NCBI GenBank assembly: GCA_003971905.1 | Contig: RSEE01000007.1 | Coordinates: forward strand, 868,001 to 932,000 | From: Moniliella sp. 'wahieum' | Lineage: Eukaryota | Direction: 5' to 3' | Length of the DNA: 64,000 bases | Shown: positions 1 through 64,000 of the stretch, piece by piece | How positions within the stretch are numbered: the first letter of the stretch is position 1 | Layout of the letters: the number at the start of each line of letters is the position of its first letter | Made by a program: the position numbers and the translations under genes | The notes under the pieces: model-generated | Told to the model about the DNA's origin: nothing | Databases searched by the model: none | Seen by the model: the letters and a program-made list of their open reading frames with translations, nothing else

Positions 1-1404
1 AATCAGGACGGGGCAAAGTGCAAAATGAAAGGGAAAAGGACACACATTTTGCAACGCCTTGTAGTTGGATCCAAAGTTGGAAAAATCGGGAGGCTTCCAT
101 CCCATGACGAGAAAGTAGATGTGGGACAGCAGCCTGTCATAGTCGAGGTCGATCCAAAGAATTTAGCCTTGTGTTTGACCGTGAGTGTTTTCAGCTGTGC
201 GTCACGGGACGCAGTGATGTACTCGGTGCAGTGTCCGGGTCAAATAGGTCAAAATCGAGAATCTTGCGAATGCGTGGGTCGTAGTTGTAAATCTGGGTGC
301 GAGGATCTTTTAGCCACGAGACACCCGGATTGAATAAGACACGGTCCAATCCGTGCGCAAGGCGCGGTGGCTCACTTGGTCAAGGGAGCCACCTCCTTCA
401 ACTGTACTTCTTCGGGGACAATGGAACCCTTGCAATTCCACCGTTTAGGAGACGAAGCAGCCCTTTGTCGTTAATATTGACCTGTAAATGTTTGCCTGCA
501 ATGGCATCGGCGCGAGTGAAAAGATGAGGCTTGGTGAGCATGGCTGGGCGTTCACGATAGACGTCGTAGAAGAGCGGCCGCTGGAGCGGACTGTTGCTCG
601 TATAGCCCACGTCGCTGGGCGAAACAAAGCTATCGTCAAGGTTGTAGACCCCTGGGCCCGGAGAGTGTGGAAGACGCTCCAGTACGTTTCCGCACAGCGT
701 TAATCGCGTCTTGGAGGCGCCTGTTGGCGTACGCTTCAAATTTTTGTTCGTCCTCGGGTGTATCGGAAGCGCCGGACGCTTCTTCTTCCAATCAGACGAG
801 GAAGATGGCGATCTCGAAGTGTCTTCGGTTTCTCGGCTGCAGTCTTAGGCCGGCGGATTGAAGAGCCTGCTTCTGTACCGCCTCGAGTTGCTGTTGGGCC
901 AACTTGATTTGGTCTTGTAGAGCTTCGACGTGTGGCAAGGGGGATGCATCCGTCCAGGATCGTGGTCGCATATCCAGTTTGGAAGCAAGGGGGCGAGAAA
1001 GCACTGGGCTCGGCTGGGAAGGGCCAGGGGCGATAGCCGCCTGAATGGCCGCATTAGATGCTTGCCTGGCACCGGAGGAAATGTTGTGAACTAATGGTCG
1101 TTTCTGGGGGGAGTGGCGATATTTAGGCGTGGGTGTGGGTGTGAGCTTGGCTTTGGGCGGGGACTTGAGATAAGGCTTGGACTTGGGCTTATCTGGAGCA
1201 TACGGGCGTGCGGTCGAGGGCGATGGGATGTCGGGGAAGGGGAAGAGGACGGGGAAGAGGAAGGGGAAGAGGCAGGAGAAGAGGAAGAAAAAAACGAATA
1301 GGAAGACGAGGACAAGGCCGCTCGACAGGCCGGCAGCGGGGCGACGCGAGCGCGTGGATGGGGGTGTCCGGAGCATGCGAAGGCCCATCTGCCTGCGGGA
1401 GCAT
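1..1404 (-). CDS. Hypothetical protein with low-complexity Ser/Pro-rich N-terminus; probably runs off the left edge
   Basis: Chain of overlapping minus-strand ORFs (792-1442, 398-739) with protein-like segments (LQDQIKLAQQQLEAVQKQ; PLFYDVYRERPAMLTKPHLF), divergent from the gene at 1708. No family recognised. Confidence 0.3.
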
Positions 1405-1707
1405 GGCGGGCGCGCACCTCTTTGCCACAGCATCGTGCTCACCCTCGTGTTGGTTGGACAGGCTGGAGCAGGCCAAGCGACACGCCGCTTGAGAAGGCGG
1501 ACAGCTCAGCGGCCCTGGGGCGGAAGGAAAAATGCGACTTTTATGATTCCGCCGGCCGTCTTCGCAAGCTAATTTAACTAGCCTGCTCTCTGAAATTGCA
1601 ACAAGCTGCTTCACGCTTCGGGCAAGAAAGAGCCTGCCATGGGCAAGTGACTGCCACCCGACCCCCCCCGACCCCCAAGGCCCCGAGCGCCCCCATCAGC
1701 CCCACCT

Positions 1708-3110
1708 ATGAGCGCCAGCTCGCTGGCCGAGCGCACCCGCCTGCTCACCACCGCCGACATCCTCCCCGCCCCCCTGGCGTGTCAGCGGCGACGATTGCGG
1801 CGCTTCGGATTGTGCTTTCCCTTGCCGGGCTTCCCTCCCACGACCGCCGCATCCTTGATCTTCGCCCCGTCGCCCTCTTTGCCCAAACCCACCTGTGCCA
1901 CAGCGTGAATGTACCGCAGGGGCCCGACGCGCTGGTCACCCGCTTCAGCTCTCTTCCGCCCCGCAACGTCCCGTTTGTCGTTCTGCCAGCGCCAGCACGA
2001 GGCCTGGGTCCGCAACAACCTGGGTGGTCTCCGTCGCCGCGTCAAGGCGTCGTGCTCTGTCCTGATGTACCCACAGAGGGCGAGCACAATGCGCAGCACA
2101 ACCTTCTTCTCCATCAAGACGAGAGTTTTGGCGCCTGGCCCGTATTTTCCGGCTTACCGCCACCACACCCCCCGGCACTGTCCCCGCAGACCGCTTGGTC
2201 CTCCCCCTCGACCGCCCTCGATTCCTCGGCCTGCCGCCCCTGTGGTCCAGCGCACCGCCCAATATTACCCGCCAGCTCGGTCCTGATGAGGTGCGGAAGA
2301 TGAGTGTGGACCTGGGCTGTGGAGCAGGGAGAGACATTGCCTGCTGTGCTATGAGCATGGCTGGCGCCCCCGTGGCCCGGAGTCGACTGGACCGCTGTTG
2401 GGCCGACAATCTCCGTCCTGTCTTGGAGCGCGCGAGGGTGGTGCTGGATGACTTTGGATTGTTCGCCCCGCCCGATAACAAGTACGGGAGAATTACCAAA
2501 TTGGTCTGGTCCGAGGTTCGTCGGGACGGGTCGATGGGGGCCTTGTCGGGGCCGGGTCGTGGTCCTCGCTCGGCGAGTCGGTTGGACGCTGGCCCGTCTG
2601 CCGTTCCGCTCAGCCAGTTGGGAGAGTGATCCGGATCAGTTGTTGCAGCGGAGGGAGGATCTGCAACAGTTTGCTCACCAGTATCTCGACCCTGACCCGA
2701 ATGCAGACAGGGGACTTTGACTACGTTTGATCTCCTTCTCTTTGTCCGCTTTCTGCCACGCCAACTCTTACTTGCCCTCCCTGCCCTCTCCCACCCGGCA
2801 CTCTCGTTGTCATCTCGCACTTTTATGACTTGGCTGCCGATCCGCGTGGCCACCGCCGGACGAAGGCGAACGTCATCTTCCCGCCTGGAACGGGTTACAT
2901 CCCTCACGCTCCGACTCTGGCCTCGGTCCGAGTACGAGGGGCCTCCGCCTCAGGCTCGGATTGCCCCGGGCGACATGGAGCGTTTGGTGGCGGTGTGGAA
3001 TGAGGTCCCGATTGCGGGGGCACCAAACCTGGTCGATCGTCGAGCAAATTGTCGAGCCCATCGAAGACGGTCGGCCGGTGCTCAGTACCGTCCTGCGTCG
3101 ATTACAATAG
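1708..3110 (+). CDS. Rhodanese-like domain fused to class I SAM-dependent methyltransferase (TehB-like); frameshifted in this sequence
   Basis: ILDLRPVALFAQTHLCHSVNVP resembles the rhodanese N-terminal motif; SVDLGCGAGRD is SAM motif I; FDLLLFVRFLPR follows; C-terminus PIEDGRPVLSTVLRRLQ ends at TAG 3108-3110. Confidence 0.7.
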
Positions 3111-3970
3111 ACCGGGGTAGGCTGGCTCGCTGGTTCTGGGATCGTGGCATTTGACTGTGTGCACTTGAGCGCCTCGCCGTCCCGTGCCTACCAGAATCTG
3201 GGCACACATTTTTCCTCTAAGACCAGAGCGTAGTGACTTCATTCTACCCGCTTGTTGAATGATCGATCTATCGACGTAGAAGGCCAAACACGCAATCGAC
3301 TATACTTCGAACGCGGCTTGCGACGAGCAGGACGTCCGCTGCGCGGTCAATGTATTACGAACTGAAAAAGCCATGGCGAACGGTGTAGGAGCGCCAACCA
3401 GGCTCACGGGTAAAGTGAACGTCAACGACAGGGTAATGGCACCAATGAGCTGTTCAACACCAACAGCAAGGCGATCCGATATGAGTGGGCACGAGAAAAC
3501 AAAAAAAGAAAGATGGGAGGTCCAGAGATCAAAGGCTGACTAAGTTAAATTGATGGGAACAAGGGAGGGAAGAGTGATCTCTCCTCGACCTCGAGCAGGG
3601 GCTCCAGAACAGGAAACAATGCGCGGTGGGAAGGCGGACAACCGCAAGCGCCAAGGCGCCCTAGAGCCCTGAAGAGCGGGGGCTGGAAGGTGAAAGGGGG
3701 AGGGCAGGGGGGATGAAGGCCAGTACGCCTAATAGTGTTGCTGTCGACCACAGTAGAGAGTATACCAAGCACAGGCAGGACACGAAGGCGTGGCACTAAG
3801 ATTGGGATGTGGCCGCGAATGCGGAAAGAGGGCGGGTGCGATAGGCACTCAGCGAGCCTGTGGTGGGGAATAGAATGATCAAGGAGAGGGAGAAGGGGAG
3901 ACTCAAGGAGAAGGGGTAGAAAAGGTCAAGGTCCATGTGAATCAAGTACCAAGAGCCACAACGAGCGAGT

Positions 3971-5270
3971 TCAGAGTAGCGCCGTCTCGCGTAACGCGTT
4001 CTGAACAATCGTATCCTTGATGTCTATAAAAACCTGTTCGATGTCTTTGGTGTCGGTAGCCTGGGTGAGGTGCGGGTAGATGGGGAGCTTGGCACGGTTG
4101 AGCTGAGTGAAGCGCCAGAGCACATATCGCGCCGCCTTTGTACGTCAGGGCCTCCCGTTATTCAGGGAAAAATTTCTCCAACGGCACCCGCTTGATCTTT
4201 TTCTGGAACACGTCCACCTTGTTTAGAAAGAGAATCACCGAAGACCGAGCAAACCAGCGCGAGTTGACCACCGACTCGAACAGAACCAGCGATTCGTCAT
4301 TCGATTCTGCGTCGGTTCCTCCAGCAGCATTGGTCGTACTCTGAGATGGCGACGCAAAGATGATTGAGGTGACCGCTTCGAAACATGAATCCATTTGAAG
4401 CGTTCCGAGCGCTGGCCACCCACATCAAAGAGGTGGATCACGAGGTTGCCCATGGTAAACGTTGTCTCAGTGATCGCCGTGCTCTTGGATCGGGCGCGCA
4501 GCACATCGTCGTTGGTGGGCAGATAGCTGGGGGCCGCAATGCGAGTGGCGTTTTCGAAAAAGTAGGGGCCGCTGTCCATCAGATAGAATTGATCACTGTG
4601 CAGGTCGAGAAGAGTACGCGTGACAGGCGCGTTCCATATTTGCTGGGCGTAGGCCCCCATCTCTGGGGGCAAAGGGTTGACATCGCTCTCCACCTGAGTG
4701 GTCTGAGACGAGGTTGGCATTGGCGGCTCGGAGGGCATCGTCGGTCTCGAGTTCGGCATCCGGCCTGCCTCGGCCTTGTTTGAGCCTGATGCATCGATAT
4801 CGGTGTGAGCGGAAGAAGAAGGCTTGATGGTGAAGTTGAGAACCTTTTGGATGGCGAGACGAGTAGGCGTGTCCTCGGGCTGCAGTTCATACTTGACCAA
4901 AGCCATGGCAATGGTCTGGGCAGACTCGAGAAGATTCTTGGCGATGACAAGACGGTAGTAGAGGAGCTCTGCATGGTTGAAGCCGTCCTTGTGGATGATC
5001 TTCATCTGCTTGCTGATTGTGCTCTTGCCGCTCTCGCCACTGCCGAGAGGAGAAGCTTGAAGGAGCGGCGCTCCTTTTTGACGACGGCAGCGACAGCGGA
5101 CGTGCGGGAGGCGGGGCCATTGGACGGGGTGCCGTTGTTGTGAGCGTGGGGGTGGAGGCGTGGGAGGAGGAGGCGTCGGCGCCCTTTGTGGTGCGGGGAG
5201 TGGATCTAGTGGCAGACGAAGCTGGATGGGACGGCGAGGCGTCGGGCTTGCTGCTGAAGCAGTTCCCCAT
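3971..5270 (-). CDS. Heterotrimeric G protein alpha subunit, divergent member of fungal group III (Gpa3/GNA-3-like)
   Basis: MGNC lipidation start at 5270; [10 protein letters not shown]-loop; [45 protein letters not shown]; ends [14 protein letters not shown] (TGA 3971-3973). Several indels, no obvious introns. Confidence 0.95.
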
Positions 5271-7080
5271 GGTGTGGGCGGCAAGGCATCCCCCTTGGGG
5301 GGGAGGGCGTCCGGGGGGCGAGGGGGGGCGGGGCGCCTGCGGGAGCGTGTGGAGGGGCGGCGGCGGGCGGCGGCGGGAGGGATGGCAGTGTGGGCTGCGT
5401 GCGGCGGCGGGAGCGGGGGGCGAAGGAAGAGAGCGAAGGGGGCGGTGGGCTTGCTGTTGCGCTGGAGGACGGCAATGGGCCAGGAGGAGCGCAGTGTGAG
5501 TGGTGTGAACAGTTCATGTGCACGCGTGAACGCGTGAACGCTGAATGCTGCACGCTCTCCCTCAGCGCCGGCCGAGCGCTGACCACGTGACGCGCAGTCG
5601 ACCCGCACCGCCCATCAACCTCGCTGCGCTGGGCGGGGCAGCCAGCCACACCCGCCCATGTCCTCGACGCCTCGCCTCCCTCGCCCCCCCTTCTGTGGCC
5701 TCCACAGATGCTGCCTTTCCAAGGAAGACGCAGTCCAGAAGCGCTTTGGCGACATCGTATAATGTACCTGAGACCCCCCTCCCGGCGGCACCGCCCCAGT
5801 GTGAGCCGCTGCGACCCCCATGTGGGGATGGGCGGTGCGCCATATGGAGCGCTCCGCCGCGCTCGCCCCCTCCAGCGACCACATCATCGCCCAAAGGCAC
5901 CTGACCCAAATACGAGCCACACATCCCACGCGCCACCCGCAGCCAGGATGATCGATGACGCGGATGAAGCTTCAGAAGCTCCAGCAAGGCTCACTGCCTA
6001 CCTGCCCTTCTTGTCGCTCTCCTCCCGGCGGGCGGGGCTGATCCAGCTAATCCGCCGCTACTCCCTCCGCGCGATCTTTGGCGTGGCGGAGCGGCTCTCG
6101 GTGAACCGCGCGTCATCGACGTGTTCGAAGGACAAGTATGGTATGTCTCAACGAATGTATTGGCCACTCTCCAAAATGCCGCGGTCGTCTGTCCGATTCA
6201 ATGCGGGGCACTCCCACTGCTACTGATGCCGCTGACGGTGACAAGTTGCGGGGCTCGGGGAGCATGCGGCAGTGCGTCGGCCGCTGTGCGTGCATCGCAT
6301 CGCCTAGAGTCTGTATACTATCAAGGTACATGGATGACGTTGCCGTGCCCTACCAGGCATCCTTTTTTTCTGGAACTGGCTGCTTTGATCAACTCTTCTC
6401 CTCGATATCGTCCCCAACCGACCTGACCAACAACAGTCATACATTACCCTCGCCCACCCACACAGAGTAACTTACGTACTAAATGCCAACAATCTCGGGC
6501 CGCTTGGCGTTCAGTCCTAACGCGTAACGACTGATGTGGATCCACAATAATCAAAAGGTGGTGAACACAAATGACGCAGCAGACAATAAAAAGCGGAGAA
6601 CACGGGCCATCGCGAGGTGGGCATATCAGCGCGTGTAGTACGCACAGCGTGTGCAGAAGAAGAGAGATTATCCACGATGGTACGTGTTACGAAGTTGGGA
6701 CGGGACGTTGGACGGTCTCCGGCACGGGTACTGTGTACTGGAGCTAGTTGTGCCCCTGTGTACCGAACAACGAAACGAATAAGGAGAGGATGAGTCACTG
6801 TCAAACTTTGGTGCCAAGAATCCCACGCCAGACCCAGGTGTCATGACGAGACTCAAGTGCCGCTTCCAGCTGGAGAACAATATGGTGATTGCTGGATACT
6901 ATACGGACTGAGTAATGATGCATGTACTGCTGGCTCATTGCGCCCGGTACGCTCCTAGCATCACTCAACGAACACCATCATCGATCGTAACTACATCTCT
7001 CAATCTCAAGTTTCATCGACCACATATGATCGATCATCAACCCACCCTCATATCCTACAGCCTAACCGTATCCTGGAGGG

Positions 7081-7205
7081 TGTTGTGGGCGTCTCCTCCC
7101 GCCACCAGCGGCCGAGAGGGTGCCTTGACAGACAAGCGGAGGGCTGGGGCGCCACAGCCGAGCTGCGGAGACAAGTGGAGGGGGAAAGGGGACGAACGCA
7201 CAACA
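7081..7205. mobile_element. Possible 125-bp solo LTR or TRIM-like relic
   Basis: Begins TGTTGTG and ends CACAACA (perfect 7-bp inverted termini, TG...CA). Flanks GAGGG and GAAGG match 4/5 as a candidate TSD. No second copy in the window. Confidence 0.4.
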
Positions 7206-8490
7206 GAAGGGCGATCACATATGTGCGTTTGTGCTTCTTTTTGGAACGGTTGAGCTTATATTACTTGAGCTCAACACTACGGGCACCCAGGAATTTCCAA
7301 TCGCTACTCCTCCCTTCGTCAGCGTGCCATCGGGCCACCGGCCGTCATTAATCATTTTGCCACACGGAATGAATGGTCAGATCTCGGATCGCACATCTCA
7401 GACGGAGGAGAGGAAGCAAGGAACGTCTCATGCTGACTGGACAGGCCGCAGTGGCTAGTGGCGTGAAGCTTGAAGCTTGAAGCGCGTCAAGTAGAATCTG
7501 ATTTTAAAGAAGGCCCTCAGTCCTGCATGTGAAAACACGGCTTCTCTCTCCATTCCCTAATTGCAGGATTCGTTGTTGTGTTTGAAGGATGGGAGCCCTG
7601 GGCACCAGATCATCGTCAGCGGGTCAACACGTCAGCCGTCACCTGGGTGAGCAAGAGACGCAGATCGCTCAATGGTACTAGTAGTGGTGGTGGAGAAGAA
7701 AGATCCAGTCGGCAGTAGGTATGAGAAGGTTTTGGCTAACGTGGGCTATTTAAAAAGGGATGTTCAAACATAGCAGCTACCTAGCTCAGGCGGAAGAGCG
7801 GTGGGCTCATAAATTACCTTGTGACCCACAGGTCGTCGGATCAAGACCGACGGTAGCTACTTTTTTTTATTTTGCCGTAGTTATACGCTGGTTGGGCTGG
7901 TGCAGCTCTCGGTGAGGCTGGATACGTCGCTGTTCAATCAATGTCGATGGGGGGCATCGGGCTATCAAATACAGCCGTGGGAACGGGGTATTGCTCACCA
8001 TCTATCCCGAGGGAACTAACCCACTTCCTCCTGCCCTGGTTCAACATGCGATTACGTCGCCTCCTTGACCTGCACCAAAAGGGCCTGCAGATGGTCCGAC
8101 AACATTACCTGCCGTGTCCTCTCCCGCCCGACGCGCACCAGCGCTCTTAACCCAGCCCAGCTTCAAGCTTCAGCCCTCAGCACCCTCGGCGTGGCCCTCG
8201 ATTCCCTAGCGCAGAGAATCCCATCTATATCCAACAGTAAGTGAGGGCATGTACATCGGCGCTCCAATGAAAGTGCTCATCTTTTACACAAGCCAAGTTC
8301 GCCACCACATGCAAGTGGTCCACGGTGCGGACGAAATAGGCCGGTACATGGCGGCTTGGTGGCCCAGCGTCGTAAGGGGAGCAGTGAGTATAACGGATAG
8401 CAGGGGTATTCGGGTCGTCAATTCGAAGTGTGTATAGTGGGGGGGGGGGGGGGGGCTCGTGGCTGGGGTAGGATGATGAGGCGAGACGGG

Positions 8491-9596
8491 TCAAGTATGG
8501 AGTTTTCTTCGGTCATGGACATCGTCCTGTACGGGGTCCAAGAACGGGTTCTCGGGAAGCGAGGTGGCGACCGAATGGATCGAGCCAAGCGCATCCCCTT
8601 GCAGTTCCTCGTCCAAGACAGAATCCACCCTGGGGAAACCGCCACGGGAAGAAACACTGCGGTGGATGCTATCGCTGGTGGAAGAAAGCGAGGATCGGGA
8701 GACACCATATCGCTCTGCATACTGCTGGGCCAGAGGAGCCGAAGGATGTCGCCGAACACCAGGATGGGCGCGGGCAGAGTGGCGAGAAAGACGGCTTTGG
8801 TCAGAGGACCGTACAGAGGGCGAGGACACCAAGGATGGCTCTCTTCGCTCCAACCCAGTATCGTCCCGTAGGGTGCTCGACACACTGCCATGTCGTGACA
8901 TTGCCGAGGCCTGGTGCCGGTTGCGCACACTTTGGCTGCGCTGGAAGCGGTTTTCGCCGCGCAGACTCTGTTCAAATGGATCGCGGGTGTGAGAGTGGGA
9001 GCGACGGAGGGAACGAGAAAACGTGCCGGTCCTTAGCAGGCCGTTGCCCGGGGCGCGGGAAGATGACGTCGCGTGCCGGTCCAACGCCCAGGGAAGGGGG
9101 ATGGAAGACATCAGGCCAGGGGACGATGCCGGTGCGTAGGAGTCCCGCCGTGTGTCGCCCGTGACAGGATCAACCATCTCGTCACGGCGCTGGCGGCCGG
9201 AATACGAGTCGTCATGCGCGCTTTCATCATCGTCACGACTGGCGGTGGATGCACGGCGATAAGCTGCTCGCGGCGGGAGTCCATAACCAAGCCAGAGCGG
9301 ACCGCCCAGGCGGGGGAGTGGTGTTTGCGCACAGTCACATTCTGGATCCAAAAGTTGTGGATATGGCCTGGAATGTAGCCGCAGCACGTCAGGATGACGT
9401 TGATGTAAAAGTCGATGCCAATGCCAAAGCGTATGGCGACCGCAAACGGGGGCAGGATCCAACCACAGAGCAGAACACCAAGACGAAGAGCCGGTGGTGA
9501 CGCTGGAGAGGGGCGCCGGAATGGTGGCTCCTGCGGTGATTGCCCGCCTGGCGGGTGGGGCGGGGTTGGGCGGAGGCGGGAGGATGCGTAAGCCAT
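8491..9596 (-). CDS. Pmp3/UPF0057 proteolipid-domain protein with long hydrophilic C-terminal tail
   Basis: VLLCGWILPPFAVAIRFGIGIDFYINVILTCCGYIPGHIHNFWI matches the Pmp3 two-TM signature. The Arg/Ser-rich tail continues in another frame; 3' end uncertain (8418-8491). Confidence 0.75.
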
Positions 9597-11884
9597 GGCT
9601 GGGAATGCGGGTAGCGCATGCAGCAGCAGTGGTGCGCTGATGGTGGTGGTGGTGGCAATGGCGCGGACGGAGGCCGCAAGGGAAGCAGCTCGGACCAAGC
9701 CCAGCGGGTGGGAGGCGGGGGTGGCTGGTGGGCTCCGGCAGCTGGCCACGGTTCGCTGGGGACTTGCGCCAGTGGGGGGAGGGGCGGCGGGCAGGGGACG
9801 GGAGGCAAGCGGGGGAAAGAAGGAACAGGCAGGTGGGTTGATAAACGACGGCTGGTGCCAGAAGCCGACGAGACGACCGATGAGCTCGATCGATGAGCTC
9901 AGGGCGAGCGGTGAGGCCGGTGAGGACCCGTGGTATGTGACAGTGTGTGACATGCGCCATGGGATGCAGTGACCGGGTGCTGAGACAGCGGCAGTCCCTG
10001 GCAGCGCGGGAGGCAGCGCGGAGGCAGCGCGGAACAGTGCGGGGCTGGGGAGGGCCGCGGCCGGTGCTGCATGTGATGTGGCAATCATCGATGGGCCATG
10101 GCTGGTCGTCGGGCACGGGGCCAGCGCCGAGCCTGGCGCCTGGCCCCGCAGCACGAGCAGCGGCGCTGTGTCGGCAAGCTCCACGGAGCTTTCGGAGCGC
10201 GCCCAGGCTGCCAGGGGGGGCATGCACCTCCTTGCTGGGTGGTGGGTGTATTCCTCGGTACGCGTTGCTCCTGAATACGAATCCGAATGCATTCGCACGA
10301 CGGCGTTCCTATCCTTTTCCTGGTTTGATTCTGAGCTGCCGCGGGGCTGGCTTTTTGGTACGAGCCATGCGAAAGGCGCCCGGCTTGCCTTGGCTGCTTG
10401 GCCATGAACATGTAAGTGTGCTGATGCATGATGCGTTACGCGTTACGCGTTACGCGTTACGCATTGTGCCTTAGGGCATCTCCGAATCCCACGGCCTGAC
10501 CTGGTTCCCATATTCGAGAACAACCCTTGACACTTTTCTTGACTTGAGACTGTCGAGTCAAAACGTTTCGTTTATGTCCGTTTCCTCCTCTCCCACAGTC
10601 CATTCCCGCAGCCATGCATTGTAAGAATGTCTTCTACGCGCTAGCACTCTTCTTCCAGTCAAGCGCCGTGCTTCAAAAGCTTCAAAAGTAACTATACTGA
10701 CATGGGGAAGAGGGCGGAGCTGACGGGCAGCGCTCAAAATCACCGTTGGTACCGCGGGTCTCCACGCGCTGAGGCTGAACACGCTGAGCGCTGAGCCCAG
10801 GCTGAGGCTGAGGATGGGCGCTAAGTGTAAGTGTAAGTGTAACATTTTAACATGCAAGCCCAAAGCCACACGAAGAGCCCCCAGTTTGAACGTGTGGCAA
10901 CGTGTGGCCGTGGCGCCTGCGCATTTCCATTTGCATTTCCGTTTGCACGGTCCAAGTGATCATCGATCACATCCCCCAGCTCTCGTTGGCTTTTTATACC
11001 GGGCATAACGCGTAACGTGCACGGACAAGCATGGTATTACTTGTGTAGTCCCCGTCGGCCCGATCGGGCCCGCCGAGGTCGTCACGCGTCACGTAAACGT
11101 TTTGATTTCTCCCCTTGTCAAGCTTCAAGCTTCAAGCTGCAAGTTGCAAGCTCTTCAAGTACGCGTCAGGCTCAGGCGCTCATCGATCCTCCACCATCCC
11201 TCGCGTCGGCGGCTTGGCTGTCAGTTGCCGGGGAGCAGAGGCCGCTGGCTGTCTTGGCGCTCTTTCTGTTGGTTGCAGTCATTGGCAAAAACGTCAGTAC
11301 GCGCGTCACGCGTCAGTACCGTCAGTACTCAGTACCAGTGGAGAGGAAAACGAGTGACTAGTGACATAGTGACTCAAACGCTCAAACGCTCAAGTGGAGA
11401 GCCTTAAATTGAAGCTGATCGCGTTGGAGTACTGAGAATCGGACGGGGACTGGCGTTGCTGGATCCCTTTCCTCCTACAGGCTTTTCTTTCCCTTTCCCT
11501 CTTCGCTTCTCGCTTCCCCCCCGTTGTTGTAGCCAACAAAGTGCGCTCCAGAAGCGCGGCAAACACACACGTTCGGGCAAGTAGACCGTAGCCATTCAAT
11601 TGCATGCAGACTGCCGCGTCCCTGCTCCGCCTCCTACTCTATCCACTCGGTCACCCGCCTGGATCGCAGCGTCTGAGATCCGAACGTCAATTGGGCCCAC
11701 CCCTGCGCTCCATCCCAGCCCTCTGCCACCTCCTAGTACCACTACCACTACAACACGTAGAGTGTTCTGAGTGTTCTGCTTGTACGTCACCATGCATTCC
11801 CCACGTGGATTTGCTACAAACAGATTGCGGCGGCGGGGAGGGGGGGCGCTGCCCGCTCATCATCATGCATCATATCTCCCCCGC

Positions 11885-14800
11885 TCAAAACGAAACGTCC
11901 GGCCCCGAATCGTCATCGAGGATGCGCGTGACCTCCGGCCGACGGTCGAGCCACTTGACAAAGGTGGGAAGGAGGAATGTTTTGCGTGGCGCTCCACCAT
12001 CGAGCCGACAAAGGAGCTGTCGGGCGCGACGGACGAACTCGTCTCGTCCTCCCACGCCACGGGCGTGTCGGGCGCACTGGTCATGCTCATACTCATGCTC
12101 GTGCTCATGCCCATGCCCGCTCATGCCCACCCCGCCAGCGTCAAGAGTCGTGTCGGCGCTGGAGGACGGCGCGGGTGGGTGCGCGCTGTCAGTCGCCAGC
12201 GCAGCAGCCTTTTCCAGTAAGTACCCGGTAAACGCAACCAGATACCCATACCGCTGTAGGTACTGCACAAACACCCCCGCAGCCGACGTAGGTTGGGTGC
12301 TGCTCGGCAGCGCGCTGCCGCGCATCAAACGTGGCCGTGCGTAGGTTCTGGACCGAAGCCATCTGGTCAATCGCTGAATCGGCCAATTGCTTGGCCAACC
12401 GGCCATACTGCAGGACAGACACCAGTTGAAGAATACAACGGTACTCTCCTGCCCGAAGGAATTTCTCGTCGTCCCACTCTTCCTGCGTGGCCGAGATGGC
12501 TTCGGTCAGGGTACGCACCCGACCCATCCGCACCCGCACTCGCCGCTGCCCTAGCTCTAGCCCCGACATGCCCGCCGCCTGGTCGTCATCAGGCTCCGAG
12601 GCCGAATCCTCGGAGCTTTCGCTCAGGATTGTTGGGCCCCCGTCAAGAGATCATCGCCACTCACCGCAACGGTAGCAACAAGCGCAGCAATGATCATCCC
12701 CGTTGTCGTCCGTCCCCGGCCCATTTGGCAGTTCCATGCGCTCATCCAGCCACGCTGAAGCGCCGTATGCACCCGAGCTTCGATTTTGGAGAAGGTCGCC
12801 GCTCTCGGCGCCTGCTCATCCGTCACGGCAATCCGAGCATAATCCACCGCGTACCCCTCGGCGGCCGCTTGGGCATAAACTTCCCGTGGCGTCTGGATGT
12901 CCAGGTCTTCATTGTCAATCTGCGCCCACAGCGGAATCACCTCGAACCGGCCCGAGGCCAGGCCCACCTCGTCGTGAAGCAGCACACGGTTGCCCCGAGC
13001 GCGCGACTCGGCAATCACGTCCCGTTTGAGTGCCGCCTCCATCCGCTCCACCACTTCGGTGGAAATGCCAGTGGCCTCGACGTTGGTCAGAGGCTGGTCT
13101 GCCAAGCGCAAGACGTGAGGACGCCCCTTGACATACAACACTGGTTCCTCGCGCAGCGAGGTCCATACCACCCCGTGCACAGACGCGACCCCAGGCCACT
13201 GCCTGTCGTTAACGACGATTGTTGCCGATGGTGGGCTACATCCCGAGCATGCGCATAAGAGTGCCGGTCTCTTGAGTGAGGCATCACCCCATTTGTTGCA
13301 ACCCGGCCCGCAAACCTTCAACCGGGGCATCCCTGTTCCCCATACCACCCTTTCCGCTAGGGCTTGCAGGTTGACGCTCGCTGATAGAGAGTCAACCGGA
13401 ACCAAAGGAGGGCCTCCTCACGCAGGTTGGGCATTCCTTCGATCCGTAGGGGCAAGTTGCGCTTGAGAATCCCTGGGAAAAAGTCCGACTTGAGCAAAGT
13501 AAAGGGCGTGAGAATGTCCGCTGCGAGCGCTGATCACTTCTTGCTCCTCCGTCTCCGTCACGTCAATATCGGCAGGCTCTCGGCTGCTAGGCTTCGTTTC
13601 TGCCGCCGGCTCGGCGAGCGCAGGTAGGCGCCGGCCTTGGTTGGGAGAGGGGTGATGGTATCGAGACTGCGGCGGTCAAACTCTTGCGAGATGGTCTCAA
13701 GAACAGGCTGCGATGCGACAAACTTCTCGTACGTGGGACGGAGGGGGAGTTGGCTGTCGGTAGACATGAGATACGCTTGAAGAATCATCAAACCAAAGTA
13801 GCGTTTCAGCCCAGCAATGCCCGACGCAATCCGTGCCGTACGCACCCCTGCATCGGTTGTTTCGGCTGCTGCGGCACGGTCCTCTTCAATCGCATCGCGA
13901 ATGTTGAGGATGGTGGAGCATCGGTCGATCGCTGCATCAACCTTGCGCTTTACCTTAGTGCCCTTGGGCAAGACGCGAGAGTAAACTGTTGATAATGCGG
14001 TACTGCAACGGTGTAGAACGGGACGTTTGCACCTCATCTTCGGCACCGGAGATGGGAAGGCGGACGCCACGCCCACTGCTTGGAGCTGCGGAAGCGTCAC
14101 CCGGGCAACGAGACCTTGGGCGCCTGGCCAGCCACTTCAGGCACCGAGGCGTGCTCCTCCAGCGTATCCGCACCATCGACCCAATCCGAGACCATGGTAA
14201 CAATGATCGAGGCCAGGGTACTGCGCCCACGGCCGAGTTGGTCGTTGACCACAATCGGGGACGATCCAACCCGGGCTTTGAAAATGGTGATGAGCAGATC
14301 ATCAATGTCATTGGGGTCAGGCATCCTCTCCGATGTGATGGGAATCCGACGAAAGGCCAGCTTGGTTGGCGATCTTTCGTCCGTCTCACCCAAGGCTGGA
14401 GCAGAAGATATGGTGTCGTCCTCGCCCGAGCCATTGTCCGATTCAAGTCCTGTAGCAAGTTCGGCCATGTCGGACGCTTGGGCAGCCATGACCTCTGCCA
14501 CCGTTTGTACGTCCTTTGGCGGCCTCGACCCACATGGGCACAACTTGGCCTCCAGCAGTCTCGGTGTGGAGAAGAATGCTTCCTTCCCCGGCCCTCAGTT
14601 CCATGAGCACATCACTTCAGTCGCTCCTCGAGCAGCTGCAGACGAGACCAGCTGATTCCGCTGAAAGACTTGATGTTGCGCAGGCTCACCTCGCTCGGAC
14701 GAAGACAGTAAAGCTTGCCATTGATGTAGACCAATGGCTCCTCACGCAAGTTGAGCCAAGTGATGCGCTTGGGGGGGCTAAAAGAGCGGCGAAGGACCGT

Positions 14801-16775
14801 CAATAGGGCTTACGGATTCCATGTTGGGTAGGTTGCCCCGTGGCATAAACGTCCATGTGCTCCACCTGGGTAAAGTTAACTGTACCGGCAACAGCTAAAC
14901 CAGCATGAGCTGCCGCCTCGGCAAACTTGTGCCAAATGTCCCGCTTGAGGATAGTGTGGGAACGCAGCACAATACCAACCCGATTGCGGACCACGTGTTG
15001 AGCAAATTCATCCCCAATCTCGTGCTCAGCCTCGCCTCCCTCAAGCACAGTTGAAATAGTTAGCGGTTGGCCTGAGATGGCAGCACTCAGTACGCTCAGA
15101 TCGGCCACAGGATCAAAGACGTAGGGGGCATGCTCCGAGCGCGGATGCGCTTGACTCCACTCCAAATTTCGGGCCGATTCTGGAGCCAGACACTAAATCG
15201 GTGACTGAAGATGGCCGTTTGGGAAGCATTGACATAGGAGGCAAACGCAATAAGGAAGTAGTAGCGTTCCAGACTGCGCAACGCCTTTGTCAGAATGACC
15301 CGCGCCTCCTGTCCGTTTGCTTAGCATCCGATTGGCTCGTGGCGGCCGCATATTGGACGCGGCCAAGAAGGATTGCCTCACGCAAGTTGGTTACTTGGGC
15401 AGCCGCGTCAACAGCAATGTCGAGCGTAACCTTGTCCTCCAGGCCCTGATCGAGAAGCCCAGTGAGCTGCATGATGATGCCAAAGTCACCCGAGCTTGCC
15501 TTGCGCAAGTTGTCAAGGAGGACAGGTTGTGTCATTAGAGCCATCATGATACTTGGCTCATCTCACGAGGGAAAATGTCCGTAATGTCCTTGAGGATACG
15601 TAAAAGAGCTGTAGTCTGAGCTTGCTGTTGGGTGGCAGCCTCGACACTCTTGGCCACGGCTGTGCTAGGTCCACTGGGCAAGGCTGTGGCAGCCATCGAG
15701 TCAGGCCCCCGCTGGCCATAGGCCTTGAATGGATCCGGGTACCAAGTAAAAGTAACATCTGTGCGCCGGATCAATAGGGCGGCCACCATAGCAAACGTGG
15801 TCCGGTTGAAGCCGGCACCACAGTTGGCTACAAGTGACGTGTTGCGGGGGTCGATGCGCTTGATGATCTGGGCATAGGCATCCAGCTGGGAGACGGTCAG
15901 TCGATGCACACTCCAAGAGAGGGGAGAGAGAAGAAAGAATGCATACATAGTTGTGCTCAATCGGCTGGTTCTCGCCAATGGGAACGCGGTGATACTCGAG
16001 CTTCCAGCCGGAGCGAATGAGGTGCAAGAAGACTTCCTTGACAGTTAACACAGACTCGTTTTCGAGGAAAACCCAAGTTGGGACAATCCGGCCCCCCTGT
16101 CTTCCTCATGGACCAGCAACATGTTTTGGTGACGGGCGGCTTCGCGTAAATGTCTTCCTTGAGACGATCCTCAATGCCTTCCAGATTTGAGGCGCGGTCG
16201 GAGATCTGAGTGTCCGGCGTGGGTTTTCAAAGTCACGTAAGACGAAGGGTCTGCCAGAAATGTAGATGACAGGTTCTTCGCGAGTGCAAACCCAAACGCA
16301 CTTGTCGCGGGTTCTGAAGTTGGGATTGTGCAGTCCGCCGGTGGGGGTGTGGGTGCCGGAGGCTACACCGGCGGGGCTGAAAGTGCGCTCTGGGGCATAA
16401 GAAGGCAGCAGCAGCGGCCGAGGCGGGGTCGGAGGTGGGGGCAGGGCTGGTGACATGGTGGTGGATGTGGAGGTTTGGCTGACAGCCCAGCGCGGCGAGG
16501 ATGGACTTGAGGCCGGGGATGCTGGGCTGGGCCGAGCCATACACGCCCAGATCGGCAGCGGCCTTGCGGAAGTTGGGGGCGCCGCTGAGTTGGATGGGCA
16601 GGTGGGAGGGGCGGGCGCCAGCGTATGCGTCGGTCTTGATGATGAGGCCGCGGGTGAGGACGTTGCCCTTGCGGCCGCGTACGACGGCATCGTCTTCACG
16701 GCCCCACCAGGCAAGCTGCTGCTGGTCGGCGACGGAGGGGCTGTGGGTGCCCGGGGGGAACGGGGACCCGACCAT
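11885..16775 (-). CDS. Paladin-like protein with three PTP-like (inositol phosphate phosphatase-type) domains
   Basis: Repeated GAPNFRK/GTVNFTQ, QP motifs and three REEP motifs (CTREEPVIYISGRPFVLR, NLREEPLVYINGKLYCLR, SLREEPVLYVKGRPHVLR). P-loops NCGAGFNR, NDQLGRGR and NCQMGRGRTTTGM. Many indels; true start may lie upstream. Confidence 0.9.
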
Positions 16776-17505
16776 GGGACGGCGGGGGATGGTGGGGATG
16801 GGGGGGATGGGCAGGGGAAGGGGCTGGAGGGCGTGGACGGGGCCAGAGCACGACGGAGACTAGCCGGTGGTTGGTAGCTTCTCGTGCCCTGGCAGGTCAC
16901 GATCCAGCCGAGGCAGAGGCTCGGCTGAGAGCTGGGACACTGCCGCGTGCTGGGAGACGCGCGCCCAAGCATAAGCGGGCCTGGGCGGGGAGCGGTGACG
17001 GAGTGATAGTGACGCGAGTGACTAGTGACTAGTGACGCTAGTGACGCAGCACAGACGGGGGACGCGACGGCTGACTCGGAGGGACGAAGACACGGCTATG
17101 CGAGGCGAGGCGATGGATGGTGGGCGCCGCCGCCGCCGCAGCAGCAGCCGCTGCAGACAGCACGCGCCAGAGGGCGGTGTGGTTCGACGGAGGATGTGGG
17201 CGGTCGACGTCGATGGAGCTGGACGGCTGGGCAGCAGGCAGGCAGGCGGGCACTGGTCACGTGGCGGGAGTGACGTCACGCGCCTGCCCAGAAGGTGGGA
17301 GAGTGGGGCGGGGCAGCGAAGGACTAATTAATGACAGCGCCGCGCTTCTGCTTGGTCACATTGCCCCTGGGCTCGCCTCCCTCGGCTGGCCTCCTGGCCG
17401 CCCATCCCCACCGCCCCCGGCGCATCCCCCACCCCAGCAGGCCTGGACGCCGCCGCCACGCCCCGCTTGCCCCTTGCCCCCCTCGCCTCTGCCCGCCGCC
17501 CCGCC

Positions 17506-20116
17506 ATGCCGCCCCCCCGCACGCCGAAGACCCGCTTCTTGCCGCCGTCCGCTCCCACCTCTCCGCCCGCCTCCACGCCATCCAGCACCCCCCGCCCCGT
17601 CCCTTGACCTCGCCCACTACACCCAGCCCTCCCTCGCCGACGTCTTGCCCACCACGCGCCCCCACCGCCTGCGCCCTGCCCTCGCCGCCGCCGCCGCCAT
17701 CCCTCTCCCCCTACTCCGCCTCCCCCGCCCCACGATGGTCCTCGGCCGAACGAACAAGATCCAGCGCAAGCACCGCCCTCCCTTCCAGCAGCACCTCTGT
17801 CAACGCCCAGGCTGCTGCCGCAGGCTCCGGAAAACGCTCCCTCCTTCGCTTCCTGCGCCCACACGCCTCCTCTTCTTCCGCGCCCACCCTCCTTCTTCCC
17901 AGCCACGAACGCCCCGCAAGCTGCCACACCTCGTCGCACGCGCCGCTCGGCGCCGCTCCATCCCCCAGCAGCACCTACCCCCACCTGACCTAGAATCCGC
18001 CCCCGCTCCCGGGATCTTTCATCCGAGAAATTCCACTTTCATGTCCGCTCCCCTCGGTGGCCTCCGCTGCTCCTGGGGCGTGGTTTCCATTCAGGCCGCC
18101 ACCCCAACCATCCGTGCCCGCGCCGTCTCTCACGACTCGGCCCTGCCCTCCCGAACGGCTTGACCCATCTAGTCGCCAGAATCGCCCCTGTTGCCTGGGG
18201 CGGACGAGGACAGCGAGGAACAGAGCGACCCGGTGTTGGAGCAGTTGATCGCGCACAACGCGGCAATGTATGAGCATTGCTCCCCTCGTCACCCCCCTCT
18301 ACCCCCAATGACTCACGTGCCCCACCTTCCTCCTATTCCTCTTTCCTCCTCTTCTCCTCTTCCCGCCGCCATTGTGTCGGATACTCACTCGGTTTCCCCT
18401 CGCCTTGCACCAACAGCGCCTCCGACACCATCGGCCAAAGGGTTCGCCTTCTCCCCTGCTCCTCCGTCGCCGCTGGCTTCGTCCTCCTCCGTGGTAGCGC
18501 CCGACCCATCAGAGTTGATCCACGACTACGTTCACTCGCCTCGTCTGACCCGGATGGTGCAGCTGATGAACCCCCCCAACAAGGGACTCCAAGTATCGGT
18601 GGCCGATGTGGGCGACCCGCCGGCCTGCCGTCCTCGTGTTTCTTGGCCTGGGTGCGGTCCGTCACATGGTAGGGCTGTACGACGAGTTGGCGCATGCGCT
18701 GGGCCTTCGACTCATCTGTGCCGACCGATGGGGGGTGGGACGAACGGCGGCAGTGTCCACAGCTGAGTTTGGCGTGCAAGACTGGGCCAGTGTGATGGGC
18801 GAGGTGGCGGCCCAGTTGGGCGTGGAGCGGTTTGCCTTGTTGGCCCACAGTGCTGGGGCACCGTTTGCCATGGCCACCGCGCTCGCCTTTCCCGACCAAG
18901 TCGTGGGGCCCATCCATCTGTTGGCGCCGTGGGTCTCGCCCGACCCGGCCATCGAACCAGGGTACCACTGGCTTCGCTATGTGCCCCACTCGCTTCTCCG
19001 CACTGCCCAAACCGCCGAATGGCACGTCCAAGGCTGGAAACTCGGTCGCCTTCCACGCCACCCTCTAGGACCCCAGCTTCCCCCACACCCACACCCACGT
19101 TTTCCCCTCTGTTTCACGACGCGCGTCACCGCACCACACCACACGCGCCACCTCCTGGACCCAGTCTCCTCCCCCCTTGGGCCACCCCGCCTCGGATGAC
19201 GATCTGCGGCGAGCAGCGTGGAATGGGAGGAGGGTGCGAAGTACGAGCGTCTTGGGGGATCGGACGGAGGGAGGACGAATGCGCTGCGGTCGGCCTCGGC
19301 GACACTGGGGCCGCGGGCAAGCCCCATGGTCCTCCCGCCTCTTTCAACAGGGATGGAAGGCGAGGGAGAAGGCGAAGTGGAGGTACTTCGCTCGATCCCG
19401 ATCCCATGTCGGATGCCGATGCTGAAACTGAGGTTGACCGTCACTCCTTTACCTACCCGCTGTCGTTGGGCACCTGCGCCGAAAGCCCTCGCTCTTCCTT
19501 TTCGTCCCTAGGCGACGTCCAGGCCGCCCTGCCACGCACTGCTTGCCCGTCTCGGGAATCGTCTACGCCGCGGTCGCGGTCCCCTTCGCTGGGCCAATGG
19601 GTGCTTCGCGCATCCTCCCGCCAATCCAAGACGGTTGCCCCCCATTCTGGCACGTCGTCCGGCGTCAATCTGCCCCATCGACCGCGCAAACGGCCCGCGG
19701 GGAGCGTATTGAGCACCGCTTTACTTCAAGCAGCCCATGCCGAGGCCATTCACGGGGCGCTCCCGACCTGGTGCGCATTCTCGCCACCCGTGGCGCCAAA
19801 CCATGGGGGTTTGCCTTTCCCGAGGTGAAGCTTCCTGTGGTAGTGTGGCACGGAGACAAAGACGAGCGCATCTCCTTTGCGGGCTGGTGTGGATGCAGCG
19901 CAAATGCCCTTGGTCGAGATTCGGCGGGTACGAGGTGCCGGTCATTCGCTCATGATCAACTCGCGCGTGATTGTTGAGGTGCTGGAGAGCATTGCCAAGC
20001 ACGCTCCCCGGTCGGGGCCGACTAGCTTGCTCCGGGCCCTGCTCCCTGGACCCACATGCATTGCATTGCCACATACCCCGCCGACTCGGGATCGCCCTCT
20101 TCTCCCTGGCTGGTGA
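17506..20116 (+). CDS. Alpha/beta hydrolase with long disordered N-terminus and internal insertion
   Basis: LICADRWGVGRT; nucleophile elbow LLAHSAGAPFA; VVVWHGDKDERI (acid); GAGHSLM (His). Start and stop approximate because of frameshifts. Confidence 0.8.
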
Positions 20117-20987
20117 ACTTCACCGTTGATACCCAACCCCCCCCCAACCCCTTCCCCACGCTGCGCCCTGAAAATACACAAGGACGACACGACGCTCGCT
20201 TGTCTGGATTTCCACCTGTCCGCTCCTCGGCGCGCTAGTATTTTCCACATGAGGAGGGCCATCTATATACCTCCTTCGCTCTCTCGCTCCCTCCGCCACT
20301 CCGCTCTCTCCCTGCTATTGCCCGTGGCGGCGTGGCTGGTGGCAGTAGGCCTGGGGGGGCAGGGCAGAGGGGGGCCCAATCGCATCTCTCATTTGGCACC
20401 GGAATACGTGTGTGGCTAGAGGAAACGTGGGGGCTTGAAGTGCGGGGGACGGTGGATGATCGATGATGTGACAGATGATGTGGCAGATGTCGATGATGTG
20501 GGGTGCGTACTGGTGGAGATGGCTGCGGTATGCGATTGCTGATGATCGATGACGAACGCCAGCCTGCGCTGCGCTCCGGGTGGCTCAGCCCCGGCGTCCT
20601 GGCAGTCAGCGGTCAACGTATTCAACTTGCGTTCTCGTCGCCGCGACATTCGTGAAAGCGACGAGGCCAACAAGCCATGGGGGATGCACGGGCCACCAGT
20701 CCTAGTTTGGCACTTAGCACTTAGTACTTAGCTTAGCGCTTAAATCAGCGCAACCCTGCTCGGCCCTGCTCGGCCAGGGAACAAGCCAAGCATAACGGCG
20801 TTATGATGTGTAATGTCCCCACTGTTTTTTTTCGCCCCACACAGGCATTACAGTTATCCAATTGAAATGATGTTGATAGCGGGTATATAGCCTCCCAGCT
20901 TCTTCTTTCCGCCCCCAACGGCCACTTTCCCTGCATTCTCCGCGCCTTCCACCAGCCCTTCGCCATGGCCTCCCCACTGCCCTCACC

Positions 20988-22806
20988 ATGCTCGACCTGC
21001 CCCTCCCGTTTCTTGTCCTTGCCATCGGGGGTTCGGTGGTCGTGGTGCTCGTGCCTGTACCCCGACCGTCCGGTGGGCGTGCACAAGGTGCCAGGCTTGC
21101 CCACCGTTCCTGGCCGCCTGCCACTGATTGGCAACTGGAAGATGATGTGGAAAGCAGTGAGCGGCCAGACGAAGGACGGACTGGACTATATGCTGGACTT
21201 TCAACGCACGCTTGCTCCAGGCGGGCGTCCGTTTGCGTTCCATGTGCCCTCGCTGGGCGGGCAAACGACAATGTTGAACCGGCCAGAGTACCTGCAGTGG
21301 GTGCAAAGCGGGAAATCCACTTGACAATTACTGCAAAGGCGCACCCTTTAGCCGCAACTTTGTGACCTCCTCTCTGAGACGGGCATCTTTGTTGCCGATG
21401 GCGACGTGTGGAAGCGGCAGCGCAAGCTCGCCTCGCGGATTGTATGTAGTCTTCTTTGTTGTTCCTACCTTTTCCTACCACTCCACGTTTCAGGATAACA
21501 GTTCCCATGGTGCTGACCAAATATATCCTCTCCACTTGGACAGTTTTCCGTCAACAACTTTCGTTCTCATGTGCAGCACTCTGTCCAACGTCACCTCGTT
21601 CCTCTGGTGCAGCTGGCTGAGGATGCAGCCGCTCGCCAAGAGGAGATTGTGCTGCCCGATATATTCTTCCGCTACACACTGGAAACATTTGGTATGATGG
21701 CATTTGGTGCCGACGTGGGATGTCTGCCGTACGTGCCGTCCTATCACTCCGCCCAGGATACCGAGAAGCTGATCCTAACCGCTACTCTGTGATTTTCCAG
21801 CTCCAAGGTAGCAGGATTAGAAAACAGGTTCCATTCGCGGTGGCGTTTGACTATGCGCAGGCTGTGATCAATGAGCGTTTTATGGACCCAGTCTGGCCAG
21901 TGACGGAAATCTTTTCCCAACGTGGGCGCAAGATGCGAGCGGCGTTGAACACGATCCGAACGACCTGTGTGAGATTATTGACCAGCGGCAGGCCAACCAA
22001 GCCCAAGGTGGGTCCCAAGGTGCCCAATCGAAGGAGGGAAAAGATCTGTTGCAACTCTTTATGAGCGAGGGCTTGACTCGGACGAGCTGCTTCCGATTGT
22101 GCTCAACTTTATCATTGCTGGACGGGACACAACGGCACAGGCATTGACCTGGTGCATCTACCTCCTTCACTCGGCCCCTGAGGCGACGACACGGTTGCGC
22201 GAGGAAGTGGCAAAGTGTTGGGCGAAGGACAAGACCAGCGCTTGATGGAGTATGATGACCTCAAGAACATGCCCTACACCCAAGCAGTGGTGCACGAGAC
22301 GTTGCGCCTTCAGCCTCCGGTGGCCAAGAACATCAAGTATGCTGTTGAAGCAGATGTGATCCGGCCTTATGCCCAAGAAAAGCTGGTGGGCGGCACGCCC
22401 GAAGATCCGTATGGACGGGTGCCGTGCCCAGTGCACCCCTGGGAGACGTGATCATCCAAAAGGGCACGACGGTGACCTGGTCAGACTATGTTATGGCCCG
22501 AATGCCTGAAGTATGGGGAAAAGATTGTGAGCAATTCAAGCCCGAGCGCTTTCTCAAACCGATGGGTCCCTGAAAACGTTTAGTCCTTACGTGTTCCATG
22601 CCTTCAACGCAGGCCCACGCCTGTGTTTGGGCCAGACGCTGGCTCTGTATGAAGCCAGTGCCGTCTTGGCTGCCCTACTGGGCCAGTTTGATGTCGTTTT
22701 CAACGAGGATGCTTTGGCTCGCAATCCTCCAACCTATGCCGAAAGTATCACTCTTCCCATGCTCAATCCTTACCTTTCCAAACTTGTTCCTCGTGTCGTG
22801 GCTTGA
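20988..22806 (+). CDS. Cytochrome P450 resembling CYP86/CYP94-type fatty-acid omega-hydroxylases
   Basis: N-terminal membrane anchor; GIFVADGDVWKRQRK; I-helix FIIAGRDTTAQAL; ETLR; FKPERF; heme motif FNAGPRLCLG. Introns about 21443-21543 and 21729-21800. Confidence 0.93.
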
Positions 22807-23973
22807 AAAGCCCTTTTGGAAGCCCCACTTTCCGTATCTTTTTCTCCTTCTGCTGCTTGTTAACATATGTACATTCCACTGGATATGGCACACTTCTTCG
22901 CACTTCTTCGCATGCATCATATCATCATAGGCGCCCTCAATTCGTATGTACCATCGCGCTCTCTCCTCGTCAATTGGCCAGCAATTAATATACAGACTCG
23001 TCTTCATTTTATACTAAGTTTGCCCAAGCATCAGGAGTGAACATGGGGATAATCTCGTACAGTTGAACCCCAAGTATAGCTCTTGTGACAAGGCGCATGT
23101 GGTGTGTATATCACAGTACACCCCATCTTGGTGCTGGCCCGTACATCATATCCCGTATCAAAAATCGCTCTCTCCAGCAGTTATCTCATCGGAAGTGTAG
23201 TGCTACTACAACAGACGTTGAATCAGTGTGCAAATTTTACTATACAAGGATTGTGCAGTGGCTACAAATAATAGCCTCTTTTCTTGTTTTTGTGTCCATC
23301 CCCACCGAACAAATAGTTGGTTCTGTGGGCACCCGCTAGGTACATTCAGGCCAGGTTGGGGGACCTGGATGTGGGCCCGTGTAGCAGACTCATATATGGA
23401 TGGTCCATGGACCATGGATCATGTTGGACCCAACCACATCCATGACGAATTGTACGTACCGACGATGTCGAGGCAATAAACTCAACCCTATATGAGGGCG
23501 CGTTAGCGACGCGAACGGGCATTGCTTTGTTGTGTGGCAGGGGGGCAGTGTGGCGGCGTGCCGTCATTAAAGTGCTTTTTTGGCTTTGCCAATCAAAACC
23601 GATTTAAGCGGCTGGTCTCGTTTCGCGTCGAACCTCCGTCCGGTCCTCTATCTCCTCCTCCTCAATACCACCACATCGCAATGCCTGGTTGCATGTACAC
23701 TTCGTCTACGTCTCAAAAACCCGTGGCCGGTACGTATGTCCCTCACCACACACATTGGTTGCTGGGAGAAAAAGAGAGTAGAGAATGCGCAACTAACCCA
23801 CTCTTTTTTGTCCGATTCTCTCTCTTCTTCGTCATCTTCCTCCCTCTGTTTCTTCTTCACTCCATTACTGCGTCTTGTGGATCACAGGCCACTCGAGCGC
23901 TTCTCGGGTGGTTTGAATTCAAGGAAGAACACTACTACTCTTCCCGTGCGCTCGGACGAAAGACGCGAATGGC

Positions 23974-24462
23974 ATGATGGACATGGATGCCGAGCCCTTC
24001 TTCGGCCCACTGGATGAGGAGCTAGACGACCATCTGGTGCAGCTGAGCTCGGCCACGTGGAGACGGAAACAGTGCTACGTGATGCTCGGTAAGCTATCAG
24101 TGGAGGTGGAGGAGTTGCTGCGGACGAACCGAACGGTCAAGCGAGAGCTCAGCAGGACCAAACTGTTGCTTCAAGAGGTTGAAGAGCAGTACGCTGCCAC
24201 AAACCAACGCTTGGTACCTCCCTTCCTCTCCATCCCCAAGCTCAACACATCGAACGGGAGCGCCATTTCCTCCGTTTTGCCAAGTTCATCTCCTTCCTTT
24301 TGCCTCCGGGCCATCCCTGGTGCCTGCACCATATTCTGTATTACTTTGCCTACTATGAGTGACCCCCTTTCAAAACAAAGAGACCGACTATCCCTTTATC
24401 ATTTTCCAACACATGCGCAACAATCATTAAGGATCCCACTAAACATTTCCATCCAACATTAA
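23974..24462 (+). CDS. Hypothetical small coiled-coil protein
   Basis: 162-aa ORF with heptad-like LSVEVEELLRTNRTVKRELSRTKLLLQEVEEQY; no family recognised. Confidence 0.25.
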   Translation: MMDMDAEPFFGPLDEELDDHLVQLSSATWRRKQCYVMLGKLSVEVEELLRTNRTVKRELSRTKLLLQEVEEQYAATNQRLVPPFLSIPKLNTSNGSAISSVLPSSSPSFCLRAIPGACTIFCITLPTMSDPLSKQRDRLSLYHFPTHAQQSLRIPLNISIQH

Positions 24463-24551
24463 CCCCTCCCGGTTTCGCACCTTTTGTCTATACTATCGAA
24501 AACATTTGCATCTTCTTCCTCTTATCTTTGCCGCAGTAAAGCACGCTCCCT

Positions 24552-26846
24552 TTATGATCCACATCCTCGCAGAACGCGCCTTCTCGGGCGTAGAGACAAG
24601 CGAGGGGGCTCAGAACACACAGTGGATGTGGTATGCGTAGAAGCGCGATGAGTAATGCATATAGATGCTAGTCCGTCGGTTGTAGGAGTTAATGAAGAGG
24701 AGCTCGAGATGGGCCTGCCAAAAATTGAGCGGGCGGCCGATGGGAAGACGAGATGGAGGTGAAACTGGAAGTCAGGCTGGTAGTTCGACGCGGATATTCC
24801 CTCTCTGTCGGCTTGACTTCTGTTGCAGCAGAGGTCAACGCAGCCATGCCAGGAGCGCTCCCGGCCAAGCCGAGGGACATGATGGGATGAGTTGAGGGGA
24901 GATCGTTTGGGCATGTGCGATAGCTTTTCCCGAGGACGCGACTAATAGGGGGGAGAAATGGGGTTGTCCCTTGTATCCCCGTACCAAATGAAAGTCGGAT
25001 TTTCCCTCCTTTGGGCATTGCTCCAGCGAGAAGAGGGGGTGGGTCCAGGGTGGCGTCTGTGGTTTGAAGGGAACAGCGCCTGGAGCTTACAGCTGCACCG
25101 AACCACATTTCCAGCTGTCCTTTCTCCTCCGCCTCACCTCCGAAGAGTGACAAGTTGGGTCTCCTTTGCAACGAGCATGCGAGGGGTTTCTTTAGGAGGT
25201 AAGGGAGGGGGAACGTCACAGTCGGAAATAGAACTGGTGTTCTGCACACCATCAGTCAAAGATGCCGAAGGCAGCATGGGCAAGACGATACCAACAGCCG
25301 GAAAGGCATATTTTGAATGAGCCCCCCACGATCTGGGACTGAATTCTTGTCTTCTTCAATAGGATCAGCCGAGAGCTATCTATGGAGCTGATTCGTCTCT
25401 TGGGGAAAATAGTTGACGTACGAGAAGCCCTTGACGTCGGCGCACGGCTAATCTTGCGCTCATGGGAATTGGACGAAACTCCGTCAATCGAATAGATTGT
25501 TGTGGGTACAGTTGTGTTGGAGTCTCGAGAGTCATTCCGCGCGAGCGAAAAGGAAGATAGTACACTCTGCGTGTCTGTTGAAGATGGTCCGTCGATGGAA
25601 GTGGTATCCGTCCCGAAACGACCAACCGTGCACGGGACCACTCCTCCCACCGGTCCCACCCTGGTTTAGATATGGGCCCACTTACGGGGGAGGGACACTC
25701 CCTGTTCCAAGCCAGAGGTTTGGAAGGCGTAATAGCCGTCGATACTCATTTGTTGGTTTCACAGTGCAAGAGTTCCCATAGGAGGGTTTCGTAGGCAGAG
25801 AAGGATGATGTGTGAGGTAGAATGCCCAAGGTGCGAGATATGTGTGTGCCAGCAGATGTCTCTTCTGAGCGCTTAGGGTTGCTTATTGAGCTGATCCAAG
25901 GTGGAAGGGGGGTAGGTCATGGTCTCGCCCATCACACGCCTACCTGAAGTGGTCAGCCGGATTGGACAGGGGCTGAGCTGACTGTTGTTGGGGGAGAGTG
26001 GAGAGTTAGCCTTAAGCAGGACGGTAAGAGTTTAGGTGAGAAGAGACGTACTGTTTTTTTCAGCATGCACCTCTTATCACCGTCGTACGACGTTGCGCAT
26101 AGACAACAGCGGCAGTTCGGAGTTATTGGGAAGAGAGAGCTTAGGGTGGCGCTCTGACTTGTCAGCATAATGTTGAGGTATTGGATGATCAATATGGGGG
26201 GCAGAGAGGTTGCTCCAGAAGGTGATGGCATTTTGCTGGAACGAATTTGGTGGAAAGGGAAATGCATCCAGCTCTTTCCCCAAGAAACCTTCGTCTTCCT
26301 CCGTGTCCCCACAGCAGGCAAAGGAGAGTGGTGATGGTTGAGGCGGATCCGAGTTAGATTGGACACTGAACCAGGCTCATTGTCTTCCTTGCGAATGCTG
26401 GATGTAGTGCCTTGCACGACCGCCTCATTGTTGCCCGTCGTGCTGGCCGAGGAAACAAGTCGGTGAAGAAGTGAGAAGAGCGGCCACGGAGGGAACTAAT
26501 CGTCGGTGCTCGGGGACGGCGGGGTTGAGTGGGATGGATGGAAGTTGGTGGGTAAGTTCGGAAAGGGTGGGTGGCTGGGGGGGAGAAGGTAGTACATGAT
26601 GCCCAGGACTTGAGTGAGGGCGTAACGAGATGTGATTGAGGCTTCGGGTGGGAAATGGGAAGGCCTTGTTGTCCCTAAAGGGTTCAACGTGACGTCTCCA
26701 GCACTATCATATATGGATGGGTGGATCTGCGCAGTGTTGGGTGGTGTCTTGCTGGTTAAGATATTGGTCTTCTCCTTTGCCGAGGATGTTATCGCTGTTG
26801 TGGCCGAGTGCAAGGTGTAGGTCGTTGCGGTCGAGGTCGAGTCCAT
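24552..26846 (-). CDS. Hypothetical Ser/Thr/Pro-rich protein (fragmented)
   Basis: ATG at 26846 (MDSTSTATTYTL) followed by a chain of same-strand low-complexity ORF pieces; no domain recognised. Confidence 0.3.
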
Positions 26847-27868
26847 TTTGTGTTCGGGAAGGGTAGGCGTTCGTAACTGGGGTAATGTCAGGCTAAGGTC
26901 CAGGCTGGTGTGGTCGAATTTGATATGGTCGAGCTCAATCCCGAGCCCAAGGCCAAGGCCGTTTCCGAGGGGGCTGGGCGTGGGTCATATGAGGCGGTGG
27001 GGAGAGAGCAGACAACAAGAGAGATTGAAGGTAGGCGCAACGAACAACAGTTGGAAAAGAGGAAAGGGTTAGTGGTAGTGGAAATGGTGGTGGTGGTGGC
27101 AAAAGTGACTGGCGGGCGAGCTAGTATAGGCCGGTCTGGTGACGTGCCAGTGACCTGTCTCCTGTTTCCTGTCTCCTTTTATCGATTATCAGACGATGAA
27201 TGAAGAGCGAATGACTGTTGTGATGACATACTAAAACAAGCTTAAGACCAGATAGCATTAATGCCCACCCACACACATACTGCCTCCTCTCCACCATTAA
27301 AAGTGTGGTGCGTGTCCAATGCAGAAGGTGCCCGGTGGCTCCCGATTTTGGAATGAAGGCTCCACATCAGCCCGATTCCAACTCCTTGCAAACAATCCGG
27401 GGGTTCGTCTGAAGGATCCCGACCACTTGTTTTACCCTCTCTGTGGAAACGCTTTTATAGCTAAAAATAACCACATTTTAAGCTTTAAACTTTATCCCAG
27501 TCCCGCGTTCCCGCGTACTACCCGCACCAAGGCAGTGTTGGCACACCTGTGTATCACAGCTGCCCCCCCTCCACGCTCCTGCTGCGATTTACATGCGAAG
27601 GCGCCACAGCCGCCACTATCACCATGGGTTTGTCTGCCTTGATGTGGCACAGCAGTGCGATATCCAAAATGACCCTCTGGTAATCAGTTGTGCCCCCATC
27701 ACTAGTCACTCCATATATGTGGAGCTGGGAATGTGCACGTGCACAGCATCAGATGGCCGCTTTTCGCATAGCATCCTGCATCCCCCCGGCCTTGTGTTGA
27801 TAGACAATTTTGTGCGCTGCGATGCCCTGATATCACCCTCGAGGGAGATGCATTCGCGCTGTGAGACA

Positions 27869-28507
27869 TGTGATGAGAGACTGGTGTCCTGATGGTCTTG
27901 GTGATGCAATCGCACTGGTGGTGGTGGCAGTCCAATAAGCCAACCAGAACGCCTACAGAGGAACATCAAAAGCAGCGAGTCGCCACCACAGGGGCAAGCT
28001 GCGGAACAAGGGTTGAGCATCGGGTGGCTCGCGCTTTGGCCAATGTCCCTTCAGTTCCTCCTCAAGCCTGGGAGTTCCGTTGTTTTCTCTCTCTTGTTTT
28101 TCCTGTTCCGCAGCTTAGCCCCTGGTGGCGACCGCTGCTTGTTGTTCCTCTGTATAGGCGGTGCTGGTTGGCTTAGACCACCACCACCACCAGTGCGATT
28201 GCATCACCCTCGAGGACCATCAGGACTCCAGGTCTCCTCATCACAAAAAGGAAAACACAGGAGGGAGAAAACAACGGTACTCCTAGGCCTGAGGAGGAAC
28301 CTGTCAGCGCCAGCATGCATGCAGCTGATCACACATCACGCATCAAGCTGTTCTATCCGACTCTCCCCTATGTTCTGCCCCTAGCGGGCTCCTCTTGGAA
28401 TAGATCCATCACTCCTCCTTCTCTCTCCTTCTCTCCGTGTAGGCTTTGTTCTCGCTTTAACAGAACCAGAGGGACGTTGCTCGAAGCACGAGCAACCGGT
28501 GGCTCAA
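27869..28507. repeat. Interleaved imperfect inverted repeats A-B-A'-B' (foldback/MITE-like relic); B' is interrupted by a solo LTR
   Basis: A 27869-28008 is the reverse complement of A' 28104-28245. B 28013-28102 is the reverse complement of B' 28248-28301 plus 28468-28507. Confidence 0.8.
28302..28462. mobile_element. Short solo LTR (161 bp), family X copy 1
   Basis: TGTCAG...TTAACA termini; perfect 5-bp TSD GAACC (28297-28301 and 28463-28467); similar along its length to 55804-55961. Confidence 0.92.
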
Positions 28508-29675
28508 AATCTGGCAAAGAAATGGTGGTAGTAGTGCGGTGTTGAAGGTGGTGCATTAAAGTACAGACAACGGCACCTACTAACGATACAGGATTTTCAT
28601 CGGCAAGCCTCACAGGTATCATATATCACCAGAAGCGCTGTGAATATGTGAATGTCCCAGCCCCCAGCTGTAACATGTAAGAGGAAAAGAATAGTCTCGA
28701 GAGGGGAGAGATTAGAGCTGTCCTAGTCCCTCCGCGGAGGCGTTATGGATCGAGAATGGGCGGGAGACAGAGCTCGGGCCTGCTCGGCTGCTCGGGCTAA
28801 GGCGCGCTCAGCGCTGCAGCTGAGCGCTGCTCAGTTCAACGTTCAAACGTTCAACGTTTAACACGTTCAATTAACGTTTAATGTTCAAGCTTCGGACTTC
28901 AAAAGCTTCAGACTTGAGTTCAAGCCTATGAGCAAGAGGGAGGCCTGACATGCTGACATGAGGCCTCCTTGAGGCTTCCTTGAGGCTCAGCGCTCAGGTG
29001 TTAAGCCCGAGGGCCTCGGCCTGAGGATGGAGGGTGGACGCAGATGGCAGGTGGCAGGGATGGCTGAGAATTTCGTGAGACAGGATGAATGTGGGGTGGC
29101 GAGATGCGAGAGGGGGTGAAACAATGCTGCTAGACGGTAAACGTTAATTCTGGCTGTCAGAGTTGGGCGCCTGATCTCCATGGAGTGTCCAGGGCAGCAC
29201 AGCTGCGCCCCGGGCCTTCAGGCCTCCGGCCGCCTCAGCGCCTCAGCCGGAGATCTGAGATGGAGAGGCCGAACTAAAGCGTAAACTGGGCGCGGTGCCC
29301 TCAGTGCTGCGCTGCGCGAAATCGCTGAGGTCTGATCGATGATCTTACGCCCTTCGTTCGGAAGTTGAAGCTACTACGTCGCACGTCACGTCACGCGTTA
29401 GCTAGCGTGTCAATTGTTTCTCGCAGTCGGCCGCAGTCGCCAGCCGCGTCAGCGCCGCACCGGGTGGCCGGCTTCGCACATATATAGCTTCGCGGTCGTT
29501 TTCTCGAAAAGAGGTGCGTTGGAGATAACAAGCCACCATCCTACTCGTCTCTCCTTCTTTCCTCCACCAGTCTCACCCTGCCTTGCTCCTGGCTAGCCCC
29601 AGACTCCGTCAGCCTCGGCTGTGGTGTCTTTGTGACCTCCACCCCCCCTCATCCACCACCACCATCACGCCAACC

Positions 29676-31942
29676 ATGTCCGCGCCCTCTACCTCCCTCC
29701 GTCACTGTGCGCGATGCCCAGGGACGGTCCGTCTTTGTCGGCCCTGCGGACGATGCCGCCATCTCCGCCATCCCTCCCGAGGTCCTCACCCCGAACGCTA
29801 GCGTCACCTTTGTTGGCGTTGGCCGTGTCCAGCCCGTCACCGCCCCCCACGGCGGTATCCTTCTCCGCCCGCTTCCGCCCACTGCCCGCCACAACAAACG
29901 TATACGCTCCATTGTCTCGTTTCGTCCCCGCAACAGCCGCTTCGACCGCTTTAACACCGAGTCGTCGGCAGACTCGTTTCGTGGCTTCTACACTCTTTTG
30001 GATCACCATGTTCCTTGCCATACTCAACTCATTTTGGCGCACGTACCACCACACCGGCTCAATCCTCTCCCTCAGCTTTTTCAACCTCTTTAGCCGCGAT
30101 GCCAAAATGCTCGCGGTTTCAGACTTTGTCTTGATCGTCCACCTCTTCCTGGCCTTACCTCTCATCCAGTTGGCCACGCGCTACCGCATTCGCTACGCCA
30201 ATGGCCTCGTATATCTTGTGTACTTTTGGCTCACCGGTATGCTTGCTGCAGTCATTCAGTGGAGTCGCCGGCGCGAGTGGCCTTGGGTTCAGAGTGGATT
30301 TTTGTCCTGCATACCATGGCCATGATGATGAAGCTCTACTCCTACCTTGACGTCAATGGGCACTTTGTGGATGATTACTGGAGCCTGCACGACAAGGAGG
30401 CCCAGCTAGCCCTGGAGGTGGAGCGAGTTGAGGGCGACGACGGAGAGAAGAGTGCACCATCACATGAGTCTGACAATGACTCTTCACATTCCTCTTCTAC
30501 CAACAACTATATCTCTGACGCTCCCGATCGTGCTACTCGCGCCTGGCGCCGTGCCTGTGTTCGTGCCCTTCACCAGGCAGAGGTGGTCGACGACAATTTC
30601 GTCGGTGGCATTGTCAAATCTGATTGGTGCAAACAACAGCTTCAGCAAGGGATGTGCCGCGAAAGGTACGTGGCCAAAAACACGATTCCTTGGCATTCTT
30701 CCATCAAGGTATCTGAAGCAGAAGCGCGTCCCCCCAAACCCCACGACGCTCACGAGATCGGTGAGCAGAAAGAGCAGGCCGTTAATTCGAGAGCCAAGGA
30801 AGCCGTCGGCCAAGCACTTTCTATGGGGGGATCTCCTCGGATTCCGACGCGGACAAGGAGAAAGATGCCACTGGCATCTCGGCAGGTTCCGAAGCTGGGA
30901 AGGAGGAAAATGTGTCATTCCTCCCTGTGCAGCCCACCATCCCTGCCGATCGAAGCACTGCACCATCACGGGTCCGCAGGGACGACCTCGTTTTTATTCG
31001 TGACCCCCATCCTCTCGCAACTCATCCAAATCCGAAGATTCGACAACTGGCGGAGGACATTGAAGTGCTGCGGGAAACCCTAGTGTCACGAGACCCCTAC
31101 AACCGAATGCCGCCTTTGCAGTCAGAACCCTCAACGCCCAATATTGATGTTGCGGAGGACTTGACGCAAAGACACTTCTTCCCCGAAAATTTGACCTTCT
31201 TCAACTTTTTGGACTATCTCTTGGTTCCCTCGTTGGTATACGAACTAGAGTACCCCGAACCAATTCCATTCGCCCTGGATACCTTGTCGAAAAAGTTCTT
31301 GCCACTTTTGGTACCTTCTTCTGCATCTACATCATCACCACAACGTGGATCTTACCAATCAGTCCCAATGGGCCCAACCAGACTTGGACGGAAGTCGTTG
31401 GTATTTTCCTCCAGCTTTCCATCCCCATGATGGCCTGCTATATCCTCATCTTTTACATCATATTCGAGGCCATTCTTAACTTTTTCGCCGAGGCGACGAG
31501 GTACGTTCTGTGGCCAACTTACCTTCCCTCGTACAGTCACTGATTACATCTTCTCCTTTTCCCATCAGGTTTGCCGACCGTGAGTTCTACAAGGATTGGT
31601 GGAACTCCAAGTCGATGGATGAATTTTCCCGGGACTGGAATCGGCCGGTGCACAGCTTCCTCCTCAAGCACGTGTATGCTTCGACTCTTTCCATCGGCGC
31701 CTCCAAACCAGTGGCGGCTTCCTTACTTTTCTTCTCAGCTCCCTCATGCACGAGCTGGTGATGGCAATCGTGACGGGTAAACTGCGCGGGTACTTATTCC
31801 TGATGCAGATGGCACAGCTCCCGCTTATCGCTCTGGGACAGACCAAGTTTATCAAAGATTCGCCTGCTCGTGGCAACCTGCTCTCTGGATTGGGCTCATG
31901 GTCGGCTTCCCGCTTCTCAACATCCTGTATCTTTCGTATTGA
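29676..31942 (+). CDS. ARE2: Sterol O-acyltransferase (MBOAT family, Are1/Are2-like)
   Basis: SFRGFYTLFW; LVYELEYP; FADREFYKDWWNS; WNRPVHSFLLKHVY; MHELVM with the catalytic His; ends GFPLLNILYLSY-stop. Intron 31501-31568. Confidence 0.95.
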
Positions 31943-32703
31943 CCTACCCCCCCCCGGCCCCCTCACACACACTGCTTTGCTCTCCGCCTCTCTCCACTCT
32001 GAGACTCCGCTCCATTCGTAACGTTGGTTATCTATCTTGTACGAGACTCTGTTCATCCGCTCTCGTGATATTGCCCTCAATATATGTTAGGGGCACCTCT
32101 CCTGCTCACATATTTATGTCCGACCTGTTGTCATTTTCTGTCCTTCCTCTCCAAAACTTCCCAGATACGCACTTGGGTACCATCAGTACTCTGTCCGATT
32201 ACGATCTTGGATTGGCCGTTGTTGGTCTCAAAAAAAGTCGCTCGGTACACGTTTTGCCAGTGGATGTAGTCACTACTAAGTGATCCCGCTACTAGGGCGG
32301 TCAGCATCAGCGCGTTGAGTACGTTGAACGTTCAAGTTGAACCCTTAACTTGAGCAGCGAGCCACAGCGCATGCCTATTAGGTAAGGCATGCTCCACCCC
32401 ACAGGTATGTATATTGTGGGGTAGTTACGTAGTAGGTTATATATGTCCGGCCGGTGTAAGTCGGCCTCGGGAGCCTCTAATTGCTCCTTCAGCTTGCGGT
32501 TCCGCCCGAACGGTGAACTTGAACGAACGCTTGGCCTCCACGCTCCCCAGGGCAGCAGACACGGCGCCAGGCCCTCTGCCACCGTCCGACTCTGCGCCGA
32601 CATCGAGACGGGGGGCCGAGAATGTTGCCCCGCACGAGCGAGAGCGGCCGCGGCCGCACGTTGCTGCTGGCCCGCAAGGCCACCGCTCCAACCCACCGCA
32701 CCA

Positions 32704-34088
32704 ATGCCAGTGCACGTTACTCCACTCCCAGCATCCCTTCCCCCTCCAATTGGCGTACCCGTCTCGCGTCGCCCAGTCGCGTGACCAACCTGGGCCTCGG
32801 CCTCCTTGTCTCGTTTGTTTGTCTGTCTCTGTTGCTCAACCTCTTGCAATGGACCCGTCCTCTCTCGGCGCCGCCCCCCTCCCCTCCCCTCCCCCTCCCA
32901 AAGCCCCACCGCCGCCGAGCAGATTGCTGTCTGGGCCGACTCCTTTGTACCTCCTCCCCAGCCTGGGGCTGAAGGCCTGGACACCTGGTCGTGGTTGTCG
33001 GTCATGCGATCTGGACCGGTACCTCCTTCGATGGTCGCCAGAACGATGACAATTGGGTCCTGGAGGAGGACCAAAAGGGTGATTCGGTGCGCACGTTTTG
33101 GAACCATACCCAACGGGGCATTGAGATTGCCAATCACGACCCCTCTGCACTTTTGGTCTTCAGTGGAGGGCAGACCTGTCCCCACTCACTCGCAACCGAG
33201 GCAGAAAGTTACTTTCAGCTGGCGCTGCAGAGTAATATGAATCTTCCTGTCCTCCCTGGTGCGTGCTGAAGTGGTGCTGCTGACCACAGGGGAGCATGGG
33301 GCCGAAATTGCCCAGTTTGCGGATACAGATGAGGATGGTGTGGGCGAAAATGCGGCTGGTGCGAATGCTGCGGCTGCGATGACTGCCCCTCCCCCCTTGG
33401 TGGCGACAAAGCCCATGCCCCTTCGACCGTCCTCAAGGCGGGCTCGGGGGCTGGGTTAGATTTGCTTCGGATGACGACGGAGACGTATGCACTGGATAGT
33501 TTCCAAAACTTGCTTTTCTCTCTCGCCCGCTTCCGCGAGTTTACCGGTCGGTATCCAGAGCGGGTGACGATTGTTGGCTACGAGTTGAGAAAAGAGCGGT
33601 TTCAGAATTTACACGCCAAGGCTGTGCGGTGGCCGACTCAAGCACTGTACCACAACAAGCAGCGTTTTACCTACATTGGCATTGATGACGACGGCGACAC
33701 GAGCAAACAGGACCTTCCGGGGAAGAAGAATGAGTATTCCCTTTATAACAAGGACATGTACGGGTGTCATGGTCAACTCTTGGTGCGTTATGCTGCTCGG
33801 TTCTAGCGATATGAAAACTGACCCTATTTTGCCTTGGTTGAACAGCAAAAGCGCCAGAGCCGTAATCCAACACGCCGGTTCCCCCCTTATATGCTCTCGG
33901 CGCCCGAAATGGCGGGTCTGCTGCAGTGGTGTCCGACGGAGGATGGAATTGGGCTGCAGGGGATCTACAACGACGATTTGCCTTGGGACCGAAAGTCGGA
34001 CGAAGCATGGTCCATCAAGGGCAGCATTGGAAAGGCCCGCCACTCTGGAAAGAAGGCAAAGGTGTCCTTGAGCCGGGAACGCGACTAA
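32704..34088 (+). CDS. Conserved fungal protein of the YOR238W/SPAC57A10.07 (DUF218-like) family with N-terminal TM segment
   Basis: VVGHAIW; LLVFSGGQT; TEAESY; TETYALDSFQNLLFSLARFREFTGRYPERVTIVG; DMYGCHG; RNP. Intron about 33783-33845. Confidence 0.8.
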
Positions 34089-35613
34089 TCTATATTTACC
34101 TTAGTCTGTGCCAAGGGTTCGCCTCGTTATTGCCCTGGATCCATCTGGTTCCCTACCTACACAAATATGACCTAGCGGTGCAGAAATAATATAAGGGAAG
34201 TGCACTTGGCGATGGTGAATAGGAGGAGGAAGAAGAATCACTAATATGCACACGAACCACATGAATGCGGGACGCAAAAGAGAAGATCGAATGATGCCCA
34301 TAGTGTATTCTCATAGTCTCCTTGCTTCTGTATGGCCAAACGGTATACTGAGAAGTAAGTTAGCGGGGACGGAGGTAGTGAAGGAGGGACATTGCGTTGG
34401 ATGCCGGACAAGTTCCAGGGCATATTCAGCGAGATCAAAAGTCTTACCGCGACCAACCCGAGATGGTGATAGTCTGTCCAAAAGGGGCATGTCCCGGAAC
34501 GTCAGGCTTCTTTCTACGTCTGGCAAAGCGTTAATTCAGGTCCAAGAGCGCTGGATGACCTAATCGAGTGCGCGACCCGAGCCGAGTTGTATTTATTGTC
34601 GCTAGACATCCTCCAGGGCCGCAACCGTCATTCACATGCCTCGCCATGACCAACTCCCAGCTTCCAGTCCCAGGCGCACATCAATAACAGCAACTATAAC
34701 AACTACGAGCCGATGGACCTAGATGGAGCGGAGGTCCGTCCCGTGAGACGCAGGTTCCGGCTCAGTGTGATGACTATAGTAGGGCGATCGAACATTCAGC
34801 CCGAGTTCCTCGTTACGTCGATTCCGCGCTATGCAGCGGTCTTGCATACCGACTTCCTGGACCCCGATGAGGTGTCACTTTCCTTTACTCGAGATGGTTC
34901 AGCCGAGCTTAGCTAATTAAGGGCCATGCCCCCCCGATCGAGTTTATGGTATCCTGGACATACGTCTAGCTCGGCTTCCCATTTCAATCACGAGCTTCAC
35001 CAAGGTGATTATCGCTTCGCCAGGAAAGTGCGGGTCGACGACCGGGGCGAGGTGATGGCTACGCCCGGAAAAAGTCAAGTTGCTCAAGCCGATACCGAGA
35101 TTCATGGAGGCGAACCAGAACCAATCGCCCGAGGGCGAGGAGATCGAGGCCAAACGAGAGCTCAAGGAGCACGTAGGGTACGAGTAGGCCACCGTGACGC
35201 GAGCCGAACAGGGCTGTGCGCACCGCAGGGATATTAGATGCGCGATAGGTTAATCCAGCCAGTCTCATTTTAAACGCCCGCAAAGGCCTCCGGGAGTGTG
35301 GTCTTGCAACCCCGCGGGCGAGCAGCACACACTGCCCTCAGGCCTAACCCGCATCATCCTCCGCTGTATGTGAGACAACTAAAACAGAAGGATACTTGGA
35401 ATTTTGAGCTTGGTGCATGATAATGCTTTTCTACCAGTGACGGGCTCCGGACCCAATCCAGTTAAGTACCGCCGCCCCCTCTTCTCCTTGCCCTCCTCCT
35501 CACCGGTCACCACCACACCCATATCTCTCCTCTTACCCGTCCCCAAGTCACCTCACCACCTACCCACAGTTCAGCGCCATTCTCCCTTTGGCTCTCGACT
35601 CCACACACCTCCC

Positions 35614-36800
35614 ATGCCATCTCTGCTGCTTTGGCGTGCCCTCAAGGCCCGCCCAGCTCGCGTTGGCCTCATTGCAGTCGTTGGCACAGCTGTCGTTTAG
35701 CAGCCGTACGACACAGCAACTGACTGCCTCGGCACTTCTCCCGCCGACTGGTTCCTCCAATTTTGTTTTTGCCGGATCCGGCCCCGAGCACTGGTGAGCT
35801 CCCCCTGCCGCTTCCGCCTCGACGATGTGGCTGCCCTGGTCGATGGCTAGGAGGGTACCAGCGAGCATGATCACCCAGCTACAACAACAAGCAGCTTGTT
35901 CTTTTTGACCCGCGCGGCTCATCCTCGTGGTGAGTCCAACAAGAGGCTCATAACCGCTCAACATTGAGGCTGTGACCCAGGCGTTCCAACAGCAAGTGAT
36001 GATCAGCACTCTGTGCCCGCTTCCCTCTATCTCCCCACAACTTCCCCATTTCTCGAGCTCACCATCATGAGCCCCAATGCGTCCTCGGGCATGCCGGTCG
36101 AACACACTGAGACCGATGTGTCTCCCGGGGTATGTTGACTATTCTCCTCTGGTCCTTGTGTGACATTTTGGTCATTAGACAAGAGAAAACTGACCTGTTC
36201 CCCTTCACCCCCGCACAGGTTCACGACACTGACGGGGAAATGTCAGTGCCACCACGTCTCCTTTGGCATCTACGACGACCGAGGCCGGGGTCGAGTCGAC
36301 CCAATCGACTCCGTGCCCTGGTACCACCGGGACTCCTTCCACCTTACCACCGCAGCCGCAGGTTCCTTTCCCGCCCCCGACTCCGACCGGCTTTTCGTTC
36401 TCGCGGGACGAGGATGAGGGAGAGCAGGGTAACTCGTCCTCCCGTTCCAACAACACGCTGACCACAACCGCTCCCCTCCACACCTGAACCCAAGTGAAAG
36501 TCGAAACTCAAGGCTGCCTTGCGCCGCGAGCAGGTGGAGATGCTCGGCGAAACATTTCTTTTCCGCCATGTACCCAACAGGAACATAATCAGAGGGCTCG
36601 GGCTCAGAGGAAGCGTACCGTCAGTTCAATGCCGACCTTGAGGCGCTCCTCGATCGGTTGAACAACATCTCCAAAACAATTTGGAGCTAAAGAGTGGGAC
36701 GACAACTCGTCCTCGTCGTCCTATTCGTTCTCCCTATTCTCCTCTGAATCTGCAGAGGAGTGGGATGGGAAGTAAGTGCGGAATACTCGGAGCCCAATGA
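35614..36800 (+). CDS. Hypothetical protein (fragmented, at least one intron)
   Basis: Intron-like GTATGT 36130...CTGAC...CAG 36218; protein-like pieces such as EEAYRQFNADLEALLDRLNNISK. No family recognised; boundaries are guesses. Confidence 0.3.
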
Positions 36801-39800
36801 GTTGGGGTGCAGGGCCTGATCAACAGGGGCGCCAGGTTTAAAGCACTTCTGCGTCGGCGACGCATCCAACCTGAAAAAGGTCACACCGATTAACATATTC
36901 TTGAGGTATATGGCCAACACATGTTTTCGCTCTCTTCCTTCTCAACCAATGGCATCTGGCGAAGACGGTCAATCTCCAATCATAATCACCACCCCATACA
37001 ATAACTGCGCTTCCGAACGGTGATCAAGTGGGTCTGATCCCGACAGTATCGTTGCCAATCTCTCTCGATACTGATGACGCGGATGACGGATTTCGATTTA
37101 TGCAGATGATGTCGATGGTGTCTCGATGAAAAGCGGCTCACAAAGGCGAAGGTGGGGGAAACAGAGACGAAAAAAGCAAGAGATCTGCGTGCAATGCGGT
37201 CTTTTAGGCCTTCTAAGTTCGGTCTTAATGTTCAGATCGATTGTCACGTCATCTCATCAATTCACTGCCCTCGTCACTATGACGATGGCGGGATGGCTTA
37301 TTGCAGATGATACATCTCCAACGTGACGTTCTCTCGACTGTGAGTTACTGTGCGGTCAAGAAAATACGCGTTAGAAGACAGAGATGCCACCCACATCTCC
37401 TTCCGCGAAAGCCGAGCCTGGATTCGCCAAGTACATCAAAAAACAGTCATAGGTTTTATACGACCGTTGCAGCACTCAGCGGCACCATGCATATATCAGC
37501 TGGATCACCACAACACCATTGTTGTAAACTGTGCGGGGGATTTCCTTTTTCTGGGGGCGTATAATAGCGTGTATCCCGACGAAGGAGATTAAATTCCCGT
37601 TCATGCATACCCTGCTTTCAACGCTTCAAAGTTCAGGGCCTCAGGCTGGCCTGAGCGCCTCAATCAGGGGAGCAGTAGAGCCGTACACTGTATAGCACTT
37701 CAAAAGTTTCCACAGCTAGCTTCAAGCTACATGCTACACGTTGTGCTGTGATATCAGCCCTCAGGCGAGGGTGCATGTATATACGATCGTTGTCAACTCT
37801 TCTTTATTCAGACCAAATGATTGTGCCCTGCCTTTTTGTATGGTGAGTACTGAATGCTTTTTGACGACGGTGGTCAGTATATATACTCATCGTACTCTCG
37901 TACTCCCATCAGTGGCGCAACTTCGAAGACATATTTCTTCCTCGGAAGTCAATGTACTCATTCATTGGCACCACAGATATCATCTCAATTAATCATCGAT
38001 TAGGTGCTCTGGGGTCTATATATGTAACAGAGTGTGGCGCCACACTGGTGTAGTGGCGCCGGTAGCCCAAGCCCGGGTCCTTCCTTTCAATATTTCGTCT
38101 TGGAGGGCAGAAATATTCTCAGTGGCCTCGGTTCCTTTACCGAGAGGGAGTGCCTTGTTCAGAGTTCCCTCATGCGCCCACAACCCTACGCGCCTGTACT
38201 TGGACCAGTGGTGTTCAGCCTATTTTATACCCGCGGTAGAGAAAGTTGCCCGCTGCCCACACAGTAGAGCCAACTATGCGCAACTGTTGGAATCCGCACT
38301 TCACTTTTCCGGTATGTAGCGTACACGTAATGCCCAACGGACCTAGGGCCTACTGCCTGTGTATATATACTCGTGTTAATCATTAATCGAATTAATCACC
38401 CCGCTCCTCTCCGCCCCCCCTGTCTGTCGCCAAGACACGCAGTCCTGGCATGGTTGATTCGATGACGCTCTGTTTTCAATGTGTGCGCTCAGGAGTACTG
38501 AATGTACTCAGTACTCACTATACGAATAGGTATGGATCGAGCCGCAACAGGCCGCAACAGGAGGTGCATCGGGCCAAGCGGCGAAATTTGCTCAGTTTTC
38601 TCGGGCGCGTGGTGGCGGCACGGCAATGGGGCGCGCAAGATTGATTAAGATTAATCAAGCCCCATTCTGCATCCCCCATCCCCTTCCATCAGACCCCTGC
38701 CTCAGGCCTCACATGCTCACATGTGCAGCTCACGGCAACTTTCCCTGCAACTCTCCTTTATTTGGCCCTGAAGGGTGAGTCTCACCGGACGCTGAAACGG
38801 CAACCGAGCCCGGAGCAACCGAGAGCGGTGCATCGGCCACTGCATATGTGCTTCTTTGAAAATATATGCACACAATCGCCATTAATGGAATGATTACTGA
38901 TTACCTTCATCAACGTCCAAGTCGCTTCGCACCATGCTGTGTCTGTGCGAAGAGTGTGGACCAGGGGGTGGGGAAAGCCTATGTGTGGGGGCAACGAGCT
39001 GGCAACGGCGCGATAGGCAAAGCCGGAACGATGTTTACTAGGGCATGGTCTGGCATGTGGGGGCGCATGGATAGGAGGGCGGGAGATTTTGAGCTAGAAT
39101 TCGCTGTGTCAAAACCACACAAAACCGCGCTTTACTATGGGCAAAGAGAGGGGTTGGGGATAGCGGCGTGCCTCCAGGGTGCCTAGAACGCACCTACGGT
39201 ACCTAGCACCCCACTGGCCACCCATACGGCACGGAAACACAGCCCCCAGAGGGCGTCCATAGAACACAGAGCACCACAACGGGCAACCACACTCTCTGGC
39301 CGCAGCACATGTGGCACCTGTGTTTTCTCCTTCGGCCACCCGCGCTCGGTAATAGGCACCACAACGCACCGAGCTGTTTCCGGCGTCAGGTTCAGGCGCT
39401 CAGTGCGTCAGCGCGTCAGCACTGGCTGAAGCCTCAGGGCCTCAGGGCCCCAGACCCCAAGCGAAGACTTGATTTCTCCCTCTGTGGCTGTTCAACGTGT
39501 TCAGCGTTGGGTTCAACGTTCTCCCCGCGGCTCCCACATGTGTCCCAGCTCCGAATCATTGATTAATCACTGAATCACCCTGATCGATGATGTCTGATCG
39601 ATGAGATCGATGATCGATGATCCTCGATGCTCGATAGTCGGCAGTTACTAGTTACCTAGTTCCCGGTTCCCGATTACCGTAGCCAATTGACCAGTTGATC
39701 ACACTTCCAGCACATGCACCGGCTTCCCCCTCTTTCTCTGTCCGCTTCCATTTTATTTCTTTGGAGAGCAAGTCACGAGTCACGCATCCCGAATCGGCGT

Positions 39801-40994
39801 AATCGATAGATACTCTTCCTCTCGAGCGCAACGAGGGATGCAGGATGGCCGATGGCAGATGACTTTGATGGCTCGATGACTCGATATCCGATGGACGCCC
39901 GGGGCAGGTCAGGTGGGCGAGCGCACCCCGATGCACCCTGTTTGGGCTGGATCCCCCGTCCTGAAACCCTCAGCCTCATGCAGGTGTGGGAAGCAGCGCT
40001 GAATTGGGCGCAGAGAACGGGAAGAAGCCTCGCGGCTTCAAGTTTCAAATTCCAACAGGAACATCTCATGATCTCATGCTGCAGCACACCGGCCCTGCTA
40101 GCTACGGGAAGCAGTGAAGCTGAAGCCAGTTGAACGTTGACGCTGACGCTGGAAGCTTGATGGTCGCCTTGGCTTCACTTGCTTCTGCGCTTCGCTTCAG
40201 CCGCTCCACGCGTCGCCTTCAGCAAAAGCATCACACGCAAGCGGGCTGGCTTGCCGCTTGCAGGCGGTTCGGCCCGTAGTAGCACGTTGCAGCACCCGCC
40301 CTCAGCGCTTAGCCTCAGCTCAGCCGCCCCCCTGGTGTTGGATGGCCATGTTGGATGGATGATGTCGATGATGCAGCTGCGTGGTGTGCAGTGTTTATAA
40401 AAAGTCAACTAGCTCCCCTAGTCACTCGTCGCAGTCACTGAGTCCAGTCACCCGTCACTATAATAGGCTAGTCCCAGTCACTAGTCACTTGGCTAGTCAG
40501 CGTCAGCGCAGCCAACGTTCAGTTCATCCCAACGCTCAGCCGCTCAGCCGCCCCCTGCCGCTCCCCCAGCAAGCGCATGCCGTCCTTTGTGAATCTGACC
40601 AAGCGCACACCCGACTCACTTACGTAGATCAGACAACCCTTTCGCTCCACTTGCCCGCCACCCCCCCGCCACCATTTCCAAGACGTGGTATGCAGGCAGG
40701 AACGCCCGACGGTGTGGTGATGAATGATTCACGGCAACAATCAACTCTCAGATCTCAACGCTTTCAAGCTTCAACCCTGCCCCGCCCGCGCCTGGCCTCA
40801 CCTGGCCACGCCGGCGCCTCCTTGGCGGGGGGCTGGGTCTGTTTCTTATTTTTCACCCCCACCCACAGGACCTAGTTGGCCTCTTCCCTTCTCCCCGTCC
40901 CCCCACCACACTCCACCTGCCTCCTCCCAGCGTCTTCGCGCCCGTGGCTCTCGTTGACATTGGCTGAGAACACATTTATATTCATCCTACCACC

Positions 40995-42397
40995 ATGTCC
41001 CGCCTCGCCCCTTCTGCTCACTTACCCCCTCCCGCCACGGTGCTCAGGTCCAAGCGCAAGGCATCTCCCTTGCATCAGTCCCCCTCTCGCCCAGTGCCCT
41101 CAACCCCTGCACCCTGCCTGCGCTGCCTATCCACCTGTTGCCCGTCCAACCGCGCTCGCCCCACCCCCACCCGAACCGACAGCCAAGCGATCCCGTGCAC
41201 GTCCCACTCGCCCCTCCTACTCGGAACTGGCAAAGTGGTTTGCTGAGGTTCTCTGTTCCCTCTGGTTTTCTTCACGCCCTCCTGAACTGGTATCTGCTGA
41301 ACCCACGGCGCCCTATTCCGCTTTGACCCACGGTCTACTTCCGGGTAACACATCCCATCGCCCTCCTATTGCGGCGGACTGGACCACTCGCCGGTTACGC
41401 CCCTCTTCTCAATTTATTACGGGGTTAAGAGAGGTGTTTCGCAGTCTGCGACCCACACAAGACTCGTTGCTCGTCGCGCTGTACGTCCTTACCCACTTTT
41501 CTTCTTTCACATGATATACTGACCATGAGCTGGGATTAGACTCTATGTTCGTCGCTTTAAGGATCTCCACCCTGATGTGCTCGGAGAGACCGAGTCCGAG
41601 TACCGTGTATCCGTGGCTGGGCTGGTGCTGGCCAACAAATTACTCGAGGACCATACCTACACGAGCAAAACGTGGGCAGACATTGTCGCACCCCACCAAG
41701 CTTGTTACTGCGTGCGAGGCGCAACTGTGGGCCGGTCTAGGCTTTAGCATCCATGTTACTCCCGACCAACTTGCCACGTGGCGAACACATGTGACCCATC
41801 TGTTGGCTCAACGTACCTCGGAAATCCAAGCGTCCGAATTGGCTGCTCAACAGCAAGCGCTCCGGCATGTTTCGCCGGGAGCCACCCCTCCTTGGCCTTT
41901 CTCGCCTCTTCGCCGGCCCCCCGCCGTATCCGTTATGCTCACCATTGCGCTACCACCATAAGGCGGTTCCTTTACAGGGCAATGGCGTCTACTCATCTAC
42001 CTCGCCTGAACCCCCGCAGGCGCCGACGGGCGATTTCACCTTTACATCGCCAGGCTGCTTGTTAAGGGATGTATCATGCAGTTTGCTGCCGCCTCCGATG
42101 GCCATTTCCTTTTCCAGTCCAATGGACACCATGCCCTCTACGCCCGGGGCCGGACTAAATTCGGCACCGTACACCTGGGCCATGCCTACATATCCAACCT
42201 CTGCATATGCCGAGTCCAAGCGGTTGCCCTACCCGGCTAGCACGGCCGATCCCATTGCTCTGCCACCTATGCTTACGCACCCCTTCCTCCCTCCTGCATA
42301 CTCTACGGCGCTCGCTGCGCCTTCGCATCTTCCGCCGTACAAGTCCGTTCCTGGGCCGTTTTCAGCGACCTCGCCAACCCATGCCTGGCAGCTTTGA
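40995..42397 (+). CDS. Pcl/Clg1-type cyclin-box protein with Pro-rich tails
   Basis: LAKWFAEVLCSLWF; SLLVAL then intron about 41481-41539; ESEYRVSVAGLVLANKLLEDHTYTSKTWADI matches the Pho80/Pcl cyclin-box pattern. Confidence 0.85.
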
Positions 42398-43475
42398 CTA
42401 CCAGTCGCCCTGTCCGGGTGAAGGTCCGGGTTAACCTTGCTTTCTATCTACCTCACAACCCCTCCTCCATCTTGTTCCCGTCTCGGCCTGCATCGTCCAT
42501 GTGTACACTTCAACTTCTCTGCAATTTTCATTCCAACACCATCCCCCACCTCAGCTAGCCCCCTGTCACATTGCTTGTCCCCTGACGACCTCCATGCTGT
42601 GTCGTTGCTCTTTGGGAACGAAGGTTGAATGGGTTGAATCCATAGAGGAAGCGGACGGTAGAGCGAGGGGGATCGGTGTGGTCTATAATAATAGCCTTCA
42701 GCATGTGGGCGCACAGGGACAGGAGAGGGGCGAGTGCTGACATAATCTGGGGGTTCAGGCGGGCCCGCCGCGTTCCGTTATTGTTTGGCCTTGCTGCTTG
42801 CTGTGTTCCCACTGTGACCCCTATCGATGAAGTGGAGCCCCTCGGCCATCGCAGACCTTAAGGCAGGACTTGTAGCTCATCGTCGCGATCACTTTGGGTG
42901 CGGCGTGCGGGCTGGATATCAAGCAACTTCAACGGGTGGCCTTTTAGATGATGTACCAAGCCACCTGGACGACTTTTCGTGCACCGTGTGTCGGTCGAAC
43001 TGGCCGTGCGGGCAGTTGTGGAAAGGTGGAAATGTGATGCCCATCCTCACCCCTCTCAATAAGAACGTTATCCACACCACTGTCCCATCTGAAATGCAGG
43101 CTTCGGGTACCAATTCGGCGTGAAGGTACCAGAAGGCCAGGTCCATCCGTATTGCTCGGGCGTCCGTGGCACAGGTTTCGCCCGTCTCGAGTCGCACCGC
43201 AGGAAAACAAAGAATCCAACGTCGGCGCCTAACCCACGCTTCAATTACTCATCGACTCCAACAATCTTGGGCACATCGCATATGCCATCCTGATGAATAA
43301 CACGATCCTCTTCGCGGGGGCGCAAGCTGTATTTGAAGCTGACCATGGGGTACTCGGTGCTCTTGGGCGCGATTCGGTGCTGTAGAAGAAATGCATTTTC
43401 CCCATGTATGCTGCTTTGCATTGCCATCCATATGAAGAACCACCATTCTAGTGAATTCCTACAGTACTTAAGGTA

Positions 43476-45810
43476 TTAACCAAGAGGCTGAACCACCACC
43501 GATTTACCAGCCCATTGATGCGGTAACTGGATCTGGGACCGTCCCGTGCCATCGTCAAACGTGGCGGAACCGAGCCATTCGCCAGGCTGGCTGCCATCCG
43601 ACTCGGTCGCCGCAAACACTTCATAGAATGGAGTCCAGGGAGCAAAGTCAGGCCATTCGGCCAAGCCCTTCTGGTTGACCTGGACGCCCGAGTCTCGTCC
43701 AGGGCCGAGTTGGGTGCAACGAGCGCCACAGCGCCCACAGTGATATCGACCGACTTGGTCTGCCCCCCTTGGGCTGCACGTGAATCCCCAACTGCGCCAC
43801 AGGTCCACCAGAGCCGTCAAGTCCATCTGACCTTCGCTCCGCACCCAACCAGACCCAAGGAGCGTCGAGGTGAACTCGGCGACTGGCTTGTCATTCATGC
43901 TCGGAACCAGCGTCACATCTTCAGATGACTTGAACACGCAGACGAGCTTGACCAGGGTAGGGTGGTTTGCTATGGCGAGATGAATCAAGGGGACAAAGGC
44001 AGCGGTGGTTGGGTCCTGGAAGGTGACGGCCAACTTGATGGCCAAATTGCCCGCCCACACTTCCTGCGCCTCCTCCTGCACAGATACCGTCGCGCCCCGG
44101 AGCAAAAAGTCCGACTGGGACCGAACATTCGGCCACAGCGCTTCGGGCTGAGGCATGGTTGCCCCGACATCCGTGTATCCGGCAGCTCCCTTCTCTGGGA
44201 CGGGACCGGCGGCGATGGCCAGAACGGTGCGGCCCCGCACAGCCCATCGTGTTCCGGATCCTCGCGCAAACGAGGTGTAGAATCCGCGCGAAGCGCAGAG
44301 ACGGGACGGGATGGGGAGGAAAGTAGTAGGCCAAAGGCGCCGATCCTTCCCCGCGGTCTTGTCGCGCTCCAGAACCGGTGCGTGGTACCCCTGGGCAGGG
44401 TGGCCGCGCCAAAACTTGACATCTTCTTCCCACCAGGCATCCCAAGACCGACCCTCTCGCCCAGGTTCCTCGTGCTCCCACGTCCAACCGGGCGCGAACA
44501 GAGCGACACTGAGACCGGAGGGAGAGCGGTCGGAGGCGAGGCCCTTGCCGAACCGATGGGGCATCACCATGTCCAAACTCTTGTACGTCTCGCGTCCGCC
44601 ATAGCAGTTGCGTCCAAACACATCAATGCCAGTAAAGATCTGATTGCGAGGACGTTGGCTGCCCAGCACTTGAAGCGAACACAGCAGTGCCGGATGGAAT
44701 CCGCCTTCTTCCGGCGTGCCATCGTACTTGGGCGAAGGCAAGGGCAGTGCACCTGGTACGGCAGGTCGTAGGGTGGGACTAGCCCACGTATAATTGGTAA
44801 AGATACTGTCGGCAGCCTGGAAGAACGGCTGGTTGAGGTTGGTGAGCGCATCCTGCCATTGAAGCAGTCCATCCGAATAGGTCACCGAGTCATACCAGCT
44901 GACGTGCCAGCTACGTTTGGGGCCCGGGCGCGTTCCCGCATCGACTTGCTTGTTGTAGGCTTCGACGCGCTCTTGCCCGGAACTGCGCAAATAGCTGACC
45001 CATGCTCGGAGGCGGCGTGCATTGCGCCTGCGTTCGCGCGCGCGCACAGCAGTATGCACCCAACTTGGCCACTGCTCGGCGCTGCACTGGAACCCGAGCT
45101 CAAGGGGTAATTCAATGTTGACCAACCAGCCATCCAGGCCACGCTCAATGGCCAGGGAAATCAGCACATCGGCATAAAAGGGAGACACAAGGTCGTTCCC
45201 TTCGCCCCCGCCGGGCAAGGGCAAGTACTCGTCGTCAGGCCCCAGCAGCAGTTGCGAAAGGCCTGGGATGGCTTCCTTCCACTCAAAGATACTGTGTCAA
45301 GTCGCCGCGTTAGACGGGACGAGACGACGGGGGCAGGGCAGGGTCAGAATACATACATGGTTCCCAAATCTTCGTCCCAGCGCGGTGGGCAGCTTGAATC
45401 CAGGCCATGGGTGGGGGGAAATGGTCTTGTGGAAAAGTATACAAAGTAGTCGGCCAGTTGCCTTGGCATGGGCATGGTCAGCATCTTTGCGACTAGGATT
45501 CAGACAGGGGGCGAGGGGAGGCGCACCAGTGCTCAAACGTGTATCCTCGCCGGGTAGGCGTCTCGTTGTACCCGCCCTGAAAGTCGTGGGCGACCATCAA
45601 GAGCGGGCGGTTGGGGTTACCGGGTGTCAGGGTGGAGGCAGCGGGGGTGCGGGCAGCTATGGCCTCCATGTCGGCGACACTCAAATGCTGGCGGTGGTGC
45701 ACAGCACTGGGATCGAGGGCGACCTCGGCCCAACTCTCGAGGAGAAGGAGGTCCTCAAAGTAGGGCGGCGCATCAGTCGGGTCGGGCGGGAGGGAGAAGG
45801 AGGCAGGCAT
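43476..45810 (-). CDS. ENGASE: Endo-beta-N-acetylglucosaminidase, glycoside hydrolase family 85
   Basis: VAHDFQGGY; YTFEHW; GLDGWLVNIE (catalytic N-x-E); WYDSVT; WQDALT; IFTNYTW; GIDVFGR; SVALFAPGWTWE. One likely intron near 45452-45527. Confidence 0.93.
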
Positions 45811-46186
45811 GGGAGCGGGCGTGGAGGGTGGAGGGGTAGCGGGTAGCAGCGAGCGTGTTGGCCAGTTGCGTGGCTTTGCCAGCAGTGGCTAGCGCCTACC
45901 AGTGGGGCTGAATATATGCAGGGACGGATCGCCGCGCTGGCTGACATAATACCGACTACCTAGTTACTACTTGCTGCGCCACCTCCCCCCCGCCACCTTT
46001 CGGTGCAAGCCATCCAAAGTTTCAACGGACACGTGCGCCGCACACGGACGAACCCTGCCTGTCAGCCGGTCACGTTTTTTAGCAGTAGGGTTGCTGCTTC
46101 GGTCCTTCGACAAGCCAAGCCCAGCACTCCCGCGCGCAACAGGCATCGGCAGTGCTCACCACCACCACCTCCTTATTTTGCCCACC

Positions 46187-46727
46187 ATGGAGTCCATTGC
46201 CGACCAGGTATGTCCCCAGCGTGCCACTCGACGGCCGCCTGACCCTTGCCCGCCACTCATACTGACCTGGGCTGCCTCTGCCTTTGACCAGTTTGTCAAC
46301 TTCTACTACTCGCAGTTCGACACGTCGCGCGACGCTCTTGCGCCCCCTTACGTGTGTATCCTCCCCTCCTGGGGCTTGCAGCCAGCTTTCTTTTGGCGCA
46401 CAGGCATGCTAACTCGACCTCTATGGCTCCTATGTTTTCCCATCTAGCGCGACCACTCGATGCTCACCTTCGAGGGTTCCCAGCACCAGGGTACGGCGGC
46501 CATCATCGAGAAGCTCAAGGCGCTGCCATTCAGACTGTCAAGCACCAGGTGGACACCAAGGATGCCCAGCCGACGGGTGCCGACAGCAACCAGCATTGTT
46601 GTGCTGGTCACGGGCAAGCTCTTGGTTGATGACTCGCCTGCTCCGCTCCAGTCACCCAGACCTTCACCCTCAACCCGAAGGTGGCTCGTTCTACGTCTAC
46701 AACGATCTTCCGCCTTTGTACGGCTAA
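46187..46727 (+). CDS. NTF2: Nuclear transport factor 2
   Basis: MESIADQ / FVNFYYSQFD / SMLTFEG...IIEKL..LPF / DAQP / VLVTGKL / FYVYND. Introns about 46208-46291 and 46352-46447; several indels. Confidence 0.95.
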
Positions 46728-47498
46728 AGTGCCCAGCATGCATCCTAGTTACCATAAAGATCTCTTCATTAAACTAGTGATTGCGTATAACCCCCGTACC
46801 AATCATGCATTCAAACTGTTTGTAGAAATGGCAACTGTATGCATTGGCTCGCTCCTCAGTACAACAGTCTCTGTCCTTGCGGCGTTGAGCCAGGTCACCC
46901 AACCCCTCCAGAATCAACTCGCTTGGCCCGACGCGCGTGCCTCCCCTTCGTTTCGGTATTTGCTGGCACCCTCAAGGATGCATTTGCTGCCGGCGTCAAT
47001 CAAGTCCTGGGATGTAGCATCACTCTGATAGAAGAATTGAAGCGCTTTCCTCAGTCGGTGTGAAACTTGGCTGCCGCTGCATCTGCGGCGCCAATGTGTC
47101 ACGCCATCTCACACCTCTTCCTTGCTCGCAGGGCAGCAATAGATGTATGTCCAGCGCCAAGTATCCGCGGCTTGAGTAATCTGGACTCAGGAGAGGGAAC
47201 CCCCGAAATTCAAGTGAACGGAGGAGGGGGGGGCGCACAAGAGACGAACTGGTTAGCCACGCATCCCCAGCCAAACAAAGGCTTGGGACCGTCGATAGTA
47301 CCCTTTTCCTCCTTGCGGTCCCTTTCCACGCCGTCTTCTTTGCCACCGGTCTAAACAGAAGCAGTCAAAGCCTGTATCATCTCAGGTGCACATAGAGGGA
47401 GGAGGCGGCAATGCGGGGATCATACAGGACGTGGGAGGGAATGGCATGGACCGAGGGAAGCGGTGACCACCACACAGCGGATCAACGAAATAGATAAA

Positions 47499-47633
47499 AA
47501 ATATCAGCGGATGTCCGGAGGCTGATATCGGCGACGTATTTGCATGGTTTTGAGGGAAATGATGTCAGCGACGGCGCAAAAGAGGTCGTTGATGTCGCGA
47601 CGGCGCAAAAGAGGTCGTTGATGTCAATGATGT
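47499..47633. repeat. Left subterminal repeats of the CMC element
   Basis: Two 29-30 bp tandem units GATGTC(A)GCGACGGCGCAAAAGAGGTCGTT (47561-47619), plus ATATCGGCGACGT (47525) and ATGTCAATGATGT (47621). Confidence 0.8.
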
Positions 47634-47749
47634 GCAGCGCGGGGGGCCAACTGCCGGCTACATGTGAAACTTTGCGTCGTTTCAAAATCCCACCCGGCCA
47701 CACCATTTCGTGTCTTCTGATGCTAGGAAATGCTACCAGAACCACCTAG

Positions 47750-49850
47750 TCAACACGCGTCCTTCCTATACGCGCGCACGGTAGCTGGCCAACGGCAGGG
47801 AATCGATGCTCTACGGGGACATGCGTCTTCAGATTAGCCAGGGGAACATTGGCAATGGTGTGGTCAAGGTCTAGTCGTCAGGTAAATGGAAGCTCATTTC
47901 ATGTGGACCAAAAGGCAGGCCATGCAGGACAACATTGTGCCCACTGATAGGGGTTTGGCTCATCAGGCGTCCGTCCTGCGGTTAGTTCTGCTTGAGTACA
48001 GGGCAGGCAGGGACGACTGGTGCAGCCCCGCTGAAGATAGGCTTTTGTTGGTCCTTCACATTGCTTTGACCCCGCAAACGAAAGTCATGAAAAGTCTGTT
48101 GGGTTCTCCGAGCAAACCGACGAGATCATCGAGAGTCGTTCGTCCTGATAAATCCATAGTCGGACAGGCGCGTTTGAGAGATGGGTCTGAAACCGAAATC
48201 CGTCAAGCGAGACTGTCTCCCAGAGGTTAGGCTGTCGTATACGCGGACTTGACACTTCTTCACCATCTCTTCTTCTTGTTCCATCAGGTGTGTGTGCTCG
48301 TGAGCCAACCGTCTGACCCATTCCGCGTTGGCTCCGACAACAGTAAGGTGTTGTGGATGAGGCCGGAGCTTGGGCCCCATGGTCCGTGTAGTGTAGGCGT
48401 CCTTCTATCGCAGTGTTCTGACTCGGCCAGATATTCATTGGACCAGATCAATTGTCGGTGGTCACAGAATGACCCTGACCCGTCGAACGGACCAGCAAAG
48501 CGATGAACGACACCAGTTCGACAATGAATACGGGTAACGACAGGTTTTACATTTGCGGACCGGCATGCCCTTCAACTGTTCCTTGACGCAAAACTCCACC
48601 TTTTGCTTAATGAACGCGGTGTTGCGTGTGCGATCTGTCCCAATGTCCGGGAAGATTGTCATTGGAAGTCTCCGCTCATCAGCTGGCAGCCTGGCAAATA
48701 ATAAAGGCGATGTGCAGAGCCACGTCGCGTCGCGCCAGAGGCCCAGGGAAGTACCGATGCGCAGTAGCTCCCACGATAAAGGCTAGAGATAAAGGTGATC
48801 GTGCCAACATACGCGCTTGTGTATTTAGAGCACAGTCGTCTCGCTTGGCAACACATCGCGAGCCGGATGGTGAAGTGGGATTCGCGTTAATCCATCTACC
48901 CCAACTTGCGAGTGGAGGTCATCTGAGACATCACGCATAGTCAACGTGGGAACGGTGAAAATATATTATTTTCCCACTCCAGCGTGGAACGGTGGCTAAG
49001 GGGGCGACGCACAGCAATAGTTAATCTCATCAGTGGCAGGCCCAGTTCGGCGAGCTCTCGCCGCATATACTTTTTGGTAACCACAACTGGATGATGTTGA
49101 TGACGGCAATGAACGGGTTCGTAAAGGGCGCGAACATATTGCTAGCAATCGGACCGTGGTGACTTATTGTTTCCCACATCCTCAATACACAGAGCCGGAG
49201 ACTGCAAAAAGGAGTGCGTCTTATTGTGAGGCATCAGACTTGTGTGTGCGCGCCGAGTTGATCGCCGCTCTGGCTTGGATCCGGACTGAGGATCCGCTGT
49301 CGCTTAGGGTTCGGTAGGCGGGCCAGCCGACTGTGGGCAAAGCACGTTTCAGCGTTGTCCTCCATCCAAAAGCATCTTCCACATCGCCATTTTGCGTGGG
49401 AGACCCAGGGGGCAATCCAGAGAGGGGCTGACGGTGCAATTCAGGGGAGGCCACGTCTGGCATATTAATGTCAGATGTGTGCCACAGTAGAGATGGTGGC
49501 CAGCGCTTGCCGGTTGGAACCAGCTGGGATCGTGCTTGCGCGCCGGAGCACAGGGTGCACGAATGATGCCTGCTGCAGTGTCCGGTGTTGCAGCGGGTTA
49601 TTGGACGCGACCCGGTGTGCCCAGTGTGATCTTGCTGGTGACGTCGGGCGTCCCTGTGTCGAAAAGACGAGTACGGGTATCGATGACATATCCGGTGCAT
49701 ACCAATGGCTGGCAGTGCTGGGCATTCTGGCAGCCGAAAAGAGTTGAAGCAAGAGTTGGAGGAGCTAGGGCTCCAGTGTCCAGTACCTCGGTGTCGATAC
49801 ATTGCCGGTGTACCAACGGCGAACGTTTGAATGTGCGACTCAACTTTCAC
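47750..49850 (-). pseudogene. Fragmented unknown gene inside the CMC element with two PIP-box-like motifs
   Basis: Protein-like minus-strand pieces: LSWELLRIG...FIKQKVEFCVKEQLKG; WVRRLAHEHTHLMEQEEEMVKKCQVRVYDSL; QSRLTDFGF and QTRLSDYGF. Boundaries uncertain; stops and frameshifts present. Confidence 0.45.
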
Positions 49851-50713
49851 TGTTGGCCTGGCTGCTTCGATCTGTCCAGGACACTACGTAGCCTTATTCG
49901 CTCACCATCGAGCGATAGTTGCCTACCGGTCACGGGCGAGCTGGCAATCCTGACGAAGCCTATGTGCGCCTGTCGCCTTATATTCCCCAGGTTGGTCATG
50001 GGGTCAGATTCAATCTGGAGACGATAGTCGCCCCGTGCCCTTTTAGCTTAGGTTGCCCGTACCACAACCGCCCTCCTTGTTTTCCCCTGTCCCCCGTTCT
50101 TTCTCTACGCTACACAGCCTTGCCACACTGGCAGCCACCACTGCTATATCCGAGAAGTCTTTCCTTGTCCCTATCCCCGCTCGGACCCACCAATCATTAA
50201 TTAGCGCTCAGCCCAAGCGCGTAACCACCGTGAGTCGACGTTAGGTTCTCCAATGGATTAGATCTTAGACCCCTTAACGTCCTTAACCCCCCCGGGCGGG
50301 CCCCCTGGCAGCGCCCGCGCGTACACTGCCTGGTGCAGAGAATGCTGGGCGCAGCCTATTCCCTGCAGCAACAGCGCCTCAATACTTCTTCCGTTAGGCC
50401 CCTGGCTAGCCAAATCCGGCCAGGGGCAAAAGACTTGCCTAGTGCATTGTATGGAGCCCCCCGCATGTGAGTGGCGCAATCTGCTCTACCCCCACACTGC
50501 AGCCCACACTTGACAAGAACCAGCCAGACCCCCTGGTCCTGCCTCTTTCCACATACACCCCACCACCATCCCTCGCCACCGTTCCACCAGAGTAAGTGCA
50601 ACAGCCCGTCCAGGCAAAATGCTCGTGCGAGCCCCTCTCGCGGACCCAGCAATATCGCCGGTCCAGCTCACACCCGCACCGTCAACAATAAGCTAGGTCG
50701 TCAGGCAGCCGAA

Positions 50714-52126
50714 ATGGACGAGGTGTACGTAGACGACCCACCCCCCCCCCCCCCACCAATCTGGCAGCGCCCCCCCCGCCTGCATCCTGACGGTCCCTGA
50801 GAGACAGCGGCATATCACGGTGAAAGCGCGCAGGCAAATGATCCAGAAAAGATGTCGATCAAGATTCCACAAGCGACGCACAAAGTCACGCCAGTGCCAC
50901 TGGGGTAAGAATTGTCGAATCCATTAGCATGTCGGCTAGACAGCACGTTTTGCTGATGGTGGTCAAGAGTCCACCGCTCTCGGCGCCTCCCCCACTAGAT
51001 CCACCATCAACAGTGTCTTATCCAACATCATCCAGAGGGGGCAACGCTCAGCACAAGCTATTTGAATGAAGGTGCGTTGAGCCAAACCTCTAAACCAACT
51101 ACTAACAAATAACACATCGTTCAGATCCCGGAGAGCATGCACCGCATCCGCGCAACAGGCAACGAAACGATCCAGAGGCGGGTAACGCTCAACAAAGGCT
51201 ATTTGAATGAGGTGCGTTAACCCAACCCTAAACATCTATTAACAAACAACACGTCGTCCAATTGCCACAGAGAGCATGCATCGTATCGATCGAGCAACGG
51301 AAGGCGCACAATTGCAGCCTTTCAGGCTAATTTCGTGCGTCAAAGTTTCCAGTCTACTTTCGCATCCCTCTCACCAAGAGTTCACTGTCGCCAAGGAGCG
51401 CATCCGAATCTGGTACGTACTGGCCCCCGCCTCATCACGCGTTGCTCTCTTCGCAATATGGCCACAATAACTTCATCCGTTCTCATCAAAAGCGCTTCTG
51501 TTGCTACGCACCGATCAACTTTGACTTCCGGAGGGAAATGGAACGTGTCTTACAAAATCACAATTTCTCTGACCCATCTGGCCTGGGTAACCTCCTCCTC
51601 GACCAGAGTCTGAAGAACAGCGACCGCTGCAGTGACATTTTCGGTGCCATCACTGTCTCTGGGTCCGATCATAAGTACGTCCTCACCCCGTTGTCGTCCA
51701 GCAGGTCATCTGACCTTTTTCACTCATCGCCCGCAAGCTATCTACTGGGCTGGACAAGTGCATGGGAGAATTTCGTGGGCATTGCGGACACGCGTCTTCC
51801 GCAAGGGAAGCCTGAAATTTGTACCGCCTGGCGTGCGATGCGTGTTGAACAACTCACCCACCACCGTCACATCGCAGTAACCCGGGTGCAAACCGAAGAG
51901 GAGGATGCACGGGACAACCAAGGCACTGCAGTCAATCTCTTTGACGCAGAGGGCACAGATGGCGAGGACGACGACCGCACAGACGACTCTGAGAATGAGG
52001 AGTGATTTGGCGCCTATACATTCCAGAGAGCTCTCAATGGCGAGCCCCCAAGGCCATATTTTGACCCATCGCAATGAAAAAAGTACCCTCGAAGACGATT
52101 GCACAGCATTCGGTGTGGTGCTATAG
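50714..52126 (+). CDS. Unknown intron-containing gene inside the CMC element, acidic C-terminal region
   Basis: ATG 50714 (MDEVYVDDPPPP); intron-like segments at about 50905, 51072-51124 and 51212-51270; 187-aa ORF 51442-52005 ending in an acidic tract. Confidence 0.5.
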
Positions 52127-52217
52127 AATGAGTAGTAGTATAAAATGTAATACCAATAGTAACCCAGGAAGAGCGAGCATAGGAGGATCAGATTCGTCAG
52201 ATACGTCGCCCAGGGGC

Positions 52218-52405
52218 ACGTCAACGACGTTTCTGACGTTCAAGGGCGTGACATCGAGGACGTATCTGACGTTCAAGGGGATGACGTCGAGGACGTATCT
52301 GACCTGTAGGGGGGTGACGTCGAGGACGTAATAGACCTTCAGGAGGGTGACGTCGAGGACGTATCTGACGTTCAAGGGGGTGACGTCGAGGACGTAATAG
52401 ACCTA
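52218..52405. repeat. Right subterminal 33-bp tandem array (6 copies) of the CMC element
   Basis: Palindromic core ACRTC-N3-GACGT at 52218, 52251, 52284, 52317, 52350 and 52383 (exact 33-bp period); another copy at 52482. Confidence 0.92.
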
Positions 52406-53988
52406 CTGACAGTGACAGGTTTGCACGTCGCCACAGCCAAAACACTCTTCTGACGTTTTTGAAGGTATTTTATATCTTGAAACATCTGTGACGTATTTTG
52501 CTGATCCGCTGTGCAGTGCTGGAATATGCCGTACGAGGGTGTGGCCGATGGCCCGAGGACAGAGAGGGGGCGAGGGGTGAGCTACCAGAAGTTGGGGTGA
52601 GGGTAAGGGTAGGGCCACCGGAGACGTCAATAGAAGGCTACCCTCGTCGATTCTGCCCACAAGCACAAAGCGCCCGGCATTCTTCTTCCGCCAAAGAAAG
52701 TTTTGTGGGCAAGACGGTGCGATGGGCCCTTGCATGCATGTCCCTGCGACCTCCTCTCTGTCCTCTCCGCGGACGCCCAATCAATACGCAGCACCGCCCT
52801 CCCGTTCATCTACCCCCCTTATTGCTAGAAAGCTATGGCGGGCGTATCCCTTCCCACACCTGGCTGACTGGCGAGCCAGTCGCAGTGGGATGTAGGTTAT
52901 AGGGACAGAAGTTGGTATAAAAGAAGGATGCACTGCTACTATTACTATGCTGTGAGGCAGAGGAGCCCGGAAGGAGCAGAGCGGATATAGACCACTGCGT
53001 CCACAGTGCAGTGTTTGTCGGGCACATATACGTGATGGCGCTGACATGAGACAGAAGGCTTTTGGTCACGTTGGATTCAGACGGGTCGCCGGATTGCAGA
53101 ACGATGAGCGGGGGAGGCAGGGGGAGGCAGCAAGTGGCAACACGATGCCAAAAAGTGGTATTACTGTTGGGAGCGGTGGACTAAGAATTGAGTTGCACAG
53201 CGCCGGCATTCTTCTGGCTGCCGCCACAGCATCTCTGCCCCGCCGCAAGCGGCCCCGCGGGGCGGTGCAAAACACGGTATGGCGAGGGCGTCCGAGTGCA
53301 GGAGGCACCGACGCCCAGCCTCCACCGTCCAAACAGCGGCAAGCGCCGGGCGTCGGTACCATGTAACGTGCTGGACCCCGCGTCCGTGCACGCCACAGCC
53401 TGCCACAGCACAGACCACCACTCCCCTCGCTGCCCCCACGCCCCCGCGCCCCCACTTCCCCGTGGGGTTCAGCAAAAGGCGGAAGTCATCGCTCTCATCA
53501 GCACTTCAGCACTCAGCCGGAGCCCCGCGAGCGTCAGCGCCATTCAGCAGCAGGCAGCAGGCAGGCAAGCAGGCAAGCCCCGTGCTCCACCCCCCCACTA
53601 CACAGCAGAGCTCACGCGTGAGCGCACGCCCCAGGCGGTCCAACGTGCAAGCGTCCCCAGCCGCCGCCGCCGCCTCCGCCTCAGCGCGGAGGTTGCCCTG
53701 GGCGGCCCAAACGGCGAGCAGGCGATGCATGATGCGGGCAAGCGCCCAAGTGCTGCGCTGCCACGCGCAAGTCCCAAGCAAGTAGCAGGTGCGCTGCGTC
53801 GCCCCTGGCCGCGGCTGCCCCCCCCCGTCCGACGCAGGGGCTGCGTGGCTGTACCGCCCCCCGCCGTGCAGACTGCCCGCGTGCCGCCTCACCAAGCGCG
53901 GATATATAGGCCTCGCCACCCTCGGCCTCGCCCGCTGCTCCGCCCCTTCTTTCCCACCGCATCCCTTCGTGTTGCTTCTCATCTCACC

Positions 53989-54504
53989 ATGGCATCTTCA
54001 CTCCACTGGAAGCTTGTTATCGGCTCAGACGAGGCTGGGGTCGACTACAAGGCCATCCTCAAGCGGGACCTCGAGGCCGACCCGCGTGTGGTGTCGGTGG
54101 AGGATGTGGGGGTGAATGCCAGCACGGACAAGACGGCGTACCCTCACGTGGCTGTTGCTGCCGCCAAGAAGGTGGCCAGCGGAGAGGCGGATCGGGCTCT
54201 GCTCATCTGTGGCACTGGGCTCGGCGTTGCTATCTCTGCCAACAAGGTCCATGGCGTCCGCGCGGTGACGGCCCATGACTCGTTCAGTGTGGAACGGGCG
54301 GTGCTTTCGAACGATGCGCAGGTGCTTTGCATGGGCCAACGGGTTATTGGCATTGAGCTCGCCCGGCGCCTCGTCAAGGAGTGGCTGGGATACAAGTTTG
54401 ACCCCTCCTCTTCTTCGGGGCCCAAGGTGGAGGCCATCAAGTCATACGACTGTTGTACGTTAACTCCCCTCGCCCCTCTGTATGCCAAAAGGTATCGCAT
54501 ATGA
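53989..54504 (+). CDS. rpiB: RpiB/LacAB family sugar-phosphate isomerase
   Basis: [47 protein letters not shown]. 3' end uncertain because of a possible intron from 54455. Confidence 0.92.
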
Positions 54505-55439
54505 AGAGCCTCGGAATGCTAACTGCCTGCTCGGGGGTGAATTTGACAGAATCAAAGGCTGGCGTGGAGGAAAGACGAATGAATGGTCTTGGCCGCATGT
54601 CCTGTTGATGCGGTTGTGTAGAGCAGGTGACTCTTCGAGACGTGCACTATCTACGGGAGAAAGGACTAGCCAGTTCGCCACAGCGAGCGAGAAAGAAGTT
54701 ACCAAAGGGGTGCAAAGAGCGAAGCGAGCCAGGAGTGGAAAGACGGAGCCTTACCTCTGTAAAGAAAAGAGAAGAAAGAGAAAAGGGTGCGCATCGCCCC
54801 GCATGGCCTACGAGTACCACGAGACAAGGATCATGATCAATGAGACAGGGTACCTGCTGTGAGAGGTCCTGGGTAACATTCAAGTCGTAGGAACAAATTC
54901 CAACCCTGTGTCTATAGCACGGCCACGGTTTCAACCATACACTTTGCTTTCGTGTAGTCCGACAGCCCAGTGCCTCGTGCTCATCGACAAGCACGCTCAG
55001 ATTGGTCTCGAACCCCGTGCCCTGTGCCGTTCCACACGCAGCATGTGCAGGTGTGGTGTCATATGTTCTCTCTTGAGCACATAATGACTTACACCCACAC
55101 CCAGTCTAAGTGTGGCGTATTACACGAGTCGGTGTGGGAGCCCATCCTGCAGCTCGTGCCCCACCTCCACAACGAGCCCAGGGGGGGGTGCACGAGCGAA
55201 CTGCAACGCCTTTATTAAAACGCCGGGAGATGGAGCTACTTTGACCGCTGGAACAAGGAGAATGCGACAAGATTGCCAAGTACCACGGGTGCACCCAAGA
55301 ACCCTTCTTTTCTCTGGTTATATGACGACAACGAGGATACTACGCCACCAAGACGGCGAGCAAGATGTTTTGGGGTGCAGGAAAGAATGAAGTGATGAGT
55401 CGAGATGGTAGACCAGACCACTGGAGGTTTACCACACTC

Positions 55440-56460
55440 TGTCATGGGGGAGGTCCCGAGGTGGGACCCCTCCTGTAGTTTAGGGGTATAAACCCTTGGA
55501 CAGATCAATCGGTGGCTCGTACGTTAGGTCCTGCTCCAGATCCTGGTTGAACCGAGCGGGTGTAGAGGCTAGGGAGAGACCCTCTAGTTTGGGTGGCTGC
55601 TTGCGTGCAAAGGCCGCAGTCCAGACCCTCCGAGGTAGGAGCCGTGTACGTAGGTCGTTAGACCAGCTGAAGGGGTCCAGGAGCTCCGGAATTACTCTGC
55701 TCCTCGCAGCGTTACCACACTTGGTACGCTGTAGCTGGCGGGAACAGACAGAGTCCTAAAGAAGAGCAAGCGCTACTGATGTGAGTAACCGCGGCTTGCA
55801 GTGTGTCAGCGCCATCATGCATGCAGCTGATCACGCATCACGCATCGCGCTGTTCTATCCGACTCTCCCCTATGTTCTGCCCCTAATGGGCTCCTCTCTT
55901 GGAATAGATCCATCACCTCCCTCTCTCTTCTTCTCCGTAGGCCTTTGTCCTCGTTTTAACACAGTGCACTCAACGTAAGTCGTAAATTCGTAAGCGTAAG
56001 GGTGATAGAAGGTGGAAGGGCGAGAGAGGAACTGGTAGTCGGGGAGACCAACGGTAATAGACAGGATGGTCGACAAGGACCACAGCTAGCAAGCCTTAGA
56101 CATGGCTGCTTATATACAGCAGAAGGAACCAGACCTCAAGTGCCTCATGACAGGTATAGACAGAATGCGGGGCACTTCCCAGAAAGGTAAAGACTCATGC
56201 ACAGCCCTTGCTTCCCAAGGCGCTGACGCTGCGCAGTCGGGCGCAGCAGGAAGGGTTCTGACAAGACTGGACGCAATAGGCACAAAGCATCGTACCGATA
56301 AGCCCATGCGGCCATGGCGGGCCGCGGACGATATCCGCAGCAAGGATAAGGTGTCGACTGGCTCTCTCTCGCTAGTCTAACCGAACTGACGCATGTTGGG
56401 CTGAGATGTCTACGACATGCGGGGCTCAGCGTCCGGAGATAACCGGAGCGCCCCGTAACA
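55440..56460 (-). mobile_element. Large solo LTR (about 860 bp excluding the nested insertion), family Y
   Basis: Termini TGTCATGGGG...CCCCGTAACA (8/10 inverted); perfect TSD CACTC (55435-55439, 56461-56465); minus-strand TATATAAGCAGC at 56105-56116 followed by a pyrimidine-rich tract. Confidence 0.85.
55804..55961. mobile_element. Short solo LTR (158 bp), family X copy 2, nested in LTR Y
   Basis: TGTCAG...TTAACA termini; perfect TSD CAGTG (55799-55803, 55962-55966); homologous to 28302-28462. Confidence 0.92.
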
Positions 56461-56639
56461 CACTCCATCGTATCCACCTTTGCTGCAGCTGGTTTGGAAG
56501 CGAAGGGCGGGCCCAAGATGGTCCTAACCTGCTGGCAACTTAGCTGGCGGAGCGCAACTAATCAGTCTGAGTGCGCTATAGCGGCAAGGAGGAAAAGCAG
56601 GGTGGCGAGGCTAGTTGTGTTGCCTGTCCGCCAGCACAA

Positions 56640-56736
56640 GGCAATGTGCCCGAGCGGTTAAGGGGATTGATTCGAACGCGAGTTTGCAATTATCAATTAG
56701 GCTTCGCCTGCACAGGTTCGAGTCCTGTCATTGTCG
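56640..56736 (+). tRNA. tRNA-Ser(CGA): tRNA-Ser (anticodon CGA) with 15-nt intron
   Basis: Acceptor GGCAATG/CATTGTC plus discriminator G; anticodon stem ATTGA/TCAAT; CGA at 56673-75; intron 56677-56691; long variable arm AGGCTTCGCCT; GGTTCGAGTCC T-arm; downstream poly-T Pol III terminator. Confidence 0.95.
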
Positions 56737-57043
56737 GTTTTTTTTGCACAGTACTGGTGAGCGTCGTGCGGTATCTCGAGTTGCGTGATCCCGACGGGGA
56801 GGCAGAGGTCAGATCTGTCTGTGATCGTACACGGCTACCGTCGACGATACTGGTGCGCCGTGGGAGGATCATCGATCGTCATCAAGCATCACACATCAAG
56901 CGCCCAACCTTCGTGCAGGCTGAGATCAGCGCCAGCCTTGACCTCAAGCCGCTGGTTCAAGATAAGGCACCACACCTGTACCTCCCCTCCTGATGGTGCT
57001 TCAGCTGGGTTTTCTCCAACCCACCACCAGCCCGCCTATTTGC

Positions 57044-58405
57044 ATGCCTGCCAGGCTGCCATCCTTCGCCGCAAACCGCTCATGCTCCTCTTACCACCCC
57101 TACCGCAAGCGCCGGCCTGTCGCACAGTGCTTCCAGCCCCGCCTCCCTCCTCCCCGCTGCGCCCTCGTCCATCACCGCTCGCTTCCAGCTCCCGCAGGTG
57201 CCGCGGCCGGCATCGGCCGCGTTTGCCTCTAAGCAACGCATGGCTGCCCGAGTTGCGCGAGACTTCCGTTCCGACACACTAACGGTGCCCAGTGACGAAT
57301 CCATTGCTGCCATGGCGGATGCGTCGCGTGGAGACGATGTGTATCAGGAAGATGCGACTACAAGTGAGTTTGAGGCCCAACTGGCTGCCTTGGTTGGTAA
57401 GGAGGCTGCCCTTTTCTGTACCAGTGGCACAGTCAGTAACCAGCTGGCCGTTCGCACCCACCTCACCCAGCCCCCCTTCAGTATCCTCTGTGACATGCGT
57501 GCCCACGTCTTTGTCCATGAAGCGGGCGGGGCCGCCATGCTTACTGGTGCTCACACCATCCCTGTACTGGCCGAGACGAATGGCCACCACCTGGCATGGG
57601 AAGACCTAGAATCGAAAGTTGTTGCCGACGACGGTGATGTGCATGCCGCCCCTACACAGCTCGTGTGTCTCGAAAATACCCTCAACGGCACCATTTTCCC
57701 CCAGGAGGAGATCGTGCGGATTGGGAAGGAAGTGCACAAGCGGGGTATCAAGCTCCACCTGGACGGTGCCCGACTATGGAATGTGGCAGCAGAGACGAAC
57801 ACGCCGCTGGCTGAGCTTTGTGAGCCCTTCGACTCGGTCAACCTTTGTCTGTCCAAGGGTCTGGGCGCTCCCATTGGCTCGGTCCTCGCGGGCAGCAAGG
57901 CGTTCATTGCCAAGGCACGCCATTTCCGCAAAGCCTTTGGCGGCGGGCTTCGCCAGACTGGCCCTACTGCCGCAGCTGCCCGCGTGGCACTCGAGACGGG
58001 TTTCCCCAAGTTGAAAGCGACCCATGAGCTGGCACGATGGGCTCAATCCCAGCTTGAACAACTGGGGGTGCACATCGCCATTCCAGCCGAAACGAATATG
58101 GTGCGTGTCCTCGACCGATCGCCAGCTTGGACTGACTTTTGCTGTAAAAGCTCTTTCTTGACACCCTAAGCATCGGTGTTGGCCCCGGCGAGGTGATGGA
58201 GCGAGCTGCCGGGCTGCCTGAGCCGCTGCTTACCTATGGCCAGCGCTTCGTCTTCCACATCAATACGTCTCCCGAGGCTGTCCAGGATTTGGTTGGGCTG
58301 ATTGCACAGCTCAAACAGGAAAAGCTGGATCAGGGCTTTGATCCGGACAGGGGTTGGAGCACGCAGCGCAGTGGGGGGATCTATGGCCAACGGAAGCGTA
58401 AATAA
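57044..58405 (+). CDS. GLY1: Low-specificity L-threonine aldolase
   Basis: DFRSDTLT; GDDVY; SGTVSNQLA; HEAGG; LENT; HLDGARLWN; PLP lysine in CLSKGLGAPIGS; FGGGLRQ. Intron about 58101-58150; start uncertain (57044-57240). Confidence 0.95.
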
Positions 58406-58790
58406 ATGGGACGCCGAGAGCGCGAGGAGCGACCGACGGTAAACACGACATGGCCTTTCTATATCCTAACACTTTGGCAATGAGCACAACACTGGCTCGG
58501 TTCACCAAGCCAGCAAGGATGATCTAGTTATGTGCCCCGGGCCCAGGTGGGGTATTATGCCGCACCATTCTCTTCAATCATGGACGTTGAACACCCTCTC
58601 TACATGAGCAAAACGATGTGAGCAGAGAGTGATGTTGGCACCCATCTGCGGTTGCCTCGGTTAGGATTTGAATCGGAGGGTGGCAGTAGAACATTGGCGC
58701 GAGTAGCGCCACAACCGTCTCCAAAGCCGCAAGTGGTCCGGCTCAGCGCGCCTACCCGACCCGCCTCGGCCGTTTCGCAAGGCGAGTCGG

Positions 58791-58960
58791 TTGGATTGGG
58801 TCCGGCGCTACACTCAACCGGCTCTGATCGAACCAGCTGTGCCCGACTTTAGCATGCCCTACAACGTCTTCATTATGGTCTCCACCATCATGGCGCTCTT
58901 TTTGGATCGGTATTCAACAACTTGTTTCGCTCATATGTGGATGTGGTTGTACCGAGGTAA
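58791..58960 (+). pseudogene. GPI16: Orphan C-terminal fragment of GPI transamidase subunit Gpi16/PIG-T
   Basis: RRYTQPALIEPAVPDFSMPYNVFIMVSTIMALF(F)GSVFNNLFR: the PDFSMPYNV motif plus TM helix of Gpi16. Only about 390 bp separate it from the GLY1 stop. Confidence 0.8.
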
Positions 58961-59105
58961 TTGGCACTTCGCTCCCACCGCGTTGACCGTTACATTTGTT
59001 TGGGAGATGTACCCATCAGCTACGTGCAAAGCGTAGCAGTAATTGTAGTGTACATGCATGGGAGGAAACAGAGAAGGGAAGGAGCAGCAAAAAAAGAGCC
59101 CCGGC

Positions 59106-62100
59106 TCACAAGAGCCATTCTCCATCAACATCTTGGCAATTTTTTTTTCTCGTCTCGTTCCCGAGGCTCGAGTCGGAGCGATTGCCGGTACAACTCTTCG
59201 TCTGATTGAACCTCCACGACTGTCTTTGATAAACCGCTGGATGCCCTGGACCGGGGTGAGTACATAGGGCGTACTCTGGTACGTGCCAATCTCTTTGACG
59301 ACCTCGGCAGTCATACGATGCTTGTTAAAATTGATGAACTGGCTGGGGCGAAGCAGTTCAAGTTGCCCTCGTCGATGAACGTCAGGTCCGTCAAGTATAC
59401 ACCCAAAAAGGGGACGCAAGGCGGGTTGAGGTTGTGGATCATATCGCGGTACTGGGCAAAGTTCTTGGTATTGAGCAGCAACTTGTTGACCGAGTTGAAC
59501 GTATCCCGGTTCTTGGTGCTGATCAGCTGCCACGTGGCACGTAGCCGGTAGATGGCCGCACTGTTGAGCCCACTGACGATGGCCGTCATGGAGGCAAAAT
59601 TATGCAACCGTCTACACTGATCAGCAATCTGAATAAAGTGCCGCAGCCACTGAGCCCGCGTCCTCGCCTCAGCTGGGGAGATGGACTCGACCACCCATCC
59701 AGTGACCTTGTTGCCTGTCGCAACAATCTCTTTGATGTGGGGCGAACGGATGTGTCCGTCCTCCTTGGCCCAGTTGCGATCAAGACACTCTTGCGGCCGA
59801 ATCCGGCCAAAAGCGTTTGCCTCGCGGATGGTGAGCTGGCGGGCCATCTCAAGCGGATCAATGTCCAGGAACTTGATGTGCTGCACCGTCTTGTGGGGCA
59901 AGATGGGAGGAGGGGCATTGCTCGTGTTAATCGAAAGTGTCTTGCGCAAGTGCCATCCGCACTGTGCACCGTCTTCCTCCTTCGATCGAGAGCCCGATGC
60001 AGCTGCTTCTGTGCGAGGCCCGACATGTCGTGTGTGATAAAATCACAATCGTATCCAGCACTAGGTCATCCTTCTCGTCCCATGAGTAGGTCTCGAGCCA
60101 CGTCTTGAGCGCATTTTGCACACGCAGCTGGATAGGCCGCTGCTTCTTGGTCGCCCAAAGCGCTTGCTCTTCGTCTGTCAAGCCCTCAGCATCGGCAGCC
60201 GGAATCGTTCAAAGAGCATGTCCAACAATTCCTCCGTGCTGATAAAGGATCGGTAGGTGAGAGAAAAGTGGTGTTGAAGGAGGGGTCGAAGCTGTCATGC
60301 ATAGTAAAGTGCTGGATAAGAGCTCGAGATGTGCCCGCCTTGACCGTTCCATCTGGACCGATCACAATACTGTCTTGGGAGATATCGCTCTCCAAGAACC
60401 AAGGCACGGGCTCGTTGGGCGCTTTGGGTGTGGTGGAGCCAGGGCAATCGGGGCTGAGGAGGCGTCGAGGGGCGGGCATCCTCCGCCGATGGGGTCAGAG
60501 AAGGAGTGGCGGACGTTCGCTTGCTTTCCTCGGAAGGAATATCCGTGGTGGAGGAATGGGGCCAGGGGACGACGAATCGTCCATAAAGAACTTTCGTAAC
60601 CTCTCTGCCCGTGACAAGCGTGCCGGATCCGCCGTTCCACGAGTGGTAGTGCGGCCTTGGGCAGAAGGCGAGCGTGAAGGGGAAGAGACAGATCCCCTGA
60701 ATTGACTGGGTGGGTGGACCTGAAGAAAACTTTTTCTGCCGGAGATCTTACTCGTACCTGACAAGAAGCTCGAAGGTAGCCTCGGTCCTCGGCGGCCCCA
60801 CTTGGTGAACGATTTGCTTTCAGCTGGGATATCCCTCGACGATCGCCGCTCCTCAGCAGAGGTAGCAAGAGAGCTGGCATGATCGGCAAGAGTGACGCTG
60901 CTGCTGGCACTGCTGGGCGCACGTCCTGTGGGGAAGGACGGAGCCCGGCTCAAACGGCTCTCCGGGCTGCCCGTCCGGCCACGAACGTTCAAACCGGACG
61001 CAAAAGTAGAGCCGAGGTAGCCAATGTCGCGCTGGTTGCGCATGTTGGGGCTGGACGTGCTCGGTGGGGCGGTCCAGTCCACTTTCCCGTACACTTTGCT
61101 TCGTGCCCCCGACGTACTCGATGGAGAGGACTGCTGCTCTGCTTGGACCTCGAGCAGCTGGTTAATCGCATCACGAATGCTCTCGAGGCTCATATCAAGC
61201 CCCCCGAGTAAAGGGAGTAGTTCTTCGACACTTTGGGGGGCCAAAGTGGGGCCGTCGATGGCCAGACCATCTTGTGCACAAACAAAGACCTCATTTGCAC
61301 CGTCATAGAGGTTCTGCTTGGCTTGCACAAACCCTTGGATGAGCATGCGTGCACGGACAGCATTTCCCCAGAGGCATCACTACCTTCTTCTCCTTTACCG
61401 CACCCATCGTAGTCCAAACCCACAGCGAAATCCACATCCTCCAGCAAGGCCAGGTATGTGCCTACACGGTAAAGCAGTGTTCGCGTCTTCTCGAGGAAAA
61501 CGTCATAGGAGGTAAGCCAGAGGACTGAGGGTCCACCCCCTCGGCTTCCAAGGCCAACAAAGCGCGAAGCTGGGCCACCTTTGTCCGCACATCCTCCTCT
61601 TGTGATTGCAGAGGCTTGGCGACCTGGGAGGAAAACTCTTGGTTGGGCCTTCGACGGAGGTGAACGTGCCCACGAGTGAGAAGCGTTTGGGTCTCCGGCG
61701 TCACGTCGAAAGGATTGGTAAACGTGCCCATCGCGTCTGCGCGAAGGCAAGCCATTTCATTAGGGGAAGCAAGATGAATCCATTGCCCCTCCAGCCAGCC
61801 GCCGATCCACCTGAGAGAATTGGGGTCGATCCCAGCGGTACCTTCAGAGCTTCGTAGAGAAGGAAGCACAGTCCGCGGCCATCCAATCTCTGAGGTGCGG
61901 CCTGAGTCCATGCGAAAGCGATACTGATCCAGCTCGCTCGACAATTCGCACGCAGTTCGCAAAAGCTCGGTTGCATCGTCCCGGATCCGATCCTTTTGTT
62001 GAGCTAGGCGGGACGAGAGGGTAGCGCGCTCTTGGATGGCCTTCTCGCTGGTGTCCCAGGCGTGCCATTGGCCCTCGAGGTGGTAGAGGTGGATAAGCTT

Positions 62101-63585
62101 GCTGGAGGTGATAATGAGCCGAGCCAAACATTGGATCATCGCGTTGGCAGGAAGGGATACAGCTTGGGGGGTATTGAAGCTTAGGCTCGATGAAGGTCTC
62201 CTGCTAGAGGAAGAGGTGAAGGATCGACGGGTCGGGTGATTGCGAGAGCCAAGATCAAGGGGGAGGGATGTCAAGACAAAGTCGCCTGTCAAGTCCAGCA
62301 GATCATCCAATACGTCATCGGATACTGGGAGTACCCCCGAAGCATAGAGAAGAGCGCGGACAGCAGGCAAGAAGCGGTCAAACGACTCCTTCCATCGGTC
62401 GCTAATGATGGTACCAGAAATTGAGGGCTGATCCAAATCGGTCACAACACTGATTAGCCCGCGCAGCTGCGCTGCCATTTCCTCATGGGCCTCGCTGAGC
62501 TCGACCATAGCCGTGTCTCCCGGATCGATCTGATGCTGAAGCTCAAGAGCTTCAACCAATTCGGATTGCAGGCGCGGAGGCGCATCTCGAAGAGTGAGGG
62601 ATGATGTAGCTGCCGAGTTTGCAGTTGACAAGGGCCCTGCAGAAGGTGGCATGTTCTCCGTTTGGCCATCTACCACATGAGCGGGGTTGGTCTGCAGTGC
62701 GTTGCCCGGCAGATGCCCGATACGGTTTTCCTCGGGTGGATCGCTGGATCCGCTCAAAGGAACGGAGTCGGGGGCAACGGAAGAATTGGGCCCCAGTACG
62801 TCTTGGCTCCGACTCCGACGATGGGCGGAAGCCGAGGGCACACGCGTTTCCTGGACGGGTGGTTAGTAGGCGTCCCAGTGGAATGCATGCAGGGCATAAA
62901 GGGGAAGGGGGATATGGCTCACCATAGGGGCGCTGCCGCGGCGGGCGTTGGCGCGCGGATGCTTTGCGGAACGCATAGTGGCCTGGCGGATCGATTTGAG
63001 GCTGAGTCCGTTTCGGAGAGAACGGATGGGATCCACACGCTGGGCAAACGTATGGGACGAAGCCTTATCGGCTGTGCCGACGCTGGCGAATGTCCGACTG
63101 AATGAGCTGCCCGGTGGCGCCCCGGTCACGGTCGATGAGCTGTCAGACTCTTCTGCGGCAGAGGAGCCAGGCTGCTGGCCACAGGGTGCGTTCTCGGAGT
63201 CCGCATTGGGAGGGTCGTCGTCCACCTCCTCGTAATCGCTGGTGGTGCCGAGAGAAGCAGCGTTGGCAGAGGCGGTGGGAGGCAAGGGAGATAGATGGAG
63301 CGAGGGCGAGCGACTGTCGACAGCGTAGATGAGCTCAATCTCGGAAGGGGAGAGAGGCTGGACAAAGTTGCTGGGGAACCAGCCGCGTATGGGCGGCTCG
63401 GTGTTGTCTCCATGGAGCAGGCCGTCCCACCAGCCCGTTTCGAGCTGGCTGAGGACCTCGATTATGGCGCCCTGGGGGAAGGAGAGCGCGTTGGGGTCCG
63501 TCGCATCATAGTCGTAGATGGTGCGCACCACGAGCCGAGACCCAGGGGACGGCGGGTCGGGTGGATCCGGCGCGGCAGGCGGCAT
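59106..63585 (-). CDS. CDC25: Cdc25-family Ras guanine nucleotide exchange factor (SH3, REM, RasGEF)
   Basis: SH3 IYDY...LSF..G...GWWDG...GWFPSNFV; REM VKAGT...FNTTF..TYRSF; IQLRVQNALKTW; DIDPLEMARQLT; PPCVPFLGVYLTDLTFIDEGN; INFNKHR; ends near LMENG. Many indels. Confidence 0.95.
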
Positions 63586-64000
63586 GTGGCGCGGATGGAG
63601 GAGGGTCGTGCGGGAGCGGCAGCGGAGGAGGAGGGGGAGGGGGGGATACGAAGAAGATGACGATGGAGATGAGGAGGAGGAGGAGGGGGAGGAGGAGGGA
63701 GGAGGAGGAAGGACAACACGGACAACGACAAGCGCAAGGCCCCCGCGAGAACGAGCAGGCGGGGCGACGGGTGATGTTGAGCTCACCTGGGTGGTCCAGC
63801 GAGGCGGCTGGTCGCTGCAGCCCGTCGATCGGATTCTGCAGCGTGCAACGTCTGTGTCAGAGCACGCCGCCCGCACCGCCCCAGTGTGCCCACCGCGCCA
63901 CGCCCCGACGGACAACTTTTGTGTTGCAATTGCAATCCAACTCGGTTCATGCATCATGTTCAACGTTCAGCTTCATCGATCTCATCCTTCGTCGACATCG

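What the first reader, a model, noticed from the sequence alone, without database searches (positions are those of the whole stretch)
47473..52513. CACTA/CMC-type element with intact ends but two divergent unknown genes instead of a visible transposase
Seen: 18/20 TIRs starting CACAG, CA flanks, matching subterminal arrays, and inside a minus-strand gene (about 47.8-49.9 kb) and a plus-strand spliced gene (about 50.7-52.1 kb) pointing outwards from a shared central spacer. I could not find CACTA transposase motifs by eye. Established: CMC elements end in CMCWR, non-plant members make 2-bp TSDs, and CACTA elements can carry accessory genes or captured fragments. Inference: a non-autonomous cargo-carrying element or an undescribed CMC lineage with novel accessory proteins. 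This is the best candidate for a new system in the window.
Basis: partly seen in the sequence, partly recalled or inferred. Interest (0 to 1): 0.8.

Follow-up and report, generated by a model that had tools for sequence, protein, structure and literature searches.

The report
Transposase-less fungal TIR transposon copy
This 5-kb stretch is most likely one copy of a cut-and-paste jumping gene in a basidiomycete fungus; it has the ends of the CACTA-like group, shows no recognisable transposase, carries one small gene of unknown function, and is a fairly ordinary find.

Summary
The ends are real. There is an 18/20 inverted repeat, CACAG...CTGTG, at 47473-47492 and 52494-52513, with CA on both flanks. 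The two highest-scoring tandem arrays of the window lie just inside the two arms. An 18/20 inverted pair alone is at chance level here, so the case rests on the conjunction of features. The array units (29 and 33 bp) do not match each other significantly; only short GACGT-type words are shared.

Only one of the two claimed genes holds up. The plus-strand ORF 51331-52005 (ATG at 51538) has host-like codon usage. The minus-strand region 47.7-49.9 kb has no coding signal and no consistent gene model.

No transposase or other family was found by six-frame Pfam, PDB sequences, three word-based protein searches, one full HMMER search or two Atlas look-ups.

No second copy, empty site, whole genome or sequencing run could be obtained.

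Best reading: a non-autonomous or inactive CMC/CMCT-like element with an orphan cargo gene. The closest parallels are CNEST and T1 of Cryptococcus and Sly1-1 of Neurospora. Interest is low to moderate.

The parts
47471..47472 (.). Left flank CA, putative 2-bp target-site duplication
   Evidence: It is identical to 52514-52515. The chance of this is 1 in 16, and no empty site was available to confirm it.
47473..47492 (+). Left terminal inverted repeat CACAGCGGATCAACGAAATA
   Evidence: (I1). There is a possible gapped extension, GATAAAAAATA, at 47493-47503 (3.9% of 3000 shuffles reach its score).
47530..47539 (+). GGCGACGTAT word, also present in inverted orientation near the right end (52201-52210)
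   Evidence: I16; one shared 10-mer; null mean 0.03.
47560..47626 (+). Left subterminal tandem array, 29 bp x 2.3
   Evidence: D5; score 127, second highest in the window.
47700..49900 (-). Left half without a coding signal. It may be a decayed gene remnant or non-coding filler. The longest ORF, 49221-49883 (-), has 220 codons.
   Evidence: all ORFs score <= 6.1; the 220-codon ORF scores -10.1. Searches found no relatives. One search found no RIP signature.
49900..50700 (.). Central pyrimidine-rich (+ strand) stretch between the two halves; a run of 14 C follows at 50741-50754
   Evidence: (GC skew -0.185 for 50001-52000).
51030..51287 (+). Tandem duplication of about 140 bp (51030-51148 and 51170-51287, 79% identity over 122 nt). 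Each copy holds an intron-like piece: 51072-51124 and 51212-51270.
   Evidence: self-blastn; D2, D11, D13; GTGCGT...CTAAC/TTAAC...CAG.
51331..52005 (+). Stop-to-stop ORF of 224 codons plus stop. The first in-frame ATG is at 51538, which gives 155 aa with an acidic tail. This is an orphan cargo gene.
   Evidence: codon score 44.4, 0.198 per codon; 51541-52002 scores 36.1 over 154 codons. Searches found no relatives.
52218..52396 (-). Right subterminal tandem array, 33 bp x 5.4 (repeat finder gives 52180-52437)
   Evidence: D1; score 246, highest in the window.
52494..52513 (-). Right terminal inverted repeat (reverse complement CACAGCGGATCAGCAAAATA)
   Evidence: (I1).
52514..52515 (.). Right flank CA, putative 2-bp target-site duplication

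Best explanation
The stretch 47473-52513 is one copy of a class II (cut-and-paste) TIR DNA transposon. It lies in the intergenic region between a glycosyl-hydrolase-85 gene (minus strand) and a ribose-5-phosphate-isomerase-B gene (plus strand), which are divergently oriented.

[quoted passage not shown] It has tandem arrays just inside both ends.

Shown: the ends, the arrays, the absence of any recognisable transposase, one coding-like ORF, and a left half with no coding signal.

Inferred: the copy is non-autonomous or inactive. If it still moves, a DDE transposase made by a relative elsewhere in the genome would bind the terminal and subterminal repeats. It would cut at the CA/TG ends and reinsert with a 2-bp stagger, here at a CAC-CA-GTG type site.

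The 155-224-codon plus-strand ORF is cargo: an element-borne or captured gene of unknown function. The left 2.2 kb is a decayed or deleted remnant, or filler.
For: TIR 18/20 with CA..TG ends and CA flanks. The two highest-scoring tandem arrays of the 64-kb window lie inside the two arms. The subterminal regions share short words in inverted but not direct orientation: 10 against 1 shared 7-mers, null mean 3.6.

The three bases outside each CA are CAC on the left and GTG on the right, so the presumed target CAC-CA-GTG is symmetric. This explains the 25-nt extent of I1.

No protein family was found in 31 ORFs of 50 aa or more, or in six read-through frames. No relatives came from three word-based searches, which scored 431, 6883 and 7999 candidates with 0 hits. 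None came from PDB sequences. HMMER against 1.84 billion representatives gave one hit, which is an artefact.

Coding signal: the plus ORF scores 44.4, rank 10 of 640 ORFs of 60 aa or more. Eight of the nine above it are the training genes. The left-half ORFs score <= 6.1, whereas host P450 exons of about 90 codons score 16-19.

Literature. The CMCT clade shares CA..TG termini and 2-5 bp TSDs (PMC12730594, passages). CNEST of Cryptococcus neoformans has CACGG ends and 2-bp TSDs (PMC12810828, passages). T1 of C. deneoformans is mobile, lacks a DDE ORF, carries a 258-aa unknown ORF and prefers sites between divergent genes (PMC9942834, passages).
Against: Only one copy was seen. blastn and tblastx found no other copy in the window. 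No genome is held and no sequencing run was listed. Mobility, copy number, TSD and the empty site are therefore all untested.

An 18/20 inverted pair alone is at chance level in this window. A 2-bp flank identity has a 1 in 16 chance. The array units at the two ends do not match significantly.

Assignment to CMC/CMCT rests on the ends alone. The defining transposase is absent or unrecognisable.

The plus ORF uses host codons, which would also fit an ordinary host orphan gene.
Confidence: 0.6

Rival explanations
1. It is an autonomous element of an undescribed lineage. One of its own products, from the plus-strand gene or from a multi-exon minus-strand gene, is a transposase too divergent for current profiles.
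For: The CNEST transposase gave no hit in Repbase and was recognised only by alignment with CMC transposases (PMC12810828, passages). T1 moves without a recognisable DDE ORF (PMC9942834). The plus ORF looks like a real gene. In minus frame b, a D-x(15-40)-CxxC...Hx(3-4)H-x(1-30)-E pattern stands in the order seen in CMC transposases (48267-48647).
Against: That pattern occurs 11 times in 127,996 six-frame positions of the window, so about 0.2 are expected in the left half. It is also interrupted by 3 stops. The left half has no coding signal, and candidate splice joins run into stops (my reading). The coding-like plus ORF has only 155-224 codons, is acidic, and folds with mean pLDDT 33.6. CMC transposase genes in print are far longer: 4.4 kb in CNEST and about 6.9 kb in CNIRT6.
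Confidence: 0.1
2. It is a real TIR transposon of a superfamily other than CMC/CMCT, for example PIF/Harbinger-ISL2EU-like or an unclassified basidiomycete family such as T1. The CACAG ends are then a coincidence.
For: Classification rests on 5 terminal bases and a 2-bp flank identity only. No CMC-type transposase was found. Earlier notes report several other odd TIR elements in this genome, with 7-bp duplications or orphan genes (unchecked AI notes).
Against: The flanks do not show the duplications that I recall for hAT (8 bp), Mutator (9-10 bp), PIF (TWA) or Tc1/mariner (TA). Those figures are recalled; the flanks were read. Nor do they fit KDZ (7-8 bp; PMC12730594 and PMC12810828, passages). 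Plavaka termini (TGT..ACA or CATCA..TGATG) do not fit either.
Confidence: 0.15
3. It is not a mobile element. A chance inverted repeat brackets ordinary intergenic DNA that holds two minisatellites and a host orphan gene.
For: Three unrelated non-repetitive 18/20 inverted pairs occur in the same window. There is no second copy and no empty site. The plus ORF uses host codons. The array units do not match.
Against: The conjunction is unlikely. Only 4 arrays of period 25 or more exist in 64 kb, and two of them, the best two, sit within 120 bp inside the two arms. I estimate roughly 1 in 1000 for both arms even after allowing for about 4 chance pairs. On top of that come the CA..TG termini, the CA flanks and the inverted sharing of short words.
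Confidence: 0.08

Closest known systems
[quoted passage not shown]
   Same: The host is a basidiomycete. The TIRs begin CACGG (here CACAG). It makes 2-bp target-site duplications. Its transposase is invisible to standard repeat libraries.
   Different: CNEST is about 7.2 kb with 33-bp TIRs and TA duplications, and it carries a 4.4-kb CMC transposase gene with a DDE core. This element is 5.04 kb with 20-bp TIRs (perhaps 31 bp with an indel) and CA flanks, and no transposase is detectable. Sequence relatedness was not tested because no CNEST sequence was at hand.
Sly1-1 of Neurospora crassa (CMC superfamily; PMC4592977, passages read)
   Same: It is a fungal CMC element with two divergently arranged units, one of which is a gene of unknown function that travels with the element.
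   Different: Sly1-1 is 11.5 kb with an intact DDE transposase (NCU09969). Here the unit in the transposase position has no coding signal. The plus ORF found no relative among 1.84 billion representatives, so no homology to any library protein was detected; whether NCU09968 is in that library I did not check.
T1 of Cryptococcus deneoformans (PMC9942834, passages read)
   Same: It is a basidiomycete TIR element without a DDE/DDD ORF. It carries one small ORF of unknown function (258 aa) and prefers to sit between divergent genes, as this copy does.
   Different: T1 is 2.7 kb with 11-bp TIRs and has been shown to move. Here mobility is untested and the termini differ in length. Sequence relatedness was not tested.
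Non-autonomous and gene-carrying CACTA/En-Spm derivatives of plants (recalled, no call)
   Same: They keep CACTA-type ends with subterminal repeat arrays of unequal extent at the two ends. Internally they carry remnants or captured genes, and a transposase moves them in trans.
   Different: The plant elements make 3-bp duplications, and their ends carry a defined 12-bp TnpA-binding motif. Here the flank identity is 2 bp and the two arrays share no significant unit.

Membership tests
[quoted passage not shown] | 5'-CA..TG-3' (often CAC..GTG) termini (PMC12730594, passages) | tested here: met
   CACAG...CTGTG at 47473 and 52513.
CMC / CMCT clade | Target-site duplication of 2-5 bp | tested here: inconclusive
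   CA lies on both flanks. The chance of this is 1 in 16. No empty site or second insertion was available.
CMC / CMCT clade | [quoted passage not shown] | tested here: not met
   Six-frame Pfam gave 0 families at E<=1. 31 ORFs gave only noise. PDB sequences gave 0 hits. The motif pattern in minus frame b is at chance level and is broken by stops. A remnant too decayed to detect is not excluded.
CMC / CMCT clade | Subterminal repeat arrays that serve as binding sites (feature of En/Spm, recalled) | tested here: inconclusive
   Arrays lie at both ends, but the units are not significantly alike. Short-word sharing is modest: the observed count is reached by 1.3-2.9% of null pieces for k = 7-10.
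Any active transposon family | Several copies at different sites, or presence/absence polymorphism | not testable with these tools
   No genome is held. No sequencing run was listed. No other copy lies in the window. The 3 metagenome matches to the TIR share only 20-24 nt.
Plavaka (A and B) | Termini TGT..ACA (A) or CATCA..TGATG (B) and a Plavaka transposase (PMC12730594, passages) | tested here: not met
   The termini are CACAG..CTGTG. No Pfam family of any kind, Plavaka included, was found in six frames.
KDZ (Kyakuja, Dileera, Zisupton) | 7-8 bp duplications; KDZ transposase with a CxC zinc domain (PMC12730594 and PMC12810828, passages) | tested here: not met
   The 7- and 8-bp flanks differ: ACCACCA against CAGTGCT. 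No Pfam family was found.
TET/JBP-carrying fungal transposons | Element-borne TET/JBP dioxygenase gene (PMC12730594, abstract) | tested here: not met
   No Pfam family was found in six frames.

The most novel reading that the evidence does not exclude
The element belongs to an undescribed basidiomycete group of TIR transposons, comparable to Cryptococcus T1 and to the other orphan-gene TIR elements noted in this genome. In this reading the group moves without a recognisable DDE transposase. Its small acidic-tailed orphan protein, together with the 29- and 33-bp subterminal arrays, would be part of a new or very divergent transposition or transposase-recruiting machinery.
Probability: 0.08. Interest if true: 0.7.

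Novelty: new member of a known kind. Interest (0 to 1): 0.25.

Why it matters
If the best reading holds, this is one more non-autonomous CACTA-like insertion in a fungal intergenic region. It is useful for repeat annotation of this genome and as a possible marker of strain differences, but it is not a new system.

It would matter more if family members proved mobile with no recognisable transposase anywhere in the genome. That would add to the open question raised by T1 of Cryptococcus: how do such elements move, and what do their small orphan genes do?

The copy sits between two divergently oriented host genes, so it could also affect their promoters.

Tried and rejected
- **Whole genome of the window:** not held.
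- **Public sequencing runs for 46000-54000:** none was listed, and no RNA holder was listed. No splicing, expression or empty-site test was therefore possible.
- **Earlier-findings look-ups:** by place near the finding and by sequence (DNA 47473-49900, 51331-52002, protein P0002) gave nothing.
- **Metagenome scan with the plus-ORF protein:** 270 pattern matches, none confirmed by tblastn.
- **Metagenome scan with the 20-nt TIR:** 3 loci that share only 20-24 nt with the element and look bacterial, so I rejected them as chance.
- **HMMER hit P0001** (E 1.1e-09, 9 stretches): rejected. It is one 24-residue match of 46% identity repeated over the tandem repeats of a 928-aa repeat protein.
- **ESM Atlas:** best score 0.77 for the plus ORF and no usable hit for the 220-codon minus ORF.
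- **AlphaFold2 of the plus ORF, single sequence:** mean pLDDT 33.6, pTM 0.18. The model is unusable, so no fold search was run.
- **Gene models for the minus strand from intron-like patterns:** the two best candidates (48923-49012 and 49573-49702) lead into a stop or into another frame by my reading.
- **C(2)C ... H(3)H lead in minus frame b:** at chance level.
- **RIP or CpG-depletion decay:** not seen. TA/AT is 0.61-0.65, (CA+TG)/(AC+GT) is 1.19-1.21 and CpG o/e is 0.93-0.94, like the rest of the window.
- **Rfam over 45000-54000:** 0 matches at E<=0.1.
- **12-nt core GTCSTYGAYGTC:** I first took it as a shared binding motif. It has 13 matches against 2.2 expected, and 8 of them lie in the element. 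But it was derived after the fact from a 9/12 match. The fair tests are not significant; modest.
- **GC3 frame plot:** not discriminating in this genome.
- **Autonomous partner inside the window:** 47 further ORFs or frames gave no transposase family.
Full report
**Setting.** The window is eukaryotic. Earlier notes of this scan call the organism a basidiomycete, smut-like fungus (unchecked AI notes). Pfam places a glycosyl-hydrolase-85 gene on the minus strand at 43479-45296, with a further coding-like exon at 45496-45888. It places a ribose-5-phosphate isomerase B domain on the plus strand, starting near 54010 inside the ORF 53185-54501. The finding therefore lies in the intergenic DNA between two divergently oriented host genes. 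No whole genome is held for the window and no public sequencing run was listed. Everything below rests on this single copy.

**The ends.** The sequence reads ...GACCACCA|CACAGCGGATCAACGAAATA... on the left and ...TATTTTGCTGATCCGCTGTG|CAGTGCTGG... on the right. That is an 18/20 inverted repeat with CA directly outside each arm. The three bases outside each CA are CAC and GTG. The presumed target CAC-CA-GTG is therefore symmetric, which explains why repeat finder extends the pair to 25 nt (I1). With an indel of about 17 nt, the arms may continue for another 11 nt (GATAAAAAATA against GATATAAAATA). The extension is weak: 3.9% of 3000 shuffles reach its score.

**How much of this is beyond chance.** The pattern search (2 matches, 0 expected) is not the right null. 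A direct scan for inverted 20-mers with at most 2 mismatches at 1-15 kb found 6 clusters in the window. Two belong to one low-complexity (GAAGCTT)n pair, three are unrelated pairs, and one is this pair. The case for a transposon rests on the conjunction of features. Of the 18 TRF rows for the whole window, the two best scores (127 and 246) are a 29-bp x 2.3 array at 47560-47626 and a 33-bp x 5.4 array at 52218-52396. They lie 88 and 118 bp inside the two arms. Only four arrays in 64 kb have a period of 25 or more. Adding the CA..TG termini and the CA flanks, I take the element as real with about 90% confidence.

**The 'matching' arrays.** The units do not match. The best cyclic local alignment of the two consensus units in inverted orientation scores 11, and 21.8% of 2000 shuffles reach that. 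A 12-nt core that I derived from the alignment gives 13 matches against 2.2 expected, 8 of them in the element. It was chosen after the fact from a 9/12 match, so I give it little weight. A fairer test compared shared words between the left subterminal region (47493-47700) and the reverse complement of the right one (52180-52493), using random window pieces as the null. It gave 10 shared 7-mers (null mean 3.6; 1.3% of pieces reach 10), 4 shared 8-mers (2.6%) and one 10-mer, GGCGACGTAT (2.6%). The same-orientation control gave 1, 0 and 0. The two ends thus share short GACGT-type words in the orientation expected for a transposon, but only modestly above chance.

**The inside, right half.** The stop-to-stop ORF 51331-52005 (224 codons) has a codon-usage log-likelihood of 44.4 (0.198 per codon), measured against eight Pfam-supported or long host ORFs of the window. 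That is rank 10 of 640 ORFs of 60 aa or more. Eight of the nine higher scores are the training ORFs themselves. The signal is strongest from just after the first in-frame ATG (51538) to the stop: 36.1 over 154 codons. The 70 codons upstream score 8.3. Upstream lie two intron-like pieces with GTGCGT donors, CTAAC or TTAAC branch sites and CAG acceptors (51072-51124 and 51212-51270). They sit inside a tandem duplication of about 140 bp (79% identity over 122 nt). I could not join these pieces and the ATG at 50714 into one open frame; by my reading the second duplicate differs from the first by one base at the exon end. The secure statement is therefore a coding-like ORF of 155-224 codons with an acidic tail and possibly further 5' exons.

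**Relatives of the plus ORF.** None were found:
- The word-based search scored 431 candidates of 220-700 aa with 0 hits.
- HMMER against 1.84 billion representatives gave one hit, an artefact of a 24-residue match repeated in a tandem-repeat protein.
- The Atlas best score was 0.77.
- The metagenome scan found none.
- The single-sequence AlphaFold2 model is unusable (pLDDT 33.6).

**The inside, left half.** On the minus strand between 49.9 and 47.8 kb, protein-like stretches alternate between all three frames. No ORF there scores above 6.1 in codon usage. The longest, 220 codons at 49221-49883, scores -10.1, whereas host P450 exons of about 90 codons score 16-19. A 220-codon open frame in 5 kb of about 58% G+C DNA is not unusual by my estimate (about 0.3 expected). 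The two best intron candidates lead into a stop or another frame by my reading. Two of the three minus frames read through with X found no relatives: 6883 and 7999 candidates were scored with 0 hits. All three minus frames found nothing in PDB sequences, and the Atlas gave nothing for the long ORF. There is no RIP-like or CpG-depletion signature. A D...CxxC...HxxxH...E arrangement in frame b mimics the CMC transposase motif order, but such arrangements occur 11 times in the six-frame translation of the window and this one is broken by three stops. I read the left half as a decayed or internally deleted remnant, or filler. An intact gene there is not supported.

**No transposase.** 31 ORFs of 50 aa or more gave only sub-threshold noise (E 0.018-0.29). 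All six frames of the element gave 0 Pfam families at E<=1. That covers every Pfam family, including those for CACTA, Plavaka, KDZ, hAT, MULE and PIF transposases and TET/JBP; I recall those families from memory and did not list them by accession. No transposase family appeared in 47 other ORFs or frames of the window either, so no partner lies nearby.

**Comparison with what is known.**
- CNEST of Cryptococcus neoformans (PMC12810828, passages) has CACGG ends, 2-bp TA duplications and a CMC transposase that Repbase did not recognise.
- Sly1-1 of Neurospora (PMC4592977, passages) is a CMC element with a transposase and a divergently transcribed gene of unknown function that moves with it.
- T1 of C. 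deneoformans (PMC9942834, passages) is mobile, lacks a DDE ORF, carries a 258-aa unknown ORF and prefers sites between divergent genes.

For membership of CMC/CMCT, the terminal feature is met, the TSD is compatible but unproven, and the defining transposase is not found. I say the element works like a CMC-type non-autonomous element, but I do not file it as a proven member.

**Verdict.** This is a real but ordinary single copy of a TIR DNA transposon with CMC-like ends and no recognisable transposase, carrying one orphan ORF. Confidence in this reading is 0.6. The rivals are another superfamily (0.15), an autonomous novel lineage (0.1) and not a mobile element (0.08). Novelty: new member of a known kind. 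Interest: 0.25.

Noticed in passing
window 7464-7483 and 11119-11140: There are short 7-bp-period arrays, (TGAAGCT)n and its complement (TCAAGCT)n, each made of a TNA triplet plus the 4-bp palindrome AGCT. They are of the kind other agents reported across this genome as possible excision footprints. The two arrays form one of the chance-level inverted pairs.
   Followed up: partly
window 12626-17095, minus strand: Three separate ORFs match the PTP-like phytase family (PF14566; E 5.6e-47, 6.1e-09, 3.3e-06). This suggests either one multi-exon gene or tandem paralogues.
   Followed up: no
window 21517-22803, plus strand: A cytochrome P450 gene is split into short exons of about 90 codons. The host genome is therefore not intron-free, and these exons served as a codon-usage yardstick.
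   Followed up: partly
window 7775-7860: ARAGORN calls a tRNA-Met (CAT) of 86 nt, which is long enough to hold an intron.
   Followed up: no
window 45950-47025 (+) and 52836-53180 (-): ORFs with host-like codon usage (scores 23.1, 19.3 and 19.4) but no Pfam family flank the element on both sides. They may be small host genes or UTR-proximal frames.
   Followed up: no
window 50741-50754: A run of 14 C lies just downstream of the ATG at 50714 in the centre of the element. It is a likely site of length variation or assembly error, which could affect any frame read through it.
   Followed up: no
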